A DNA stretch of 64,000 nt from the NCBI GenBank assembly GCA_965113315.1, contig OZ220370.1; one strand, written 5' to 3'. How positions within the stretch are numbered: position 1 is the stretch's first letter; the number at the start of each line of letters is the position of its first letter. Shown here piece by piece: positions 1 to 64,000 of this stretch. Below the pieces are notes generated by a model. That model saw only the letters and a program-made list of their open reading frames with translations. It did no database searches and was not told where the DNA came from. The translations under genes and the position numbers were made by a program. Source of the DNA: Podarcis vaucheri. Its lineage: Eukaryota.

Positions 1-554
1 ATGTCCTGGAAAATAGGAAAGGGGGGGGGAGGGAAATCCATTTTTTTCTCAGTAAGTAGGAGGATTCATTTATTTCACCGGAGTTATTTCTGAGTAAAAC
101 ATATCGAAACCAGTTCTGTTTTATACCCCCTAAATTTCCGCTGAATTAATACCAAACAACATAACTAATAATTGCTCCTTAACATTATCTCAAGCAAAAA
201 TACTGTGCCAAAACAACATTGCTTGCTTTTTCTTTAAATGTCCTGGTTAGATGTGAATAATTGCCATAACATCACTCATAATCAACATTTTGCAACCATT
301 CATTTCTGGAAATGTTTTGGGGGAGGTTCCAGTTTTTAGTAATTTATTTTGCTGTTACTAGCATGTTAATTGCCGGAATGACAGCCTTCTTTTCTAAAGG
401 ATCACTTACATCATTTAGCAGACTATTCATATACATTTTCCCATTGTGTGCTCTTTGTTGTAGTAATTAATGCAGAGTACATGCTGAACTGTAGAGTGTA
501 ATAACTTGGTCTGGGGGGAAATTCTAAACCATTTTTGTTGTTGTTTGTATTTAG

Positions 555-623
555 AATCCTCAGCTGGATGAGGAAACTCTGTTCCAAAATGCTGTTGAGG
601 AATCTTGTCAAGAGAACCTTTGA
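555..623 (+). CDS. RNF138: Last coding exon of E3 ubiquitin ligase RNF138 (C-terminal UIM-like tail)
   Basis: Acceptor ttgtttgtatttag ends at 554, then NPQLDEETLFQNAVEESCQENL-stop. This matches the recalled RNF138 C-terminus (NLQLDEETQYQTAVEESFQVNI), and RNF138 lies just upstream of MEP1B in amniotes. AT-rich 3'UTR with AATAAA (e.g. 690-695) follows. Confidence 0.85.
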   Translation, partial: NPQLDEETLFQNAVEESCQENL

Positions 624-2709
624 AATCTCTAATTTGTTCACATCATTGCTTTCTGCGAGGGGAGAAGCTGCATCAGTGGTCTCAGTGTTAATAAAAGGGA
701 ACCCTTGTATCCAGTTTAACTGTATAGCAGTATTACTTTCCCTTGAATTTATTTTAAAATGCTTTTCATTTAAACTAACAAAAAAGCATGTTATATTATA
801 ATACTTTAATATGGGGTGTTTTTTCCTCCACATAATATTAGAAATATTTCAGATATCTGGCAAAAACGTTACTGTCTTTGAGATAAAGCTATTAAGAGCC
901 ATTTTGCATCATTTGTTTTATTATTTTTAAAGAAGTGTTACACTATAGAGAAAAAAAATTGCACTGGGACAAAGTATTGACATACAGATAGTAAGGACAG
1001 GGTGGTGTTTTTTATTCTTTTTTGGATGAGTTAAATAACTTTTTTTCTATGCTTACTAAATCTATGTTAAAAGCTAAATAAAACCCCAATAATTTCTAGC
1101 CCAATACTATTTTAGCCCCAGCTAATGTTTACATAAAAGAACATGCACACAGGGGTTTTCTCAATGCTGTCAAGAATCTCTTAAGTAGCCACAATCTGGA
1201 GGCTTCCTAGCTATGGCATACTTACTACTTGGCCATTTTCTAGACACCAGCCACTTACTTGTAAAGTAGCCTATCTTAAATTGATAGGTTTAATTTATTT
1301 TATTCAGAGATTGGTTACTGCTTTTTGGATTGTATCATTATTCACTTGAGAAAGTTTATAAAAACTTTTTCCAGTTTAACAAAATTTGGGATAAAAAAGT
1401 CAGAATAATGAGCTGCAAGTATGTTGAAAATACTAACTGACTAAGGAAGTTTTATGGTAAGAAATAAAGAGGTCTTTTATTGGAAGTGCTGTTTTAGGGG
1501 GAAATTGGTCTTGGGCCAATACCAGCTTAATCTGATTTTAGATATGAGCTTTCTGTTAAATTATCTACTGAACACTTGTTTCAAAGCCTAGTCCTGGAAA
1601 CCATGGGAATACCTGTGCATCTTCAAAAGCCATTTTACATTTGAACACTCTAAACATGGGGTTACCACTTCATGAGTCTCAGTGCCTAAACAATCCTTGT
1701 CTAGGAAAGGGTGCAGTTGACATTCCACCCAAAGCTGATGGTAGGCTCTCTGCCATGGAGGCCACAGGGCCTCATTGGACAAAGATTGTTCCATAAATAC
1801 TCCTAAACTCTCTGCATGTTCCTTTAGAGTGCAATCCAATCCAGAGCAGGCAAGTCCCAAATTCTCAGGCAAGGGAATTGGTCATCCAGAGCACCCTTGT
1901 CTTAGCAAAATTCAGCTTCACTTTTTTGGTCCATATCCTACCCACCCTGATTCCAGGCACTGCTTCATCTTGTGCATGCCTTCTTGACTGGGAATTAACA
2001 AAGAGCTGGGTGTCATCAGCACATTGATGACACTGCCCCACGTCTCCTGATGACTGCTTCTGTTGGCTTCATATAGATGTTTAATAACATTGGGGATAAA
2101 ATAGTGTTGTGCAGTACCCCACAACTAAATCACAAGGGTACTGATACATAGTCCCTCAGTACTATTATCTGAGACTGGCCCTGCAAATAGGAGTGGAACC
2201 ACCATAGAGAAGTTCCTTCAACATCCAACTCACAGAAGGTACCATGGTCAGTGGTATCAGAGCTGCAGAGAGATAAGCAAGAGCAACAAAGTTGCACTCC
2301 CCATCTCTCCTCTGGGAAATATTATTCATAAGAACAACCAAGGCTGATTTTGTGTTAAAAAACATCCTGAACCCTTATTGGAGTGGGGGCAGTTAATAGC
2401 TTTCTTCCTAGAGTGTCTACAGCTACATTGCCACAGTCCTGAAGCACCTTGCCCATAAAGGGTATTAGACACTAGGTAGTAGTTGCACTATTGGTATAAT
2501 TAGGAATGAGCAGATTCCCTCAGTACCATGTCATTGTTGCCTCTTGTCTCTGTAGCCTAATGCAATATTAGGTCGCTTTAACAAAAGCTTAGTATGCAAG
2601 TCATTTGTGGTAATAGTTCTACTCTATTCTGTGCTGGTCAGGCTGCCTCTGGAGAACAGAGGTCAGTTCTGAGTGTCTAGCAGAGTGCGATCACGTTAGT
2701 CCCCCCCCC

Positions 2710-5700
2710 TTTTTAATTAATTTTCATTTTTCACATCACTCATATTCACAATACACAAACCATATTGCTTAAAAATATCAACTCAGATTCTTACAGTACA
2801 CTCCAAAAAAATCTTTCCACATATTACCATGCAATCTCAGTGTGTATGTGTGGGTATAAATATAATCTTGATGCATATACTCCAGAAATGGTTGTCACAC
2901 ACAGGAAAGAAAGGGGCTAGAATTCCCTTTGGTTGCATGAATCTGGCACATCAGCTTTTCATCCAGGGCTATTGTCCATGCTTGGAGCACCTATTTCCAC
3001 TGAGAGGAAGAACATTAAGAGTTATTTATGAGCGACTGGTGGAGTAGACATGGTCTTTATTCCAAGTAAAGCAAGTTGAGGGGAAGGTTGTAGGTCCATT
3101 TTGTATATTAAAATCATTTTTTTAAATACCAAAACCCAAAATTGATAAACATGCCCCAAACTTAGGATCTTCCAATTCTATAGCCACTGTTTTCCTCCTG
3201 GATCTTGAATCAAAGACACCAAGACTTGGAATGCCTTATAGTATATAAGCAAGTGGCGCACTCCCAGACCAGATTTTAAATTTATCTTTGCCAAATTTTA
3301 AATTGTTAGGTGTTATAGTTATTGGCAGGAAATAGGCAGGAAAACTTCAGAAGGATCAACATATTCATAGCCACAATGTGGCTCAAGCAAGAAAGGTTTA
3401 GACTTTTCCAGGATTTCAGTTCCTGTCTAACTTGAGATAACAAAGACTCAAAATTTGCTTTCCTTAAAGAGTGCAAGAATTTTGATATAAATATTCCCAG
3501 ATATTTCAGCTTTTGAGGACAGATTGTAAAACCCTCAATGCTTTGTATGAAAGTTTGAGACTGGCAAGACCACAATAAACATAATTTCAGATTTGGTTTC
3601 AGAATTATTCAGTTCTTTAATAACTTCAGGTATTGCCAATTCCGGTTTTGATAATATGAAAGCTATGCCATCTGCAAAAAGGTTAGTATGCATTTTACTT
3701 TATTTTTTTTCACTTTCTATATTCACATTGTTTCTAATGACTGTTGCCAGTGGTTCAATAGACAAGGCAAATAAAAGCAGAGACAAAGGACAATCTTGTT
3801 TTACTCTTTTTAGAGGTTTCTGAGTTGAGACCATTACATAAGACTGTAGCAAAGGAATGTTTGTATACTTCAAAAGTCGAGTTAATAAACCACTCTCATG
3901 TTAAGTCTATACATCAGTGATTTAAAAATGACCAACTCAGCCTGTCAAAGACCTTGTAAAAATCCCATGAGATTATTGCACGTGACTTACCTTTCTTTTT
4001 ACTATAATAAATGACATTCAATAGGTGTCTTACTGGATCCACTATGCCAGCGATACAGAAAGCCTACCTGGTCTGGGGAGATAAAATTTGTAATGAACAC
4101 ATTTAATCTGTTTGCTAAAATGGCTGTATACATCTTAGCTTCTTGGTATAACAGGGCTAATTGGATGCTACAATTCCTCTAGGTCAAGGTTTCTTCTAGC
4201 TTTTGGTAGTACTGTTATTTTAGATTGATGCCAGTAATATGGTGGAAGTTCTGCCAAAAGAACTTCATTAAACAACTTGGCTAGATGGGGAGACAGTTCA
4301 TTTCTAAAATGTTTATAGAACGTTTCTATAAAACTGCCAGCCTCCGGTGCTTTGTATTCTCATAGTTTTTTAATAGCCATTTGCACTTCCTTTAATAGAT
4401 TTACTCAAAGACTGCATATGATCCATTTCTAACTGTTTTAATGAAGTTTATCTAAATAGTCATTGATAGCAAACACAGACGTTGATGGTGAGCTGTGTAA
4501 TTCTGAATAAAATTTATTAAATAATCCACATTTGTCTTTTTCTTTGTACTGAAAAATGCCAAAATCATCTTTTATGTGTAGCACTCTTCTAGAGGCAACC
4601 TTTTGTTTGTTTGTTTGTTAGTTTTTGTTTTTATTAAATATTTTCTTGGTTTAGTACATGCCTTGTCTCTTTTTTCAGGTTATACAGTCTTTCTTGCAAA
4701 TCACTTACATTTGTTGTGATACATTAGTGTTGATACTGTATATAAGGTCGGGGAAGAAAGTGGGAGAGGGTGGGGTGGTGAGGCTTATATTCTTTTATAT
4801 AGTGTACGTGTGAGGTTTTGTGTCAGTGTCAACTGGGTATGTTCTTTTTCTATTTGTTTATTACATTTCCTTGCTAGTGAGAGGTATTGGGGGGCAATAT
4901 TATTTCTTTAGTGAAGGATGTTACGTTACCGTCTTTTTTAGTGACAGTGTATTATTGTTTTGAGTGATTTCCCCCTTGCATCTATTTGCTAAAAGTCTGG
5001 AGTTCTTTCCTCCATATTCGTAAAAGCATTGTTTAGAGAGCATAAGATATTAATCATTGTTTTATTGATTTCTAGAGAGTCAATTTTTGTTCTTTTTTGT
5101 TCTATGAGTTTAAGGAGTTGAGTTTTTTGTTTTGGTTTTTTGCTCCTGCTTGTTTGTAGTGTGATGAGAGGGTTGTAATGTCTTGTTGTAATTTACCATT
5201 TTTTGAGGAGGTTTGCTTTTTAAGAGATGCCCTCTCCTTTATGCAGGCTCCTCTGGTGACCACTTTCATTGTCCTTAAAGGTAGTTTTCAAGAGACTCTC
5301 TCTAGCTAGTTGGTTTGTGGTTAGGATGGGGCTAAAGGACCATGCTGGGGTAGTTTGTGCTTCCTCTCTTGAGGGTAGCTTCTACTGGGGCATGATCTGT
5401 GGTTTTAATGTTACCAATGTATGTTGTTTCTGTGTGAGCAGAATGCTGTCCAGTCAGGACATGGTGCCGGGACATCCAGACTGGAATGTGGCTGGTGTCT
5501 CCCAGGTTCTTTTCTCCCAAGATGTCACAAAGGCCTCAGTTTTTAGCATTTTCAGTAGTTGGTCAGTGTCTCTAATTGTTTGGGGCTTCCCTCTGAGGAA
5601 GGTTGCCCAGGGGGTTGTAGGATGGATGTCTTTTAGGGATGCCTCCCCTGTTGAGGTTGAGGTTACCTCCTAGGATTGTTTACCCTTTGGAGAAGGAATT

Positions 5701-6000
5701 TGTTTAGTGTTTCCTGGATGAACTGTAGTTGTTTTGTGTTTCGGGCATATATGGAGCCAATTGTCAGTTTAGTTTTGCCATTAGCAAAAATGAATCTACC
5801 TTTTTGTGTTTTAGCACTGTTGTGGCTTTAAAATGTAGGCCTCTCCGGGGGCCTTTCCTGAGCGAGGTGCCACCCATTCTTGACTGGACCTGGGTTAGCT
5901 CCGGCTTTTGCTTCCTTTGTGTAGGTTGTGGAAGGCAATGTGTGGTTTCACTCACCAGAACAGACACTTGTGGAACAGAAGTAGAGGTCAAAAACTTTTC
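2710..6000 (-). mobile_element. Decayed L1-clade LINE ORF2 (endonuclease and RT remnants), probably interrupted near 4600-4980
   Basis: Minus-strand fragments: IYARN (IYAPN-like, ~5745), TDHAPV (SDH-type endonuclease motif, ~5390), KAP..FYK (~4340), QDCPLSLLLF (~3790), FAD (~3675) and KYLGI..WKSLNLS (3306-3575). There are many stops and frameshifts, and the boundaries are approximate. Confidence 0.7.
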
Positions 6001-6138
6001 TCTACAAAGGTCATACTTTTTCTCCCTGGCTTTTTGGCTGTATATTTTTTCTGGAAATGATCACTACTTAAAACATCTTTGGTTACTTTATAAAGGCAAT
6101 GCTGCCAAGGGATTGAGAGGTTTGGTAATTTGACACGT

Positions 6139-6242
6139 GGTACTCCACCAAGTTTTACTCAGAGTAGGTCCATTGAAATTAATGGCCCTAACTTAGTCAT
6201 TAATTTCAATGGGTCTATTCTGAGTCAAACTTGTTGAGTACC
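6139..6242. mobile_element. Short palindromic MITE-like repeat
   Basis: Imperfect inverted arms of about 45 bp (ggtactccaccaagttttactcagagtaggtccattgaaattaatg / cattaatttcaatgggtctattctgagtcaaacttgttgagtacc) around a short spacer. Confidence 0.6.
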
Positions 6243-7537
6243 ATCCTTGTTTTCTTCTGAAAATCACATGTAAAAGTTTGATTCTCAGCAGTTGAATGGT
6301 ACAGTATTGACTTTTCCTTTTCTAACTTCCCTAAAAATAATATGATTCAATCACTAGGGGGCACCAAGCACTTTTGAAAGACATTGCTCTAAGATGCAAT
6401 TTTTTAAAAAAATCATTCTGAAAGTGTTTTTGTCCTCTACATTCATTCCACAAGTGCTTGTTCTGGTTTTGTGGTGTTTTTTAATTTGCACATTTTTCAG
6501 TCAAATGTGTGTCTTGTACAGCTTGTGAATATATCTGCATGACAGTACTGCAAATGAAATGTGTTTTCCAAGAGTGTTCACAGTATATAGAAAAGAAGGA
6601 ACGTTTGAAGCCCCATACACAATGCCATTGATCCATCTAGCTCAATATTGTGTACAGTGACTGGGAGCAACTGCAGGATTTTCAAACAGGGAACACTCCC
6701 AGTCCTAGTGGTAGACGTTGAGGCAACAAACATTGCTAGTTTTTTCTATGCAGGATAAGACTGCAGTAAACTGAATTTTAACGCATCTCTGATAAACGGA
6801 ATTTCCCTTTTAGTGTTTTTAGGTTTTCTTAATAACCTTTGGCATGATCATAGAGGCTGCACAAATGTTCCGCAGGAAACAGCCACCATAACCAGAAACA
6901 AAATAATTGTATGTGACAGAACCGGGAAGATTCAAGGCATGCCCATAGGCAAGCTCTCCAACCCAATGTTCTAGAAATACAACCAACAATCACTCTATGT
7001 TGGCACATTGCAACTTACAGGCAACTTAGCAAGACTCCTGTCTTGTTCATCTTGGTAAGGCACGCTGCTATATCTGTGTCAACACAACAATATCAATAGT
7101 GTAAAGCTATGTATTGTGTTTAGACTTAAATTTCTTTCTCTCTTGCACATATGCGGGCACACCACTATGGATACATAACTAGATTGCCCCCTGGCTATTC
7201 CCCCTCCCCCAGCCTTTCCAGTTTTTCAGCATTGACTTGGAACTTTTTATGGGAATGAAATGGCCAGTAACCTGAGTCGTTTGGGGAATCCTCCCATCTA
7301 AACTGTTGTAACAAAGGTCTACCAGATGATGAGGGCAAGAATCAGCCTGTTATAGTGAGTATGAACCTTTTCCCTCACCAGTCTAATGCTAAGCACTGTG
7401 ATACTCCTAGAAACTGCTCCAGAGGTGAATTTAGGGCAGCATGGCTGGTTCTGCCACAGTGGGTGCCAAGCCTTTGGGATGCTGCAAGGGATCGCAACTA
7501 TGATGTCGGGAATTGAGCAGAATGGAAGGTGAGAGGC

Positions 7538-7538
<1 letters not shown>

Positions 7539-7568
<30 letters not shown>
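7539..7568. repeat. (GT)15 microsatellite
   Basis: Read directly from the sequence. Confidence 0.95.
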
Positions 7569-7569
<1 letters not shown>

Positions 7570-9535
7570 GGGCTGAATTTTGTCCTTGCACAGGGCATTG
7601 CTGAAATTTGAAAGACCAAAGTCTGCCCCTGACAGCTCTGCCACAGCACAGCTTTCTGAAGGTCTGGGAAGGTGTGCTTCGTTTAGTCCAGCCCCCCCCC
7701 CCCAATGTTCCAAGGAGCAGTGCAAAATTGCCTGCAGGAAAAGAAAGTAATGCTAAAACTTCACTTAACCTTTTGTGCATACTACAAAGCAGCTTATATC
7801 CAAGAAAGCAGGCAATCTGCAATATATGGCAATGACTAATATAAAAAAAATGCACTGATGCAGTTTGCAGTTTTTGTATTTAATTCCATTTCATTCGACT
7901 GGTTTTATGAGCAGAAGTCTAGCTATGTGCATTAGACTGATTGCATGGATTACATGTGCCTATAATTCCATTTTCAGTTTTATGATCCCATTTACTAGTT
8001 CTCTGAATCTGGTGGCTTTCTCTTGTTAATGTGGGAGAAGTTGATTGGAGAAGGTTATTGATTGCCCTTGTAAGTTTTTCTACCGAATTATGTGGCTTCT
8101 ACTGTTTAAAAAAAAACAATACAGAAAAAGTACAAGTTGAGAGCTGAGTGTTTTTCTTTCAAAATAACTATGCTGAACTCACTTCATAACTGCTGGGAGA
8201 GAGAGGTAAAGAATGAACAATTGGCTTTTGAGTAAGGGAGAAGTACAACATAGGTAGTAAATTATTACAGTATAAGCAATAATTTCATTCATGTTATCTT
8301 CTTGGCAACTGGAATTTATTCTGTTCTTTGTGGGCTATTTGATCTATAGATATTTTTTTTAGCATTTACTTTTCTCTCTAACATAGCAGCCTGCTACTTC
8401 ATCACACACATTAAGGTTGCAATCCTATATATACACTTACCTGAGAGTAGGGATGGGGGAGCAATTTCATTCAGTTTCCATTTCAAAGCCAACCTACCCT
8501 AATTCATGCTTTGTGAAACAATATGACAACCAAAACACAAACATCATTTGAAAGTCACACTTTGAAAGGTCCAAAAGCTGGCATTGAAGATGTATGCCTT
8601 TGTAATGAGATGGGCCCTCTTATGCTAGACATAATCTGTGTTTCTCGTACCTAAGCGTGAGTACAGCTTTGGATGCTGTGCCCACTTTGTTTACTCAAGA
8701 GACAAGGTAGGATTGGCAGTTTCCATTTTGCAAGTGTTACGATAGCCATAACGGCAAGGGTTCTCTTCCCTTCCTGGGAGATGCTCCAGGCTAGGGCTAA
8801 TGTGAGCTCCTCTTCTAGTCATTGGCAGGAAACAGATTTATTTCAGTGGAGTTAATGAAAAAGAGGGTCACCACTGAAAAATCATCAAGCTTGATGAATA
8901 GTTAACCCATAACACTATCTGGATAAGCCATCACGTAATAGTACTGATAGGGGTGGAGTCGATTGCAGTGTGATCCTGACCAAGGCGTTCCCATAACAGT
9001 AATTGAAGGGAAATGTAGGCAACACAGACAAAATCTGATGAAGGATTTTAAGATTGGCTTCACTTCTACAAAGATTAGCAGTGATGATCAATGCCATTGG
9101 TTTGGACCTATAGAGGTCATGGATCTGATATATAGGATCCTGGAACTAGGCTGATCAAGGTAACCAGAGAGATTTTGAGGAGGGGAGAAATTAAATGTAC
9201 TGTGTCCAAAATTCTGTCAGCGTAAGCATTTCAGCTTCCCAAATGGAATGATCCCTGCTCTCCTTCCCCTAAATGTTCTGGGTTTCCCCCCCCAAACTTA
9301 AGCTGAATGTGGCTGTGCAAATAACTGAGTCTTTGTCTAGGTTCATTATGAAGATACCTCGTTTGAGGCATCGCATTTGGTTACTTCCACCATCTTTATC
9401 CAATGAGAAGTATATAAAGGTAGAAGAAGACCAATCAACAGTCGTTTTATTCTGGCACTGATGTTCGATGAAAAAGCTGAAATGCCCTCTTGCTTCATTC
9501 TGTCAAAAGGTATATATCAAACACCTGCAATACAA

Positions 9536-9576
9536 AGGTCAAAGTTTTCATTTATGATGGCACTCTAGATATAAAT
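9536..9576 (+). promoter_or_regulatory. Putative MEP1B proximal promoter: DR1/HNF4-like site, CDX-like site and TATA box
   Basis: AGGTCA-A-AGTTTT (9536-9548), TTTATGA (9551-9557) and TATAAAT (9570-9576), 45-85 bp upstream of the ATG at 9621. Confidence 0.55.
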
Positions 9577-9620
9577 GCACAAAAATTAAAAGATTACAGC
9601 TCTTACTGAAGTTGTACATC

Positions 9621-9683
9621 ATGGATTTGTGGCTATTTTATGTGCTTCTGAGCGGGGTTATTTTGCAGATAGTTTGCTGTCTG
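9621..9683 (+). CDS. MEP1B: Meprin A beta exon 1 (signal peptide)
   Basis: MDLWLFYVLLSGVILQIVCCL, 63 nt, donor GTAAG, phase 0. MDLW start as recalled for mammalian MEP1B. Confidence 0.9.
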
Positions 9684-10317
9684 GTAAGACAATAAAAAGC
9701 ATACTTTAATTCTTAAGGATTAAGTGAATTAGCACATTTGTATTTAATGTGCATATTTTTTTAAAATGCCAATAGTTTCTGTAAATCGGGGCCAGGGGTC
9801 ATAATTATTGGGGTTGCAGTGGGGAGAGAGAGTTTAATCATTTCCTCCTTGGCTGTGGTTCTGACAAAAATCACTCTTTTGGAGTTAACGTCTGCCCAAG
9901 ATTGCATGCTTCTCCCTCCCTTCACTTCTGGTGCAGCCACAAGGATGAGATCAGAAGCTTTTGCTTCCAACTTACACAACAGTTTAGCATTGTGGCTTAA
10001 CCTAAACTGTGGTTAATTTTATCTATGCCAGAAAAGAAGGGGGACGTGCATGAGCCTAGGGGCAGGTTATGTTGGTTCCCATCACAGTAAATATGCAGCC
10101 TCTGTCTCTGTGTGTTCTGTCCCCTATTTTAGAGTAGTTGTTTTATATATCAAAAGCTAAAACAATTTTAAAAGTTTTCAAAGTGTAATTATGCAAATAC
10201 AAAAAAAGAACAACAAGCTTGCATTGTTATAAGTTGTTAATGAATAAATATCTGAAATAACATTTGTACCATAGTGTTATTTCTACTTGGATCCTCTCAC
10301 TTATTATAATGGTATGT

Positions 10318-11379
10318 TGTAGTGAAGTTGCCATTGTTAGAAAAATCATTCCTTGGTCAAGAAGACGAGTGTGGCCTTGTGGGTATTTTGTCAGCCGCAA
10401 GGACCCTGGGAAAGTGAGTTGTGTATCTTTAAAACCCAGACTTTCTGGCTCCTTGCCATGAGAGGTTTATGGGAGGAAAGGGGTCCTTGATTAATGGAAG
10501 GTTTGGCACCTGGGTTGTGGGTGTGAATCTCTTCCTCCTTCCCGGAGGTTGTTTGTTTTCAAACTGCTGAGAATTGGGGATCTGGTTAATTTCCACAGGT
10601 GGGAGGAAGATTCTTTGATTAAGGGTTCAAGCCTAAATTGACCCAGCTGCAAAAGAATGAGCTGATCAAATTAAGACTCTTGATTGGCCAAAAGTTACGA
10701 CGCAAAGTCAGAATTGTGGATAAAAGATCCAGGGATGTCTTGTTAGTTGCTCTCTGCCATTGCAAAATGCTAGATGCCATTGCTCTGCAATCCGCAAAGA
10801 TGCCCGGCTGTAAGCTCCATCGTTAACAGCCGTTTCGTCCTTTTGAAATGGAAATCCTCTACCAGCTTCATTATACAACATCTTGAAAGGACTCTTGACT
10901 ATTCTAACTGTGGTCTCTTTGTGAGTATGTACGAGCTAGTCATACTGTACAATGTTATTGTTTTCATGTTTGTAAGACTCTTAAGAAGTGCCTGTGGTTT
11001 TACCACAAGTTTTCAGTTTTCTTTTTAAAATAAAAACTTTTAATTTAGAACCGGTTAGTGTGTTGGTGCCTTTTCCGGGGAACAGCTAAATCCAAGCCTT
11101 CTGCTTAGTCACGCTATACCGAGTGAACTTCTGCCTGCAAGCTTGTGGATGCAGCTTGTAAGGAGTGGGGATTGCCAGGGTAATTGGACACACTCTCCTC
11201 CCTGGGTGGTGTCTCTGGAATTCCCTGAACTAAAGGGAGTGGTGGCAGCCTTACCGGTGTGATTTCAGTCTGTGTTTGAAAAGTAGCTTCCCTCGCCAAC
11301 CTATTCCAGGAACCTGAATTGGCCGGAGAGCAGAGTCAGGGAGGGGGGAATAGGGTGGACGAGTGGAACCGTTACTACA
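10318..11379 (+). repeat. 5' LTR (1062 bp)
   Basis: TGTAGT...ACTACA inverted termini. Reverse CCAAT (ATTGG, ~10683), TATA-like GATAAAAG (10719-10726), AATAAA (11029-11034) followed by a GT-rich tract. Confidence 0.96.
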
Positions 11380-11397
11380 TGGTGGCAGCGGTGGGAT
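11380..11397 (+). other. Primer binding site complementary to the tRNA-Leu 3' end
   Basis: TGGTGGCAGCGGTGGGAT directly after the 5' LTR. Its reverse complement ATCCCACCGCTGCCACCA matches the recalled 3' end (with CCA) of vertebrate tRNA-Leu(AAG/TAG). Confidence 0.9.
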
Positions 11398-11501
11398 CTA
11401 GAACTTCCCTGCGGAAAAGCACTGTAACGTTTTAAAAATAGTTTGGCACGTATCTTTTGTGGCTTACAAACGGTTTATTATTTTGGATAGAGATAGTTAG
11501 G

Positions 11502-14500
11502 ATGGAGGACTCTTTAGCAACTGGACAACAATCCATGAAAACTATTGATGAATGGGGGGTAGTAGGAGGAGCCAGTACCCTGCCGGTGGAAACCAACCCC
11601 ATCAGGACTCCAAGTCCTAGTGAAAAGTCCGCGTCGTGGTATTCCGATGGGTCCCAGGAGGAGCTGGTGGATTCCAGCATCCCAGAGACGATTCGGAGGG
11701 GTCAGCAAAAGACCTGTCGTGTGGAAGGAGGGAGGGCTGCGCTGGAGTGCCAAACCCAAACTCCTCGTGAGGAGGTGCAAGGAGAGACAGCTTCTGCACG
11801 TCCTAGGGAAAATTTTCCTGTTTACACAGAGTCCAGGGAGATGGATTTCTCAGAGGGACTTGATGTGGAATGGATTCGTGATCCAGTGGACGGTGGATTC
11901 CGTTCCAGAGAGAAGTGTCCAAAAGTCGGTGGGGCTATTCGTCTAGCACCAAGATACGACCGGATGGCGTATGATTCTCAAAGTTTGCAGCAACAGCAGC
12001 AAGAGGTGACGGAGAGAGGCTACAGCCGAGGGGCATATGCGCCGGATGTACGCAGGAAGGTGGGACAGCCTTCGTTTAGCCCGGGAAAGACCTACTCGCC
12101 CGTCAATGCTCAACCGCTTCATGTGCCGGTGCGTCGGTATGTGGTCGAGGAGGAGGAGTTCTACCAGAGACCTCAGCGTGAATATGCAACAGCAGCGGAA
12201 CCGCGACGCCCGGATGGGTGGTTGCCGCCTAGCAGAGTTCTAAGGTATGAACCGGTCCCTGTGCAGGGGGGAAACCAGCAACAACCGTCCCCTCCAGGAC
12301 TGACTTTAAATAACTTAAATTGGAGGGTGTTTCAGAAATACCAACCTCCCACTGATGTACTGTGTTACCTAAATCTTTTTGAGAAAACTTGCAAGGACAT
12401 GGGGGTTGCACCAGAACTGTACATGATGGTTTTGCGTTCCCTGGTTTGTGGGGATTTGTCCGAACTAATGGGAACTCTTCCCCAAGATGACCAAAATGAC
12501 TATGAGAAATTTAAAAGACTAGTTATGCGACGGCTTGGATTACACCCTGAGCAATACAGAAAAGCTTTTCGGAAGGTGGAGAAAGGTGGGCTCACTGATA
12601 ACATAGCCGTTTTCTCTGCAAAGATGGCTCAGAATTTTGAACTGTGGCTTGCAGCCGAGGGGGCTCAGGACGCGAAGGATATCAAGCAGCTCCTGCTAAT
12701 TGAGCAGTTGATGAGGTCCCTGTCCCCTGATATTGCTAGCTTGGTTGCAGACCAAAAGCCGCGAACTTTGGAGGAAGCTACCTCCTTTGCTGAGTCCTTT
12801 AGGATTAATCGTCCCCATTGGGCTGCTAAAGGGGGGAACAGTGCTAATAGACCTATGATTGGGTCTGGAAGATCTGCCCCCCCCATCAAAGAACCTAGCC
12901 CAGGTATTCCAACCCCTGCTAAAAACTCTGCTGCAACAGGGGGAGAGCGTCCGAGGTTGTCCCCGGCATCTGGACTGTGTTTCTTGTGCAAAAAGCCGGG
13001 ACACGTGAAAGCCGCTTGTCCCCAGTTGGGGGATAAAAAGCCCCCCATCCTCACATCCACTCCCGCCGTGCGAATGATCCAGCGGCCGGAGGAAGATTGG
13101 GAGGAGGAGCAATTAAAATCCGGAGTGGAGCAGAGTTTGGCTTTGAAGGAGGGTGGGGCAACGCCTAAAGCGGAAACACCTGCTGTCCCAATAACTGCTG
13201 TTAATGTGGGTCCGGTGAGTGCGGGGAGTAAATTCAAAACCCCCCATGTGAACTGGGCAAAGTTGGAGTTTTCTGCCCCTATTGAAGTCAATAAAACTGT
13301 TGTGGAATCGTATCGGGACTCTGGCTCAGACATTACAAGTGTATCTAGAGATCTGGTCCTGCCTAGTCAAATGCAGACAAAGCCTCTGAAAATTAGTCCA
13401 TATGGGGTGGAGGAGATTTATCAGCCAACAGCAATAGTCCCCCTTAAATACAAAGGCTATAGTGGGGACCATTTGGTGATTGTTCACGACCCACAAGTTT
13501 GCAAAAGCCCAGTCTTGGTTGGAAACGACCTTGGGTTTCAAGTTTACCTACAACAACAAACCAAGGTGAATCCGGTAACTGTAGCACCTGCCCCCACCTT
13601 AATTCAGGCAGGGACAGACTTTGTTGAGCCTGAGACAGGGTTGGATGGAAAACCCGGAGAGGAGGGAGAGTTACCAATCCTGGATATGGAACACACAAAG
13701 AACTTTGATGCCCCTGGTGAACTGGGGGATTTGGGTGAGTTTGCTGCGGAACAACAAGCAGACCCCTCCTTGCAGGTTTGCAGGGAGGCGGTTGGGGCCC
13801 CCCTGCGGGGAGAGAAACGGGCCCAATTTGTGTATAAAAAAGGCCTTTTGTATCGGCAGTTCATTCCAAAAAAGGTGAAGGACAAAGACTTTGTTTTACA
13901 ACTAGTGGTTCCAGCAAAGAAGCGGTCAACTGTTCTCAGTTTGGCACATGAGGATGGCTTAGCTGGCCATATGGGACTACAAAAAACTGTAGAAAAACTG
14001 ACTCGATATTTCTACTGGCCTGATGTATATCAAACAACTAAAGCATACGTACGCTCTTGTGTAGTATGTCAAAAGGTGGGGCATGATTGTGATAATCTCC
14101 CCAGTGAGTTACAGAGTGTCCCCTTGGAAGCAAATGTTCTGGAGAAGTGGGGTATTGATTTAGTGGGACCTTTACCAAAAACCCGCTCAGGAAAGCAATA
14201 TTTGTGTATAATCATTGATTATGCCTCTCGTTATGTCTGGGGGACGAGTTTAGCTAACACTTCTGCTAACAACCTGGTGAAAGCTTTACTCTCTGCCTTT
14301 TGCTCTTTAGGAATTCCTAAAGTTTTGGTGAGCGACTTGGGAACTAATTTCATGGCTAAGGTAACTCAGGAGGTTTTGCGAATGTCTGAGGTGCGCCACC
14401 ATACCTCTATTGCTTATCAGCATCAAGGAAATGGGTTGGTGGAGAGAGTGCAAAAGACCTTAGTCCAGATGTTACGTAAATATGCTTTGGCTCACGGTTC

Positions 14501-16490
14501 CAGTTGGGATCAGGATTTGCCTTTGGTGGTGGCTGCTTATAACGACTCCCATCAAAGAAGTTTGGGCTTTGCACCAAATCAGTTAATTTTTGGAAGGTTT
14601 CTGAATACCCCTCTCTCAATGCTGCGCAAGGAGTGGGAAGGGTCTGAGGAGGAGATAAAGTTACCTTCCGTCAGTGAATATTTTGCCCAACTTAAAGGAA
14701 CCTTAGCAGATGTATGGAAATTGGCCAAAGAGAATTTAGAGAATGCCCGATTAGATCAAAAGAAGGTACATGATACCAGAGCGGTGTGCAAACAGTTCGA
14801 GGTGGGAGACCAGGTGTGGATTTTGCGTCCGTCCCGTCCTCACAAATTGGATGTGAAATGGCAAGGTCCGGGTGTTGTAGAAGCAAAACTGAGCTCTGTG
14901 CGTTATCTGGTGAGCTGCAAGGAATTGCACCCCACTGCTCGGGAGTATCATGCAAATTCTTTAAAGAGGTATGCAGAACAAAAGATCTCTGTGCTGGCCA
15001 TTTCACAGAGTCAGGAGGAGGTGCCCTCCTCGCCTGTTGATCTTTTAACTGAGTATAAACAGGCTGGAGCAGTTTCTGATGTGTTGCAGTTGCCGACTTT
15101 AAGTGAAACTCAGACTAAAGAGCTTTATGAGGCACTGCTACCTTACAGTAACACCTTCAGTACAAAGCCGGGTAGGACTCACCTGGCTCAGCATCATTTT
15201 GTTACGGGGGACTCCCCCCCTATTGCCTCACGTCCTTACCGAGTTGGTGAAGCTATTGCACAGAACATTGAAGCCGAAGTGAAAGAAATGTTGGAACTGG
15301 GGGTCATAGAGCCTAGTAAGAGTGCTTGGGCCTCCCCTATAGTGCTGGTTCCAAAACCTGATGGCTCCATTCGCTTCTGTGTTGATTACAGAAAGATAAA
15401 CATGATTACTGTCCCTGATGTGTTCCCTCTGCCTAGGATTGACACGCTGATAGAGAAGCTGGGATGTGCGAAATTTATTACTGTTATGGATTTGACCAAA
15501 GGGTATTGGCAAATCCCTTTGTCCCCTGAAGCTTCTGAAAAGTCTGCCTTTACCACTCATGTAGGCTTGTACCAGTTTAAAGTGCTACCATTTGGATTGC
15601 GAAATGCTCCTGCAGCTTTCCAAAGGTTGATTAACTCCTTGATTCATGACATGAGTGAGTTCTGTTGTGCTTATTTGGATGATCTAGCTGTTTTTTCCGA
15701 ATCATGGCCAGAACACCTTAAACACCTGCAGAGAGTTTTGGCCCGGTTGCAAGAAGCAAACTTGACTGTAAAAGTGTCTAAATGCCAGTTTGCTCAAGGA
15801 GAAGTGGTGTATTTGGGATTTAGAGTTGGGTCTGGAAGCATTAAAACTCTGGAGGCTAAGATACAATGTATTCAAGAGTGGCCTCGCCCTGTGGTGAAAA
15901 AAGACGTGCAGTCCTTCATAGGGTTGGTAAATTATTACAGGCGGTTCATCAACCACTTTTCAACCCTGGCAGCTCCTCTCACCAACCTTTGCAAGAAATC
16001 CTTGCCAGTTAAGATAGAGTGGAATGAAGAGTGCCAAAGAGCTTTTGATTTGTTGAAACATGCACTGGTGAGCAATCAAGTCATGTTGGCCCCAGATCAG
16101 AGTCGGCCGTTTAAAGTACAGACGGACGCCAGTCAAACTGGATTGGGTGCCGTTTTGTTACAAGAAGATCAAGAGAAAAATTGGCGTCCCGTGGTTTATC
16201 TGAGTAAGAAATTGATAACCAGGGAACAAAATTATTCTACCATTGAAAAGGAGTGTTATGCTTTAGTCTGGGCTCTAACTAAACTGCGTCCCTATCTGTG
16301 GGGTACTTTCTTTGAGGTCCAGACTGATCACTCTCCACTGTGTTGGTTGGAAAGAGTAAAAAGTTCTAACCAGAAATTGGCCAGATGGAGTATGGCCTTG
16401 CAAGATTTCCAGTTTAAGGTCACTCACATTGCTGGAAAAGAAAATGTGGTTGCTGACACCCTTTCTAGGATGTACCAATCTGTTCCATGA
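11502..16490 (+). CDS. Gag-Pol polyprotein, 1662 aa from the first ATG: capsid with SCAN-like CTD, CCHC knuckle, protease, integrase, RT, RNase H
   Basis: ATG in good Kozak context (aggATGg). CFLCKKPGHVKAAC (12978-13019), protease RDSG (~13317), integrase HHCC plus D..D..E (GIDLVG, SDLG, VERV; ~13947-14970), RT YLDD (15672-15683), RNase H TDAS/EKE/TDH/ADTLSR. No stops or frameshifts. Confidence 0.96.
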   Translation: MEDSLATGQQSMKTIDEWGVVGGASTLPVETNPIRTPSPSEKSASWYSDGSQEELVDSSIPETIRRGQQKTCRVEGGRAALECQTQTPREEVQGETASARPRENFPVYTESREMDFSEGLDVEWIRDPVDGGFRSREKCPKVGGAIRLAPRYDRMAYDSQSLQQQQQEVTERGYSRGAYAPDVRRKVGQPSFSPGKTYSPVNAQPLHVPVRRYVVEEEEFYQRPQREYATAAEPRRPDGWLPPSRVLRYEPVPVQGGNQQQPSPPGLTLNNLNWRVFQKYQPPTDVLCYLNLFEKTCKDMGVAPELYMMVLRSLVCGDLSELMGTLPQDDQNDYEKFKRLVMRRLGLHPEQYRKAFRKVEKGGLTDNIAVFSAKMAQNFELWLAAEGAQDAKDIKQLLLIEQLMRSLSPDIASLVADQKPRTLEEATSFAESFRINRPHWAAKGGNSANRPMIGSGRSAPPIKEPSPGIPTPAKNSAATGGERPRLSPASGLCFLCKKPGHVKAACPQLGDKKPPILTSTPAVRMIQRPEEDWEEEQLKSGVEQSLALKEGGATPKAETPAVPITAVNVGPVSAGSKFKTPHVNWAKLEFSAPIEVNKTVVESYRDSGSDITSVSRDLVLPSQMQTKPLKISPYGVEEIYQPTAIVPLKYKGYSGDHLVIVHDPQVCKSPVLVGNDLGFQVYLQQQTKVNPVTVAPAPTLIQAGTDFVEPETGLDGKPGEEGELPILDMEHTKNFDAPGELGDLGEFAAEQQADPSLQVCREAVGAPLRGEKRAQFVYKKGLLYRQFIPKKVKDKDFVLQLVVPAKKRSTVLSLAHEDGLAGHMGLQKTVEKLTRYFYWPDVYQTTKAYVRSCVVCQKVGHDCDNLPSELQSVPLEANVLEKWGIDLVGPLPKTRSGKQYLCIIIDYASRYVWGTSLANTSANNLVKALLSAFCSLGIPKVLVSDLGTNFMAKVTQEVLRMSEVRHHTSIAYQHQGNGLVERVQKTLVQMLRKYALAHGSSWDQDLPLVVAAYNDSHQRSLGFAPNQLIFGRFLNTPLSMLRKEWEGSEEEIKLPSVSEYFAQLKGTLADVWKLAKENLENARLDQKKVHDTRAVCKQFEVGDQVWILRPSRPHKLDVKWQGPGVVEAKLSSVRYLVSCKELHPTAREYHANSLKRYAEQKISVLAISQSQEEVPSSPVDLLTEYKQAGAVSDVLQLPTLSETQTKELYEALLPYSNTFSTKPGRTHLAQHHFVTGDSPPIASRPYRVGEAIAQNIEAEVKEMLELGVIEPSKSAWASPIVLVPKPDGSIRFCVDYRKINMITVPDVFPLPRIDTLIEKLGCAKFITVMDLTKGYWQIPLSPEASEKSAFTTHVGLYQFKVLPFGLRNAPAAFQRLINSLIHDMSEFCCAYLDDLAVFSESWPEHLKHLQRVLARLQEANLTVKVSKCQFAQGEVVYLGFRVGSGSIKTLEAKIQCIQEWPRPVVKKDVQSFIGLVNYYRRFINHFSTLAAPLTNLCKKSLPVKIEWNEECQRAFDLLKHALVSNQVMLAPDQSRPFKVQTDASQTGLGAVLLQEDQEKNWRPVVYLSKKLITREQNYSTIEKECYALVWALTKLRPYLWGTFFEVQTDHSPLCWLERVKSSNQKLARWSMALQDFQFKVTHIAGKENVVADTLSRMYQSVP

Positions 16491-16685
16491 AACATGAATG
16501 TGTATTCTGTCAACATCTTCTGCTGAGAAATTATCCTGAAACTGTGTAAATAGTGGATTGGGGGGGGTGCTATTAGTGTGTGTGATTTAAAAAAAGCTGT
16601 TGAAAAAACCCCTGGTCCAAGAAAATCTACCTCATTGTAAAAATAGTTTTGAGAGAATAGAGGGACTTAACCCTATATTCTCTCT

Positions 16686-16696
16686 AGGGGGGAGCG
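16686..16696 (+). other. Polypurine tract
   Basis: AGGGGGGAGCG immediately before the 3' LTR. Confidence 0.85.
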
Positions 16697-17758
16697 TGTA
16701 GTGAAGTTGCCATTGTTAGAAAAATCATTCCTTGGTCAAGAAGACGAGTGTGGCCTTGTGGGTATTTTGTCAGCCGCAAGGACCCTGGGAAAGTGAGTTG
16801 TGTATCTTTAAAACCCAGACTTTCTGGCTCCTTGCCATGAGAGGTTTATGGGAGGAAAGGGGTCCTTGATTAATGGAAGGTTTGGCACCTGGGTTGTGGG
16901 TGTGAATCTCTTCCTCCTTCCCGGAGGTTGTTTGTTTTCAAACTGCTGAGAATTGGGGATCTGGTTAATTTCCACAGGTGGGAGGAAGATTCTTTGATTA
17001 AGGGTTCAAGCCTAAATTGACCCAGCTGCAAAAGAATGAGCTGATCAAATTAAGACTCTTGATTGGCCAAAAGTTACGACGCAAAGTCAGAATTGTGGAT
17101 AAAAGATCCAGGGATGTCTTGTTAGTTGCTCTCTGCCATTGCAAAATGCTAGATGCCATTGCTCTGCAATCCGCAAAGATGCCCGGCTGTAAGCTCCATC
17201 GTTAACAGCCGTTTCGTCCTTTTGAAATGGAAATCCTCTACCAGCTTCATTATACAACATCTTGAAAGGACTCTTGACTATTCTAACTGTGGTCTCTTTG
17301 TGAGTATGTACGAGCTAGTCATACTGTACAATGTTATTGTTTTCATGTTTGTAAGACTCTTAAGAAGTGCCTGTGGTTTTACCACAAGTTTTCAGTTTTC
17401 TTTTTAAAATAAAAACTTTTAATTTAGAACCGGTTAGTGTGTTGGTGCCTTTTCCGGGGAACAGCTAAATCCAAGCCTTCTGCTTAGTCACGCTATACCG
17501 AGTGAACTTCTGCCTGCAAGCTTGTGGATGCAGCTTGTAAGGAGTGGGGATTGCCAGGGTAATTGGACACACTCTCCTCCCTGGGTGGTGTCTCTGGAAT
17601 TCCCTGAACTAAAGGGAGTGGTGGCAGCCTTACCGGTGTGATTTCAGTCTGTGTTTGAAAAGTAGCTTCCCTCGCCAACCTATTCCAGGAACCTGAATTG
17701 GCCGGAGAGCAGAGTCAGGGAGGGGGGAATAGGGTGGACGAGTGGAACCGTTACTACA
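16697..17758 (+). repeat. 3' LTR (1062 bp)
   Basis: Same sequence as 10318-11379 by eye. The ORF-track peptides within both LTRs are identical at a constant offset of 6379. Confidence 0.96.
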
Positions 17759-18526
17759 TATGTGTTCTAATATAACAAACTAGCTAAACTGTATGGTACA
17801 AGAGGCTAGTATAAACCACAGTGTTGTATCTATAGAACAACACAATAGACAAACGGCACACCAGCTATTTTAATATCCTTATTATGAAGTGTGGGTAATG
17901 AATATATTTTAATGATCCAGTATTTTCATATATGCTAGGTTATGTGTAATATCCCAGTATCCTACTGACCAATAATTAATTTTGTTTAAAAACCTAATCC
18001 AAGCTCCAGTGATTTTCTTGAGCTGAGGCCTGGGAAATGATGCTGTGTCCTTTTTTGCACCTCCATAGGCACACCATTCTCTTGTTTGGTACAACACTAG
18101 TTCCTCTTCCTTTCCAGTTGTGAAAGTGTAGGATTATGGAAAAAGAAATTCTCTTTAACTGTTCTGTGATAGAATGAGTATTAGGGAATTTAATCCCAGC
18201 TCCGTGCAATTGCTAAGCACACCAGCAGGAATATTATCACCACAGTATATAAATATATTAACAAGAGAAAGCAACAGTTAACCAAGATTTTTAAAATATA
18301 GCAAGAAACGGGGTTTAGTCCCATGTCTCAGGTAGAACATGTTTTCATATATGCACAGAAAATCATAGGTGTATAATATTGCATTGAATCTGACTTTAAA
18401 CTTTTGATGCAAAACTTGCCAGATGAATTTGGCTGATAGAATGGCTGCACTTGCCATTAGGTATCACCTGTAATCTGCAAAGAACAGATTGCACATCTGA
18501 CTGTTTCCTCCTTTCTTTTATTCTAG

Positions 18527-18545
18527 CCTGTTCAAGAACTACAGG
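18527..18545 (+). CDS. MEP1B: MEP1B exon 2 (19-nt micro-exon)
   Basis: Strong acceptor ctttcttttattctag, PVQELQ-G, donor GTGAGT. It bridges phase 0 to phase 1 as the flanking exons require. Confidence 0.8.
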
Positions 18546-19173
18546 GTGAGTTCTATTTTGTATCTTACTAATTGTGACAAAATAGGGGCAACAAAAGCAG
18601 CTGCTCATGAACACAGCAGACTCAAAAGCTGATTTAGAATTATGGTTAGCAGATTGACATTCTAATCCTAAACGTATTTACTTGGAAATTAAGTACCATT
18701 GAGTTGAGTGGAACTTGCCTCTGAATAGTTATGCTTCTAGAACAATACAGAGGTGGGGAGAACCAAAGGTGTGCACTGACCAGATGGAAGGTGGGGTCTG
18801 TTTTTCTTCCTCTGCCCTCCCTGCACCCCAGTTCCAGGAGCTTTCCTTCTGAACAACTTTTGCCCTTCCATTTATCACCGTGGAGGGGCTACATCAGTTC
18901 CAGGACTGGTGTGGTTTGTCCCTGGTTCCAGTGTTGTGTTGGGGGAACAGACAGAATTAGGATCTGGCAAATCCAAAACCTCTCCTAGCATGACTTCCGC
19001 ATGCTTCCTTTTTGACCTTTTGACATTGGGGCTCTATTGGAAAAAAACACTGGCTATGCATCTTTCTGCAGCCTCATACTAGAGGCTTACAAGGTCTGAT
19101 CTCCCTCTGTGGAAGGACCTCTCTCTCCACCTGTGGAGAGGGACAGTCACATAAAAGTATGGCCTCTAGGATG

Positions 19174-19678
19174 CAGGGGCATAGTAGGGGGGGGGGGGAG
19201 GCTACCAGGGCAATAGCCCCAGGCACATTGTTTTAGGAGGTGTTGCACATTTGGCTCCTCACACTGCCCTGTCAGCCCTGTGCTGCTTTTTGTGAGGCTA
19301 GGATCAGATCTGAATTCACAGGGCAAATCATTCAGATTGGATCCCAGCCTCGTACGGCAGTGCAGGGCTGGCTGGGTGGCGTGGGCAGGATGCCACAGCC
19401 ATGTGGCCTTCAATCCCAGTCTCGCCCTTGCTTTGTGAGGCTGGGATCAAAGGGCGCATAGCTGCTGCATCCTTCCCACATCACCCTGCCAGCCTTGAGC
19501 CGCTTTATGAGGCTGGGATGACCCAAGGGCTGTGTTGGCCAGCTGGGCTCCCCTCTGCGTAGGCGGGCAGGTGGTGCAGCGCAGCCCGCTTGGCTCCGGT
19601 GGCAGGTTCTGGTGGCGGCGGCAAGGACTGGGATGGCGTGGTGGGTTCCGTTGACCTCTGCACCCCGCTATGCCCCTG
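19174..19678. mobile_element. Non-autonomous hAT-type DNA transposon
   Basis: TIRs CAGGGGCATAG / CTATGCCCCTG, 8-bp TSD ctaggatg / ctgggatg (7/8 match), GC-rich interior. Confidence 0.7.
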
Positions 19679-19775
19679 CTGGGATGCCCTGTCAGGGACT
19701 GCAGCCTGCTTGTTGTAATGGATAAAATACAATGGCTATAATTACAACTATCTCTGTTTTCTTTTTGTTTTTCAG

Positions 19776-19826
19776 AAAGAAATGAAGACAGTGGAATAGA
19801 TCAAGATATCTTTGATATCAATGAAG
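19776..19826 (+). CDS. MEP1B: MEP1B exon 3 (propeptide)
   Basis: ERNEDSGIDQDIFDINE, with the meprin propeptide motif DIFDIN. The donor GTTTTT is weak. Confidence 0.9.
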
Positions 19827-19934
19827 GTTTTTTTCCAGCCTAATGTTTTAATTATTATTGTCTTTTATAATAGTGTGTGTGTGTGTGTGATCATGGATTA
19901 AAATGCACTAACCTGCTGTGGGTTTCTTTTTTAG

Positions 19935-19978
19935 CATTGGGACTGAACTTGTTCGAGGGTGATATCAAACTTGATGAG
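19935..19978 (+). CDS. MEP1B: MEP1B exon 4 (propeptide, FEGDI aspartate switch)
   Basis: ALGLNLFEGDIKLDE, 44 nt, AG/GT bounded. Confidence 0.93.
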
Positions 19979-20673
19979 GTGAGTTGAAATGACAAGCAGC
20001 AGTATAAATGACTGCTAACTTGGGGATGAGGAGCCCATGCTTCCCTATTGTAAAAAGGTGATAAGATTTTGCCCTAGTCTGAGATCTTCCCTTGCTTCAT
20101 AGCTTCCTGATGAAGAAGCTCCTGGCTGTTTTTGTAATGCCCACCTTTCACTGCAGCCCCTTTGAAGCTTCCCATCCTTCTACTCCTCACACTTTATTAT
20201 TTTTGGTGCCTTGCCAATGGAGACTGCTACACCTTTAGCATTGCACTACACCAGGCAATTGAAAGGAAGGATGAGATGGGCATAAAGGTCACCTCAGTCC
20301 AGTGGCTGGGAAAGTTGGACCTTGAGGTTGAACCAGGAGCTTCCTCCTCCATGTGATGCCTAAGGCTACAGGAGCTCCATCAGAGTGAGGAGCTATTAAC
20401 CCTGTTTATTAGCTATAAATGTTTTCTTTATGAAGCTATAACTGGAAGTGTCTGGAGAGGAATTAATATAGAATGTCTGAGATAATAAAAGAGGAAACAG
20501 TACTGTAAAAATGTGGAAGCACGACACAGAATATAATCAATTCAGCCATTAGGTTACCATTATTAGCATTTTAATTTCCCCCGCATTGAGATAGATGCCA
20601 GTACAACACTGAAAGCAAAAATGCTAACCCTATGCAGACCACAGTGGGTGGGAGAGATTTACAGTATATCTTA

Positions 20674-20675
<2 letters not shown>

Positions 20676-20710
<35 letters not shown>
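20676..20710. repeat. (GT)n microsatellite
   Basis: Read directly; about 17 units. Confidence 0.95.
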
Positions 20711-20712
<2 letters not shown>

Positions 20713-22088
20713 ATTTACAGCCTGTACATCTCATCCAATCTTATGCTGATAGTTCAATTCAGTTCAATGATTAGACCACTGTATTTAACAGGCTTGTATG
20801 GTCAGAAGATTCCAAAGAAAGTTATAACCCTGTACTTAAGTGTCATGGAAAGTTAGGATGCAGCAGATTAAATTGTGGTTCCATTGTTGATTTTTGCCCA
20901 GGCAGACATACCACTGCCTCAGTGTTTCAGGGAAGGCTGTATAAACAAACGCCCATTGCTTTTCTTAATGGTCTTTTGTCTCTGGCTGGAGTTAGCTAGC
21001 AATGCTTCCTGGAGTCTATGTTGCAACTACAAGTGGATAAAGCCTCTCCCCCAATTCCAGCTATTACTTCTAAAAATGAATCCTGTGCAGCATGCGAGAT
21101 AAGACCTGCCTGCCTATTCCACCAACTTGGGCAAGAGCTATGATTTAAACATACTATCTTTTTCTTTCATTGTTTGGAATTCTGTGTTCTTTGTGCTAAT
21201 AAATCTAAGTTTTTTATTAGCTAACTGGTATGATCTGGTCCAAGAGAATTTAGAATGTTTCTTACTCCATGTGATTACTTTGGAACTCTTCCAAGTAAAC
21301 AGCAAGTACTGACGACCCTCCAGGGGAATTTGATGCAGGGATACTAGAAGATGGCCATGACTTGGTGCCCCAGTTAAATCTTACACCTCCTTTGTAATAC
21401 TTAATAGCCCTACTGCTCTGACAACTTAGCATGTGGCAGCAGCTGTTGACTCTTTGTAGGGTGAATCTAGTCCCAGAGAAAAACTAGAGCAATGAAACCC
21501 CCTTTAATTTGGGATATCAAGCGATGACGTGTGGGATGTGAGGTTAAGGGCCTTCGAAAAGACCTCTGGGATGTCACAATCAAGCATCTAAAAAAACTGA
21601 TTTTATGCTTATGACTAATACAGTATTTCAAGGATTGCCAGTGGGAAACCATGTGAGCTTTGCCCTTGACTACTTAAGTAAGATCAGGTGGTTTTTACTA
21701 CAACAGAAATTGCACCATGCGGAAGGCACACATTTGAATACCTTTTCGTAATAGCTATAAGGAACATGAAGGTAGTGTGTGTGTTTTCACATGAGTGCGC
21801 AACTTTCTGAAATGTTGCATCCAGTGCTTGAGTCTTGAGTCTACATTTGTAAAGAAATCCCAGGGGTGCACAGAATATTCAGTCTTGCATATAGCTGCAA
21901 CTCCACGACACTGAGGCACTTCCAACAGACCAGCCCCAATTATCCAATCCCAGTGTGCAAGAACAATGAGGAACTGGATGCACCACACTGCAGGTGCCTA
22001 AAGAGCAAAAGTCTGAACTCAGAGGAGTCACAGTGCCAACTCTTGTGCTTTCTTTCTCTGGATTTCTTGTATTTGCCTTCCTTTTCAG

Positions 22089-22167
22089 AGACCAGAACGT
22101 AACTCCATTATTGGCAATGAATATCGATGGCCTCACACCATTCCATATGTCCTTGAGGACAGCCTAG
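22089..22167 (+). CDS. MEP1B: MEP1B exon 5 (activation site R|NSI, start of astacin domain)
   Basis: RPERNSIIGNEYRWPHTIPYVLEDSL, 79 nt. Confidence 0.95.
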
Positions 22168-22548
22168 GTACGGCAGTTACGTAATTTCTTAAGATCACTT
22201 GTTGCAGAAGCAACCTTCAGTATGAACATTTGTTCTTTTCTTCAGTATTAATTTTGGTGGTATATTTGCTAAGATTTGGGGTAAAAGGCGTACTTCATAA
22301 GAACAAATAGGATATAATTTCTTAAGCTTTTATTTTTACCAACAATTAAAAAAGGTATATTACAAACCCCACCTTTCAGTACAGAAATATGGAAAAAAAT
22401 AAACTTCAGCATTTGATAAAAATGCAAGCTCAACTTGTAAATAAAACCAGCTAGGTCTGTATGTGGAAGGTAACAGCGCTAGCCAGGAATTCCAAAAAGT
22501 TGTAAAGGATACATCTGGTTTAGTCAAACCTTGGACAGATATGCTATA

Positions 22549-22755
22549 CAGTTGTACCTCTGGTTATGAACTTAATTCATTCCAGAGGTCCGTTTTTAAC
22601 CTGAAACTGTTCTTAACCTGAGGTACCACTTTAGCTAATGGGCCCTCCCGCTGCCGCTGCTGCTCAATTTCTGTTTTCATCCTGAGGTAAAGTATCCGAG
22701 GTACTACTTATGGGTTAGCTGTAACCCGAATTGTTTGTAATCCAAGGTACCACTA
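22549..22755. mobile_element. Tigger/pogo-like MITE (orientation A)
   Basis: TA followed by CAGTTGTACCTC...GGTACCACTA termini. The interior is shared with copies at 22897, 56234 and 58914. Confidence 0.75.
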
Positions 22756-22896
22756 TCTTTCATTATAAGCAATGTGCCATGAGTCAGCAAAGCAGTTATG
22801 AGTTTTCTATCAGATTTTTATGAGCTGTCAGAAGAGATGACTCCTCCAGATTCTCTTTTCTTACAGCGTGGAACAAGAACAACAGGACAATGCATA

Positions 22897-23111
22897 CAGT
22901 GGCACCTTGGGTTACAGACGCTTCAGGTTACAGACTCCGCTAACCCAGAAATAGTACCTCAGGTTAAGAACTTTGCTTCAGGATGAGAACAGAAATCGCA
23001 TGGCGGCAGCAGGAGGCCCCATTAGCTAAAGTGGTACTTCAGGTTAAGAACAGCTTCAGGTTAAGAATGGACCTCCAGAACGAATTAAGTTCTTAACCTG
23101 AGGTACCTCTA
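22897..23111. mobile_element. Tigger/pogo-like MITE (orientation B)
   Basis: TA followed by CAGTGGCACCTT; reverse-complement similarity to 22549-22755. Confidence 0.75.
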
Positions 23112-23958
23112 ATAAAGAGTTGAAATTGGGCTCTGTAAGCATCTTAGGGTTCTGGCCAGGACCCTAGAGGTCTGATGCGCAAGCAGTGGGTTTGGGTTGA
23201 CTGCTTGGATGTTTAAGCTATGCCTCATTAAGCTCAGCCAGTATGCAAACAGGAGTATAAATATTACACTCCAATATTACGACTCACCAGTAAGCTTCTA
23301 GTGACCTCCTTCTAAAAGAAAGCAAGCCTTGATGAAAATTGCAGTGTCTTAGCTGCTCAGAGATTTGGGGTGAGGGTAGCAATGCAAAGAAATAGAGGCG
23401 AAATATTGCCCAACTTCCAAATTTACAACAAGCTCCACTTACGCTGTCTGTAGTAATAAAGTAATTATGTCATTATTTTGCGCCTTCTCTCAAACTCAAA
23501 AGTGCCAATTTGGGATTAACAGTGAAGATCTGGTTGCTTATCACTTTATAAGATGCTGCAGCCAGATTGGTGACCGGAGCCAGTTACAGGAAGAACAGAA
23601 ACTCAGTGTTAAAACAGCTCTACTGGATCCCAGTACATTTCAGAGTATAATGGCTTGGAAAATAGAACTAGTTGCTTAACTTGAAGGCTTGTAGCAAATC
23701 AACAGTCCAAGGAAGCAAAAGAGAAATTTGTAGAGCAAATTGGGTTACTTCTAAAATAGGTATTCATAGTCCACTTTCCTATGCTAAAGGCATACTTGAA
23801 AAGGCTTTAATAATTCTCCCAACAATTTAAATTATATTAGTCGACCAAATTTATACTCATTAGTACTAATAGCAGAGTTTCCAGTTGCTATGTGGAGGGT
23901 TAGCTGAAAGGGCATCCCTTTAGGTGAGCGATAACCAATTCTTTGTTTTTTCTTCCAG

Positions 23959-24076
23959 ATATGAATGCAAAGGGGCTGATCCTCAATGCATTTGAACAGT
24001 ATCGCCTAAAATCCTGTATTGATTTCAAACCCTGGGAAGGCGAAGCAAATTACATATCTGTCTTCAAAGGGAGTGG
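23959..24076 (+). CDS. MEP1B: MEP1B exon 6 (astacin domain)
   Basis: [40 protein letters not shown], 118 nt. Confidence 0.95.
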
Positions 24077-25591
24077 GTAAGAGAAATCATCCTTTTAAGT
24101 AATGTTTCTTTCTTTTTCATAGTCTCTGTACAGTCTCACATACGAGATCTGTGCCTGTCAGTGGAGGCTGGCTCATTAGGGCAAATGGGGCACTGCCCCA
24201 CCAACTCCAATCTCCTCTCAGTCGGCCCTCACCCACCTTCTTACAGAGATCAGGCCAGGGGATGGAACGGCTTGTCAGCTTCCTCAGTTACAGTGTTGCC
24301 CTTGTAGAATTCAACAGATAGGAGGAGGATGGGGGCAAAACTAACATTAGTTGGTTTTGCCTCTCAATGGCTCTGGTTCCACCTACTGTTGGTCTCCCTT
24401 CCTTCTCCCCTGCCTAGTCCCAGTGGACACCAGCCATTACTGGTAAAGACATGCTTGAGCTTAAGTGAGGAAGCTGGTGCTCAGCCCTCCCAGGCCGAAG
24501 GGGAAAGGTACGGGGTATGCATGCCCTCCAAAGTGGGATGAGCATGTATTCAATTCAGAACCCTCTGATATAAGGATGCATCTAATATGGATACTTCAGT
24601 TAAGTCAGCCACCTAATGGCTAACACAAACCAAGCAATTTTTCTATCTTTGACATACATTCCTCTTCGCCATCGTATGGAAGATTTGTGATTAAAGCACA
24701 TGTCACAAATGTGATGAACCCAGGAAGCTGCCTTATACCAACTAGCCTCGGCTTGGTTTGTCTAGCTCAGCGTTGTCTACAATGGCAGCTGGTGGTTTTC
24801 CAGGGACTCAGAATGGGATTTCCCCCATCCTTCCCTGGAGATGCCAGGGATTGTACTTGCGACCTTCTGCATGCAAAGCAGTTGTTCCACCACTGAACTT
24901 TCGTTACACAGTTGTACTCTGATCATTATTTTAACCAACATTTTGACTTGCAGTAGCATCATGAAACCATTATAATGCCAGGATTTTCTGGCCTAGTCAA
25001 ATCCACCCTTACTTACCCTATTTTCTCCAAAACCCTATAGGTGCTGCATTTGACCCAAGTTTTTAAAACTTTGCTTATCTATAGAGATGTTTGTCAGGTT
25101 GAGTCACAACTCTGGGTTTATGAGCCTGAACGTTGGTGAAACGTTCATTCTTTGTGGCATTGTGCTGATAAGAGTATTTTGTACATCCCATTCAAAGTAG
25201 TTATATGGTTGCCTCCAGACTGTCAATATTTTGTGGTAGGGATTCAAGTGCATAGCGGAAATTTAGGTTTGCCCAATTAAAGGGGATTTATGCAGCAAGC
25301 CTAGTTAGAAAAAACAACAGTTAGTTTGTGTGATGGGAAAATGCACTAAAAGTGAGATGAACAAATGAATAACTGGAAGTGTGCAGTGCACAGCAAATCA
25401 GCTTCGATGCTCATTGTTGTATAACCTCCCTGCAAGCAAAGCAGAAGGAATACCCAACTAAGGACAGTCATAGTATAACCTCTGCGTAAGCAAGCAAATT
25501 AGGTTGAATGCTCAATAAACAGGTCACCTGGAGTCGTCTGTGATTTATACTGCAAACCTTAGGCTCAGATTACATTAAAGGATAAAAGTAG

Positions 25592-25669
25592 AATCATAGA
25601 ATCATAGAATCATAGAGTTGGAATAGACCACAAGGGCCATCGAGTCCAACCCCCTGCCAAGCAGGAAAC
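25592..25669 (-). mobile_element. CR1 LINE 3' end, heavily 5'-truncated
   Basis: (AGAATCAT)n tail on +, i.e. the CR1 ATTCTATG octamer on -, followed by CR1-like 3'UTR. Flanked by an AAGTAG direct repeat. Confidence 0.75.
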
Positions 25670-26364
25670 AAGTAGGGAACCAGTGAAGAAATCTGTGTTG
25701 AGTCAGGGCAGCTCTTAAGTCTCAGTATGTTTCTTTCTTCTGCTGGGATCATATCTAACATTTGAGAGGCTGCTTATTCATCTTGTCTGCTCTTGGAATT
25801 TGTCTTCCTTTCAACCAGAAGTTCTTTGTCATCGCTCAGAATGCTGAACAAAAGTAGACTGTTTTATAGATTTATAAATAATATTTATCGAGAATTCTGT
25901 TTTCTACGAAGTGCTGTATGTTCTTGCTTTTTATGGTGGCTTGTTAGCAACAGTGATAAACTGGTGATAAAAGTTATTTACCCAACCAATATCAATTTAT
26001 AGTCTGCAGGAATGGCTGCATGAAATACTTTAAAGAAAACCCGATTCCACTCTCATTGCCTTGCAAAATCACAGTTTTCAATGCCCATTTCTTAAAGGCC
26101 TGTTTGACCAATCAAAGGTGATAAAATGTTTAAGATTTGGCTGAACTTCAAACATTATTATTTTTTTCAACTGTGAAAAGCAATAAAACATATATTTCAG
26201 TTTGGGCCTTGAGTTCAAAGTTCAGAGTTTGTCAGATTCTGAGAACTGAATCAGCTGAGATAAAAGATCATGAACTTCCTGTAAGTTTTTCTGAAAGGTT
26301 ATTGCAGGATATGGAGGCTGGTCGTTTGGCTATTGTTTTGAAGTTCAAATAAAGTCAAGAGCTA

Positions 26365-27239
26365 CCGTATTTTTCGCCCTATAGGACGCACTTTTTCCCC
26401 TCCAAAAATGAAGGGGAAATGTGTGTGTGTCCTATGGGGTGAATGCAGGCTTTCGCTGAAGCCTGGAGAGCGAGAGGCGTCGGTGCGCACCAGGCTTCAG
26501 GAGAGCCCCGTCGCCAGCCTTTCGCACTGTCCCCCGACTTGGCTAGAAGGCTGGCGGGGGGAGAAGCCTGCTCCTCCCCGTCGCCAGCCCCGCAAACTCG
26601 GGGGACAGCGGGAGAGGCGCAGCGCGCCTTTTGCACTGTCCCCCGACTTGGCTAGAAGGCTGGCGGGGGGGGGAGAAGCCTGCTCCTCCCCGTCGCCAGC
26701 CCCGCAAACCCGGGGGACAGCGGGAGAGGCGCAGCGCGCCTTTCCCGCTGTCCCCCGACTTGGCTAGAAGGCTGGCGGGGGGGAGAAGCCTGTTCCTCCC
26801 CGTCGCGAGCCCCGCAAACTCGGGGGACAGCGGGAGAGGCACAGCGCGCCTTTCCCGCTGTCCCCCGACTTGGCTAGAAGGCTGGCGGGGGGGGAGAAGC
26901 CTGCTCCTCCCCGTCGCCAGCCCCGCAAACTCGGGGGACAGCGGGAGAAGGCTGGCGGAGGGCTTTCCCCTCCTCCAGCCCCGCAAGCTCCCAGAGTGAT
27001 GCCAAAGCTGCACGCAGCTTCCACATGGCTCTGGGTCCCGTTCTGGGGGCTGGGGGAGGGGGAAGCTCCGCTTTCCTCTCCTCCAGCCCCGCAAGCTCCC
27101 AGAGCGATGCCAAAGCTGCCAACGCTCGAGCTTCCCCAGCCCCTTGCCTGGGGGGGGGATGAATTTTTCCCCCTTTATTTCCCCCCCAAATCTAGGTGCG
27201 TCCTATGGGCCGGTGCGTCCTATTAGGCGAAAAATACGG
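26365..27239. mobile_element. Non-autonomous Tc1/mariner-superfamily (Tc2/pogo-like) element with an internal tandem array
   Basis: 27-bp TIRs CCGTATTTTTCGCC(CT/TA)ATAGGACGCAC, TA TSDs at 26363-64 and 27240-41. Confidence 0.85.
26517..26950. repeat. GC-rich minisatellite, ~110-bp unit, about 4 copies
   Basis: gtcccccgacttggctagaagg recurs at 26529, 26638, 26750 and 26860. Unit length varies with a G-run. Confidence 0.9.
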
Positions 27240-29334
27240 TAATTTTACAAAATTCATAAGCAAGGAGTTAATATTAATTGATGTGATGTGATGTTTAGCT
27301 CATCTCAGTGTTCATCTTTTAGTTCCCCTTTTATATCAGTGGTAGATGAATACTTTGAATATCTTTTTGTTTCTATTGTTTTGTTATTTGAATTGTATTT
27401 TTCTATTTTAAAATTTGTAAGTCACTGAGAGAATGTCAGTAGGTGTATTCAGTTCCTTAACCCCAAAAAGCTGTCGTTGTTCTCCTTTCATCCATGTCTG
27501 CTTTGTTTTGCATAGTCAGGGCTAAACAGAATAAGTGGCTGGGTGGAGGCTACTTAAAATTCCTCCTACAATGGATGGCCCACACAGCCAGCAAGTTATG
27601 AGAAGCAGCTTGCCTGGTGGATTGAGTAATGTTCCCTGTGTCTTTAAAAACCATGGTTTGGTATTTGCTGGAGGACACTGCCGGAGCCATACTGATCTAT
27701 TTAAACCGTCTGCCTTGGCTCTCTGAGAGAGAAACAAAGCCTGGAGAACAGCATTCCTATTTGCTCACTGATCTATATGGTGGTTGATCCTCATGGCAAT
27801 TCATTTGTGTGTATTCTGGGCTTTGGATCCACTCACATTTCTGAATTGCATAGTAAAACTGAAGATACGGTACAGCAGACATGCAAAGTTGGTTGCCATG
27901 TGTGCTTATTGTATGACTGCTTGGTCATATGGAACACTCCTAAAAGTGACCATGTTTCAACATCCTGTTCCATCCCAGAGCCTTTCTGCACATAATTCAA
28001 AGGGCATTCTGTCTGTATTGTAGGCATTCTGCAGATGCTGAGTTGATTTTAATGCTACTCTTATGCAGAGTAGACCCACTGAAATTAATGGGTTGGGTAC
28101 AACTCAGTGAATCTGGCTTATACGTCAGAAGTCAGTATTCCCTGATACCTGCTTGGGCCATATCTTTAGTTGCTTCCCTACTCTCAACTCCTGAAGTCTG
28201 CTTCTCTTTGCTGCCATGGCCTGTTCTTCTGCCCAGAGATAGGAGCAAGAGGACCCCACTTTGCCTTCTTCCTCTAGAGATGGCCATGCAGATTAAGCCC
28301 AGAGGAAGAAGGAAAGTGAATGGGCAGCAGTGACTGTGGCAAAGAGAGAAGGGCTCGTTTCAGGAGGAGGCACTGAAGACGTCTTGTCTGGAGTTGGCAA
28401 ATCACTGAATGATTTCAAGACATACAATTTCAAGTTTCAAGACATACAATATTGTTAAACACACCCCGTTTTCCAAGTTATGAAAGATGTAAGGGGTGCC
28501 AGCACATACTTCAGGTTTGGTTTCCTTTGAATGAAGGTCACTGGAATATCTTTGTGGTGGTGTTATTCACACACATACACTAGCTAAGCATAAAATGAAA
28601 TGGGCTCACATCATTAGCACCTCAGCATATTTTGCTTTTGCATCCGTTTCTAGATGCTTTCAGCACGGAGAGCAAGTCAAGCCTCTTCCCAAGTCTAGCT
28701 CACTATGAGATAAGACTGGTTCTCCTAGACCCAAGGCTGGTTCCTAGTTACCCTCTAGGAACATCACTAGCTAGTCATTTCTACAGCAACACACTTATAC
28801 TTGACCAACTCTTTAGTTGTGCAAAGAGATAACTTAACAGACTTGGATAGCCCCATTCACTTAATAAAGGAACTGGTTTGACCATTTCAGTCATTCCTTC
28901 TGCTATAGAATCACATTTTACAGATGTAAAACCACAGGCCTTGAGGTGTCCTAAATATGACATCTAGACCAAACCCCCAATTCTATAACCATATAACCAT
29001 ATAACCATATAAAATTCATAAGAGGCTTTTCACACCAAAGCTTTACTAGATACATTGTCATAAACAAAGACATGCACACTGCTTAAGGCCTTACAATGCA
29101 AATGGAAATTTATGCCATCACCATTCACCCCTTGTAGAGCAAATGGAAGGTGTTTCAGATCTCTCTCTAAACTCTCTAAGTACAGGTGTGCATCTCCTTT
29201 GGTTTGTATGCACAGTACCCAATCCAGCATGGGAATGTGGACAGAAGCAATGTCTCTGCAAGTTCTGCCTTGCAGAATTAGTGTGACCAAGTGAAAAGGG
29301 TTTCCTCTGAGTGAATCCTTTGATGGATAATTAG

Positions 29335-29640
<306 letters not shown>

Positions 29641-30338
29641 TGAATCTCATTAAATCTTTCTGACTTGGATGGCAATGTCTAAAATTTGATGCATTGTTAT
29701 ATACTCCCTGCTCCTCCAAGCAGGGAAAAGTTCAAGGGGCAGTACTGCCAGCTTTAGGTTTCCCTTTGGGTGACGGCACACACACTTGTGGCACCTTTAG
29801 AATATTTGCTTTACTTCTCAATATGTGAGCAGAGCATGAGTGAAGGCAAACAGGGCTCTTCTACAGTGATCTTCCCCCAATTGCATCTTGATCTACTTCC
29901 AGGCTGCACCTCCAATTTCACCATGCTCCAGCTAGAAACTCCCCTTTCTCTTTAAAACAGGAAACTTCTGTTTCTTTGTACATGTACCTTACATCTGACC
30001 CCTCTCCTTTTACCAAGAAGCTTGACTTATTTGGAATTCTGTGTATGCCTGCTGCATCGAGTCTCTCTCATTACTTTCTGCTTGCAAAGCATTGTAAATT
30101 GGGTACTACTATAATAAATAAATACTCTGTGGTTCTGTATGATATACTTGGAATTCAAAGAAGCAGCGATGGGACAGCAGGCTAAGCACATAAATTATAA
30201 ATTTGTTACATTGCAATGGGAGAGATATTGAAGAGTGTGCTTATCTGTAACCTAAACAAGTGGGACTGAAAAGGGCTTACCTTTGGCTGGATTGTGATCT
30301 GTATAAGTCATCGTGGTAAGTTCTTCTGCTTCTTTCAG

Positions 30339-30557
30339 GTAAGGAAGGAAACTTCAACAAATATGATGATAAAAGATCTGACTTCCTTAATGTCCCATAT
30401 GACTATAACTCTGTAATGCACTACAGTAAAAATGCCTTCAGGAATGGAACAGAACCAACAATAGTAACAAATATACCAGCCTTCATTGATGTGATTGGAC
30501 AGCGCATGGATTTCAGTGAATATGATATCCGGAAGCTGAGTCGACTCTACAACTGCA
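30339..30557 (+). CDS. MEP1B: MEP1B exon 8 (Met-turn)
   Basis: GKEGNFNKY...YDYNSVMHYSKNAF...IGQRMDFS...LYNC, 219 nt. Confidence 0.96.
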
Positions 30558-30621
30558 GTAAGTGTTTGAAACCCTGTCATATCTTTTCAGCCTCCTTTAG
30601 CCATCTGTCATGGATGCTTTA

Positions 30622-30696
30622 GCTGAGATTCCTGCACTGCAGGGGGTTGGACTAGATGACCCTCAGGGTCCCTTCCAACTCTACAATTCTATGATT
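30622..30696 (+). mobile_element. CR1 LINE 3' end fragment
   Basis: gggggttggactagatgaccctcagggtcccttccaactctacaattctatgatt, a typical CR1 3' terminus. Confidence 0.75.
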
Positions 30697-33023
30697 TGTT
30701 TGCTTAGGTTTCATTTCTGAACTTTACTTTGGGACGAATTCAGTGTTGCCCTCTTCTGATTGTTCCATCTGGCAGCCAGAGATGCTTGCGCTGGTGGAGC
30801 AATCTCTCCTCTCCTCCCAACCCTCCCCCTGAGCCAATTTTGGGGGCACACAAGGGGGGGAGAGGGGAAGAGTCCTCTGGTGCTAGCAGAAGTGCTTGCA
30901 CAGGCTTCCACTAGCAGTGCCTGTTAGTTAAATCTGGCCTTTTGCCTGGGAATACAGTAGCTTTATAGTTGCAAATAAATTCCCCACTAGCATCTGAGAC
31001 AGGGGTGAGGAACCTCCAGCCCAAGGACCCAATTAGGCCCAGCACATGTCCCCATTGGGTTTCCAGTGCCATTTCTCCCCAAAGCACACCCACCTGTCCC
31101 ACACCTGACATAATTTGTGATGTCAGGTTTGAGGAGGTGGAGAACTAGCTGCCAGAAAACAAATGGGTGGCCTTAGCTAACTTCCTGTTAGCACTTACCA
31201 GCTCAGAAGCACAAACTGATTCCAGCTGGCTTCCTGTAAGGGCTGTAGATCGGCGGTTATGGCAAGGTGGCTGGGATTGACTGTACTCTTAGTCAGGAAC
31301 TCTCTAGCGCAAGCAATGCCTACCCCTGGCAGACTGCCTGTATATGCCACTCGGCTGATTGGTGCTTACAGCAAGCTGGCTGGGATCTGCACTTACAGCA
31401 GACCCCAGAGTGGGATGTGCTGTAAAGCATAAGTTTCCTTGTGCTTTGGTGGTTTGAACTGAAACCAGCGCTGCAAAGGATCACAGGATTGTTTGTTTGG
31501 GATTGCCTGATGTGACTGAGGCTGATATAAGGTTCTCATGCTTCTGGATTTCCCTGGACACTGTCAGCAGCAGTGTCTGGGTGGTGCTCATGTTGGCAGT
31601 GCCATTTTTTTGCATTTATTAAAGTGATTTTGTCCAAAACCCCTCAACAACTTTGGGCAAAACTAAAAAAAAAAAACGTTCAACAACTTTTCACTGTTTG
31701 AAATATGGCAACCGTAGCTGATAGGAATTCTAGTGCAACAATAACTGAAAGGTGCTGCACTGACTACACCTGACCCAGATGGACCAGTGGTCTGACTCTT
31801 CATGAAGCGGCTGCTTCCTCAGGTAGGATGCTAAACAAAGGAAGAAGAAAAAATTAAGGCTGAAAAGCAGTATAAGTGGCCTGGTGGTCATTATATGGTC
31901 AGTTGATTTTACTTACATCCAATTCAGTTAGGAATGTGGTCCACTAAAACACATGCCATAATGCCATAATACAGGTGTATGTCTTTAAGGTGCCACCCGA
32001 CTCTTTCATATATACACCCACCCACACCCACACACTAAATTGCTGAGCGTGCAAAATCTGCCCTTTAAAGGTCCTTTTGATTTTCCTAGTAGTGAAAGAA
32101 GGATACTGCTCATTCTATAAAACAAGCCAGCTTATTTATTTTCTTTTAAAATGAAACTCATTTACTTCTACTTGAAGTGGTTTATGGATTCAGCTAATAG
32201 CACTGATTGATCATAGAGTGACTGAGGCTGTGTTCACATGACAACATGCGAAATGCGTATATATCCTGTTCTTTGTTATAAAATACTACTGTTTGATGTG
32301 TTATTTCCCAAACCAGCAATCAGAGTCCTCAGGCCATTCCTAATTTATCTCTAGCCAAGGTGTGAAAACCTTTGCATACTATAAAGACATCCCTGCCTCT
32401 CAACCCCCCCCAACAGATGTGAATCAGATACTAAAGAAGCCATGCTGTTGTGAACAGCTGGGGGGCAGTAAAATGCACAGAAAAACAGAAACTTCTCTGT
32501 GATGTGAACCCACCTTGAGTTAGAACAGAGTTTGGTTCTTTTGACATTGTGGTTTTTCTAACTAATTGAGATATGAGAAGATCTGTAATTGGATTTCCCA
32601 CTTAAAAAAAAAAAAGTTTAACAGCAGTTGCCGGGTGAAGGTTGAGAATTATATGGAACAATGGTCCTAGGGGAGATTAACCTTTCTCTCGTGCCATTCA
32701 TGCCAAAACTGTTTTGTCTACTAGAGGTAAAACAATACCAGACAGACAGGTTTCCTCCCACAAGGCAGCTAGCAGCTGGTGGGGATATAGATTAGGAAAA
32801 AAGTGAGATGGAAAAGGGTTTAGCCATCTCACCTGCAGGCTCCTTGACTCTGTTTACTTCGCCACTGTTTACAGCAGCTTTTGTATTTTAAAAGTACAAA
32901 TGAGTCACAGATCTCCTGATGGCATATCTAGTTGGGTCCAAACTATTTCCTGATGCAGTTGACTGAATAGTCCCACTAAAGTAAACAAACACTGTATCTG
33001 CTCTGTTTTTTTAATGCTGGTAG

Positions 33024-33176
33024 CTTCGTCTTTAAGCTTTATGGAGACGTGCAGTTTTGAATTTGAAAACGTGTGTGGCATGATTCAAAGTACAGAAGAT
33101 AATGCTGACTGGCAGCGCATGACCCAGGTTCCTAGTGGACCACAAACGGATCACACCTATGTTGGAATCTGCCAAG
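33024..33176 (+). CDS. MEP1B: MEP1B exon 9 (MAM domain start)
   Basis: TSSLSFMETCSFEFENVCGMIQS...DHTYVGICQ, 153 nt. Confidence 0.95.
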
Positions 33177-33659
33177 GTAATGTACAGCAATTCTTCTTAT
33201 CTCTTAGATAAGTATTTTCTGTGGATGTATCTGATCTTCATAACCTCACTAACTTGCTGATAAATTGCTATTGCGTTGTTAACCAAGCCTGTTAGATAAT
33301 TAGAATGTTTACCGTATTATTTCAAGTCGTATCTCTATACATGTCTGCAACCTACTTTTCCATGTTAAGGGAATTAAGCTGTTTTCAGAACTTGAATGGC
33401 TGGGGGAGCCATTTCCCACTGTGACCTTGGTTCTTGTGGGAAGACAGGATGTTGCCCCTTCCATAGAGCTGTTCCATAAACTAGAATGTTTACCAAAATA
33501 TGCTGGAGAACAACATGCATAAATGTGGGTTGGAGCCTGGATAGTGAAGTGCCCTCATAAGATACACAGGGGAGCAACAGAGGCAAGACTAGAGTTTTTC
33601 AAGAATTGGGGATTTATTTTTAAAAATATTTGAAAATGGTAATTTAATTCTGAAAGTTG

Positions 33660-34505
33660 TTCTGGAGGAGAGGTGTGTGTGAAACTATGGCAGGCCAAGG
33701 AAGTTGCACAGTGATGTTTCATTTTGCATGGGAGGAGAATGGAAAAGTAGAAGTTGGAAAATGGATAAGAAGAAGGCAGCAAGGTGAAGAGAGGGTTGTT
33801 CCTTTCCTTCCTGTCCTAACAGCAGGAAGGAGAAGTGGGGAATGCTTAGCATAAATCCAGAAAGAAGACTGAAAAAGACTTGCCTCTTTCCAGCAAGGCT
33901 TTGCTAGGCAGAGTCTGATGGAACTGGGAGTGCAGAAAAAGAGCACACAGAACAGGAATTTGTGCTTCTGCACTTACCACACAAGAATCAGCTACAGTTC
34001 AAAGGTGCAAGAACAGACACCCAAGTAGAAACTCTAAAACTTAGCCAGTTTGTCTGCCAGCAAAACAAACACACCTGGACAGGGCTCAGGAGACTCACTA
34101 AGTTCTGGGTTTCTAAGGTAACAAGGGAAGTGGATCTGTGCAAGATGGCAAATGGGTGGGGCCTATCCCCCAAATCACAGCTGGTTAGAAAGACAAAACC
34201 AGATTTGAGATAGAGTGATGTGAGCTAGAAGCAAATCAGCAAGCTGAGAAGACAGAGAGAGACAGCAATGTTTGATTCCTGTTTAAATCCAAGGCTGCAG
34301 CTATGGGGGAAGCAAGGCCCTCTTGTGGTGTTAATCCTGTGAACCCCTCCATTGTAGGCTCAGGTTGCATATATGTGTAAATAAGCCATACATCATAAAG
34401 ACACCAGAGTCTCCATTGTGCCACATTCTGAAGGAAACACGAACCCTGAGTAAGCGCCAGGAACCCTGGAATCTCACACTGCTCAGAGATTGGGGTGATG
34501 TGCAC
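33660..34505 (+). mobile_element. Possible solo LTR
   Basis: Purine-rich U3-like segment, then a gtaaataagc signal and a U5-like tail ending ggggtgatgtgcac. TSD not resolved; boundaries uncertain. Confidence 0.3.
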
Positions 34506-34684
34506 CCGTGCTTTCTCTAAAGCGCACTCAAAATTTTAGGGTTTACTGTAGCCAATCACTAGATGGTAAAATGTTGCTTTGACTGAGGGACATTAAGCAT
34601 CAACAGTTCCAGGGGGTTCCATGCCAGTGTATGGAGGGTGAAGAAGTTCTAAAAGTTTCCCTCCTCTCTCTTTCTCCTTGACAG

Positions 34685-34900
34685 AGACTGGCTACTTTAT
34701 GCATTTTAACACCAGTGCTGGAAGTGTGTCAGATCGAGCGGTTTTAGAGAGCCGATTTCTATATCCCAAGAGAGGTTTCCAGTGCCTACAATTCTATTAT
34801 TACAACAGCGGAAGCGAAAGTGATCAGCTGAATGTTTTAGTCAAGGAATACACTGATGCAAGCCCCAATGGTACCCAAAGGCTTGTGAAAACGATACAAG
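34685..34900 (+). CDS. MEP1B: MEP1B exon 10 (MAM domain)
   Basis: ETGYFMHFNTS...LESRFLYPKRGFQCLQFYYYNSG, 216 nt. Confidence 0.95.
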
Positions 34901-35715
34901 GTATGAAAGCATTATTTTTAGTATGTATATGCTCTTGTTCTAGTTAACACTGGGGCAGTAAATCTGTGCCTGCTCTGTATCACTTTAGACTGCAGGTGGG
35001 GGCTCAAATTATTGCATACTCCTCCGTTAAAAAATAACAAAAAGTTCCTCTGTATAGAAGGCTAGCGTGACAGAGAGAAGATTAAGCCACATTCCTCATT
35101 CCATAACATCAAGTTTTTGATGTGGAGGTGTTTTTTTTTTAATGGAAGTCAATTAAAAAATGTAGAGTTTGAAGCTGTAAAGACCAGACACCAGTTTACT
35201 ATGCTAGAGTTTAATATTTCACATTTGACAAGAAAAGTTCTGAGACCACAAGTATTTTATTCTTTGGTCTGGGTTCTCCGTAGTGTTTTTAATGGATTTC
35301 TCTTGCCCCTGCCCCACAAAAAGGAGGCCCGTATTGATCCATGGAAGTCTTGATCTGAAATTATAATGTGACACTGTAGTGATGGACTTTTAAATTGTAT
35401 TTCGAGCCTAAACTGTTAAATATATTACATTTAAAAACCAGTAGATTGAGATCTGGCCAGTAGACAGTAGGGAGTCTATCCATCTGTGAAGTGATGTTTC
35501 CTGTGATCCATCACAATCAGGAGAGTCTGCGTCAGGGGAAGCACTGAAAAGTCTTTAAGGATAGGTCCTGCATAAAACTCAAGTACACAAATATGAATGA
35601 CTAAATGAACTGTTCAACACTTAACCCCTTTTAAATTTCATGGGGAATGTGAAAATCTGTTTGTTTAACATTGAAATATGTTGTCAATATAATGCACCTC
35701 ATTATTCTTTTCCAG

Positions 35716-36153
35716 GTTCACCTGCAGGCTACTGGGAGTTACACCATGTGTCTTTAAATGTTGCAAGTAAATTCCGAGTAGTATTTGAAGGCATAAAAGG
35801 ATCCGATGCATCTAATGGAGGCCTTTCCATTGATGATATCAACCTGTCAGAAACTCAGTGCCCTCACCATGTTTGGCATATAAGAAATTTCACTCAGGTG
35901 CTTTCAAGCGCTACAATACAATATAGTCCACCCTTTTACTCTCCCAAAGGGTATGCATTTCAGATTGGTTTGCTCCCCACCAGTTCATTTAATTTACACA
36001 TACATTTGCACTTGATCTCTGGTGCAAATGATGGCCAGTTGCAGTGGCCTTGTGCATGGCAACAAGCTACAGTGCTTCTGCTTGATCAACATCCAGACAT
36101 CCGCCAACGTATGTCAAATCAAAGGAGTATAACTACAGACCCAAGCCAACTAG
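35716..36153 (+). CDS. MEP1B: MEP1B exon 11 (MAM end, MATH/TRAF start)
   Basis: KFRVVFEG...GGLSIDDINLSETQCPHHVWHIRNF...QWPCAWQQAT...SNQRSITTDP, 438 nt. Confidence 0.95.
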
Positions 36154-36371
36154 GTAGGTTAATACTTGGATCAGTTTACCCTAATGGTTATGGTTATATA
36201 TATATATGCTTCAATAATGCCTTAAAATTTCTCTTTCTTTCACCAACAGTAGTGTATTAAAATTCCTAAGGTGCATGAGAAACTGCCCCCAGACCAGATA
36301 ACACAAAACAAAATAATCTATATTAAAAAAAAGTTGAGCTGATTACCTCCTTGTGTAGACACTGTGAAATA

Positions 36372-36534
36372 CCATACTTTTTTGTGTATAAGGCTAGGTG
36401 TTTGGTTTTTTTTACTAAAAAATAATGTTAAAAAGGGGGGGTAGTCTTATACACAGGGGCAATCTCTTCCCCTCCCATTTTTTTAATTTTGAGTCCCCCA
36501 AAATAGGGGGCATGTTATACATGGGAAAATATGG
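36372..36534. mobile_element. Old Tc2-like MITE
   Basis: TA-CCATACTTTTTTGTGTATAAG ... TTATACATGGGAAAATATGG-TA; degenerate TIRs of the same type as the element at 26365. Confidence 0.5.
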
Positions 36535-37104
36535 TATATAGTGGCTGTCATCATTCTCCACTCTTTATTTTTTAATATATATGTGTTCCATAATCCTCTG
36601 GTAAACTTTTTGCTCTCCAGTCCATTTTTCTTCCCTCATGGAATTCACATTCCTCTTTCAGCTCCATTCCTTGAAAAGTAGTAAAAATCCTTTATTTCCC
36701 CTGAGGTAGCAAAGGCATGTGTGTTGACTCCTTAGTATAAGTGCACTCATGGGAGTTGTAGTCTACATGTGGAGGCCACCTCTGGCATAAATCAAGTATA
36801 TTTGTCAGATGCCAGTAATAATAACCTCACTGGTCTAGACCTTAATGGTGATGGGTGGGGACAAGGTAAGGCAGGATTACATAAAGCCAGCATTTCCCTA
36901 CTCTGCACTACATTTCCTTTCACATATACTTATCTGCAGCAGGGTGCAGTTATTGTAGGACTGAAGAGTCTCTGGACGCTGATAGCAAAACATTTTGTTT
37001 TTAAAACACAAAACGTGAGATATCCAGGTTTTTTCCATTTTGTTCAAAGCTGGCCAATGGTTCCTTTGGGCCTCAGTATCTGGAGGGCCTCCGCTTGCTC
37101 CTTA

Positions 37105-37347
37105 AAGGTAAAGGACCCCTGACAGTTAAGTCCAGTTGTGAATTCCTCTGGGGTTGCGGCTCTCATCTCGCTTTACTGGCCGAGGGAGCCAACGTTTGTC
37201 CGCAGACAGTTTTTACAGGTCATTGGCCAGCATGACTAAGTCGCATCTGGCGAAACCAGAACAGCGCACGGAAACGCTGTTTACCTTCCCCTCCAGAGCG
37301 GTACTTATTTATCTACTTGCACTTTGATGTGCTTTTGAACTGCTAGG
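37105..37347 (-). mobile_element. Sauria SINE, 5'-truncated
   Basis: Reverse complement of the 3' two-thirds of the 39480 copy. 10-bp TSD TTGCTCCTTA (37095-37104, 37348-37357). Confidence 0.85.
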
Positions 37348-37935
37348 TTGCTCCTTAGGATGAGATAAAAATGGCAGTAAGAGATCAACAGTGGGCAATA
37401 AGGACGCTTACAGTCTATTGTTTGAATTGCTCCTCTGAGACTCAAGACAAAGCCAATTGGGTAATGATGACAGTAGAGGGAACCTCTGGAACAGGAAGAT
37501 GAATAATGGAGATGCCAAACCTTCCCTCTCTAAATGTTTTGTGGTCTTCAAGCAGTAGACCTAGTGGGTTGGAACTGAAATGTTTTTAGAGGTTGGTAAC
37601 TTTTTTGCGCAGCTGGTAATTCAGTGGAAATCCTCACAGCCAGTGCCCATCCAGAAGGTTATCTTTGGACTTTTTAGTATTGCCCAGGCTACATAGTTTT
37701 CCTGCCCCTGTTGGAAGTGACAGCCCAGCTTAGATAGTCATTGCGTCTTGATGTTCACAGCCTACAAGAGTGAATTGAGTCACATTGTCTTCCTGCTTAC
37801 ACAAGAATCTTGAGTCATTCTTTTTTTTTTCTTATTTTGCTGGAAAAAAGGTATATAGTTAGTATCATTTCATATTTTGCTGAACCCCTTTTCTACCAAA
37901 AATATTAGCTTTACTAATTTTTTCTTCTTTCACAG

Positions 37936-38100
37936 TATATGATAGACCAGACAAAGTAGGAATAGTCGCTACTTTTCCTAATGGCACTGAATTCATGAGA
38001 GGTCCTGCAACTGAATTCAGTTCCTTTATAACACAACAAAGGCTTGAAAGTCGTGAGTTTGTTAAAGAGGATAGTATTTTCATTCTTACAACAGTGGAAG
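37936..38100 (+). CDS. MEP1B: MEP1B exon 12 (MATH/TRAF domain)
   Basis: VYDRPDKVG...NGTEFMRG...RLESREFVKEDSIFILTTVE, 165 nt, strong acceptor, donor GTATGT. Confidence 0.92.
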
Positions 38101-39104
38101 GTATGTGGGTTTTGCTATGAGTGATGTTGTTAGTATCAAAGATTCAGCAGAAGTAATCCCATGATAGTCAATGGGAGTCTCCCTAAAACAAATAATTCTG
38201 CATATTTTCTTCTCTCACACTTAAGAGTTGAGACTAGAAGGTGGGCCCTGATTGCTTATGAATCTGCTGATGGCTACTGGTTGAAATGTTTTGCAAAATG
38301 TATGCTGAGCTGCTTAGACAGGCAGTCATTTGAATATGCAGAGTTCCAACATCTGGAGGCGTTAATTTTTACGAAAGGCAAATGGATCAACCTTTATGGC
38401 AGCTGCCACATATTGGAACTTGCAACTTTTGTAATATTTCTCTAGTTTAACTGATATAGCTGCTCAGAGGCCTTTTGTCAATGAACCTGGGGAAGGCTGG
38501 GACTTAAACATTCAGTGTCTCCCCTCTCCTTCCCCTGAGCAGCTGTGAGAAGTTTAGAAGCCTTCACTTTTCAATTAAACACAGTGTTACTTCCAAACCC
38601 CAAACTGTAGTTAATATTTACTATCCTTTATTTTAAGAAACCAACTGCATAAACAAAGGTTTAGAGGTGGCTTTTTCTGACTAGCCATAGTTGAGACACA
38701 TGACAGTTTATCTGGATTCAGGCATAATGTGACTAGTTTAAAACTGGAAGCTTTCCAACTCTTCCTCATGGCTGCTCCAGAGAAGAAGGATGGAGCATGT
38801 GACATTTGCTGCAACCCATTTTCATAATGCTGAAGTATTATTCTGTATTACACCTTTATGTATCTAAGCAAAAATCACAGGTTAAGATTTATTCCAAAAA
38901 GCAGTTATACATCACTCATAGTTAGTTAATTTCAAATTGTTTTATAACAGGAAAATGATTGTTCCTTTGCCATTAAGCTTATAAACAAAAGATCTCTAAA
39001 CCTCTGAGCCCCAAACCTAATTTAATAAAATTAATAGCACCAAATACTTTAAGATATATTGGTTAAGCTGCAAGAATTTGTTTTGCCTCATTTATTCACC
39101 TCAG

Positions 39105-39237
39105 ATATATCACATTTAATATCAACTCAGCCAAATTCTACAGCCATCACTCCAACTACAGCCACTAGTGTGTGTGAGGCCTATGGTTGTCAAAATGGTG
39201 GAATCTGCATTCTTGAAGAGGGGAAGCCTGTTTGCAG
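39105..39237 (+). CDS. MEP1B: MEP1B exon 13 (Ser/Thr-rich stalk and EGF-like domain)
   Basis: DISHLISTQPNSTAITPTTATSVCEAYGCQNGGICILEEGKPVCR, 133 nt. Confidence 0.93.
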
Positions 39238-39479
39238 GTAAGCAATGTCTTCTTAAGTGTTCATCATTGTGGAATTCCTTCTAGGGAGGCATCGTGTTTC
39301 GCAATCTTTTATTTTTAAAATCCAGTGTGAAGTGGGGGTGAGAGAACCCGAGATCTTCATCTTGTGGTACTCCCACAGAGGATATTTAGAACTGAACTTC
39401 AGTTGTGCACATTCCACATTTGTCACTAATAATCTGCTATGTTCCTTTAGCTGTTTTTAACAACAAGTGACGGTATTCA

Positions 39480-39849
39480 AGGGTACACAGCAGGTGGCGC
39501 TGTGGGTTAAACCACAGAGCCTAGGACTTGCTGATCAGAAGGTTGGCGGTTCGAATCCCCGCGACAGGGTGAGCTCCCGTTGTTCGGTCCCTGCTCCTGC
39601 CAACCTAGCAGTTCGAAAGCACGTCAAAGTGCAAGTAGATAAATAGGTACCGCTCCGGCGGGAAGGTAAACGGCATTTCCGTGTGCTGCTCTGGTTTGCC
39701 AGAAGTGGCTTAGTCATGCTGGCCACATGACCCAGAAGCTGTCTGCAGACAAATGCCGGCTCCCTCGGCCAATAAAGCGAGATGAGCGCCGCAACCCCAG
39801 AGTCGGTCACGACTGGACCTAATGGTCAGGGGTCCCTTTACCTTTACTA
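39480..39849 (+). mobile_element. Sauria SINE, near full length
   Basis: tRNA-like head (GGTGGCGCTGTGG...GGTTCGAATCC), (ACCTTT) tail, 10-bp TSD ACGGTATTCA. Confidence 0.9.
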
Positions 39850-40301
39850 ACGGTATTCAGTCCAGGTTTGTGTCTGTGGGTTTGTTGCATGGAGGTTAAT
39901 TTTTTTTAGGCCTCCATGCTCATCTGTTTTTGCCAGCTTCTCCCTCCATCCAGGATGGGCTTGGAAGGAATGCCTATGTATTTTTTCCCTACAGTTCCCA
40001 GAAATTAGACAGGCTTTAAGCATGCTTAACTGGGTTATACACCAACAGGCAGTGCATGCCAACATAAGGAGATGCCAGGTAGGATAGGAGATCCCAACAT
40101 AGCTATCTACCTTCCCTTTTTTTGCGGGAAATTCCCTTATTCCAGCGCCATTTCCCGCTGCTATCCCGGATTGTTAGATATCCCGTAGACTGTCCCCGGG
40201 ACAGGTGAGGCTGCTGATCCCTTATTTTCAAATCTGAAAGTTGACACCTATGGATCCTAACCTCACATACATACACTAATATGAGTGCTAATTCACCAGG
40301 A

Positions 40302-40664
40302 GGACGCGGGTGGCGCTGTGGGTAAAACCTCAGTGCCTAGGACTTGCTGATCAGAAGGTCGGCGGTTCGAATCCCCGCGGCGGGGTGCGCTCCCGTTGCT
40401 CGGTCCCTGCGCCTGCCAACCTAGCAGCTCGAAAGCACCCCCGGGTGCAAGTAGATAAATAGGGACCGCTTTATAGCGGGAAGGTAAATGGCGTTCCGTG
40501 TGCTGCTCTGGTGCCGGTTCGCCGGAGCAGCTTCGTCATGCTGGCCACGTGACCCGGAAGTGTCTGCGGACAGCGCTGGCTCCCGGCCTATAGAGTGAGA
40601 TGAGCGCACAACCCTAGAGTCTGGCAAGACTGGCCCGTATGGGCAGGGGTACCTTTACCTTTAC
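40302..40664 (+). mobile_element. Sauria SINE, full length and CpG-rich (young)
   Basis: A/B boxes, tail GGTACCTTTACCTTTAC, 14-bp TSD CTAATTCACCAGGA (40288-40301, 40665-40678). Confidence 0.92.
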
Positions 40665-40759
40665 CTAATTCACCAGGAAAGATGTGCTGGGCTCATGGTG
40701 GAGAGCACATTCTGTGGTCCGTATTATTTAAAGCTGGACTGAACATTCCAGCAGCCAAT

Positions 40760-41020
40760 ACAGTCATACCTCATGTTACGTTTGCTTCATGTTACGTTTT
40801 TTCAGGTTGTGTCCCACGGAGACCCGGAAGTACCGAAAAGGGTTACTTCTGGGTTTCGCCACTCGTGCATACACAGGAGCACTAATTCGCGCTTCGCACA
40901 TGTGCACAAACACCAAATTGCGCTGCGCACCTGTGCAGATATGGCGCTTCAGGTTGCGGGCTTTTCAGGTTGCGAACGGGCCTCCAGAACGGATCCCGTT
41001 CGCAACCAGAGGTACCACTG
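40760..41020. mobile_element. Tigger/pogo-like MITE (different interior from the 22.5-kb family)
   Basis: TA-CAGTCATACCTC ... GAGGTACCACTG-TA. Confidence 0.7.
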
Positions 41021-41228
41021 TATAAAAATGCCTTTCTGTAGTTCCATGATACTGTGTGCAGTTTTGTAACTTCAGCTATGGGGACCCACAGGTTCTTCAC
41101 TTCTGGGTGAAAAATATTGTGGTCCATTTAGCTTAGAATGGGGGGTTTCTGACCTGTGAGCTTCATTTGGGGGTGGGGTATGTTGAATTGTGTTTGTAAT
41201 TTGTTTTAACCACTGCCATGCTTTGCAG

Positions 41229-41421
41229 ATGCCCTGTAGGTGCAGATTGGTGGTATGTGGGAGAAAAATGCGAGCAGAAGGGATCCACACAGGACACAGT
41301 TGTGATAGCAGTTGCCTCGTCTCTGTCTATATTTGCCGTTATGTTGATCATCACCATTGTAACGACCAGCTGCATTAAAAAGAAATATAGGGAAAAAATG
41401 GAAAGCCTGGGTTTACAAAAT
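41229..41421 (+). CDS. MEP1B: MEP1B exon 14 (EGF end, transmembrane helix, cytoplasmic tail)
   Basis: CPVGADWWYVGEKCEQKGSTQDTVVIAVASSLSIFAVMLIITIVTTSCIKKKYREKM...LQN, 193 nt, donor GTAAGT. Confidence 0.95.
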
Positions 41422-42902
41422 GTAAGTATTGCACTTCCGGTGGTGCGAACTTTTAGGTGGCTTTGCAATACTGAACTGTTTTCTTGCTAGGTAAGATTGT
41501 GAGGTGCAATACTTAGTCTGCCCTCAAACGTATTCTAATTAGTGACAAATAAGGGGAACTTGTGATGAAAGGTTGTGTGGCCTTTGCCAACACACACAGA
41601 GGCTAACACAACTCTGGATGCACTATCTACCGAGCCCCAGTAACTTCTGTTAGCTTATGCTGCATTGTGTGGCATTTATTTGGGCAGCTACATTTTTGAC
41701 ACAGCAATCCAAGTGAGGAAGGGTGAAACCGAGGCAGAAGAACAACCAGATTCCCAGGGTCATTGCACAGGGTAGAAGGTGGGAGGGAAATCTAGATTTA
41801 CTCCCCATCTTCTCCTTTCTTTGGACTTCATTCCTATACAAACCTATGTGTGAGTAAGTTTCACTGAACTTCATTGACACCCCCCCTTTTTTGGTAAAAG
41901 GGCTTTTCTCTCCATTGATGCAATAGAAATGAAATTTTGTTCCCCAACTGGAGTATTGGCTTTCTCTACTCCCCCCTCCCCCCTCCAGTGGCATGTCACG
42001 GGAATGCGAAGGGTTTGGGATCCAAACTTGCCTCAGTGTGCACCTAAACACTTCCTGCCCTCTTTCTGCCATTGGAAATTTCCGCAACTGCATTGAAGAG
42101 GCCTCTGTAGGCAGACCTCCTGGTTGGCATGTGAAGACAGAGTCACAGAATCTTGTGTGCCCTGGGCTACCCTCCCAAGGACTGCACCTTGAAAATGTGA
42201 TTAAACTGTGTAAGAACTAAACAAGTTTCAAAGACTGAGGCTCTCTCAAACTATCTTACCAGTCCTTGAATATATTTTATCAAAGCAGCATCAAATAATT
42301 TTAGAAGTAGCAGTCCATAATATGTTTTACTGCACCCCTCGCCTCCCCAAAAAGAGATTCAAAATGGCAGTTGCATGTCCTTACTTCTCATCTGCGGCAA
42401 TCAGCTATCTTGCCATAGAAATGTCTGTTTCTATACCCGTTTTGAAACAAAAGTATACAACTTTGGATAGTTTGCCAGCAGTTATGTTAGCCTGCTGAAA
42501 AGCATCATCTTTTGTATTTCTCATTCTGGGTTTGCAACTCCTCTTGGATGAAACGATTTTAGGGGAAACAGCCATTCTTTTGCATTAAAAACAAGACAAA
42601 AGCTATATGCCACTTCTAGGATTTAATTGAAATAAATTACTCTTCCATTGAAATTTAAAAAGAAGCTGTGGCTTTTTCCGGCCTAAAATTCTGCACAGGA
42701 ACTTCAATTTGAGACCCCTATTTCTCTTCTAAGAGTATGGAAAAGCAAGATAAACTTAGGCTGGCAAATATTAACCTGAGCTTGATTCATGCTATGTGTT
42801 CAATGTACTATGCTCTATGCAGGATGGCCATATTTATTTTGCAATTACTATAATTGTACTCTATCCAAGTTATTTAGAAGATGCCTTTTGCTCTCTTGAC
42901 AG

Positions 42903-42917
42903 AAAACACCTCTCTGA
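42903..42917 (+). CDS. MEP1B: MEP1B exon 15 (terminal KTPL-stop)
   Basis: Acceptor ccttttgctctcttgacag, phase 0, 4 codons plus TGA. The summed CDS is 2085 nt = 694 aa + stop. Candidate AATAAA at 43798-43803. Confidence 0.65.
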   Translation, partial: KTPL

Positions 42918-44109
42918 AGATAGTGAAAGCTTGGAAACCAAAATGGATGGCCTCACTTGAACACCTTATCCATAACTTCATGTCCAGCACAGTTTCTCCT
43001 TTGCCAACCGACATTTTACTTACAGGAAAAAAAGGGAAAGGAAATTATTTGTGTGTGAGTTTAAATCAATGCAAAAAAGCGGCTAAAAGTGATATTTTAA
43101 ATTTTGAGATGGTGCAAGTTTAAGGATTTCTCTAGCATGGAACATTTCCTGGATAAGCAAAGTGGTCAGATTTATTTCCACCACATAATTTATGAAACAA
43201 AACTGGGAGGTTTCCCTTCTTTATAAACAATATGGACCCAGAGTGAAGACGTGTCCTACTTTTTTTCCAGAAGGGTGTGATTTGCAGGTGGTTCCCCTCC
43301 AGAATCTTTAAATGGCCTTTTAAACACCTGAGTTCAAAAAATTGTTTGGGGATTTGGCACGATAGCATTTCAAGGGGGAAAGTGGGTGGAAAATCACATA
43401 TGCTTCAGTGGCAGCCCTTTTCTGAAAAACTCATCAACTGCCTGGCTGCTTTGTGAACTCAAAGGTATAAAAAGCTGTTAACCTCCCTTCTAGGGAGGTA
43501 ACCGAAATTCTAAGATGTGTTTAGGGCATTTCCACTGGCGATGGCTATATCAGTTGAGCAAAATATTAGCAAAACCTCTTTGGGGATAACAGAACCTGCC
43601 TGCTTTCTTCCAATATACTGAATGATGGAGCTTCCCAATTTTATTTATTAGGTTGTTAAAATGTGCCCAAGGATAAAAGTAGCTTATTGTAGGCGCCATC
43701 AGACAAAATGGGGAGAAGAGTTGTATTACTGAGGTTAGCCTTTATTATCTTGCTAACACTGCATAACAGAGTTGTACAAGTATGATGAGCAAAGGATAAT
43801 AAAAACATCAATGCCCTATTAACTTTGTATGCTCCTATGTATTAATAGGAGATGGATCTTCTCTACTGAATGTCCCCATTGTAAAGAACTCTCATTACCT
43901 TCAAAGATCAAACCCAAAATAGCTTTAATATACTTGCAGCCATGAATGTATTGTATTAAAAGGTGCCAGTGAAGAAAAACATGTATGTATCATCTTAACT
44001 ATAGGCTGTAAGTCTTATTAGCTAAAATATGAAATTTAATCAGTTGCTTTAATGTGAATTCTCTGAAAACCGTATCTTTGCCATATCATTTCTTCATATA
44101 TATATATAT

Positions 44110-44460
44110 AATCACATGTTTTCCAAACATAACACCCCATCTTATACAACATAACAAACCTTTGGCTATCACAGCCTAAGACTTCTGTCAACCTCGACTA
44201 ATGGTTTTCTAACTCTCTTTCTGATTTTGCATTTTATTTTAATAGTTATTGCTAAATCCAAATCCTAAACAAACTCCTTCTTAGTCCTTTTTCGCAATAA
44301 TTCATATAGTTTTCTTTACAAAACTTCTTGCAACCCTACAAGCGATTACAGTTGTCTTTCAAATATAATATATCATAAATTTCTTCCAATCTTTCAGGAA
44401 AGTCTGGTCTTGCTGGTTCCAAATTTTCCCAGTTAATTTTGCCAACTCAGCTGCCATATC
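44110..44460 (-). mobile_element. L1-clade LINE 3' end fragment
   Basis: The minus strand encodes AELAKLTGKIWNQQ..., resembling the extreme C-terminus of reptile L1 ORF2, followed by UTR-like sequence. Confidence 0.5.
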
Positions 44461-44758
44461 ATTTCTTTAAAATTATTGTCTTTGATATCTTTCTCAGCTG
44501 ATGAGAGAAAGCTGGGAATGAGAAGCAAAGAATGGACAGTTCTCCCAATGAAAGTGTGTAGGAAGTGGAGTCTTCTGAGAATCTATTCCTTATAAATGAT
44601 CTGGAGTATGGGGTAAACAGTGAGGTGCGGACTATGCTGATGCTACCAAATCATTCAGGGTGTTTAAAACAAAACAAAAAGAAAGATTACAAGGAGCTCT
44701 AAAAGAATCTCTCCAAATTGAGGTGAATGGGCAGTAAAATGGCACAATGAAACTCACT

Positions 44759-44939
44759 TCTAGTAGCACCTTAAAGACCAACTAAGTTAGTTCTTGGTAT
44801 GAGTGTGTATCTGAAGAAGTGTGCATGCACACGAAAGCTCATACCAAGAACTAACTTAGTTGGTCTTTAAGGTGCTACTGGAAGGATATTTTTTATTTTG
44901 ACTATGGCAGACCAACACGGCTACCTATCTGTAACTGGA
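44759..44939 (+). mobile_element. Penelope-like retroelement remnant with inverted terminal duplication
   Basis: Perfect 42-bp inverted repeat (44762-44803 / 44838-44879), 15-bp direct repeat ACAATGAAACTCACT (44744-44758, 44940-44954), and a hammerhead core as known for Penelope-like element pseudo-LTRs. Confidence 0.7.
44807..44844 (+). ncRNA. Minimal type-I hammerhead ribozyme motif
   Basis: GTAT (stem I) - CTGAAGA+A - GTGTG catg CACAC (stem II) - GAA - AGCT (palindromic stem III) - C - ATAC (stem I partner). Confidence 0.7.
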
Positions 44940-47900
44940 ACAATGAAACTCACTGTAAATGATGCACATTTGAGGCAGAAAATTCTAATTTCACATATGC
45001 ATTAATAGGATCTGAGCTGGTGGTGATAGACCAGAAATGAAACCTTGCAGGCAGGGTGGATATCTTGATAAGGATATCAGCTCATAAGCAGGAACTGAAA
45101 AAATAGGGATAATTAGGGACTGAAAAATAAAATTGCCCGCATCATTATGCTGTTGGAATAATACTGTAGGAATGGGTTTCCCAAATCTAAAATCTAAAAT
45201 CTAACTGTGCAGTCAGTCTGAAATGGGCTCCAAAATCCCCATTTTTCCTTCTCCAAGGGTGCATTAGCTAAAAACCATTAACTTGAGCACTTGAGCAAAT
45301 GTATAACAGGAACCCAGCTGTATAAACAATACTTAAATATTTCTGTAACAGATCTAAGCTAATGCAGTAATACCATTATGATAATGCTAGCGATTAAATA
45401 GGAATCAGACACATGAACATTAGGTAAAACTTCAAACTATTTACATCCATAAAGTTATTTATGGGAGAGGTGGTTAAGCTGTAAAATATTACCGACCATC
45501 TGAGAAGCACACTGAACTGGAGGACAGATTAATTGCATACCATTTGCATATCTTCAGAAAGTCTGCTGCCTGCCTGTACATCAGATGGTACTGCCACCAC
45601 CATCTCCCCATCTTCCTCTTTTGCCAGGTGGGCAGGCAGCAGATGAACCTTGGCTGGATCCAAATCACCATAATCAGGACGAAAATAGCTGCTGGCAGTG
45701 TTTTTCAAATATTTGCACCTGAGTTCCCATTGGAGTACAATAGCTAGCCTCTCTGAGGGTGGAAGACACAAAGAAATGAGAATGCCAGTGGAGTACTGTG
45801 GTTAGAGAGTACAGAGTTCAAATCTTCACTCTGCTTCAAGGTTTACTGCTTTTCTTGGATTCCCCAGCCCCCCATCTATCCTACCCAAAAGGGTTGCTGT
45901 AATTATAAAAAGGGGTTACCATCTAGGTTGCTTTTTGCTCCTTGGAAGAAGGGTTTGAGAAAAATAAAAGGTATCCTTCTAGACTAGAGCTTGTTCTACA
46001 TATTATGCTACAGCATACATTAAAAAGTGAAACTAAATCTAAAGATGTTCAGAATGCACAGGAAAAAGTCAGGTAGTTTCTAAACCGGCTTTCTTTAAAA
46101 TGACATAAACACTTGCACAATTTATTGGGTGCTAACAGCTAGCGGTTATTTTCCTTCTGTTCTCTACACAACCCAGATTAAAAATGTCAAGCTGCATATG
46201 GTAGGCATGACTGAAATTTGCAACCCTATATTATGGCAGTTGTGATTCAACCTTTGAAAAATTGAATCTTAAAGTTGTTAATGCACTAACCTACTATAGG
46301 TTAGAAATTGGTTTGCAAATCTTGGTTAATATTAGGGTATGTTCATGTTACTACCGGTACTTACTGTGACTCTCAACATGCTCCCACCACTGTTTTTTAT
46401 AAAGTTGGGTTCACACAACATCAGCCTCAATCCACCTGGTGTCCTGCAGCTTTTCAGGAAAACTCCTCTTTGATGTGTTTTTCTTGAAACCAGCTCCCAT
46501 CCAGTTTGAAAATGGAACCGACGCTGTGCTGTGAACAGTTTGGGCTGCTTTTGCAGGTGCGCAGATGAGGGCTTCACATGGTGCAGGGAAAGAAATCAAG
46601 TGAAGGCACACACACTTTTGCGCTGGTGTGCACAGTGATGGGAGAAAGCCACTTGGAAATGCAGCAGGAGTATGGGAGAACTTCACAGCTTCTCAGGCTG
46701 CTAGTGTGAGTTCAGATGAAATGCTGCATCACAGTTAATGCGAAGTTGGAGAAATCCATCTGACTGAGAAAATGCTCAATCTTCTAATCATGAATCTTCT
46801 AAACACTAAACCAACCCTAAATGCAACTCTTTTGATAGCAAACTAGGATGGTTAATGCCAGCAGGATTGTAACAAAAGGGATGTCAGTATTCTCAGAAAA
46901 ACTCTTAAGGTTTGCAGAAAGTAAAAATACAAAATACAAAAAGCCCAAGAGGGCAAACCCTTTCTCCAAAACCCAAATTAGGCCTGAGCATACTTAGTAG
47001 CCATGGACTTTTAACTGTCAATCGGAAAAGAAAAATGGAAAACTTGGGGAAGTGATGGAATGAACTACTGAAGGAACACATGGCATAACACCCAATACAC
47101 TGTTACATTTTGTTGCAGACCCACCTGTGCCTCTATATTTGTGATTGGCGGACAAGTGAAATAGCAGAAGTAGTCTGATCTTAGGAATAGACAGGGCTAG
47201 TTTCACAGAAAATCATAGACCCCAACAAGCTGTGGTGAGTCTCAGGCTCATACATTTTCCCTCTTTTACATGCCACAGGAAATGCAAAGAGTCTGCTTCC
47301 TTTTTAAAGTAATCACAGCTTCCGAGGATGTCCAAATTCATGGAACTGTAGTTTGTTTAAACTATCATTAGTGATAACAAGTTGTGATTATACCAGTTTC
47401 CCATTACTTCTGAATTAGGACAGAAACCAGACTATACATCTGTACAGATTCTGAGACACAGATGCATATATTAAGATTGCACAAGAGTATTTTAAAAAAA
47501 GATTCCAAGAAACAGTCCTGAAAATAGATGAGATCAAGATGTGCAATAAAACCAGCAGACCTTTTTTTAAAAAAACAAACAGATCTCATAAGTATGCAGA
47601 CAAATTGATCAGCTTTGCACTTTGGCAGTATTCCAACTTAATGAAAGAAATTCATTTTAAGAACTCCTGTCTTTCACTTCAATTATTTTACCCAAAGAAT
47701 CTAGCAATTAAGACCTTAGCATGCCAATACTGTGTTTCTAATCTGTCCATTTAACTTCTGGATGAAATAATAAACTCTACGCATTTAAAATATCATGAAA
47801 ATAATATCTTTAATATACAGTTATATATATACTTACAATACACCATTGACATTTGTTCATATATATAGTAGGGTTATTTATTTGCTTCTGGTTTAAATAA

Positions 47901-49730
47901 ATGTTCCTCACCCCAAAACCTGTAAAGAGATTATCAAACCGGCACATACTTTCACAAACACATACTTAGTTTTAACAATAGAATATATTTACTAAGCCAA
48001 TAAATTAGGTTTTGTTTTGAAATTTGTTTATTTTTGGCATACATGGAACCCATTTGGAAATTGAATAGCTGAGCCCAGAAGCTAATAATTTGCCATTATC
48101 CTTTTATGTCTGATCAGCTTCTTTATTTAAGAATTAAAGGAATTCCATTTTTTTTAAAAAAGCTCATTTGTTCTAGATATTATTGAGCCTTATGTGTTTC
48201 ACTTATGCACGATGTATGCATGAAAAGGGTCTTTTACTACTTTGCTGTTATTGTTTATAGTCTCATCTTGTAGTGTTTCAACTATAAGGCAACTGCATGC
48301 TGAAATACTGACTTTACATTTCAGTTTCATAACTGACACACCTTAAATTTGTGGAAGTTAATGCTCATATTGCAAATGCCCCAGTACAATACTAGTAGTG
48401 GCGGTAGGAAAGGGAGTATCATTATTTTTATTTTTGGAGCTGCATCCATCCCACTCTTACACCCTGCCACTTAAGAGGCAGCTTGTTCCTCATACTAAAA
48501 AGGGTTTCTTGCCACCTCTAGTTTCCCCGAGGCAGTACAAGTAATTAATCAGATGCAGGATTGTTTCTCCAAACCTCTTACGGGATTTTGGGCTGACGTT
48601 AAGAAGTTTTCATGGCCCAGACTGCATCAGGTATGACTTACTACTGTGTTTCTCGATGCAACTGTTAAGAACCCACTTATACTTGTGTATGCTGGTAATG
48701 CAGATCAAGTGAGAGATGGAGCCTCATCCATTCAGCAATGCAGTAAAGTGCCTAAGTCTGTTTGGCCAACACATCTCTCCACCTCCTACTGCATCTGAAA
48801 ACAAACTGGTTGCATTAATAACCTACAGGGAGGAAGAAGGGATGGAAAACTTTCCTTTCCTGAACGTCCTGAAGTTAACTTACCTTACAACCCAAACCAC
48901 TGAATCGATCATTAGTGTCTACTAATGAAACTGTTGCCATTATGAAATCTTATTATACAGCATTATATATACCATAGTCATAGACATATTATGGGACTTT
49001 GTTATAAATTTAGCTTTAACACACACACACCCAATTTAGTTGCCCACTTGGCTTTCAAAAGTGCATTTTCCTTATGCAATTAAGCAAACATTCACTAAGG
49101 CAAGTGTGGGAACCCTTTGGCATTCTAGAAGTTGCTGGACGACAACTCCCATCATCTCTGGCATTTGCCCATGTTTGCTGGGGCTGTGGGCACTGTAGTT
49201 CAGCAACATCTGGAGGGCCAAAGTTCTCCACATCTGCCCTAAAGCTTTAGTTTTTGCCATTAGCAGTATGATGCCACCCCTGTGTACAATCCATTCTTAC
49301 TTGGAAGAATGTTCCACAGACTTAAGCACGGCTGCTCCATCCCAAGTATGCACACAGGAGTCTTCCTGAACTTGATGGGCCTTATTTCCAAGGAAACAGA
49401 CTTAGGGCTGCACTGTAAGCATCTTAAAGAAACTGAACACATTACACTGCACTATACGATTAGCCGCACCAAAGCAACAGTTACAGGTATCTTCTGGATG
49501 GGCTCAATACTCCCAGGCTTCCTCCTATTTAAAGGAAAACCTATTGAAATCCTGTTGTGAAAACAAGAACACCCATATATAAAGGACTATTATACAAGGT
49601 GTTATTGTGCTGCACATAAAGGGATTTTGCAGCAAGATGATTAAATGCAAAACTATGTCCATCGCACTGCTCCGAAACAAAAAGCAGCATCAATTCTGCT
49701 TTCAGCCAGCACTTTAGTTATTTATCAAAC

Positions 49731-50075
49731 ATGAATAGAACAGGGGCCATAATCAGTGGCGAATCAGTGGCACATGCCCTCCTAGCGTTCACTCTTTACA
49801 AAGACCTGAGGAACAATATTATGCCTCCTTTATTGACCATTCTGGGTCAACCAACCACTGCTACAGTGTCGTTTCTCCTGGCAGATCAAGAGGAGCAGAT
49901 GACTACAAAGGTTGCAAGGTTTCTAGCTGGGGCAATCAGAATAAGGTCCACTATTTGACGGCTGATTCAGGACCCTAAACTGTGTTTGATATAACTGACT
50001 TTTTATTTTGTTCTATGTAAATCATAATTTTTGTTGTTGTTGCTATGGCCGATGGCTGACGCAAATAAAGTTCCA
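49731..50075 (+). mobile_element. 3' end of a non-LTR retrotransposon (clade unresolved)
   Basis: ESVAHALL..TLYKDLR resembles a decayed LINE C-terminal knuckle (E...H.L..C..Y...R). It is followed by a short UTR ending in AATAAA. Confidence 0.4.
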
Positions 50076-51576
50076 CTCATCACCACCACCAGGGGCTATA
50101 AGATGGGATACTCCTTTTAATCAGAATATATATGGGAGGCTGCATGGTTAACTTTGAGGACTCCATCATATGAGAGGTCCTTATTACACCTCCCAGTCCT
50201 ATGTTGCAATCTGCCAAGGAGCAGGCACTGTCCCGGCAAGAATGCTGCCTGCCAGCCTGGGTGCTTCCCCTTGCTCTGAATGCTATCCGCATGGCATCAT
50301 GGAAAAATTCTATCTCTGATCCTGCAAGAAATAAGATCTGTGAACATACTTTGGGAGTGAGGAGACACTGGAGTCCTTGTGTAAGTGGTCAGGGTTGAAA
50401 GGATTAGTATTGCTCCTTGGGTGGTGCACAAATGCTTAGGAATGCTCCCTCAGCCATTAATCCGCCAATGGACTAACATTGTTAAAAATATTTTGCTGGG
50501 GGATGCTGGTGGGACAAACGAATTCTCAAAACGCTACAAGGCAACAACAATGATCTGTGGAAGCAAAGGCAGAGAACAGAATATGGGGGGGAAACCCAAC
50601 AACATTCCAATGCAGAAATGAGAGTCACTACAAAGTCTGGGATAAAAGGACATGCAGTGTGTGTGTGTGCTACTAATCTCACCACTCTAAGTCAGGTGTG
50701 GGGAATGTTTGGCCCCCCAGATGATGCTGAACTATAACTCCATTGACCATTGACCATTGACCATGCTTGCTAGGGCTGCTGGAAGTTGTTCAGCAACATT
50801 TGAAAGGTCACCAGTTTCCCACACCTGCTCTCACTAACTTCTTAAATATGATGACCCAGAAGGCAATAAAGTTACAACCAGACATGAAACAGAGTACGGT
50901 AAATTCAGTGTGCCATATAGCACTTATGAACTGAATGGATTTATTTGTAAATTAAATTAAGGTATGGGATTATTAACTGCTTTGATGCCACACCAAGACC
51001 AGAACCACAATCCTAAACACTTGTTATTGAAGTAAATCCTATTGTGTTCAATGAGGCTTACTCCTAGGAAACATGCATAAGATTATGGTAGGATTGAGGT
51101 TGCACAAAGCACAGAATTGTTTTCCATTAAGAGAAAACTTGCTAGAAATTGGAAACATTGCCTTCCCCCCCATCATCCTGCAAACCCTTCACTATTAAAA
51201 GATTTTAACCATGTGGTGAGCGCTTGTCAAATCACAAGGGATTATACACAGTGAGGAGCTATCACAGGAACCCTTGCTTGAAGTACAAATAGGTTTTTGA
51301 AAACAGAAACAAAGATGTCAGGCAACTGCAATTTAACTTCCAAACTGATAAGCACTCAACTGCCAAGGTTTGCTATATGATGCCAAACCACAGTTAAAAT
51401 TTCTCAACAATGGTTTGACATTATTGTCTGAATGAACTGAAAGAATGTTGGCTTGGCTTGGATGCTAAGAGAAGTTGAATCTAAGAGAAGTTGGATCCTA
51501 AGACAATTTTAGGCTTTTCTCTTTCCTTAGCAGCCCCCCCCCCCTATTGCTCAGAAGGGTCAATGATCCTCTAGAG

Positions 51577-51712
51577 CAGGCATGGCGAAACTTGGCCCTC
51601 CAGCTGTTTTGGGACTACAACTCCCATCATCCCTAGCTAACAGGACCAAGGGTCGGGGATGATGGGAATTGTAGCCCCAAAACAGCTGGAGGCCCAAGTT
51701 TGGCCATGCCTG
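51577..51712. mobile_element. hAT-Charlie-type MITE (136 bp, palindromic)
   Basis: CAGGCATGG...CCATGCCTG termini and a perfect 8-bp TSD CTCTAGAG. Older relatives lie at ~49100-49238 and ~50693-50827. Confidence 0.85.
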
Positions 51713-54531
51713 CTCTAGAGTCTTTTCGTGGGGCACAGGAGGCTGCAAGGGGAGGAAGAGTCAGGAAACTCTCCTTCCTTTAATTTACTTACGTTAACTG
51801 ACCTTACAACGGAAACCATTGGCCATGTTCACACATAACACTAACCCATGGTGCTTATCAGTGCTTTTCTTCTAGAAAAGCTTCTAGAAAAAGAGGTGTT
51901 GGTACTGTGTACCTTGATTAGCCCCAGAAAAAAGCACCGGTAAGTAAAAAGGAACTATGGATAACACAACAAGTCAACATTAAGGGAAAATAAAAGTAAG
52001 TACTGGTGATGTTCTCTAGAGACTTTGGCTCATTCCAGATTGTGCACATGGTTTAGCATTCCATGCGAACTGGGCCACTGAAGTTAAAGTACAGGCTATT
52101 CCCCACAGAATTTCTTCCTATACAAATGCAGTCCAGTGCTGTACTTGGCCACTGAAGTGCTTGCAATCCTATAAGATACCGGGGGACGGGGGACGGGGAC
52201 ATTACATCATGAGAATTCCTGGGATCATCACTGACATCTCCTCACATGAGAATCCACCTAACTACACTAGTCTACTCTACTCATGTATGGAGAAAGTACT
52301 TTTAATCAAGTTCCCAAAGTGTGTGTTTTTTTAAAAAAAAATCAAGCAGTTTACAATCTCCCCCCTAATGGCAAGAACTTTCTTCAGCTTTCTCCCACAA
52401 TTACAGCATGCAGTCTTCTGTAAGCTTCCTAAGTCGTTTTTTCCCCAATGAACAAAGATAACTGAAGAAAAAATAATGAAAATATCACATTAAGAAACAC
52501 TGCATTAAGGATTGGATGGGGGGGGGAAGCTTTAAATACAAACATGAAATCCTTTATCGTAGCTGTTTAACTCTTATGAATAAGCAATGGGATTAGTAGT
52601 GTTGTGTTAAGACCTGGATTCCCTTCCTAAGACTTTGATGTATTTGTTGTCTACATAATGAAAACAGGCTGGCTAGGTAAATACATCACACACCATGTGG
52701 GCCAAGTTTGCATTCTCCTCACCCCACTTTTTAAATAGTCAAATGCATTTCATAGATTAGGATCCTAAAACATTCATATATTATTTCAAGAATAGGAGGG
52801 TAACCTCAACTATTCTACTTCCTCTAAACATTTTTTAATCATCATTTAATCAGCTTAATTTTGATTAGACTAGATTTAGTTTTGGGAAATGTGAACACGT
52901 TTAATTTAGGTTAGTGTTTAAGTTTCACTCTTTCCTAATTATGGTTTTTTTAAGAAACCTTAGAGAAGCGGCAGCAATACAAAGCATCTAGGATGAACCA
53001 CTGAACTGCTGCATCTGTGTCTTATTTCCTGAAAATTTGCACTCCAAGGCAGATCATTCTCACCTTGTGTGCATTTTACACCCAAGCCAATGGGTGCGTT
53101 GTTCTCTAACAGTTATTTGTACTAATGCAAGCCATCAAAATTTGCTCAGATTAAATGCAAAGTAGTTTCAATCACATTTGAAATCCAAATCTTTCTTTGT
53201 TTCTCTAATACAAAACCTTTTCCAAAATAAATTCTGTAAAACAAAGAGCACATTTCAGAACAGCACATTTCTGCATTTCAGAACCCCTTTGTTCCCCAAC
53301 ACTGAAAGGAACCTATGCTTATTCTCTCCCTTTCTGTATCTGTTATATGCTATGCAAGAGAACTCGACTGGGTAAAAAAGAATACCTGCCTTGATTGCGA
53401 CAGTTTCTAAGGGAAACAGTACGATGGTAAATTAAACTGGGGCCATTCTGAGAAGTAGATTGGTAGGGCTATGACTTCTAAACTGTTTGGGCTGAACTAC
53501 CCCAAATCCTGTCCTTCCCACAGAGCTATATGAAAGACCAAGGCCTTCCTTCTCCCTCAAGTGCTATTAGGTTGAAAATTATGCTGCGTTCATAGATCAT
53601 TGCCCCTTTATAAATACATGTGTGTAGAAGCCGAATGTGTTTTTTGCTACCTCTCTTTTCCCCTCCTCGCCCTGTAAATTATAGCTGAGCAGAAAGAGAG
53701 GCCACAGGTGGATAACAAGGCAGAAAGGAAAACAATGCATGTGTGAGCAGGGCAGTGACAGCTCACAAGAGATTTAAGAGCAGAGGATTACCGGTAAGTA
53801 TTGCTTTCCTAAAGGCCAACAACTCTATAAAAACCAACCCTGTTTTCAACTAGGCAGAGAAATAAGTGGTGAACTTGTATTGCCTTTTCAATGAGAAATT
53901 TGCACTCATCTGGAGGTGATGCGAAGCTACTAAATTCTTCGTCGGTTTTTTTTTTGCGGTTTAAATTTCCTTCTGGAAGATGGATTCATTCATAAAAGGA
54001 TTCTAATCACAACCCACATATAAAAGGAATGCTATCCCAACAATTAGAACGAGTGGGAGAAGGACACTAACCACTGGATAAATCAGAACTGAAGGCAAGG
54101 TATGCAGCCATCAGAATACAAAAAAACAAAAACAAAAAACCCCCCAAGAGGAAATACATTTATTGGTAAACACACAAAAATCAAGGTGATTTGTGTGCTG
54201 TTCAGCTTTGCCTAATCAATAATAATAAATATAATGTCTTCATAGACTACACTGAGTACAAATTAAATTCCCTTTAAAGCCCACTGTTTAGCAGCTTCTG
54301 AATGTTCAGGGATGCACAAGGCACACCTCCCTGCTTCTACTATGTACAAAAGAGTCTGCTCACCACTCAGAATATCTGCATAGTAAGAATGTTTTTTTCC
54401 TGCTACTATATTTACATAAGAGCAACAGAGGATTTTAGTGCAAAAACAAAAACAAAAACGAGAGACTGTGTGTTAGCCCCGGTGCTTCTGGCACACCTCT
54501 CTCTGAGTTTTATTGCACCGGCTTCGTAGCA

Positions 54532-55444
54532 CTACATTTTAGGTCGCCAGCCGTTAATGAACTGCAGTATTTTCTTAACCTGCAACTTGCTTAGCTTGAA
54601 GTCCTCCAAAAGGATCTCTTCATTGAGCTGAACAAGCAAGTTGCCGTCAATCTTCTCTGTAACGAAAAAGGATATGACATCCTCAGATAAACCTATAAAC
54701 CTCAGAGATTTAGAAACTTCCTCTATTGAAAGTCCAGACAGATCCACAGGGGGCTGCCAAGGAGAGCCGTCGCCGCAGGACCTTGGTGCTAGCTGAAGGT
54801 GGAGGGGAGATGAGAAAGGATAAGGGATGGCAAAGATGTCTTGCATGCCCTTTTTGCTAAGGTACTGATCTTCAGAAAGGTCTGGTGAGCCTGCCTGCGG
54901 TTCTTCCTCGGCACCATCTATTCTGAAAGGCAGGGGACACAAGTCAAGGCCGGGCTTCTCATCTGCCGCTTTTGGTGCACGAGGGGGTAAGGCAGGGCAC
55001 GAGAGAGACTGCGGTGTGCTACTGACTGCCAGGCTCTTCTCATCGGTGCACTCGAGAGAGTAACTCGCCGACTTTGGGCAAGTGGGCACTGCACAACCAG
55101 GTTCTGCTGCAGCTGGCAGGGTGTCCCCTACAGGAAATTCACTTCTATCCAAGTCAAATGTAAAAGTTGCTGGGCAGTTTCTCTTTGGTGTGCCAGGAGT
55201 CTTCTGTCTTGGATAACTGTAACTCCTGCTTGGGTCCAATAGAAATTCACCCCTGTTAAGGCCTTCAGCAGCTCCGGAACAATGATTTGGCCACGACAGC
55301 CTGGAGGACAGAGCATCAGCAGAGGGGCTTCCAAAAGGCAGTAGGTTGCCAAAATCTTGTAGGTCAGCCTTCACTGTGCTGCACGGATAGCAAGCAACAG
55401 GAGCACTCTCGGAGGCAGACTCAGCTTCTCCTTCTGCAGCATTG
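54532..55444 (-). CDS. GAREM1: GAREM1 last coding exon (C-terminal SAM domain)
   Basis: SYSYPRQKTPGTPKRNC...LSGLSIEEVSKSLRFIGLSEDVISFFVTEKIDGNLLVQL...QFINGWRPKM-stop. The 5' boundary is inferred from phase. Confidence 0.93.
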
Positions 55445-56233
55445 CTTTTTTTTTTTAAAGATAAGCAAAAAGATAATTACTTTGGTACTTGGTGGTCATG
55501 TGAGAAAGCTATTACTTTGCCTTACATTATGTCAAGATGGTGGTCAGTGTCTTTATACAATTTCCCTTCTGCAGAACTGTTTGCACATCACAAATTCAAA
55601 CACAGGAATTAGACTTGGGGGGCGACATGCAAAGCCAAACAACACCCACATTCCCTGAAAAGCAGTTAAGTGTACTGACAATTATTTTGTAATTTCTAAG
55701 CAAATTTGTTCACATAAGTGGAGGGCACCACATTGATTAAGCTTGCTGCTATACACCAATGGGAAGTTTTTTTAAAATCACTTTTCATCATGCCAGTAAA
55801 GCCTGAGAAGTTATCTAACATTGCATGTCAGACTAAATGTATAAGGGGAAATAGGGTGGTACACTGTGTATTCTGAACTGAAATAATGAAATCTGGACTC
55901 TGGTAATTTAATAAAGAACAGATGTCTGGCCCCTGTACCTTAAACCTAGTAGGTAGAAGGATCTAGACGGATATGAGAGATAATTCTCATGTTCATTCTA
56001 AGGGACTGAACTTGCAAAACATGTGCTCTATGACAGTGCACTGTAATGCTTCCTTTGACATTAATATCCAGTGCCTCACAATCCATAGTATGCCCATCTA
56101 CATGTGGACCAATTTTCAAAGCACAGTGGAAAACTGCAGGGATTTCTTGTTACAGTAATTTGGACTTCCCTAATGAGTTGGGTTGTTTTTTAAAATGGCT
56201 GGAGTAATCCACTTCAGTGACTGTTCCCTTATA

Positions 56234-56475
56234 CAGTGGTACTTTGGGTTACATACGTTTCAGGTTACATATGCCTCAGGTTACAGACTCCGCTAACCCA
56301 GAAATAGTGCTTCAGATGAAGAACTTTGCTTCAGGATGAGAACAGAAATCGTGCTCTGGCGGCACAGTGGCAGCAGGAGGCCCCATTAGTTAAAGTGGTG
56401 CTTCAGGTTAAGAACAGTTTCAGGTTAAGTATGGACCTCAGGAACGAATTAAGTACTTAACCCGAGGTACCACTG
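56234..56475. mobile_element. Tigger/pogo-like MITE (orientation B)
   Basis: TA-CAGTGGTACTTT...GAGGTACCACTG; same family and orientation as 22897. Confidence 0.8.
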
Positions 56476-56670
56476 TTTAAGCTGTAAGGAAAACCCAAAG
56501 GTATCTATTAAGACAAGAGGCTAAATTACCTTACCTATTAAATGTATAGTTATTACAGGGAAACTTTGCACAAAACTGTTTGAAGAAATAACTTGGAAGG
56601 ATGTTCTCCACAGTTACCATAAGCATTCATGAACAAGAGAAGGCTGAGAGCCAGAAGTGTTCCGTACTTA

Positions 56671-56838
<168 letters not shown>

Positions 56839-56934
56839 CTAGGAGGGAAATAAAACTTTATCATTCGGCAGAACTTTAGTATGTTCAAAGCACACCGCAT
56901 AAGTAACCAGCAATCCATACAGAAACCCTGTAAA

Positions 56935-56997
56935 CAGTGCTTTTCTTCTATAAAAAAGGTACTGTGTACCCTTGAGTGCCCCCAGAAAAAAGCACTG
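56935..56997. mobile_element. 63-bp hAT-type mini-element
   Basis: CAGTGCTTTT...AAAAGCACTG with a perfect 8-bp TSD CCTGTAAA. A relative lies at ~51860-51939. Confidence 0.75.
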
Positions 56998-58913
56998 CCT
57001 GTAAAGCAGGTCAGTACTTACTTCAGATGCAGAACAGAAGCTGAGAGAGAATGATTTGCTTAAGCCCACCTAGTGAGTGCACTGATCAAGCAAGATCTGG
57101 ATTTCCTGGGTGACTTCCCAGCTCTTTTTCTTCACCCCCGCATCACACCTGGTGTGCAAGAATTTAAGACAAGGCTGGAGAGTCCAGGTGGGTAACCTCA
57201 TTGGAATCAGAGGTAGATGCATCAGCTCAGGTCCCAGTTTTTTAAGGATCACAAAACAAGAGGAATAGGAGTGGTATTCATCCTGCAATGCCCACAAAGG
57301 TGGTTAAAGACAAGCAAACCCTGAGTAATGGAATACAGTGTTATTGCCTTCTTAGTAGCAGGTATGTATTCATATAGAAAGCACAGCCTGTCTACTTATC
57401 TGCTGCCAGCAGAGGGCATATGGTAGCCACTGAAGGATTGCATGAGCTGGTACAGATGTTACTGGACCCAGCTTACTTTGGTCATCTGCCCATATACAAA
57501 CAGTCTACCTATGTAAGCAAGAAACGTCTGAAGAGGAGACTAGAGTGAAGGAGAACCTCTTCTTCCATAACTAGAAGCCGTGGTAAAATATTAAAATATG
57601 CAACTACCCAGTAGGAAATGGGAAATCATTTAGAGTTGCTATCACAGAAAACTGCAAGCGTTTTAAAACTGGTGTTTTAAAAACCAGGCAAGACAGTCTG
57701 CACATTTCGGTTGTAACCACCCTTCAATGTTGTGATTGCAGGTTTTGTAACTGTAAGTTGTTTGTTTTTGTTTTTTTAAAGGTGCAAATAGCATACTACA
57801 ACAATGGGAGAATTTCTCCCTCTGTGAATACTAGCAGTGAATACAAGGCTTTGATTTTTAATGCTTATTTCAAGATATTACAATGTTTTATATATCCAGA
57901 ATGCAGCACTATACCTGCCATTGTGCAAGCAGCTATGCATCATCGTCATCAATTTATTAATCACCTTCTACACATCAAGGTGATGTACAATTAAAACACC
58001 AAAACAGAGCTTAAAATACAAAAAGCAGAGATAGTAAAACTAAAACAATACAAAGTGGACACTCCTGGCAAAGACCAATTTATCCCACCTGTGGCAGCGC
58101 ATCAGAATAATAGGGGTGACAGGTGTGGGTACAGAGGTACTAGCTGTACAGTGGTCAAGGCAATGCTGTGTCAACTGAGTAGAAGTGAGGGGCCAGAGGA
58201 TAGCACTTTGATGACCTCCATGTGAGGAGCTAATCTTTAAAGAGGCCTTCAATTCCCAAGCAAAAAAATCTAAATGATTTTTCTTTTGTGGCTGTTACTG
58301 AATTCAGCCACAGCACCAACGAGCTTTCAGTTTTGTCCCCTAGGTTGCAATAAATTGATTAAATTCCGACTCGAGCAGCAGTATGGTATGCAGAGCAATA
58401 ATAATGCTTTCATAAAGTGCGATAAAATGTTGTCTACATATTCATTGTGAAGAAGTAGCTCAGTCCTAGAGAGAACTTCAACCCAGAAGAGCGTCCTGTA
58501 CCAAGAAAGGCTCCATAGGGCACTGTTTTGAAGCTTTAAGAGTAAAAAATGTATGCTCAGCAGTAACAAATGAAGCAAACATGCTCTGTAAATATTGTGC
58601 CAGGAATAAACAAGAGTCTTACTTACTCACTGCATTAAACCAAATATATAGAGAAATGCCTTTACCTCCAGAAACATGTATTTTTTTAGCGTGCAACTAC
58701 CAACTGGTATTCATTAAACCAAGGCATATTTAAATAACTTCTAAAGTTAGGCTAACAATATGCTGCAACACCATGGCTATATAATTCAGGGAAATATTTT
58801 TGATGTGTCTAAGAGTTTCTACATGCCTAATGGATTTTGAGAGTGTGGAGGATAGCTAAATGAAAATGCCTACTCAGTGTCCTGTACAAAAGGCAAATTC
58901 CATGTCAGGTATA

Positions 58914-59139
58914 CAGTGGTACCTCGGGTTAAGTACTTAATTCGTTCTGGAGGTCTGTTCTTAACCTGAAACTGTTCTTAACCTGAAGCACAACTTTAGC
59001 TAATGGGGCCTCCCACTGCTGCTGCGCCGCCCGATCACGATTTCTGTTCTCATCCTGAAGCAAAGTTCTTAACCTGAAGCACTATTTCTGGGTTAGCGGA
59101 GTCTGTAACCTGAAGCGTATGTAACCTGAGGTACCACTG
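58914..59139. mobile_element. Tigger/pogo-like MITE (orientation A)
   Basis: TA-CAGTGGTACCTC...GAGGTACCACTG-TA with perfect 12-bp TIRs. Confidence 0.85.
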
Positions 59140-59149
59140 TAATGGCAAA

Positions 59150-59640
59150 TTTATTGTGTGGCCACACTTGGAATACTGTGTACAGTTCTGGTTGCCACTT
59201 CTCAAAAAGGATATTGTAGAGCTGGAAAAATATGAAGAAAAGGCAACTCGAATGAGTGCAGGGCTGGAACAGCTGCCCTATGAGGAAAGGCTATAACATT
59301 TGTGGCTTTTAAGTTTTGAAAAAAGGCAAGTTGGAAGGGACATGAGAGAGGGAGAAAGAATTGTGTGGGGGAAGTGGATAGAGAAAAAGGTTTCTCTCCT
59401 CATATTAAAAACTGGAGCCAACCAATGACACCAAATGGTGGAAGATTCAGGATAGGATATCAATGGCTGCAAGTCGTGATGGTTATATATTAGCTCCAGC
59501 ATCAGAGGGAGCATACTGGGGAACAACAGTGGGAGAAAGCCATTGTTCTCATGACCTGCTTGCTGCCTTCCTACAGGCATAGGTTAATCAGTGTGGGAAG
59601 CAGGATGTAGGCCTAGATGGGCTTAAGGTCTGATCCAGAC
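59150..59640 (+). mobile_element. Decayed CR1 ORF2 C-terminal / 3' fragment
   Basis: PHLEYCVQFWLPLLKKDIVELEK, the typical CR1 post-RT motif. Confidence 0.7.
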
Positions 59641-60698
59641 CTAGTTTTTGGACTAGTTTTCTGTTCTTACTTTCACCTCAGTTTTGTAGCATTTTGCATA
59701 CTTTTGAAAATCTGTCTGATGAGAGTGAATGTTAGGACAAAAAACAACAACACATGCACGTACGCTGCCAAAAAAGAGTCTCCATTGACCCTTAACTCCT
59801 TAAAACCATTGTCTATCTCTACGCCATATTTTATTTAATTCCACCATTTTATTGATTTCTACTGCTGATTTTTCCATTCAGGGCCTATTATTTTTTGACC
59901 CATACAGCAGACATATGCTCATCTCTAATGCAATTTTAATCATACTGTTCCTTGAAGCAAAGTATTACATGGAATACTTACGGTTTGCAACATAGAGACC
60001 CCTTTAAAAAAACACACAAAAAACCCCCTGCCTGTTCAATTTGCTAAGTCAATTTCCATCACTCAAGTGTTTCTCCATTTTTCTTCTTCCCCAGCAGCAT
60101 TAAGCAGGTTCCAAGCTGGTAACCTTTTGTTCTTGGGAGGACATACTCATTCAGCGTGGAGTTTCATCTTACCATTAAAAATGGCAAAAATTATTTGCAT
60201 AGCAAAAAAACATTTCTCCAAAAAAACATTTACATGTGAAGTTGCACAATGCACAGAAAAATGCATGCTCTACAGGGAAACATTTTTATTGGACGCAGTA
60301 AAATCCTGTTCTCAAATGTGGTTTACTTCCAAACCAATCTAGAAAAGTGCAAACTCTAGAGGGGGAAAAATGAACACCAAGGCTGCTATCCTATACCCAT
60401 CTTATTGTGAGTAAGACCCACTGAGCTCAGCGAGGTATACTTTTAAGTAGATATATACAGGATTGTACTTAAGCCTTCAAGAACTATGAAATGGGTATGG
60501 ACTAATTGAGGAAATAATTCTTTCTGCAGAAGATCTGGGGGATCCCAAAGCATCTGAATTCACAATTATGACAGTAGAACTTGCAATCCTGGGTCAGGAA
60601 ATCAAGTTCACCCCATTATCCAGATCAACACTTTTAAGTTTATGATCTGGACCTACCATCACCCATCTTTATTAGAAAAAAGAAAGACCATGACTTAC

Positions 60699-61877
60699 TG
60701 CTTCTGATTTAGGAGGCACAGGTGGTGGAGGTAGGGAAACTTCTGGAGATTTTGATGTTACTGTTATAGGCCCAGGTGCTGGAAGAGAAGAATTGCCACA
60801 CTTGGACCGGAAAGAACTCCTATAGCTGTCACATTTGTTCTTCTCACTTTGTGAGCGAGTGAAAGGCTGATCATTCATTTTCCCACCCCCCTGGTCCAGC
60901 CACAGTTCCTCATAAGGAAGTTCTGGTTTGGTAGGTAAACACAACGATTCTTCACAAACTTCAGGGAACAGGTAGTCGCTGCTGCCATCGCCAGAGTCCT
61001 GGCACTGCAGGGAATCATGGGAGAATAAAGCCCACTCATTGCACAAGTCCCTGCAGCCATGAAGGTTCACCTCACTATTTCCATGGAGGTTGTTTCCATA
61101 AACACAAACCGAGAGGCGGTGGAAGGATTGCGTCAACTCGTCCCGAGCGTAGCTAAGAGAGTTTGGCATGTGGTTGTGGCTGTGGGGCCGGGCTTTCTGC
61201 GGACTTTTGCACTCTTCATTCCAGTCGGCTTTCACATCTCTCACGCCACGGGAATACTCGTCTATGTCAAACTGCTCTTGGCAGAGACTGAACCAGTGCT
61301 TGACAAAGGCTTCGTGACCCACCTCCCCTTTCACAAGGCTTTCGGGGAGCGTGAACTTTGGAAGAGCCAAATGCAAAGGGAAGTGCATGGGAATGATTTT
61401 GTTGCTGTGCAGCGCACAACAAACCACCACAGTCTTGGTCTGAATGTTGACGAACTTGTAGCGGTGCCCCTCGCGGACAAAATGCAGGTCGTAAGGGTTT
61501 CGCGGCGGAGAGCTGGGCACAGTCACATTCACGGGCAGCCGCGTCTTCTCCACGATGTTGCGAATGGTATGTTCGCCCTCCTGCATCTGCAGCTCCAGGG
61601 GGCTGCGCGTGCTGAAGCGGCCCTTGCATTGGAAAGGAAGGCTGATGCTCTCATTGGTCCTGTGGTTCATGCAGATCAGGCACGGCATCTTGCCTCTGCC
61701 CAGCTTGCTGATGGAATTGAGCTTCCCGATTTTCTTGAAGATGGTGTTGAGCCGTGACTTCTCCTTGGAAGATTTTGCATAGAGGATTTCCGCTTGCCCC
61801 ATTAACGTCAGCTCGTCTCCCGTGCAGAGGGTGATGTTGTAAAGCTCGGTGTCTTCGTTGCATTCGCCCGAAGCCAC
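60699..61877 (-). CDS. GAREM1: GAREM1 large internal exon (CABIT domain and downstream region)
   Basis: VASGECNEDTELYNITLCTGDELTLMGQAEILYAK...LPPPPVPPKSEA, 1179 nt, phase 0/0, canonical splice sites. Upstream exons lie outside the window. Confidence 0.95.
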
Positions 61878-62382
61878 CTGTAGCACAGAAAATTTAAGAG
61901 ATGCCCAAATAAGTCATTTCGAACATGAAGCATAAAAGCAACAGCTGCAGAAACAACAAATTAAAAATTATTGAAACTGCAGATAACGGATCAACATTTA
62001 TTTAAAATGTCTTATTTAAATTTCCTCTACAACCAACCTGATTTCTTTACTGAATATGAAATTCTATGAATCCATATGTACACAGGCAATTCTGACATAT
62101 CCTGGAAAAAATTATGCCCCAGCCAAAGAATAAAAACAATGCAATTAATGTAGGGAAACCAAACATTTGAACTGAGTAAGACCACCCCCCGCAAAGCCTT
62201 GCAAATTAGGACTGAGTCACACTGACTTTGCTGAATTTTTCATCCCACTCCCATAACTAGGGAATGGCAGTGTGGTAGCTGCCAGCTGCATTCTCTCTTT
62301 TCTGGCTTAAGGCAGCCTCTATAGTTCTGCCGTGGATCTGTGCTTCAAGGACATAATGGAGTACTACAATGGTTGAATACTC

Positions 62383-62408
62383 GTGTGTGTGTGTGTGTGT
62401 GTGTGTGT
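62383..62408. repeat. (GT)n microsatellite
   Basis: Read directly from the sequence. Confidence 0.9.
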
Positions 62409-62807
62409 AGGAGGTTAAAACAAGTGCTATCAGTGAAGATGACAGAGAGTTGGGCTACAAATGCTAGTGTTTCCTAAGCCCAGGAAACAATCAAATTCTA
62501 TTGTTGTCGGAAAGGTGACAGGTAGAGCTTACTACTTGGACTGATCATGGCCTGGAGGAATTGCAGCTTATCCCAAGGCAAGTAGCCAAGTGGTAAGCTA
62601 CACGGCTGAACCAAGAGTCACAGAGAATCAGGAGTGAGCAATACTGAATGCACAAGTTAGGTTGCAGAGCCTGCCTCCCCCTGACGAAACTTTGCAATTT
62701 CATAGGAAGATTGCCACTTTTCTGGTCTACACTCTTTAAGAGTGTAAGAGGCAAGCTTCTTCAGCTGGATGCGGGGAAGGCTCAGCCGTGGGTGTATATT
62801 TGTACTG

Positions 62808-63032
62808 GGTGGTGTAGTGGTTAAAGCACTGGACTGTGACCTGGGAGGCCAGGGTTCAAATCCTCATGCAGCCATGAAGATCACAGGGCAACCTTGAGCC
62901 AGTCACTGTCTCTCAGTCTATCCTACTCCACAGAGTTGTTGTGAAGACAGAATGGGGAGTGGAAGAACCATGTTTTTGTATGCCACCTTGACTCCTTGGA
63001 GGAAGGATGGGTTATAAATATAATAATAAATA
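62808..63032 (+). mobile_element. tRNA-derived SINE (MIR-like, old)
   Basis: A box GGTGTAGTGG, B box GGTTCAAATCC and an AT-rich tail. Weaker relatives lie at ~45797-45970 and ~63700-63870. Confidence 0.65.
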
Positions 63033-64000
63033 GGGAATTTTTTTCAAAAAATGTTTTAAATTTAATTTGTTTTTCTCAATTGCTTTTTAAACCTGTTCTT
63101 ATTGTATGATTGGAAATCACCCTGAGACGTATATGGAAGGAGATTCATAAATTTAAAAAGAAGAAATAAATATAAGCTAACAAATAAGAAATGGAATGGA
63201 GCTAGTAATGGCATGGCATGTGAGAAAGCATCACATTTCCACACATAAACAGAGTACCGCCTAAAATCGTCGGCTCTTTTACACCATATACATTTTTGTT
63301 ACTGAGTTAAGTGTAGACTGAGATCCCAATCTGATGATCAGCCTAAGAACCACTCCTTCCAGTCACACTGGAAATTGCACAAATGGAATGCAGAAGGAAT
63401 AGAACAAACCCATCAGACGTGTTCGGGCATCCACTATATTCATGTAATTCAAAATAATAATATTAATTGTATCCACACAAACTAAACAAATGGGCTACAG
63501 ACTTTTAGCTCTTGATACATTCTCCAGTACTTTGTCAACCCTTTCCTATTTACTGAGGCCATTGTTCCTTAGTGAGCAAAAATACTGAGTTTGCAATACC
63601 TCCCACAAACACATTGCCAGAGTTAAGAAATCACAAATAACTTAGACTTTTCCCAATAGGAAAATACATCCCCCCCCCCCACAAAAGGTTGCCAGATTTG
63701 GTCATGGAAGATCCAGGTTCAAATCTCTGCTGAGCCATAACATTCATCTGCATAGCTTTAGGCAAGTTACTGTCAAGCTTAACATATTACACAGGAATGT
63801 GAAAAAGAAAAGTAAGAATATATTATAAACTCACCTTGAATTCATGAGATAGGACAAAAATGATGGCCTTTTCCCCAACCCGTTTCAGTACTCCCTCCAA
63901 TGGTTTTGAATGTATGTATGTGTGATTCTACCCCACCCCTGTAATTAACAACTCGCCTGGTAGCTTTAGGAGACCTGGAATTTTATGCTAGAGCAGTGGT

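Follow-up and report, generated by a model that had tools for sequence, protein, structure and literature searches.

A full-length LTR retrotransposon, probably inserted very recently, lies in sense orientation in the first intron of MEP1B, the meprin beta gene, within the 64,000-nucleotide stretch of Podarcis vaucheri DNA analysed here (the window). Judged from its sequence it is an ordinary kind of insertion, which carries a credible poly(A) signal and a chance-level splice acceptor. The first-pass annotation had read the LTR as a possible natural gene trap that could reduce or abolish meprin beta expression. The sense orientation, the position and the poly(A) signal would make some early termination of transcripts plausible, but the proposed route from exon 1 to LTR position 10599 depends on a weak acceptor. 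At a probability of roughly 0.55, most transcripts still have exon 1 spliced to exon 2, which would make the allele leaky, mildly hypomorphic or near-neutral. Any loss would likely be due to partial cleavage at the poly(A) signals of the LTRs and not to trapping at 10599. Reduced expression of meprin beta is plausible from the DNA, and its abolition unlikely.

The host gene and the inserted element

The gene model was built by mapping the MEP1B protein of Podarcis lilfordi onto the window. It comprises 15 exons (9621-42917, plus strand) with 694 codons, GT-AG boundaries in all 14 introns, no internal stops and the zinc motif. Residues identical to the P. lilfordi protein number 682 of 697, the remainder being 12 replacements and a 3-residue tail gap; with Zootoca as the outgroup, seven replacements fall on the P. 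vaucheri branch and five on the P. lilfordi branch. The gap corresponds to three cytoplasmic-tail codons of exon 14 (41229-41421) that are missing relative to both P. lilfordi and Zootoca. Astacin, MAM and MATH domains were identified by Pfam, and an EGF domain and a membrane anchor are also present. The MAM/MATH exon matched PDB structures of meprin beta at E 1e-65 and of meprin alpha at 1e-32, and the best single-copy protein match was P. lilfordi MEP1B (96%), followed by Zootoca vivipara (92%). A pseudogene or second copy was ruled out by the presence of one intact copy. The coding sequence shows no decay; since the insertion is very young, none would be expected even from a null allele, and the intact frame is therefore uninformative on that point.

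The order RNF138-MEP1B-GAREM1 also fits the assignment. Upstream, a putative last exon on the plus strand (555-623) is taken from synteny to be that of RNF138; tblastn with RNF138 gave no confirmation at this site. On the minus strand, a CABIT-domain exon (54532-55476; Pfam) and a last exon that matches PDB 2dkz (60672-61913) belong to what we take to be, likely, GAREM1.

A TATAAA box at 9570-9575, 51 nt before the ATG, is the likely MEP1B core promoter as judged from its sequence. The coding part of exon 1 (9621-9683, 63 nt) specifies 21 residues, all identical to P. lilfordi MEP1B and likely a signal peptide, and its donor at 9684 scores 5.1. Exon 2 (18527-18545) is the 19-nt micro-exon that had been annotated; its pyrimidine run is 16 nt long and its donor is strong, and with a summed splice score of 12.9 it ranks second among 13 internal exons. 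Exons 3-15 (19776-42917) were placed by the P. lilfordi protein. The exon 3 donor (19826-19832), followed by a 108-nt intron, scores only -2.8, yet it is required by the protein alignment, which shows the limits of the matrices used below.

The element occupies 10318-17758 (7,441 bp), 634 bp past the exon 1 donor, between two copies of the 5-bp target-site duplication TATGT (10313-10317 and 17759-17763). Intron 1 is 8,843 nt long and would measure 1,397 nt minus the element and one target duplication, so that the annotated position and the expansion from about 1.4 to 8.8 kb were both confirmed. The 5' and 3' LTRs (10318-11379 and 16697-17758; 1,062 nt, TG...CA) differ at no position, and the exact repeat runs for 1,063 nt through one shared base past the CA. 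A primer-binding site, assigned from its TGG start and its position directly 3' of the 5' LTR, was placed at 11380-11397. We presume that it matches the 3' end of tRNA-Leu; a tRNA scan of the window returned no genes with which to compare it. A polypurine tract (16686-16694) precedes the 3' LTR. Between these lies a single unbroken gag-pol frame (11502-16490, plus strand), whose 1,662 codons are counted from the first Met. It encodes, in order, a SCAN-like capsid domain, a zinc knuckle, a protease motif, integrase, reverse transcriptase (RT) and RNase H, with Pfam matches to PF02023 (residues 369-454, E 4e-9), integrase (823-993), RVT_1 (1303-1462) and RNase H (1527-1656). The catalytic motifs are in place and the element is intact. 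Only 206 nt separate the end of the frame from the 3' LTR, which leaves no room for env. No TATAWA box was found in the LTR, and no other copy or solo LTR was found in the window by blastn. The identical LTRs make a very recent insertion likely, which would date from no more than about 0.7 million years ago.

Based on domain order, the element is classed as a Gmr1-like LTR retrotransposon of the Ty3/Gypsy type. Beside the TG...CA LTRs, target duplication, primer-binding site and polypurine tract, it has an integrase upstream of RT-RNase H and a SCAN-like capsid C-terminal domain in gag. An endogenous retrovirus (Retroviridae) was ruled out by the integrase lying before RT-RNase H and by the absence of env. 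No match bearing the name Gmr1 was present among the 120 matches listed. Of those matches, three P. muralis entries (P0122, P0155 and P0160) were 95-96% identical over pol, and two of them diverge from the element frame in their own middle part; other relatives, from gecko, turtles and Anolis, reached 43-54%, and one Zootoca entry reached 61% over part of its length. The three P. muralis entries were also aligned in search of joins at splice sites of the LTR or of the element's interior, but none of the entries extended into the LTR. The order SCAN-like capsid, protease, integrase, RT-RNase H has been described for Gmr1-like (Gmr1/Osvaldo) elements of Ty3/Mdg4 (bioRxiv 10.1101/2025.03.03.638093), with which the present element shares its domain order, single frame and lack of env. 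The same preprint reports that such elements are depleted in reptile genomes other than those of turtles, whereas here an intact and very young one is found in a lacertid. The identical LTRs, the unbroken frame and the 95-96% P. muralis relatives together suggest that a Gmr1-like family has been active in lacertids until recently. The searched passages of PMC12801592 and PMC4131045 gave no information on how Gmr1 elements are spliced or on their primer sites, and the literature search on Podarcis repeats and on truncation by intronic gypsy elements found nothing specific.

The LTR poly(A) signal and candidate internal exons

The annotated AATAAA hexamers at 11029 and 17408, each with a GT-rich element, were recovered, and their context is better than chance. 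In the 5' LTR the signal region (10928-11074, plus strand) consists of TGTA motifs at 10928, 10946 and 10971, all three within 101 nt upstream of the hexamer, a T-rich run, AATAAA at 11029-11034 and, 18 nt downstream, a GU-rich stretch at 11053-11074. When all 106 AATAAA hexamers on both strands of the window were ranked by a context score of four features, 11029 was joint second, tied with its twin at 17408. The first-ranked hexamer is found 368 nt past the stop of the minus-strand, likely GAREM1, last exon and serves as a rough internal positive control. The score is a blunt tool, as the likely true MEP1B 3' hexamer (43798) ranks only 25th of 106. By its sequence context 11029 is a competent signal and likely the real poly(A) signal of the element. 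Every LTR would be expected to carry a working one, and it is therefore no special adaptation.

Polymerase from the MEP1B promoter would read the 5' LTR together with its whole upstream part, as element RNA reads the 3' LTR, and we infer from this that the signal at 11029 would be competent in the host transcript also. U1 protects about 1 kb downstream of a donor, and pseudo-donors extend this range (PMC3826338). The hexamer and the exon 1 donor are 1,346 nt apart, just past that distance, and the donor-like sites at 10311, 10413 and 10598 (scores 3.3, 4.4 and 4.6) could extend the protection. The second of these (10411-10419, plus strand; last exonic base 10413) lies 616 nt upstream of the hexamer, scores slightly above the native median of 4.3 and is a possible U1 landing site. 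Avoidance of the 5' poly(A) site by retroelements is known to take place in three ways, in addition to that of foamy viruses, in which a donor upstream of the signal is the place where U1 represses the 5' site (PMC3694450). The MEP1B LTRs likewise have donor-like sites upstream of the hexamer; those at 10413 and 10598 stand 430-620 nt from it, whereas the foamy R region is 193 nt long (PMC3694450). Use of the 5' LTR signal under read-through depends on the element's own way of protecting its RNA.

It is likely, from these features, that the LTR signal cuts short a share of MEP1B transcripts, while the strong sites of exon 2 would win most splicing events. The leaky allele favoured here is further supported by the host introns themselves, which hold 17 sense AATAAA hexamers, two of them in intron 1 (9691 and 10243), in a gene that appears free of decay. 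Against it, a strong poly(A) site lies 430 nt past 10598, where it could define a terminal exon.

A strong loss of meprin beta, caused by read-in to the LTR signal or by internal exons of the element, is considered unlikely. The good poly(A) context speaks for it, as does the best candidate cassette pseudo-exon (14311-14360, plus strand), which is 50 nt long and frame-shifting and would bring a stop at codon 28. The acceptor at 14311 is the strongest in the element (8.3-8.4), and with its donor (8.4 + 4.6) the candidate reaches 12.9, equal to the second-best of the 13 real exons. A precedent is given by the OCA2 and CLCN2 alleles of the corn snake, in which three fragments of an element are spliced into the mRNA (PMC4657000, PMC11948899). 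Five pseudo-exons scoring at least 12 nevertheless go unused in native introns 2-14, and 14311 lies inside gag-pol, where the element RNA would have to avoid splicing. Nor is the element denser in such candidates: at a score of at least 10 it contains one in 7.44 kb, as against 11 in the native introns (22.4 kb), a count that agrees with the leaky reading.

Two further arrangements were noted at the 3' end. If the CAG|GT of the 3' LTR is taken as a donor, it pairs with an acceptor-like site around the polypurine tract to give a 290-nt candidate exon (16688-16977) with a score of 8.6. An ATG in the 3' LTR (17528-17542) is followed after three codons by a weak donor (1.7 for its 5' twin) that would join exon 2 in frame; a transcript started in the LTR might by this route encode pro-meprin beta without the signal peptide, although the case for it is weak.

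The proposed acceptor at 10598

The AGs ending at 10598 and 16977 were confirmed, as was the predicted product of splicing exon 1 to 10599, namely the 21 residues of the putative signal peptide followed by VGGRFFD and a stop (10620-10622). The candidate acceptor (10567-10604, plus strand) has the form CAG|G, with a branch-like CTGAG 28 nt before it (10567-10571) and an AG-free zone of 27 nt. Its upstream tract is G-rich, with 10 pyrimidines in 17 positions compared with 11-16 in 15 native acceptors.

Acceptors were scored with a local matrix trained on the 15 acceptors of the window (14 of MEP1B and one of the putative RNF138), with natives scored leave-one-out. Because the local matrix undervalues G at +1, two generic matrices built from general vertebrate frequencies were added. 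The scoring is crude, being founded on 15 sites or on general frequencies rather than on MaxEntScan or a neural model. With the local matrix 10598 scored -0.8, below all 15 natives (0.9 to 15.8); with the generic matrices it scored 3.2 and 3.6, above three and five of the 15, respectively. The exon 2 acceptor scored higher in all three (7.2 local; 7.1 and 4.4 generic). Unused AGs scoring at least as high in introns 2-14 (22.4 kb) numbered 172 of 1,566 with the local matrix and 68 and 47 of 1,566 with the generic ones, and 35 of 548 AGs within the element did so with the local matrix. An equally good site was present in all 500 shuffles of the LTR (local matrix); when LTR bases 1-711 were shuffled 1,000 times, 808 and 740 of the shuffles had one (generic matrices). 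Splice-site scoring, which the first-pass annotation had named as a check, thus placed 10598 at chance level and below the exon 2 acceptor, and as a weak call the site is not distinguishable from chance look-alikes. In these crude models it lacks the strength to outcompete the next exon that a gene trap needs, while the insertion of the element in sense within an intron of a gene that is otherwise intact is as a trap would have it. Masking of the acceptor by secondary structure was rejected, its mean unpaired probability of 0.38-0.44 falling inside the range of 14 native acceptors (0.20-0.72).

In a true trap, exon 1 would be joined to 10599 and the RNA would end near 11050, giving a dead product of 28 residues and a strong loss of meprin beta. 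Several features are consistent with this. Beside its branch-like motif and AG-free zone, 10598 outranks every other YAG of the 5' LTR ahead of AATAAA by the generic matrices, the native 5' portion of intron 1 (39 AGs) has none that beats it in one of them, and it would be transcribed about 8 kb ahead of exon 2. The donors between it and the hexamer are weak (0.6 and 0.1), as suits a terminal exon, and all three frames after 10599 close within 14 codons. The short VGGRFFD product is itself unremarkable, since an in-frame stop follows within eight codons of 240 of the 765 unused YAGs in introns 2-14. When the 48-codon LTR frame spanning 10598 was compared with proteins to catch annotated chimeras, the one candidate gave no hit, and no protein of the searched set carried that frame, which is a weak test because the added peptides would be short. 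Given the chance-level score, the G-rich tract, the stronger acceptor of exon 2 in all three matrices and the fact that the same CAG|GT scores as a donor above the native median, a true trap is judged improbable. The same weakness of 10598 argues for a leaky allele, together with the look-alikes of introns 2-14, which are skipped in the gene model; native acceptors that are equally weak, with three to five of the 15 lower in the generic matrices, are in use and argue against it.

Effects through chromatin were weighed as well. Silencing is known to spread from young LTR elements and could in this case reach the MEP1B promoter, or the LTR could act as an enhancer or competing promoter. Only 748 bp separate the TATA box (9570) from the LTR (10318), and the observed/expected CpG ratio of the element (0.44, as compared with 0.29 in host DNA) offers targets for methylation. 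Spreading is usually short and variable, and the chances of such an effect are put as low.

Finally, exon 1 might be joined to the CAG|GT at 10598, regenerate a donor there and then be joined to exon 2, yielding normal mRNA, but such a ratchet is highly improbable. The tandem acceptor-donor AG|GT is present, with both halves weak, and has the geometry defined for ratchet points (PMC8605326). As a donor, 10598 scores 4.6, above the native median of 4.3 (n=14), and the junction of exon 1 with 10599 would regenerate a donor of 2.4, which equals the second-lowest of the 14 native donors and exceeds the LTR donors between 10598 and the hexamer. An intronic YAG followed by GT arises by chance in 47 of 796 cases, the acceptor is weak, and true ratchet points are described as rare in mammals and as lying in long introns (PMC8605326). 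Very little weight can likewise be given to a splice switch, in which the CAG|GT of the LTR would capture the upstream exon and then either ratchet to the next exon, leaving no trace of the element in the mRNA, or end at the LTR poly(A) signal; if it did operate, a recently active lizard Gmr1 family would tune rather than destroy the genes that it entered, and a wild hypomorph of meprin beta would be the first case. Apart from these schemes, the donor-like site at 10413 and the acceptor at 10598 bound a possible intron of 185 nt, should transcription of the element start upstream of 10413.

Comparison with known insertions and other repeats of the window

The mechanism considered here is a textbook one. 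Truncation of host genes by sense LTR elements is well known, also in snakes. That sense intronic LTR elements truncate host transcripts through an acceptor and poly(A) signal, or through cassette exons, is established, and a functional acceptor is needed in mutagenesis by endogenous retroviruses (PMC1794541). Of the mutagenic intronic ETn insertions in mouse, 15 of 18 are sense (PMC1794541), an analogy that would count against a leaky allele. Like mouse ETn/MusD, the MEP1B insertion is a full-length, sense, intronic LTR element with acceptor-like and poly(A) signals (PMC1794541). The mouse sites are used in vivo and are predicted to be strong, whereas the candidate LTR acceptor in MEP1B is at chance level. 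ETn/MusD elements are, moreover, retroviral, in contrast to the Ty3/Gypsy type found here. Engineered gene-trap cassettes consist of a selected strong acceptor and a poly(A) signal. With these the insertion has in common an acceptor, a stop and a poly(A) signal in series behind a first exon, and it differs in that its acceptor is below most native ones.

The closest squamate parallels are amel (OCA2 intron 11) and stripe (CLCN2 intron 5) of the corn snake, where a recent full-length LTR retrotransposon likewise lies in an intron and can donate exons with early stops, as could the candidate exon of the MEP1B element (PMC4657000, PMC11948899). The corn snake element is a Copia of 5,832 bp with three internal cassette exons seen in cDNA and a mapped phenotype (PMC4657000, PMC11948899), and its listed domain coordinates suggest an antisense orientation; the MEP1B element is Gmr1-like, sense and read from its DNA. 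A recently active Gmr1-like family in lacertids would be a possible source of trait variation, as Copia is in corn snakes (PMC11948899).

No paper joining MEP1B, a lizard and a retrotransposon was found in the open literature, and the supplements of lizard genome papers may list the element. Mice null for Mep1b are viable but under-represented (PMC4545420). As such mice live, an allele that lowers MEP1B could persist and be studied in populations differing in diet. Should the present allele indeed lower meprin beta, a wild lizard would carry a natural loss-of-function variant of a protease of gut and kidney.

Other repeats were also identified in the window. A GC-rich tandem repeat with a unit of about 111 nt and at least four copies lies in MEP1B intron 6 (26517-27005). 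Dispersed repeats of 100-220 nt, in both orientations and with 75-94% identity, are located at 22545-23117, 56260-56481 and 58910-59141, and at 37110-37350 and 39490-40512; these are likely SINE or LINE ends.

Follow-up and report, generated by a model that had tools for sequence, protein, structure and literature searches.

Gmr1-like elements, whose type element is Gmr1 of the Atlantic cod, form a clade of retrotransposons described in fish, frogs, lizards (Anolis), turtles, sea urchins and some crustaceans. Their capsid is also the source of the SCAN zinc-finger genes, which are greatly expanded in squamates.

The trait by which Gmr1-like elements are defined is the position of the integrase (IN), upstream of the reverse transcriptase (RT) (PMC3587641). 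A SCAN-like capsid has also been ascribed to them (PMC4592553; bioRxiv 10.1101/2025.03.03.638093). In a 2025 survey, they were called depleted in reptile genomes, with the exception of turtles (bioRxiv 10.1101/2025.03.03.638093).

Here we describe an LTR retrotransposon found in a stretch of 64,000 nucleotides from the lizard Podarcis vaucheri; the whole stretch is called the window, and all positions refer to it. Our results make it very probable that this is an autonomous Gmr1-like element of the Ty3/gypsy type, recently integrated in a lacertid genome. A MEP1B-like meprin gene is the host: the element occupies one of its early introns, in sense orientation, with meprin exons of the + strand on either side.

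Boundaries and priming sites

The full-length LTR retrotransposon occupies positions 10318-17758 on the + strand, on which all its features given below are located. The 5' LTR (10318-11379) and the 3' LTR (16697-17758) are both 1062 bp long and have the same sequence (TGTAGT...ACTACA). Their pairwise comparison gave 0 mismatches over 1062 bp; the exact repeat run amounts to 1063 positions, because a T happens to come next in both copies. LTR termini are of the TG..CA type and form an inverted terminal repeat of 6 bp (TGTAGT / ACTACA). The 5' LTR contains a single AATAAA, at 11029, and a motif scan of the LTR for a TATA box yielded no match to TATA[AT]A. The LTR also had no match in a phage collection, as expected of a vertebrate element, and there is no second copy of the element or of its LTR within the 64,000-nt window. 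Both ends are bordered by TATGT (left copy at 10313-10317, right copy at 17759-17763), a perfect 5-bp target-site duplication; a match of this length would arise by chance about once in 1024 cases. The locus thus combines direct LTRs, TG..CA termini and a duplication, as does a full-length element.

The same holds for the two priming sites. The primer-binding site (PBS; TGGTGGCAGCGGTGGGAT, 18 nt, 11380-11397) lies beside the 5' LTR, and its reverse complement agrees at 18/18 positions with the 3' end of tRNA-Leu(AAG/TAG), as judged from published sequences of the 3' fragment of this tRNA. No tRNA genes were found in the window by ARAGORN. The polypurine tract (PPT; AGGGGGGAG, 16686-16694) is located 2 nt upstream of the 3' LTR and is short, with only 9 purines. 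All four structural hallmarks named in the original prediction, which was made from the letters alone (identical-looking LTRs, a perfect 5-bp duplication, a perfect PBS and a PPT), were recovered, the PPT as this short run.

Coding capacity

One uninterrupted gag-pol frame, 1677 codons long, extends from 11457 to 16490, with the first ATG at 11502 and the stop codon at 16488-16490. It encodes, in this order, a SCAN-like capsid, a CCHC knuckle, protease (PR), IN, RT and RNase H (RH). The SCAN-like C-terminal capsid domain of gag (12546-12803, residues 364-449) was matched by Pfam SCAN with E 4e-9 and 36.6 bits (cut-off, 27), as is expected of a Gmr1-like gag. The CCHC zinc knuckle of the nucleocapsid, CFLCKKPGHVKAAC, follows at 12978-13019. 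The protease active site DSG (13317-13325, residue 621) was read as a motif in the translation; among the Pfam protease models, none had a match at E 0.01 or better in the gag-pol translation. The integrase (13908-14447, residues 818-988) is composed of an H2C2 zinc domain (13908-14078) with the HHCC motif and a catalytic core (14142-14420); the D..D..35..E triad corresponds to D901, D960 and E996. Downstream of it are the RT (15348-15827, residues 1298-1457; RVT_1, E 1.5e-35), with YLDD at 15672-15683, and the RNase H (16020-16409, residues 1522-1651; RT_RNaseH, E 4.5e-40), in which the acidic residues are kept. The frame had been predicted to be open and to retain all catalytic motifs, and DSG, HHCC, DDE, YLDD and the acidic residues of RNase H were indeed present, as was CCHC.

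An antisense open reading frame at 12665-13333 (222 aa) had no Pfam match and was taken for a chance occurrence in a G+C-rich stretch.

Pfam matches to RVT_1, RT_RNaseH, Integrase_H2C2 and rve, together with the grouping of the RT with gypsy-type enzymes, place the element in Ty3/gypsy (Metaviridae). Since its gag matches a host SCAN domain, and since relatives appear in public gene sets as 'Gypsy retrotransposon integrase-like protein 1', one might think of a domesticated host gene (SCAN or gypsy-integrase gene), or else of an endogenous retrovirus. Against these readings stand LTRs, PBS, PPT and target-site duplication that are all intact, a family present in many copies (see below), the Ty3/gypsy type of the RT, and the distance from the pol stop to the 3' LTR, only 206 nt, which leaves no space for env. 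We give these explanations almost no credence and treat the locus as a retrotransposon in what follows.

Position among IN-first elements

The PR-IN-RT-RH order of the pol region is the one that characterizes the Gmr1-like clade, and its enzymes are nevertheless of the gypsy type, as had been predicted. IN precedes RT in 76 of the 120 best database matches. The order SCAN..IN..RT..RH was found in six full-length relatives, from Eublepharis, Chrysemys, Anolis, Cyprinus, Lytechinus and one assembly contig; the order gag-PR-IN-RT-RH was common to all full-length relatives checked.

In a tree of RT-RNase H sequences, whose rows were picked by likeness to the query and include neither cod Gmr1 nor the GyDB reference sequences, 36 IN-first RTs were separated from 22 RT-first RTs with SH-aLRT values of 99-100. 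The present element was placed inside the IN-first side, together with members from lizards, turtles, fish and sea urchin. In the first tree, one IN-first row fell outside this group: P0073, a long branch representing a fused arachnid gene model, which joined another long branch. Once the long rows P0073_1044, P0086_1570, P0038_626 and P0018_1367 were removed, the IN-first group in the second tree was clean. The proposed Gmr1-like affiliation is supported by domain order, SCAN-like gag and clustering with IN-first elements, rather than by a tree with the type element.

Age, copy number and a probable empty site

The absence of any difference over 1062 LTR positions corresponds to a 95% upper age bound of about 0.6-1.8 Myr, if rates of 2.4 to 0.8e-9 per site and year are assumed. 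LTR identity by itself sets only this bound. The element was also said to be rich in CpGs, and its observed/expected CpG ratio of 0.44 does exceed those of the left (0.16) and right (0.28) flank.

Further evidence comes from assembled contigs of two public samples carrying one species label, designated X1 and X4. X1 contig 8 (3967 letters) and X4 contig 24 (3714 letters) match the window from 17759 rightwards, the former with 0 differences on the right flank. In both contigs the match ends exactly at 17759, the first base of the right TATGT copy, and to the left of this position each continues for over 2.3 kb with sequence unlike the adjoining LTR. They look like the empty site; the run-on is inferred to be the left flank. 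The insertion is therefore probably not fixed, as two public samples appear to have the site uninterrupted. No contig among those listed, in any run, bridges the filled junction, and so the insertion is without independent support outside the assembly.

The family as such is multi-copy, and within one species several of its copies are almost identical. Among the contigs aligned here, 115 are at least 99% alike, and the depth in X1 is about 400-1500 in the interior and about 1000-6700 in the LTR, compared with 132 in the flank. X1 interior contigs among those listed differ from the present copy at 9 of 2459 positions. Existence of several near-identical copies in one species implies that the family was active very recently. 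Among the RNA runs searched, none contained the element.

Two other explanations bear on these data. According to the first, the insertion is older and fixed, and its LTRs owe their identity to assembly polishing or collapse, or to gene conversion between them. In a multi-copy family whose depth is far above that of the flank, reads of other copies could indeed have polished both LTRs alike. The dominant X1 LTR variant, however, differs from the present LTR at several positions, among them 17288, 17292, 17320 and 17324; the LTRs have thus not just been polished towards the majority sequence of the family. Moreover, the entire 5-kb frame is open, CpG retention is about twice the flank level, and contigs of two samples depart from the window exactly at the target-site duplication and never enter the LTR. 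An old, fixed insertion is thus very unlikely.

According to the second, a retrotransposon copy from elsewhere was mis-joined into this locus during assembly. The X1 flank is identical to the window, so that X1 may be the source sample, and among the listed contigs it supplies one without the insertion and none with it. Yet a mis-join would not yield exact LTR ends and a perfect 5-bp target duplication, and a heterozygous or individual-specific insertion accounts for the same contig picture; we consider an artefact of this kind extremely improbable.

A recent, genuine integration fits the identical LTRs, the kept CpGs and the empty-site-like contigs from two samples, as the original prediction had it. 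Its further suggestion, that the insertion may be polymorphic, gains from the X1 and X4 contigs, with the reservation that the left-flank identity of their run-on is only inferred. We also put forward, tentatively, that a Gmr1-like family is transposing at present in wall lizards and that this insertion is one of its segregating alleles, possibly confined to a single individual; we find this somewhat less probable than its opposite.

Proposed life cycle and significance

On the basis of established LTR-retrotransposon biology, the following life cycle may be proposed. The 5' LTR would drive transcription of the element, and translation would give one gag-pol polyprotein comprising SCAN-like capsid, CCHC nucleocapsid, protease, integrase, RT and RNase H. 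The primers of reverse transcription would be tRNA-Leu, bound at the PBS, and the polypurine tract; the integrase would insert the DNA copy and thereby create the 5-bp duplication. For the host, the polyadenylation signal of the LTR, lying in sense within an early meprin intron, could truncate transcripts.

The type of the element is ordinary: a known clade gains a well-preserved, very young copy, and knowledge of how Gmr1-like elements are built or work is unchanged. Because these elements are said to be depleted in non-turtle reptiles, a young multi-copy family in lacertids is a modest addition. To this comes a probable insertion polymorphism within a protease gene, and the element could act as a population marker. 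It is, furthermore, a natural case for the relation between squamate SCAN zinc-finger proteins and the retrotransposon that supplied the capsid they co-opted. Given this origin of the zinc-finger genes, a live lacertid family, if true, would be a natural test system, allowing one to test whether SCAN proteins restrain their source element.

Relationship to known systems

The closest relative is the Podarcis muralis protein P0001, 95% identical over 1113 residues that span PR-IN-RT-RH with no stop. The public gene sets of Podarcis muralis already contain proteins of this family (89-96% identity), which go by generic names: the UniRef entries P0001, P0002, P0007 and P0008 are called 'Gypsy retrotransposon integrase-like protein 1', 'ribonuclease H' or 'CCHC-type domain-containing protein'. 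They represent different copies or fragments of gene models rather than the present insertion, and none of them spans the full gag-pol.

With the Gmr1-like clade the element shares IN upstream of RT-RNase H, an RT of the gypsy type and a gag whose capsid C-terminal domain is SCAN-like, as well as the lack of env and chromodomain; like the relatives checked, it has a single gag-pol frame. Its family is specific to lacertid lizards, and amino-acid identity to relatives from gecko, turtle, Anolis and fish is only 33-49%. The SCAN domain of amniote host zinc-finger proteins is homologous to gag residues 364-449 (PMC4592553). These proteins are products of host genes without LTRs or pol, whereas the SCAN-like domain described here is part of gag.

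Structure and coding capacity of the element

The sequence at 10318-17758 is a genuine Gmr1-like gypsy element, complete and very young. Its two long terminal repeats (LTRs) of 1062 bp each (5' LTR at 10318-11379, 3' LTR at 16697-17758) align with 0 differences, as the original prediction had anticipated, and their outer ends, 10318 and 17758, coincide with the borders it had proposed. Both LTRs start with TGTAGT and end with ACTACA, forming a 6-bp inverted terminus, and both contain AATAAA (at 11029 and 17408). The predicted perfect 5-bp target site duplication (TSD), TATGT, flanks the outer ends at 10313-10317 and 17759-17763. Directly after the 5' LTR lies the primer-binding site TGGTGGCAGCGGTGGGAT (11380-11397). 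The reverse complement of this stretch, ATCCCACCGCTGCCACCA, has been printed as the 3' fragment of tRNA-Leu(AAG/TAG) (PMC8698603); the match is therefore 18/18, in agreement with the perfect primer-binding site originally described. The polypurine tract corresponds to the run AGGGGGGAG at 16686-16694, which is located 2 nt 5' of the 3' LTR, in the expected position, though it is short. No second copy of the LTR or of the interior was found within the window.

Between the LTRs, a single open frame (11457-16490, first ATG at 11502) extends over 1677 codons. Pfam and motif searches along this gag-pol frame located a SCAN domain (residues 364-449), a CCHC knuckle (508-521), the protease DSG motif (621-623), the integrase zinc domain (818-874), the integrase core (896-988 with D901, D960 and E996), RVT_1 (1298-1457 with YLDD at 1406-1409) and RNase H (1522-1651). 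A GPY/F-like motif, WQGPG, was spotted by eye at residues 1135-1139, without a domain model, and no match to a chromodomain was obtained along the frame. Both the intact frame with its catalytic motifs and the position of integrase (IN) upstream of reverse transcriptase (RT), in the order gag-PR-IN-RT-RH, had thus been read correctly. As the pol stop codon is separated from the 3' LTR by 206 nt, env cannot fit in the element. Opposite the gag-protease part, an antisense ORF of 222 aa (12665-13333, minus strand) has no Pfam match and is probably a chance product of the G+C-rich stretch.

The structure is shown directly by the sequence; the life cycle outlined here follows established knowledge of LTR retrotransposons. 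The 5' LTR would drive transcription of the element, and one polyprotein would be translated and then cleaved by its own protease. Minus strand synthesis would be primed by tRNA-Leu and plus strand synthesis by the polypurine tract, with integration proceeding through a 5-bp staggered cut.

Copy number of the family

In X1, a public sequencing run of organism A, summed contig depth is 132 in the single-copy flank and rises to about 400-1500 in the interior and to about 1000-6700 in the LTR; 115 aligned contigs show a likeness of at least 99%. Compared with the element, the longest interior contigs of X1 have 9 differences in 2459 positions (about 0.4%). Matching divergence in the other runs is about 1.0% (X3, organism B), 2.6% (X4) and 4.0% (X5). 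Depth and contig divergences together indicate a multi-copy family, of which the species of X1 carries a very young subfamily and neighbouring taxa carry older relatives. At several positions of the element X1 shows solely the alternative letter; this proves nothing, because contigs lose rare variants. The element was found in none of the public RNA runs searched. In one X4 contig and one X3 contig, 72-73 bp are missing close to the LTR's 3' end (17539-17612), which points to a length variant of the LTR among other family copies.

Probable empty site and age of the insertion

The four public runs were aligned to positions 12859-18858; X1 contains 0.82 of the words. One X1 contig (3967 letters) is identical to the window over 17759-18858 and continues for 2356 letters to the left of 17759 in sequence that does not match the adjoining LTR of the window. 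X4 bears the organism label of X1 but comes from a different sample and study; one of its contigs (3714 letters) aligns to 17759-18770 with 18 differences and likewise extends about 2700 letters to the left. Both alignments end where the right TSD copy begins (17759), exactly the point at which an uninterrupted site would be expected to part from the window. The orientation of the contigs is backed by X5 contig 32, for which the opposite convention would need an end falling exactly at the arbitrary end of the reference. We infer with some force that both contigs represent the probable empty site, from the stop at 17759 and the run-on that does not match the LTR. None of the contigs listed in any of the four runs bridges the filled junction, so the insertion is supported by the assembly only; the perfect TSD and the precise LTR ends speak against a mis-join. 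The insertion is likely unfixed.

In the flank at 17759-18858, pieces of X3 are identical to the window; in X4, 18 of 1012 positions differ despite the organism label shared with X1, the best-matching run. Either the species label spans deep lineages, or the window is closer to organism B than to the X4 sample.

The absence of differences across 1062 positions places the 95% upper bound of age at 3/(2 x 1062 x mu), or about 0.6-1.8 Myr for neutral rates that we assume to be 2.4 to 0.8e-9 per site per year. Because the bound reaches so far, identical LTRs alone do not prove the "extremely recent" event originally claimed. The CpG observed/expected ratio, 0.44 in the element versus 0.16 and 0.28 in the flanks, bears out the many retained CpGs and fits short exposure to methylation decay; like the contigs that resemble the empty site, it is compatible with recent insertion. 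The contigs are stronger evidence of recency than LTR identity.

Genomic neighbourhood

The host gene is a meprin metalloprotease, closest to human MEP1B. On the plus strand, a short signal-peptide exon (MDLW...), MDLWLFYVLLSGVILQIVCCL, is located at 9621-9685 and ends at GT. Downstream of the element, on the same strand, follow exons at about 19952 (...LFEGDIKLDE), 22125 (...RNSIIGNEYRWPHTIPYVLEDSL) and 24015, the astacin zinc site (29476), the Met-turn SVMHY (30410) and an exon encoding MAM and MATH domains (35640-36260). Since meprin exons flank it on the same strand, the element sits in an early intron and runs in the sense direction; any influence on the gene would be speculation.

Within the meprin gene region, a G+C-rich tandem repeat (26517-26948; 110-bp unit, 3.9 copies, 94% matches) is overlapped by a minus-strand ORF of 183 aa with no Pfam match. 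A minus-strand ORF of 404 aa (60672-61886) contains a CABIT domain (Pfam E 2.4e-35) and probably represents the large final exon of a GAREM-like gene; in human, GAREM1 likewise neighbours MEP1B, which would mean conserved synteny. Positions 4001-6000 show strong strand asymmetry (GC skew +0.18, AT skew -0.26). Two plus-strand ORFs of 134 aa, 5269-5673 and 5729-6133, are spaced 460 bp apart; searches for Pfam matches and for direct repeats gave no result.

Relationship to Gmr1-like elements

The top protein matches are Podarcis muralis gene models with 89-96% identity; one predicted protein, P0001, is 95% identical across 1113 residues without a stop. The next matches, from gecko, Zootoca and turtles, fall below 50%, which points to a lacertid lizard, probably a Podarcis, as the host. 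IN precedes RT in 76 of the 120 best database matches. SCAN, IN, RT and RH occur within one protein in full-length relatives of gecko, turtle, Anolis, carp and sea urchin and in one assembly contig, and three more full-length matches (P0013, P0025 and others) share the IN-first order. In a maximum-likelihood RT-RNase H tree, 36 integrase-first and 22 RT-first sequences are split by one branch (SH-aLRT 100, and 99 with four long-branch rows removed). The element falls inside the integrase-first group; its neighbour there is a Podarcis muralis protein, followed by two paired gecko sequences and, after these, by turtles. This placement fits the predicted Gmr1-like affiliation in a tree built from matches to the query itself, a set to which cod Gmr1, the type element, and the GyDB reference set do not belong.

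Gmr1-like elements are gypsy retrotransposons with integrase upstream of RT (PMC3587641). The C-terminal capsid domain of their gag is the origin of the host zinc-finger SCAN domain (PMC4592553), and the clade's signature is a SCAN domain preceding PR, IN and RT-RH (bioRxiv 10.1101/2025.03.03.638093). All three published traits, namely IN upstream of RT, a SCAN-like gag and the order SCAN-PR-IN-RT-RH, are present in our element. Its modest interest lies in its position within a meprin intron, where the insertion is likely unfixed, and in the reported scarcity of Gmr1-like elements in non-turtle reptiles.

What the first reader, a model, noticed from the sequence alone, without database searches (positions are those of the whole stretch)
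44759..44939. Hammerhead ribozyme core caged in a perfect 42-bp hairpin just downstream of MEP1B
Seen: CUGAAGA(A), stem II GUGUG/CACAC, GAAA, palindromic AGCU, predicted cleavage after C44840, and a 4-bp stem I GUAU/AUAC. Most of the core lies in the 34-nt loop of a perfect inverted repeat whose left arm would pair with the cleavage site and the stem I 3' strand. Established: Penelope-like elements carry minimal hammerheads with palindromic stem III, thought to work as dimers. Inference: it is on the MEP1B sense strand ~1 kb past the candidate poly(A) signal and between two convergent genes. It could cleave read-through RNA, be switched off by the hairpin, or feed small-RNA production.
Basis: partly seen in the sequence, partly recalled or inferred. 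Interest (0 to 1): 0.7.

Follow-up and report, generated by a model that had tools for sequence, protein, structure and literature searches.

The report
Young Penelope-like insertion with buried hammerhead
This is a 181-base piece of a very abundant repeat, likely a Penelope-like retrotransposon, that is missing at this spot in two related animals; it carries a mini hammerhead-ribozyme motif predicted to be folded shut by a flipped partial copy that likely arose during insertion, so it is probably an ordinary by-product rather than a switch for the neighbouring MEP1B gene.

Summary
A complete minimal type I hammerhead motif lies at 44807-44844, inside a hairpin of 42 perfect bp (47 with one G-U) with a 34-nt loop. 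It is therefore a recent insertion with a target-site duplication, from a very high-copy family. Its anatomy is the published Penelope-like (PLE) one: a 5'-truncated sense copy with hammerhead, an inverted truncated copy joined head-to-head, and a 57-nt tail on one side only. The motif matches the published turtle minimal hammerhead, with one compensatory pair in each stem. Other copies show inverted junctions at other positions, several deleting the core, so the 'cage' looks accidental. The hairpin is predicted to block the ribozyme fold by about 15 kcal/mol. Published minimal hammerheads do not cleave as monomers, or need PLE protein. I found no evidence of a role for MEP1B, but the RNA run could not test it. 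No RT/GIY-YIG parent ORF was found, so the clade is unassigned. Verdict: new member of a known kind, low interest.

The parts
44744..44758 (.). Left copy of the 15-bp target-site duplication
   Evidence: Exact repeat of 44940-44954 that does not extend outward; empty alleles keep only one copy (records 13 and 18)
44759..44803 (-). Inverted, 5'-truncated copy of the element (reverse complement of 44838-44882, 45 nt, one mismatch at 44761); forms the left arm of the hairpin
   Evidence: the two extra pairs at 44757-44758 belong to the duplication
44804..44806 (.). Head-to-head junction. The family sequence departs from the window 5' of 44805 and continues into a pyrimidine-rich stretch ending in CAG
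   Evidence: Loose ends before 44805 in 4 of 4 runs (table 7); the antisense part of P0001 reads into the same upstream sequence
44805..44939 (+). Sense, 5'-truncated copy (135 nt) of the family's pLTR-like end
   Evidence: five unrelated database ORFs overlap other copies of it
44807..44844 (+). Minimal type I hammerhead motif: stem I 44807-10/44841-44, CUGAAGA plus A 44811-18, stem II 44819-23/44828-32, GAAA 44833-36, palindromic AGCU 44836-39, predicted cleavage after C44840
   Evidence: fits the published consensus and the turtle motif
44819..44832 (.). Stem II plus loop is itself a perfect 14-nt palindrome, able to pair between two molecules
   Evidence: it dominates the predicted dimer fold
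44838..44882 (+). Right arm of the hairpin, the part of the sense copy mirrored by the inverted copy
44883..44939 (+). 57-nt tail present only on the sense copy
   Evidence: loose ends pile behind 44882 and behind 44935-44937 (table 7)
44940..44954 (.). Right copy of the 15-bp target-site duplication
43798..43803 (+). Context: candidate MEP1B poly(A) signal, 961 nt upstream of the insertion (use not shown)
54532..55476 (-). Context: last coding exon of the convergent gene (GAREM1, name recalled), about 9.6 kb away
   Evidence: PDB 2dkz LOC64762, E 5e-39; CABIT exon at 60675-61913

Best explanation
44759-44939 is a recent insertion, absent at this site in two related samples and flanked by a 15-bp duplication, likely made by a Penelope-like retrotransposon, and its hammerhead motif is predicted to be inactive here because an inverted partial copy, likely a by-product of integration, pairs over the cleavage site. 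Inferred mechanism: a PLE protein from an intact copy elsewhere nicked both target strands 15 nt apart. Each 3'-OH primed reverse transcription inside the element RNA, one at the far end of the tail (44939) and one at its near end (44882). The first cDNA ran to about 44805, just past the hammerhead. The second stopped at 44838, three bases beyond the cleavage site, which suggests an uncleaved template. Joining their ends gave the head-to-head hairpin. The hammerhead is inherited cargo from the parent's pLTR. If the site is transcribed, the RNA would form a 45-bp hairpin, not a ribozyme, and the insertion is most likely neutral.
For: Empty site: X6 record 18 runs 44419-44743 straight into 44940-45259, and X11 record 13 runs 44422-44743 into 44940-45195. 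So 196 bp (element plus one duplication copy) are missing in 2 of 2 other DNA samples (table 8). X1 contigs cross both junctions at flank-like depth (24.9 and 25.2, against 24-28). High-copy family: summed depth over 44712-44912 is 0.57-1.73 million against 11-28 on unique flanks (not a copy number, as the tool warns). Published PLE anatomy: an inverted 5'-truncated copy, mostly head-to-head, a one-sided tail and a TSD (passages of PMC3846280; bioRxiv 2021.04.23.441226 and PMC8557442). PLE protein nicks and extends both strands, starts RT at two internal sites that define the tail, and mainly uses uncleaved RNA (PMC11167929). The motif fits the minimal-hammerhead consensus and differs from the turtle motif by one compensatory pair in stem I and one in stem II. 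Junctions vary among copies: 6 of the 15 joints shown (43 not shown) start in the left arm and land at 44817-44910, none keeping CUGAAGA. 2 of 5 family-overlapping database ORFs show other head-to-head junctions: P0001 has two whole cores and P0006 has lost the core. Both arms share a base at 44852 that gives a stop where 5 of 5 other copies read lysine, as expected from one template species. Folding: stem I pairing probability is 0.83-0.96 without the left arm and 0.0 with it; the hammerhead-compatible fold costs 15.2 kcal/mol with the arm and 0.8 without.
Against: No RT or GIY-YIG ORF was linked to this family: two protein searches gave only short ORFs without those domains. The closest published motif (turtle) carries no asterisk for PLE association in that paper. 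The tail is 57 nt, longer than the 30-40 nt described. X1 is probably the window's own source, and its junction contigs reach only 28 and 23 letters into the element, under the tool's 31-letter bridging rule. The joints are single contigs with sides of 21-26 letters; reading them as other inverted copies is my inference, and copies with nearly this geometry would not be listed as joints. The two-strand priming comes from an Anolis Poseidon element, not this family. PMC3846280 argues instead for self-priming on an antisense template. Neutrality is inferred from youth, not measured.
Confidence: 0.88

Rival explanations
1. Same element, but the inverted arm arose by fold-back or self-priming (one arm copied from the other) or by later rearrangement, not by a second priming on the other target strand.
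For: The arms overlap in sequence and share a base seen in none of 5 other copies. PMC3846280 interprets head-to-head repeats as self-priming on an antisense template.
Against: The outer end of the inverted arm (44882) coincides with a pile of family loose ends (55-60 contigs in each of 3 DNA runs), as expected for a second RT start. That pile could also be a subfamily variant. The clean 15-bp duplication argues that both ends formed in one event.
Confidence: 0.3
2. The hairpin is a functional cage: a conditional ribozyme or small-RNA source acting on MEP1B read-through or on the convergent gene.
For: The motif is intact, lies on the MEP1B sense strand 961 nt past a candidate poly(A) signal, and the arm covers the cleavage site exactly. 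PLE copies yield small RNAs in a rotifer.
Against: Absent in both other samples. Junctions vary among copies. No competing fold is predicted to open the cage: stem I probability is about 0 at all 22 transcript lengths tested (equilibrium, not kinetics). A single minimal hammerhead did not cleave; the Anolis one needed PLE protein and left no RNA ends in vivo.
Confidence: 0.04
3. It is a copy of a short non-autonomous, SINE-like or retrozyme-like RNA of about 130 nt that starts at the hammerhead and is mobilised by PLE protein, rather than a randomly truncated piece of a full PLE transcript.
For: 60-63 contigs in each of 3 DNA runs have unrelated flanks just before 44807 (agreement 0.34-0.37). 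P0002 and P0004 also begin their match at 44807.
Against: 36-37 contigs per DNA run and 306 RNA reads continue upstream of 44805 into a shared sequence, so longer forms exist. There is no tandem array here, and the hammerhead is minimal, not the tandem retrozyme type.
Confidence: 0.25
4. A miRNA hairpin, a MITE, or an assembly fold-back artefact.
For: Rfam miRNA models hit below their gathering scores (for example mir-559, 59.9 against 95 bits).
Against: The hits are equal on both strands and reflect a generic long stem. The inverted repeat is not terminal on the right side, which has the 57-nt tail. The 15-bp duplication, empty alleles and junction contigs fit a real insertion.
Confidence: 0.02

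Closest known systems
Minimal hammerheads (min-HHR) of metazoan Penelope-like elements; Chrysemys picta example in Fig. S3 of PMC4209133
   Same: Identical CUGAAGAA core, G-C closing pair of stem II, GAAAGCU, 4-bp stem I and 5-bp stem II; one compensatory pair in each stem.
   Different: Loop II is 4 nt against 7 nt and the cleavage triplet ends in C against U. Here an inverted copy buries it. The turtle motif was not tied to a PLE ORF in that paper.
Penelope insertions with inverted pLTR, tail and TSD (Adineta vaga Pen2a, PMC3846280; general scheme in PMC8557442)
   Same: Head-to-head inverted truncated copy, tail on one end only, target-site duplication.
   Different: No ORF between the repeats; whole unit only 181 bp; tail 57 nt against 30-40; TSD 15 bp against 8-10.
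Anolis Poseidon element PAc (PMC11167929)
   Same: Hammerhead in the pLTR; two 3' ends defining a tail; an ATG lies in the stem II region here too (44825).
   Different: Stem sequences differ from the Poseidon/Xena-type motifs listed. The frame here has a stop and no link to an RT was found.
Animal non-LTR retrozymes (bioRxiv 10.64898/2026.07.22.740005)
   Same: Short, non-autonomous, hammerhead-bearing, PLE-related; mean consensus 176 bp in reptiles.
   Different: Retrozymes are defined by head-to-tail tandems; this copy is single and inverted.

Membership tests
Minimal type I hammerhead (PLE min-HHR) | CUGANGA and GAAA...UH core with an extra base before stem II and a G-C closing pair | tested here: met
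   consensus
Minimal type I hammerhead (PLE min-HHR) | Short stem I and palindromic, loopless helix III | tested here: met
   4-bp stem I and AGCU
Minimal type I hammerhead (PLE min-HHR) | Self-cleavage as dimer or with protein | not testable with these tools
   The predicted fold is blocked in this copy; one RNA run showed no pile of ends (table 6), which is not a test of this locus
Rfam hammerhead families | Score at or above gathering threshold | tested here: not met
   No hammerhead model among the hits
Penelope-like element (EN+) | Hammerhead in a pLTR-like end | tested here: met
Penelope-like element (EN+) | 5' truncation with adjacent inverted copy, one-sided tail and target-site duplication | tested here: met
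   compared with passages
Penelope-like element (EN+) | Interspersed high-copy family with empty sites | tested here: met
   (2 of 2 other DNA samples empty; depth 4-5 orders above flank)
Penelope-like element (EN+) | Parent copies encode a telomerase-like RT and a GIY-YIG endonuclease | tested here: inconclusive
   Searches gave 2 and 7 short proteins, none with these domains; no host genome is held
Neptune or Poseidon clade | RT phylogeny and Zn-finger linker | not testable with these tools
   No ORF available; no Dfam or Repbase here
Non-LTR retrozyme | Head-to-tail tandem array of hammerhead units | tested here: not met
   No tandem array in 41000-50000; one motif in the window
microRNA precursor | Family score and processed small RNA | tested here: not met
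   All miRNA hits are below gathering score; small RNA was not tested

The most novel reading that the evidence does not exclude
In carriers, MEP1B read-through across this new insertion makes a 45-bp hairpin that hides the hammerhead and is diced into small RNAs against a family of many thousands of copies. A random Penelope inversion would then become a segregating, self-silencing locus, and the ribozyme would be released only when PLE protein or an antisense RNA opens the stem.
Probability: 0.04. Interest if true: 0.55.

Novelty: new member of a known kind. Interest (0 to 1): 0.18.

Why it matters
As a locus it matters little: it is one young copy of an abundant repeat. It is a clean in-genome example of the PLE signature (empty allele, 15-bp duplication, two different 3' ends, head-to-head join) and fits the two-strand, two-start-site reaction shown in vitro for an Anolis element. 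A census of the family could test that mechanism in vivo and explain why many copies begin right at the hammerhead. For the scan, the lesson is that reptile 'hammerhead in a perfect hairpin' findings are expected by-products, and that Rfam missed this motif.

Tried and rejected
Rfam: no hit at gathering score in the window; only sub-threshold miRNA-type hits at E<=10. No whole genome is held, so no census of copies was possible. Pattern scans for other copies with flanks found 0 loci in metagenome contigs and 0 in viral contigs. No second copy lies in the window, so there is no nearby dimer partner. Protein searches for a parent ORF, using the frame through the hammerhead, returned 2 and 7 short proteins. 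Five overlap other copies of the repeat, two (P0005, P0007) look like chance, and none has RT or GIY-YIG. No PLE ORF was seen among the 30 of 94 long frames in the window that I scanned with Pfam. Expression: no RNA holder listed. The one raw RNA run laid (X23, organism B, about 12% read, tissue unknown) had depth 0 over 42300-42902 and about 0-2 on the unique flanks. 96% of its 1404 reads ran on into other sequence, strands were equal (212 against 202), and there was no pile of ends. It comes from a species whose DNA run lacks the insertion, so it does not test this locus. Earlier scan findings: 3 look-ups, nothing. The bacterial promoter and terminator scan was irrelevant and empty. Supplement 2 of PMC11167929 held no text, and the supplements of the 2026 preprint were not available; both may list reptile families. 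Eight paper searches showed no paper on this particular family, which does not exclude a Repbase or Dfam entry. Rejected: miRNA, MITE, tandem retrozyme, assembly artefact, conserved regulatory element.

Full report
Observation. The inverted repeat is perfect over 42 bp (44762-44803 with 44838-44879), reaches 47 bp with one G-U, and encloses 34 nt. It folds far better than chance (z -11.66; 0 of 200 shuffles). A minimal-hammerhead descriptor, written after I saw the motif, finds only this site in the window and nothing in 300 shuffles. Rfam gives no hammerhead hit at gathering score or at E<=10. The upstream gene is meprin beta, with AATAAA 961 nt before the element. The convergent gene matches LOC64762 and CABIT (the name GAREM1 is recalled), and its last coding exon is about 9.6 kb away. 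That the host is a lizard is my recalled impression from SINE-like repeats near 39.5-40.6 kb; I did not test it.

What was missed. 44759-44939 is flanked by an exact 15-bp repeat (44744-44758 and 44940-44954). I laid 4 of the 24 listed runs. In X6 (same species label, other sample) one contig runs from 44743 straight to 44940, with 325 and 314 letters on the two sides. In X11 (organism B) one does the same, with 329 and 257 letters. So 196 bp, the element plus one repeat copy, are absent in 2 of 2 other DNA samples. Their long flank contigs differ from the window by about 1-2% (16 in about 1810, 29 in 1952, 18 in about 1840 and 52 in about 2990 letters). In X1, probably the window's own source and so not independent, contigs cross both junctions at flank-like depth. 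They reach only 28 and 23 letters into the element, below the tool's 31-letter rule but as expected where a contig enters a repeat. Summed depth over the element is 0.57-1.73 million against 11-28 on unique flanks. The tool warns this is not a copy number, but it shows a very abundant family. The feature is therefore a recent insertion with a target-site duplication.

Anatomy. The insertion is a 45-nt antisense copy (44759-44803, mirror of 44838-44882) joined head-to-head to a 135-nt sense copy (44805-44939). The last 57 nt of the sense copy have no mirror. Family loose ends pile behind 44882 and behind 44935-44937, and before 44805 and 44807 (only 24 loose-end rows were shown, 1217 were not). 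Published PLE insertions have this layout: an inverted 5'-truncated copy, most often head-to-head, a tail at one end only, and a TSD (passages of PMC3846280; of bioRxiv 2021.04.23.441226 and PMC8557442; of PMC8969392). The hammerhead fits the consensus in Fig. S3 of PMC4209133. Its closest listed relative, by my reading of that alignment, is the painted-turtle motif: same core, with a compensatory C-G to U-A change in stem I and G-C to U-A in stem II. That motif was not marked as PLE-associated in the paper, and I found no RT or GIY-YIG parent. PLE membership therefore rests on the motif and the insertion anatomy, and the clade is open.

The cage looks accidental. Six of the 15 joints shown (43 not shown) begin in the left arm and land at 44817-44910. 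Read as other inverted copies, none keeps CUGAAGA and none covers the cleavage site. This is an inference from short contigs, and the list is biased against copies like this one. Independently, 2 of 5 database ORFs that overlap other copies are head-to-head with different junctions: P0001 carries two whole cores and P0006 has lost the core. Both arms here share a base at 44852 that creates a stop where 5 of 5 other copies read lysine, so the arms come from one template species or from each other.

How it likely works. Shown: insertion, duplication, empty alleles, two-part anatomy, high abundance. Established for an Anolis PLE (PMC11167929, main text parts 1-2 of 4): the protein nicks and extends both target strands, starts reverse transcription at two internal sites that define the tail, mainly uses uncleaved RNA, and its hammerhead cuts only with protein, with no RNA ends at the site in public RNA-seq. 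Inferred: two primings 15 nt apart, one at each tail boundary, gave the long and short cDNAs, and their ends were joined. The short arm runs 3 bases past the cleavage site, consistent with an uncleaved template, though 3 bases are weak evidence. Fold-back self-priming is the main rival for the arm. Predicted: without the left arm the hammerhead stems form (stem I probability 0.83-0.96); with it they do not (0.0; penalty 15.2 against 0.8 kcal/mol), at any of 22 transcript lengths tested. In PMC4209133 (main text parts 1-2 of 4) a single minimal hammerhead showed no cleavage and dimers showed low cleavage. No partner copy lies in the window.

Role at MEP1B. This is untested rather than disproved. 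The RNA run came from a species whose DNA run lacks the insertion and showed almost no MEP1B signal; its element reads came from other copies, equally on both strands, with no pile of ends. Youth, absence in relatives, variable junctions and the blocked fold make a host function unlikely (about 4%).

Papers seen: PMC4209133 (main text parts 1-2 of 4; supplement parts 1-2 of 3). PMC11167929 (parts 1-2 of 4, passages; supplement 2 without text). PMC3846280, PMC8969392, PMC8557442 and its preprint (passages). bioRxiv 10.64898/2026.07.22.740005 (abstract, passages, Results part 1 of 2). Eight searches showed no paper on this family; Repbase and Dfam were not available.

Verdict. A real and well-observed motif, but an ordinary product of a known class of retroelement: new member of a known kind, interest 0.18.

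Noticed in passing
window 11442-16487 (+): Uninterrupted 1682-aa ORF with SCAN, integrase, then RT and RNase H. Integrase before RT is the order of Gmr1-type Ty3/Gypsy elements (Gmr1 is mentioned; the SCAN link is recalled). It looks like an intact LTR retrotransposon.
   Followed up: partly
window 44804-44807: The family sequence upstream of the hammerhead ends in a pyrimidine run plus CAG at 44805, like a 3' splice site (P0001). In Drosophila Penelope the intron also ends at helix I. Separately, 60-63 contigs per DNA run have unrelated flanks just before 44807, with a consensus last letter G, which may mark an RNA start or a copied cap.
   Followed up: partly
window 44807-44938 (+): A 44-codon frame through the hammerhead and tail has one stop here and is open at that codon in 5 of 5 other copies, with an ATG at 44825. 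It may be the N-terminus of the parent ORF; no full-length protein was found.
   Followed up: yes
window 44109-44710 and 45114-45515: The flanks are themselves repeats (depth about 10-100 times unique flank), so the element landed among other, probably older, repeats.
   Followed up: no
window 47727-48300: RNA reads of one orientation begin to appear (depth 0.8-6.3) near minus-strand poly(A) signals at 47882-48127. This is possibly the 3' end of the convergent gene, about 2.8 kb from the insertion.
   Followed up: no
window 42479-42490: Likely last MEP1B coding exon of three codons plus stop, after a donor near 41421; read by eye, not confirmed by RNA.
   Followed up: no
window 22554-23106, 51569-51720, 19341-19519, 26517-26946: Other long inverted repeats (65-104 nt arms) that look like MITEs or nested repeats.
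   Followed up: no
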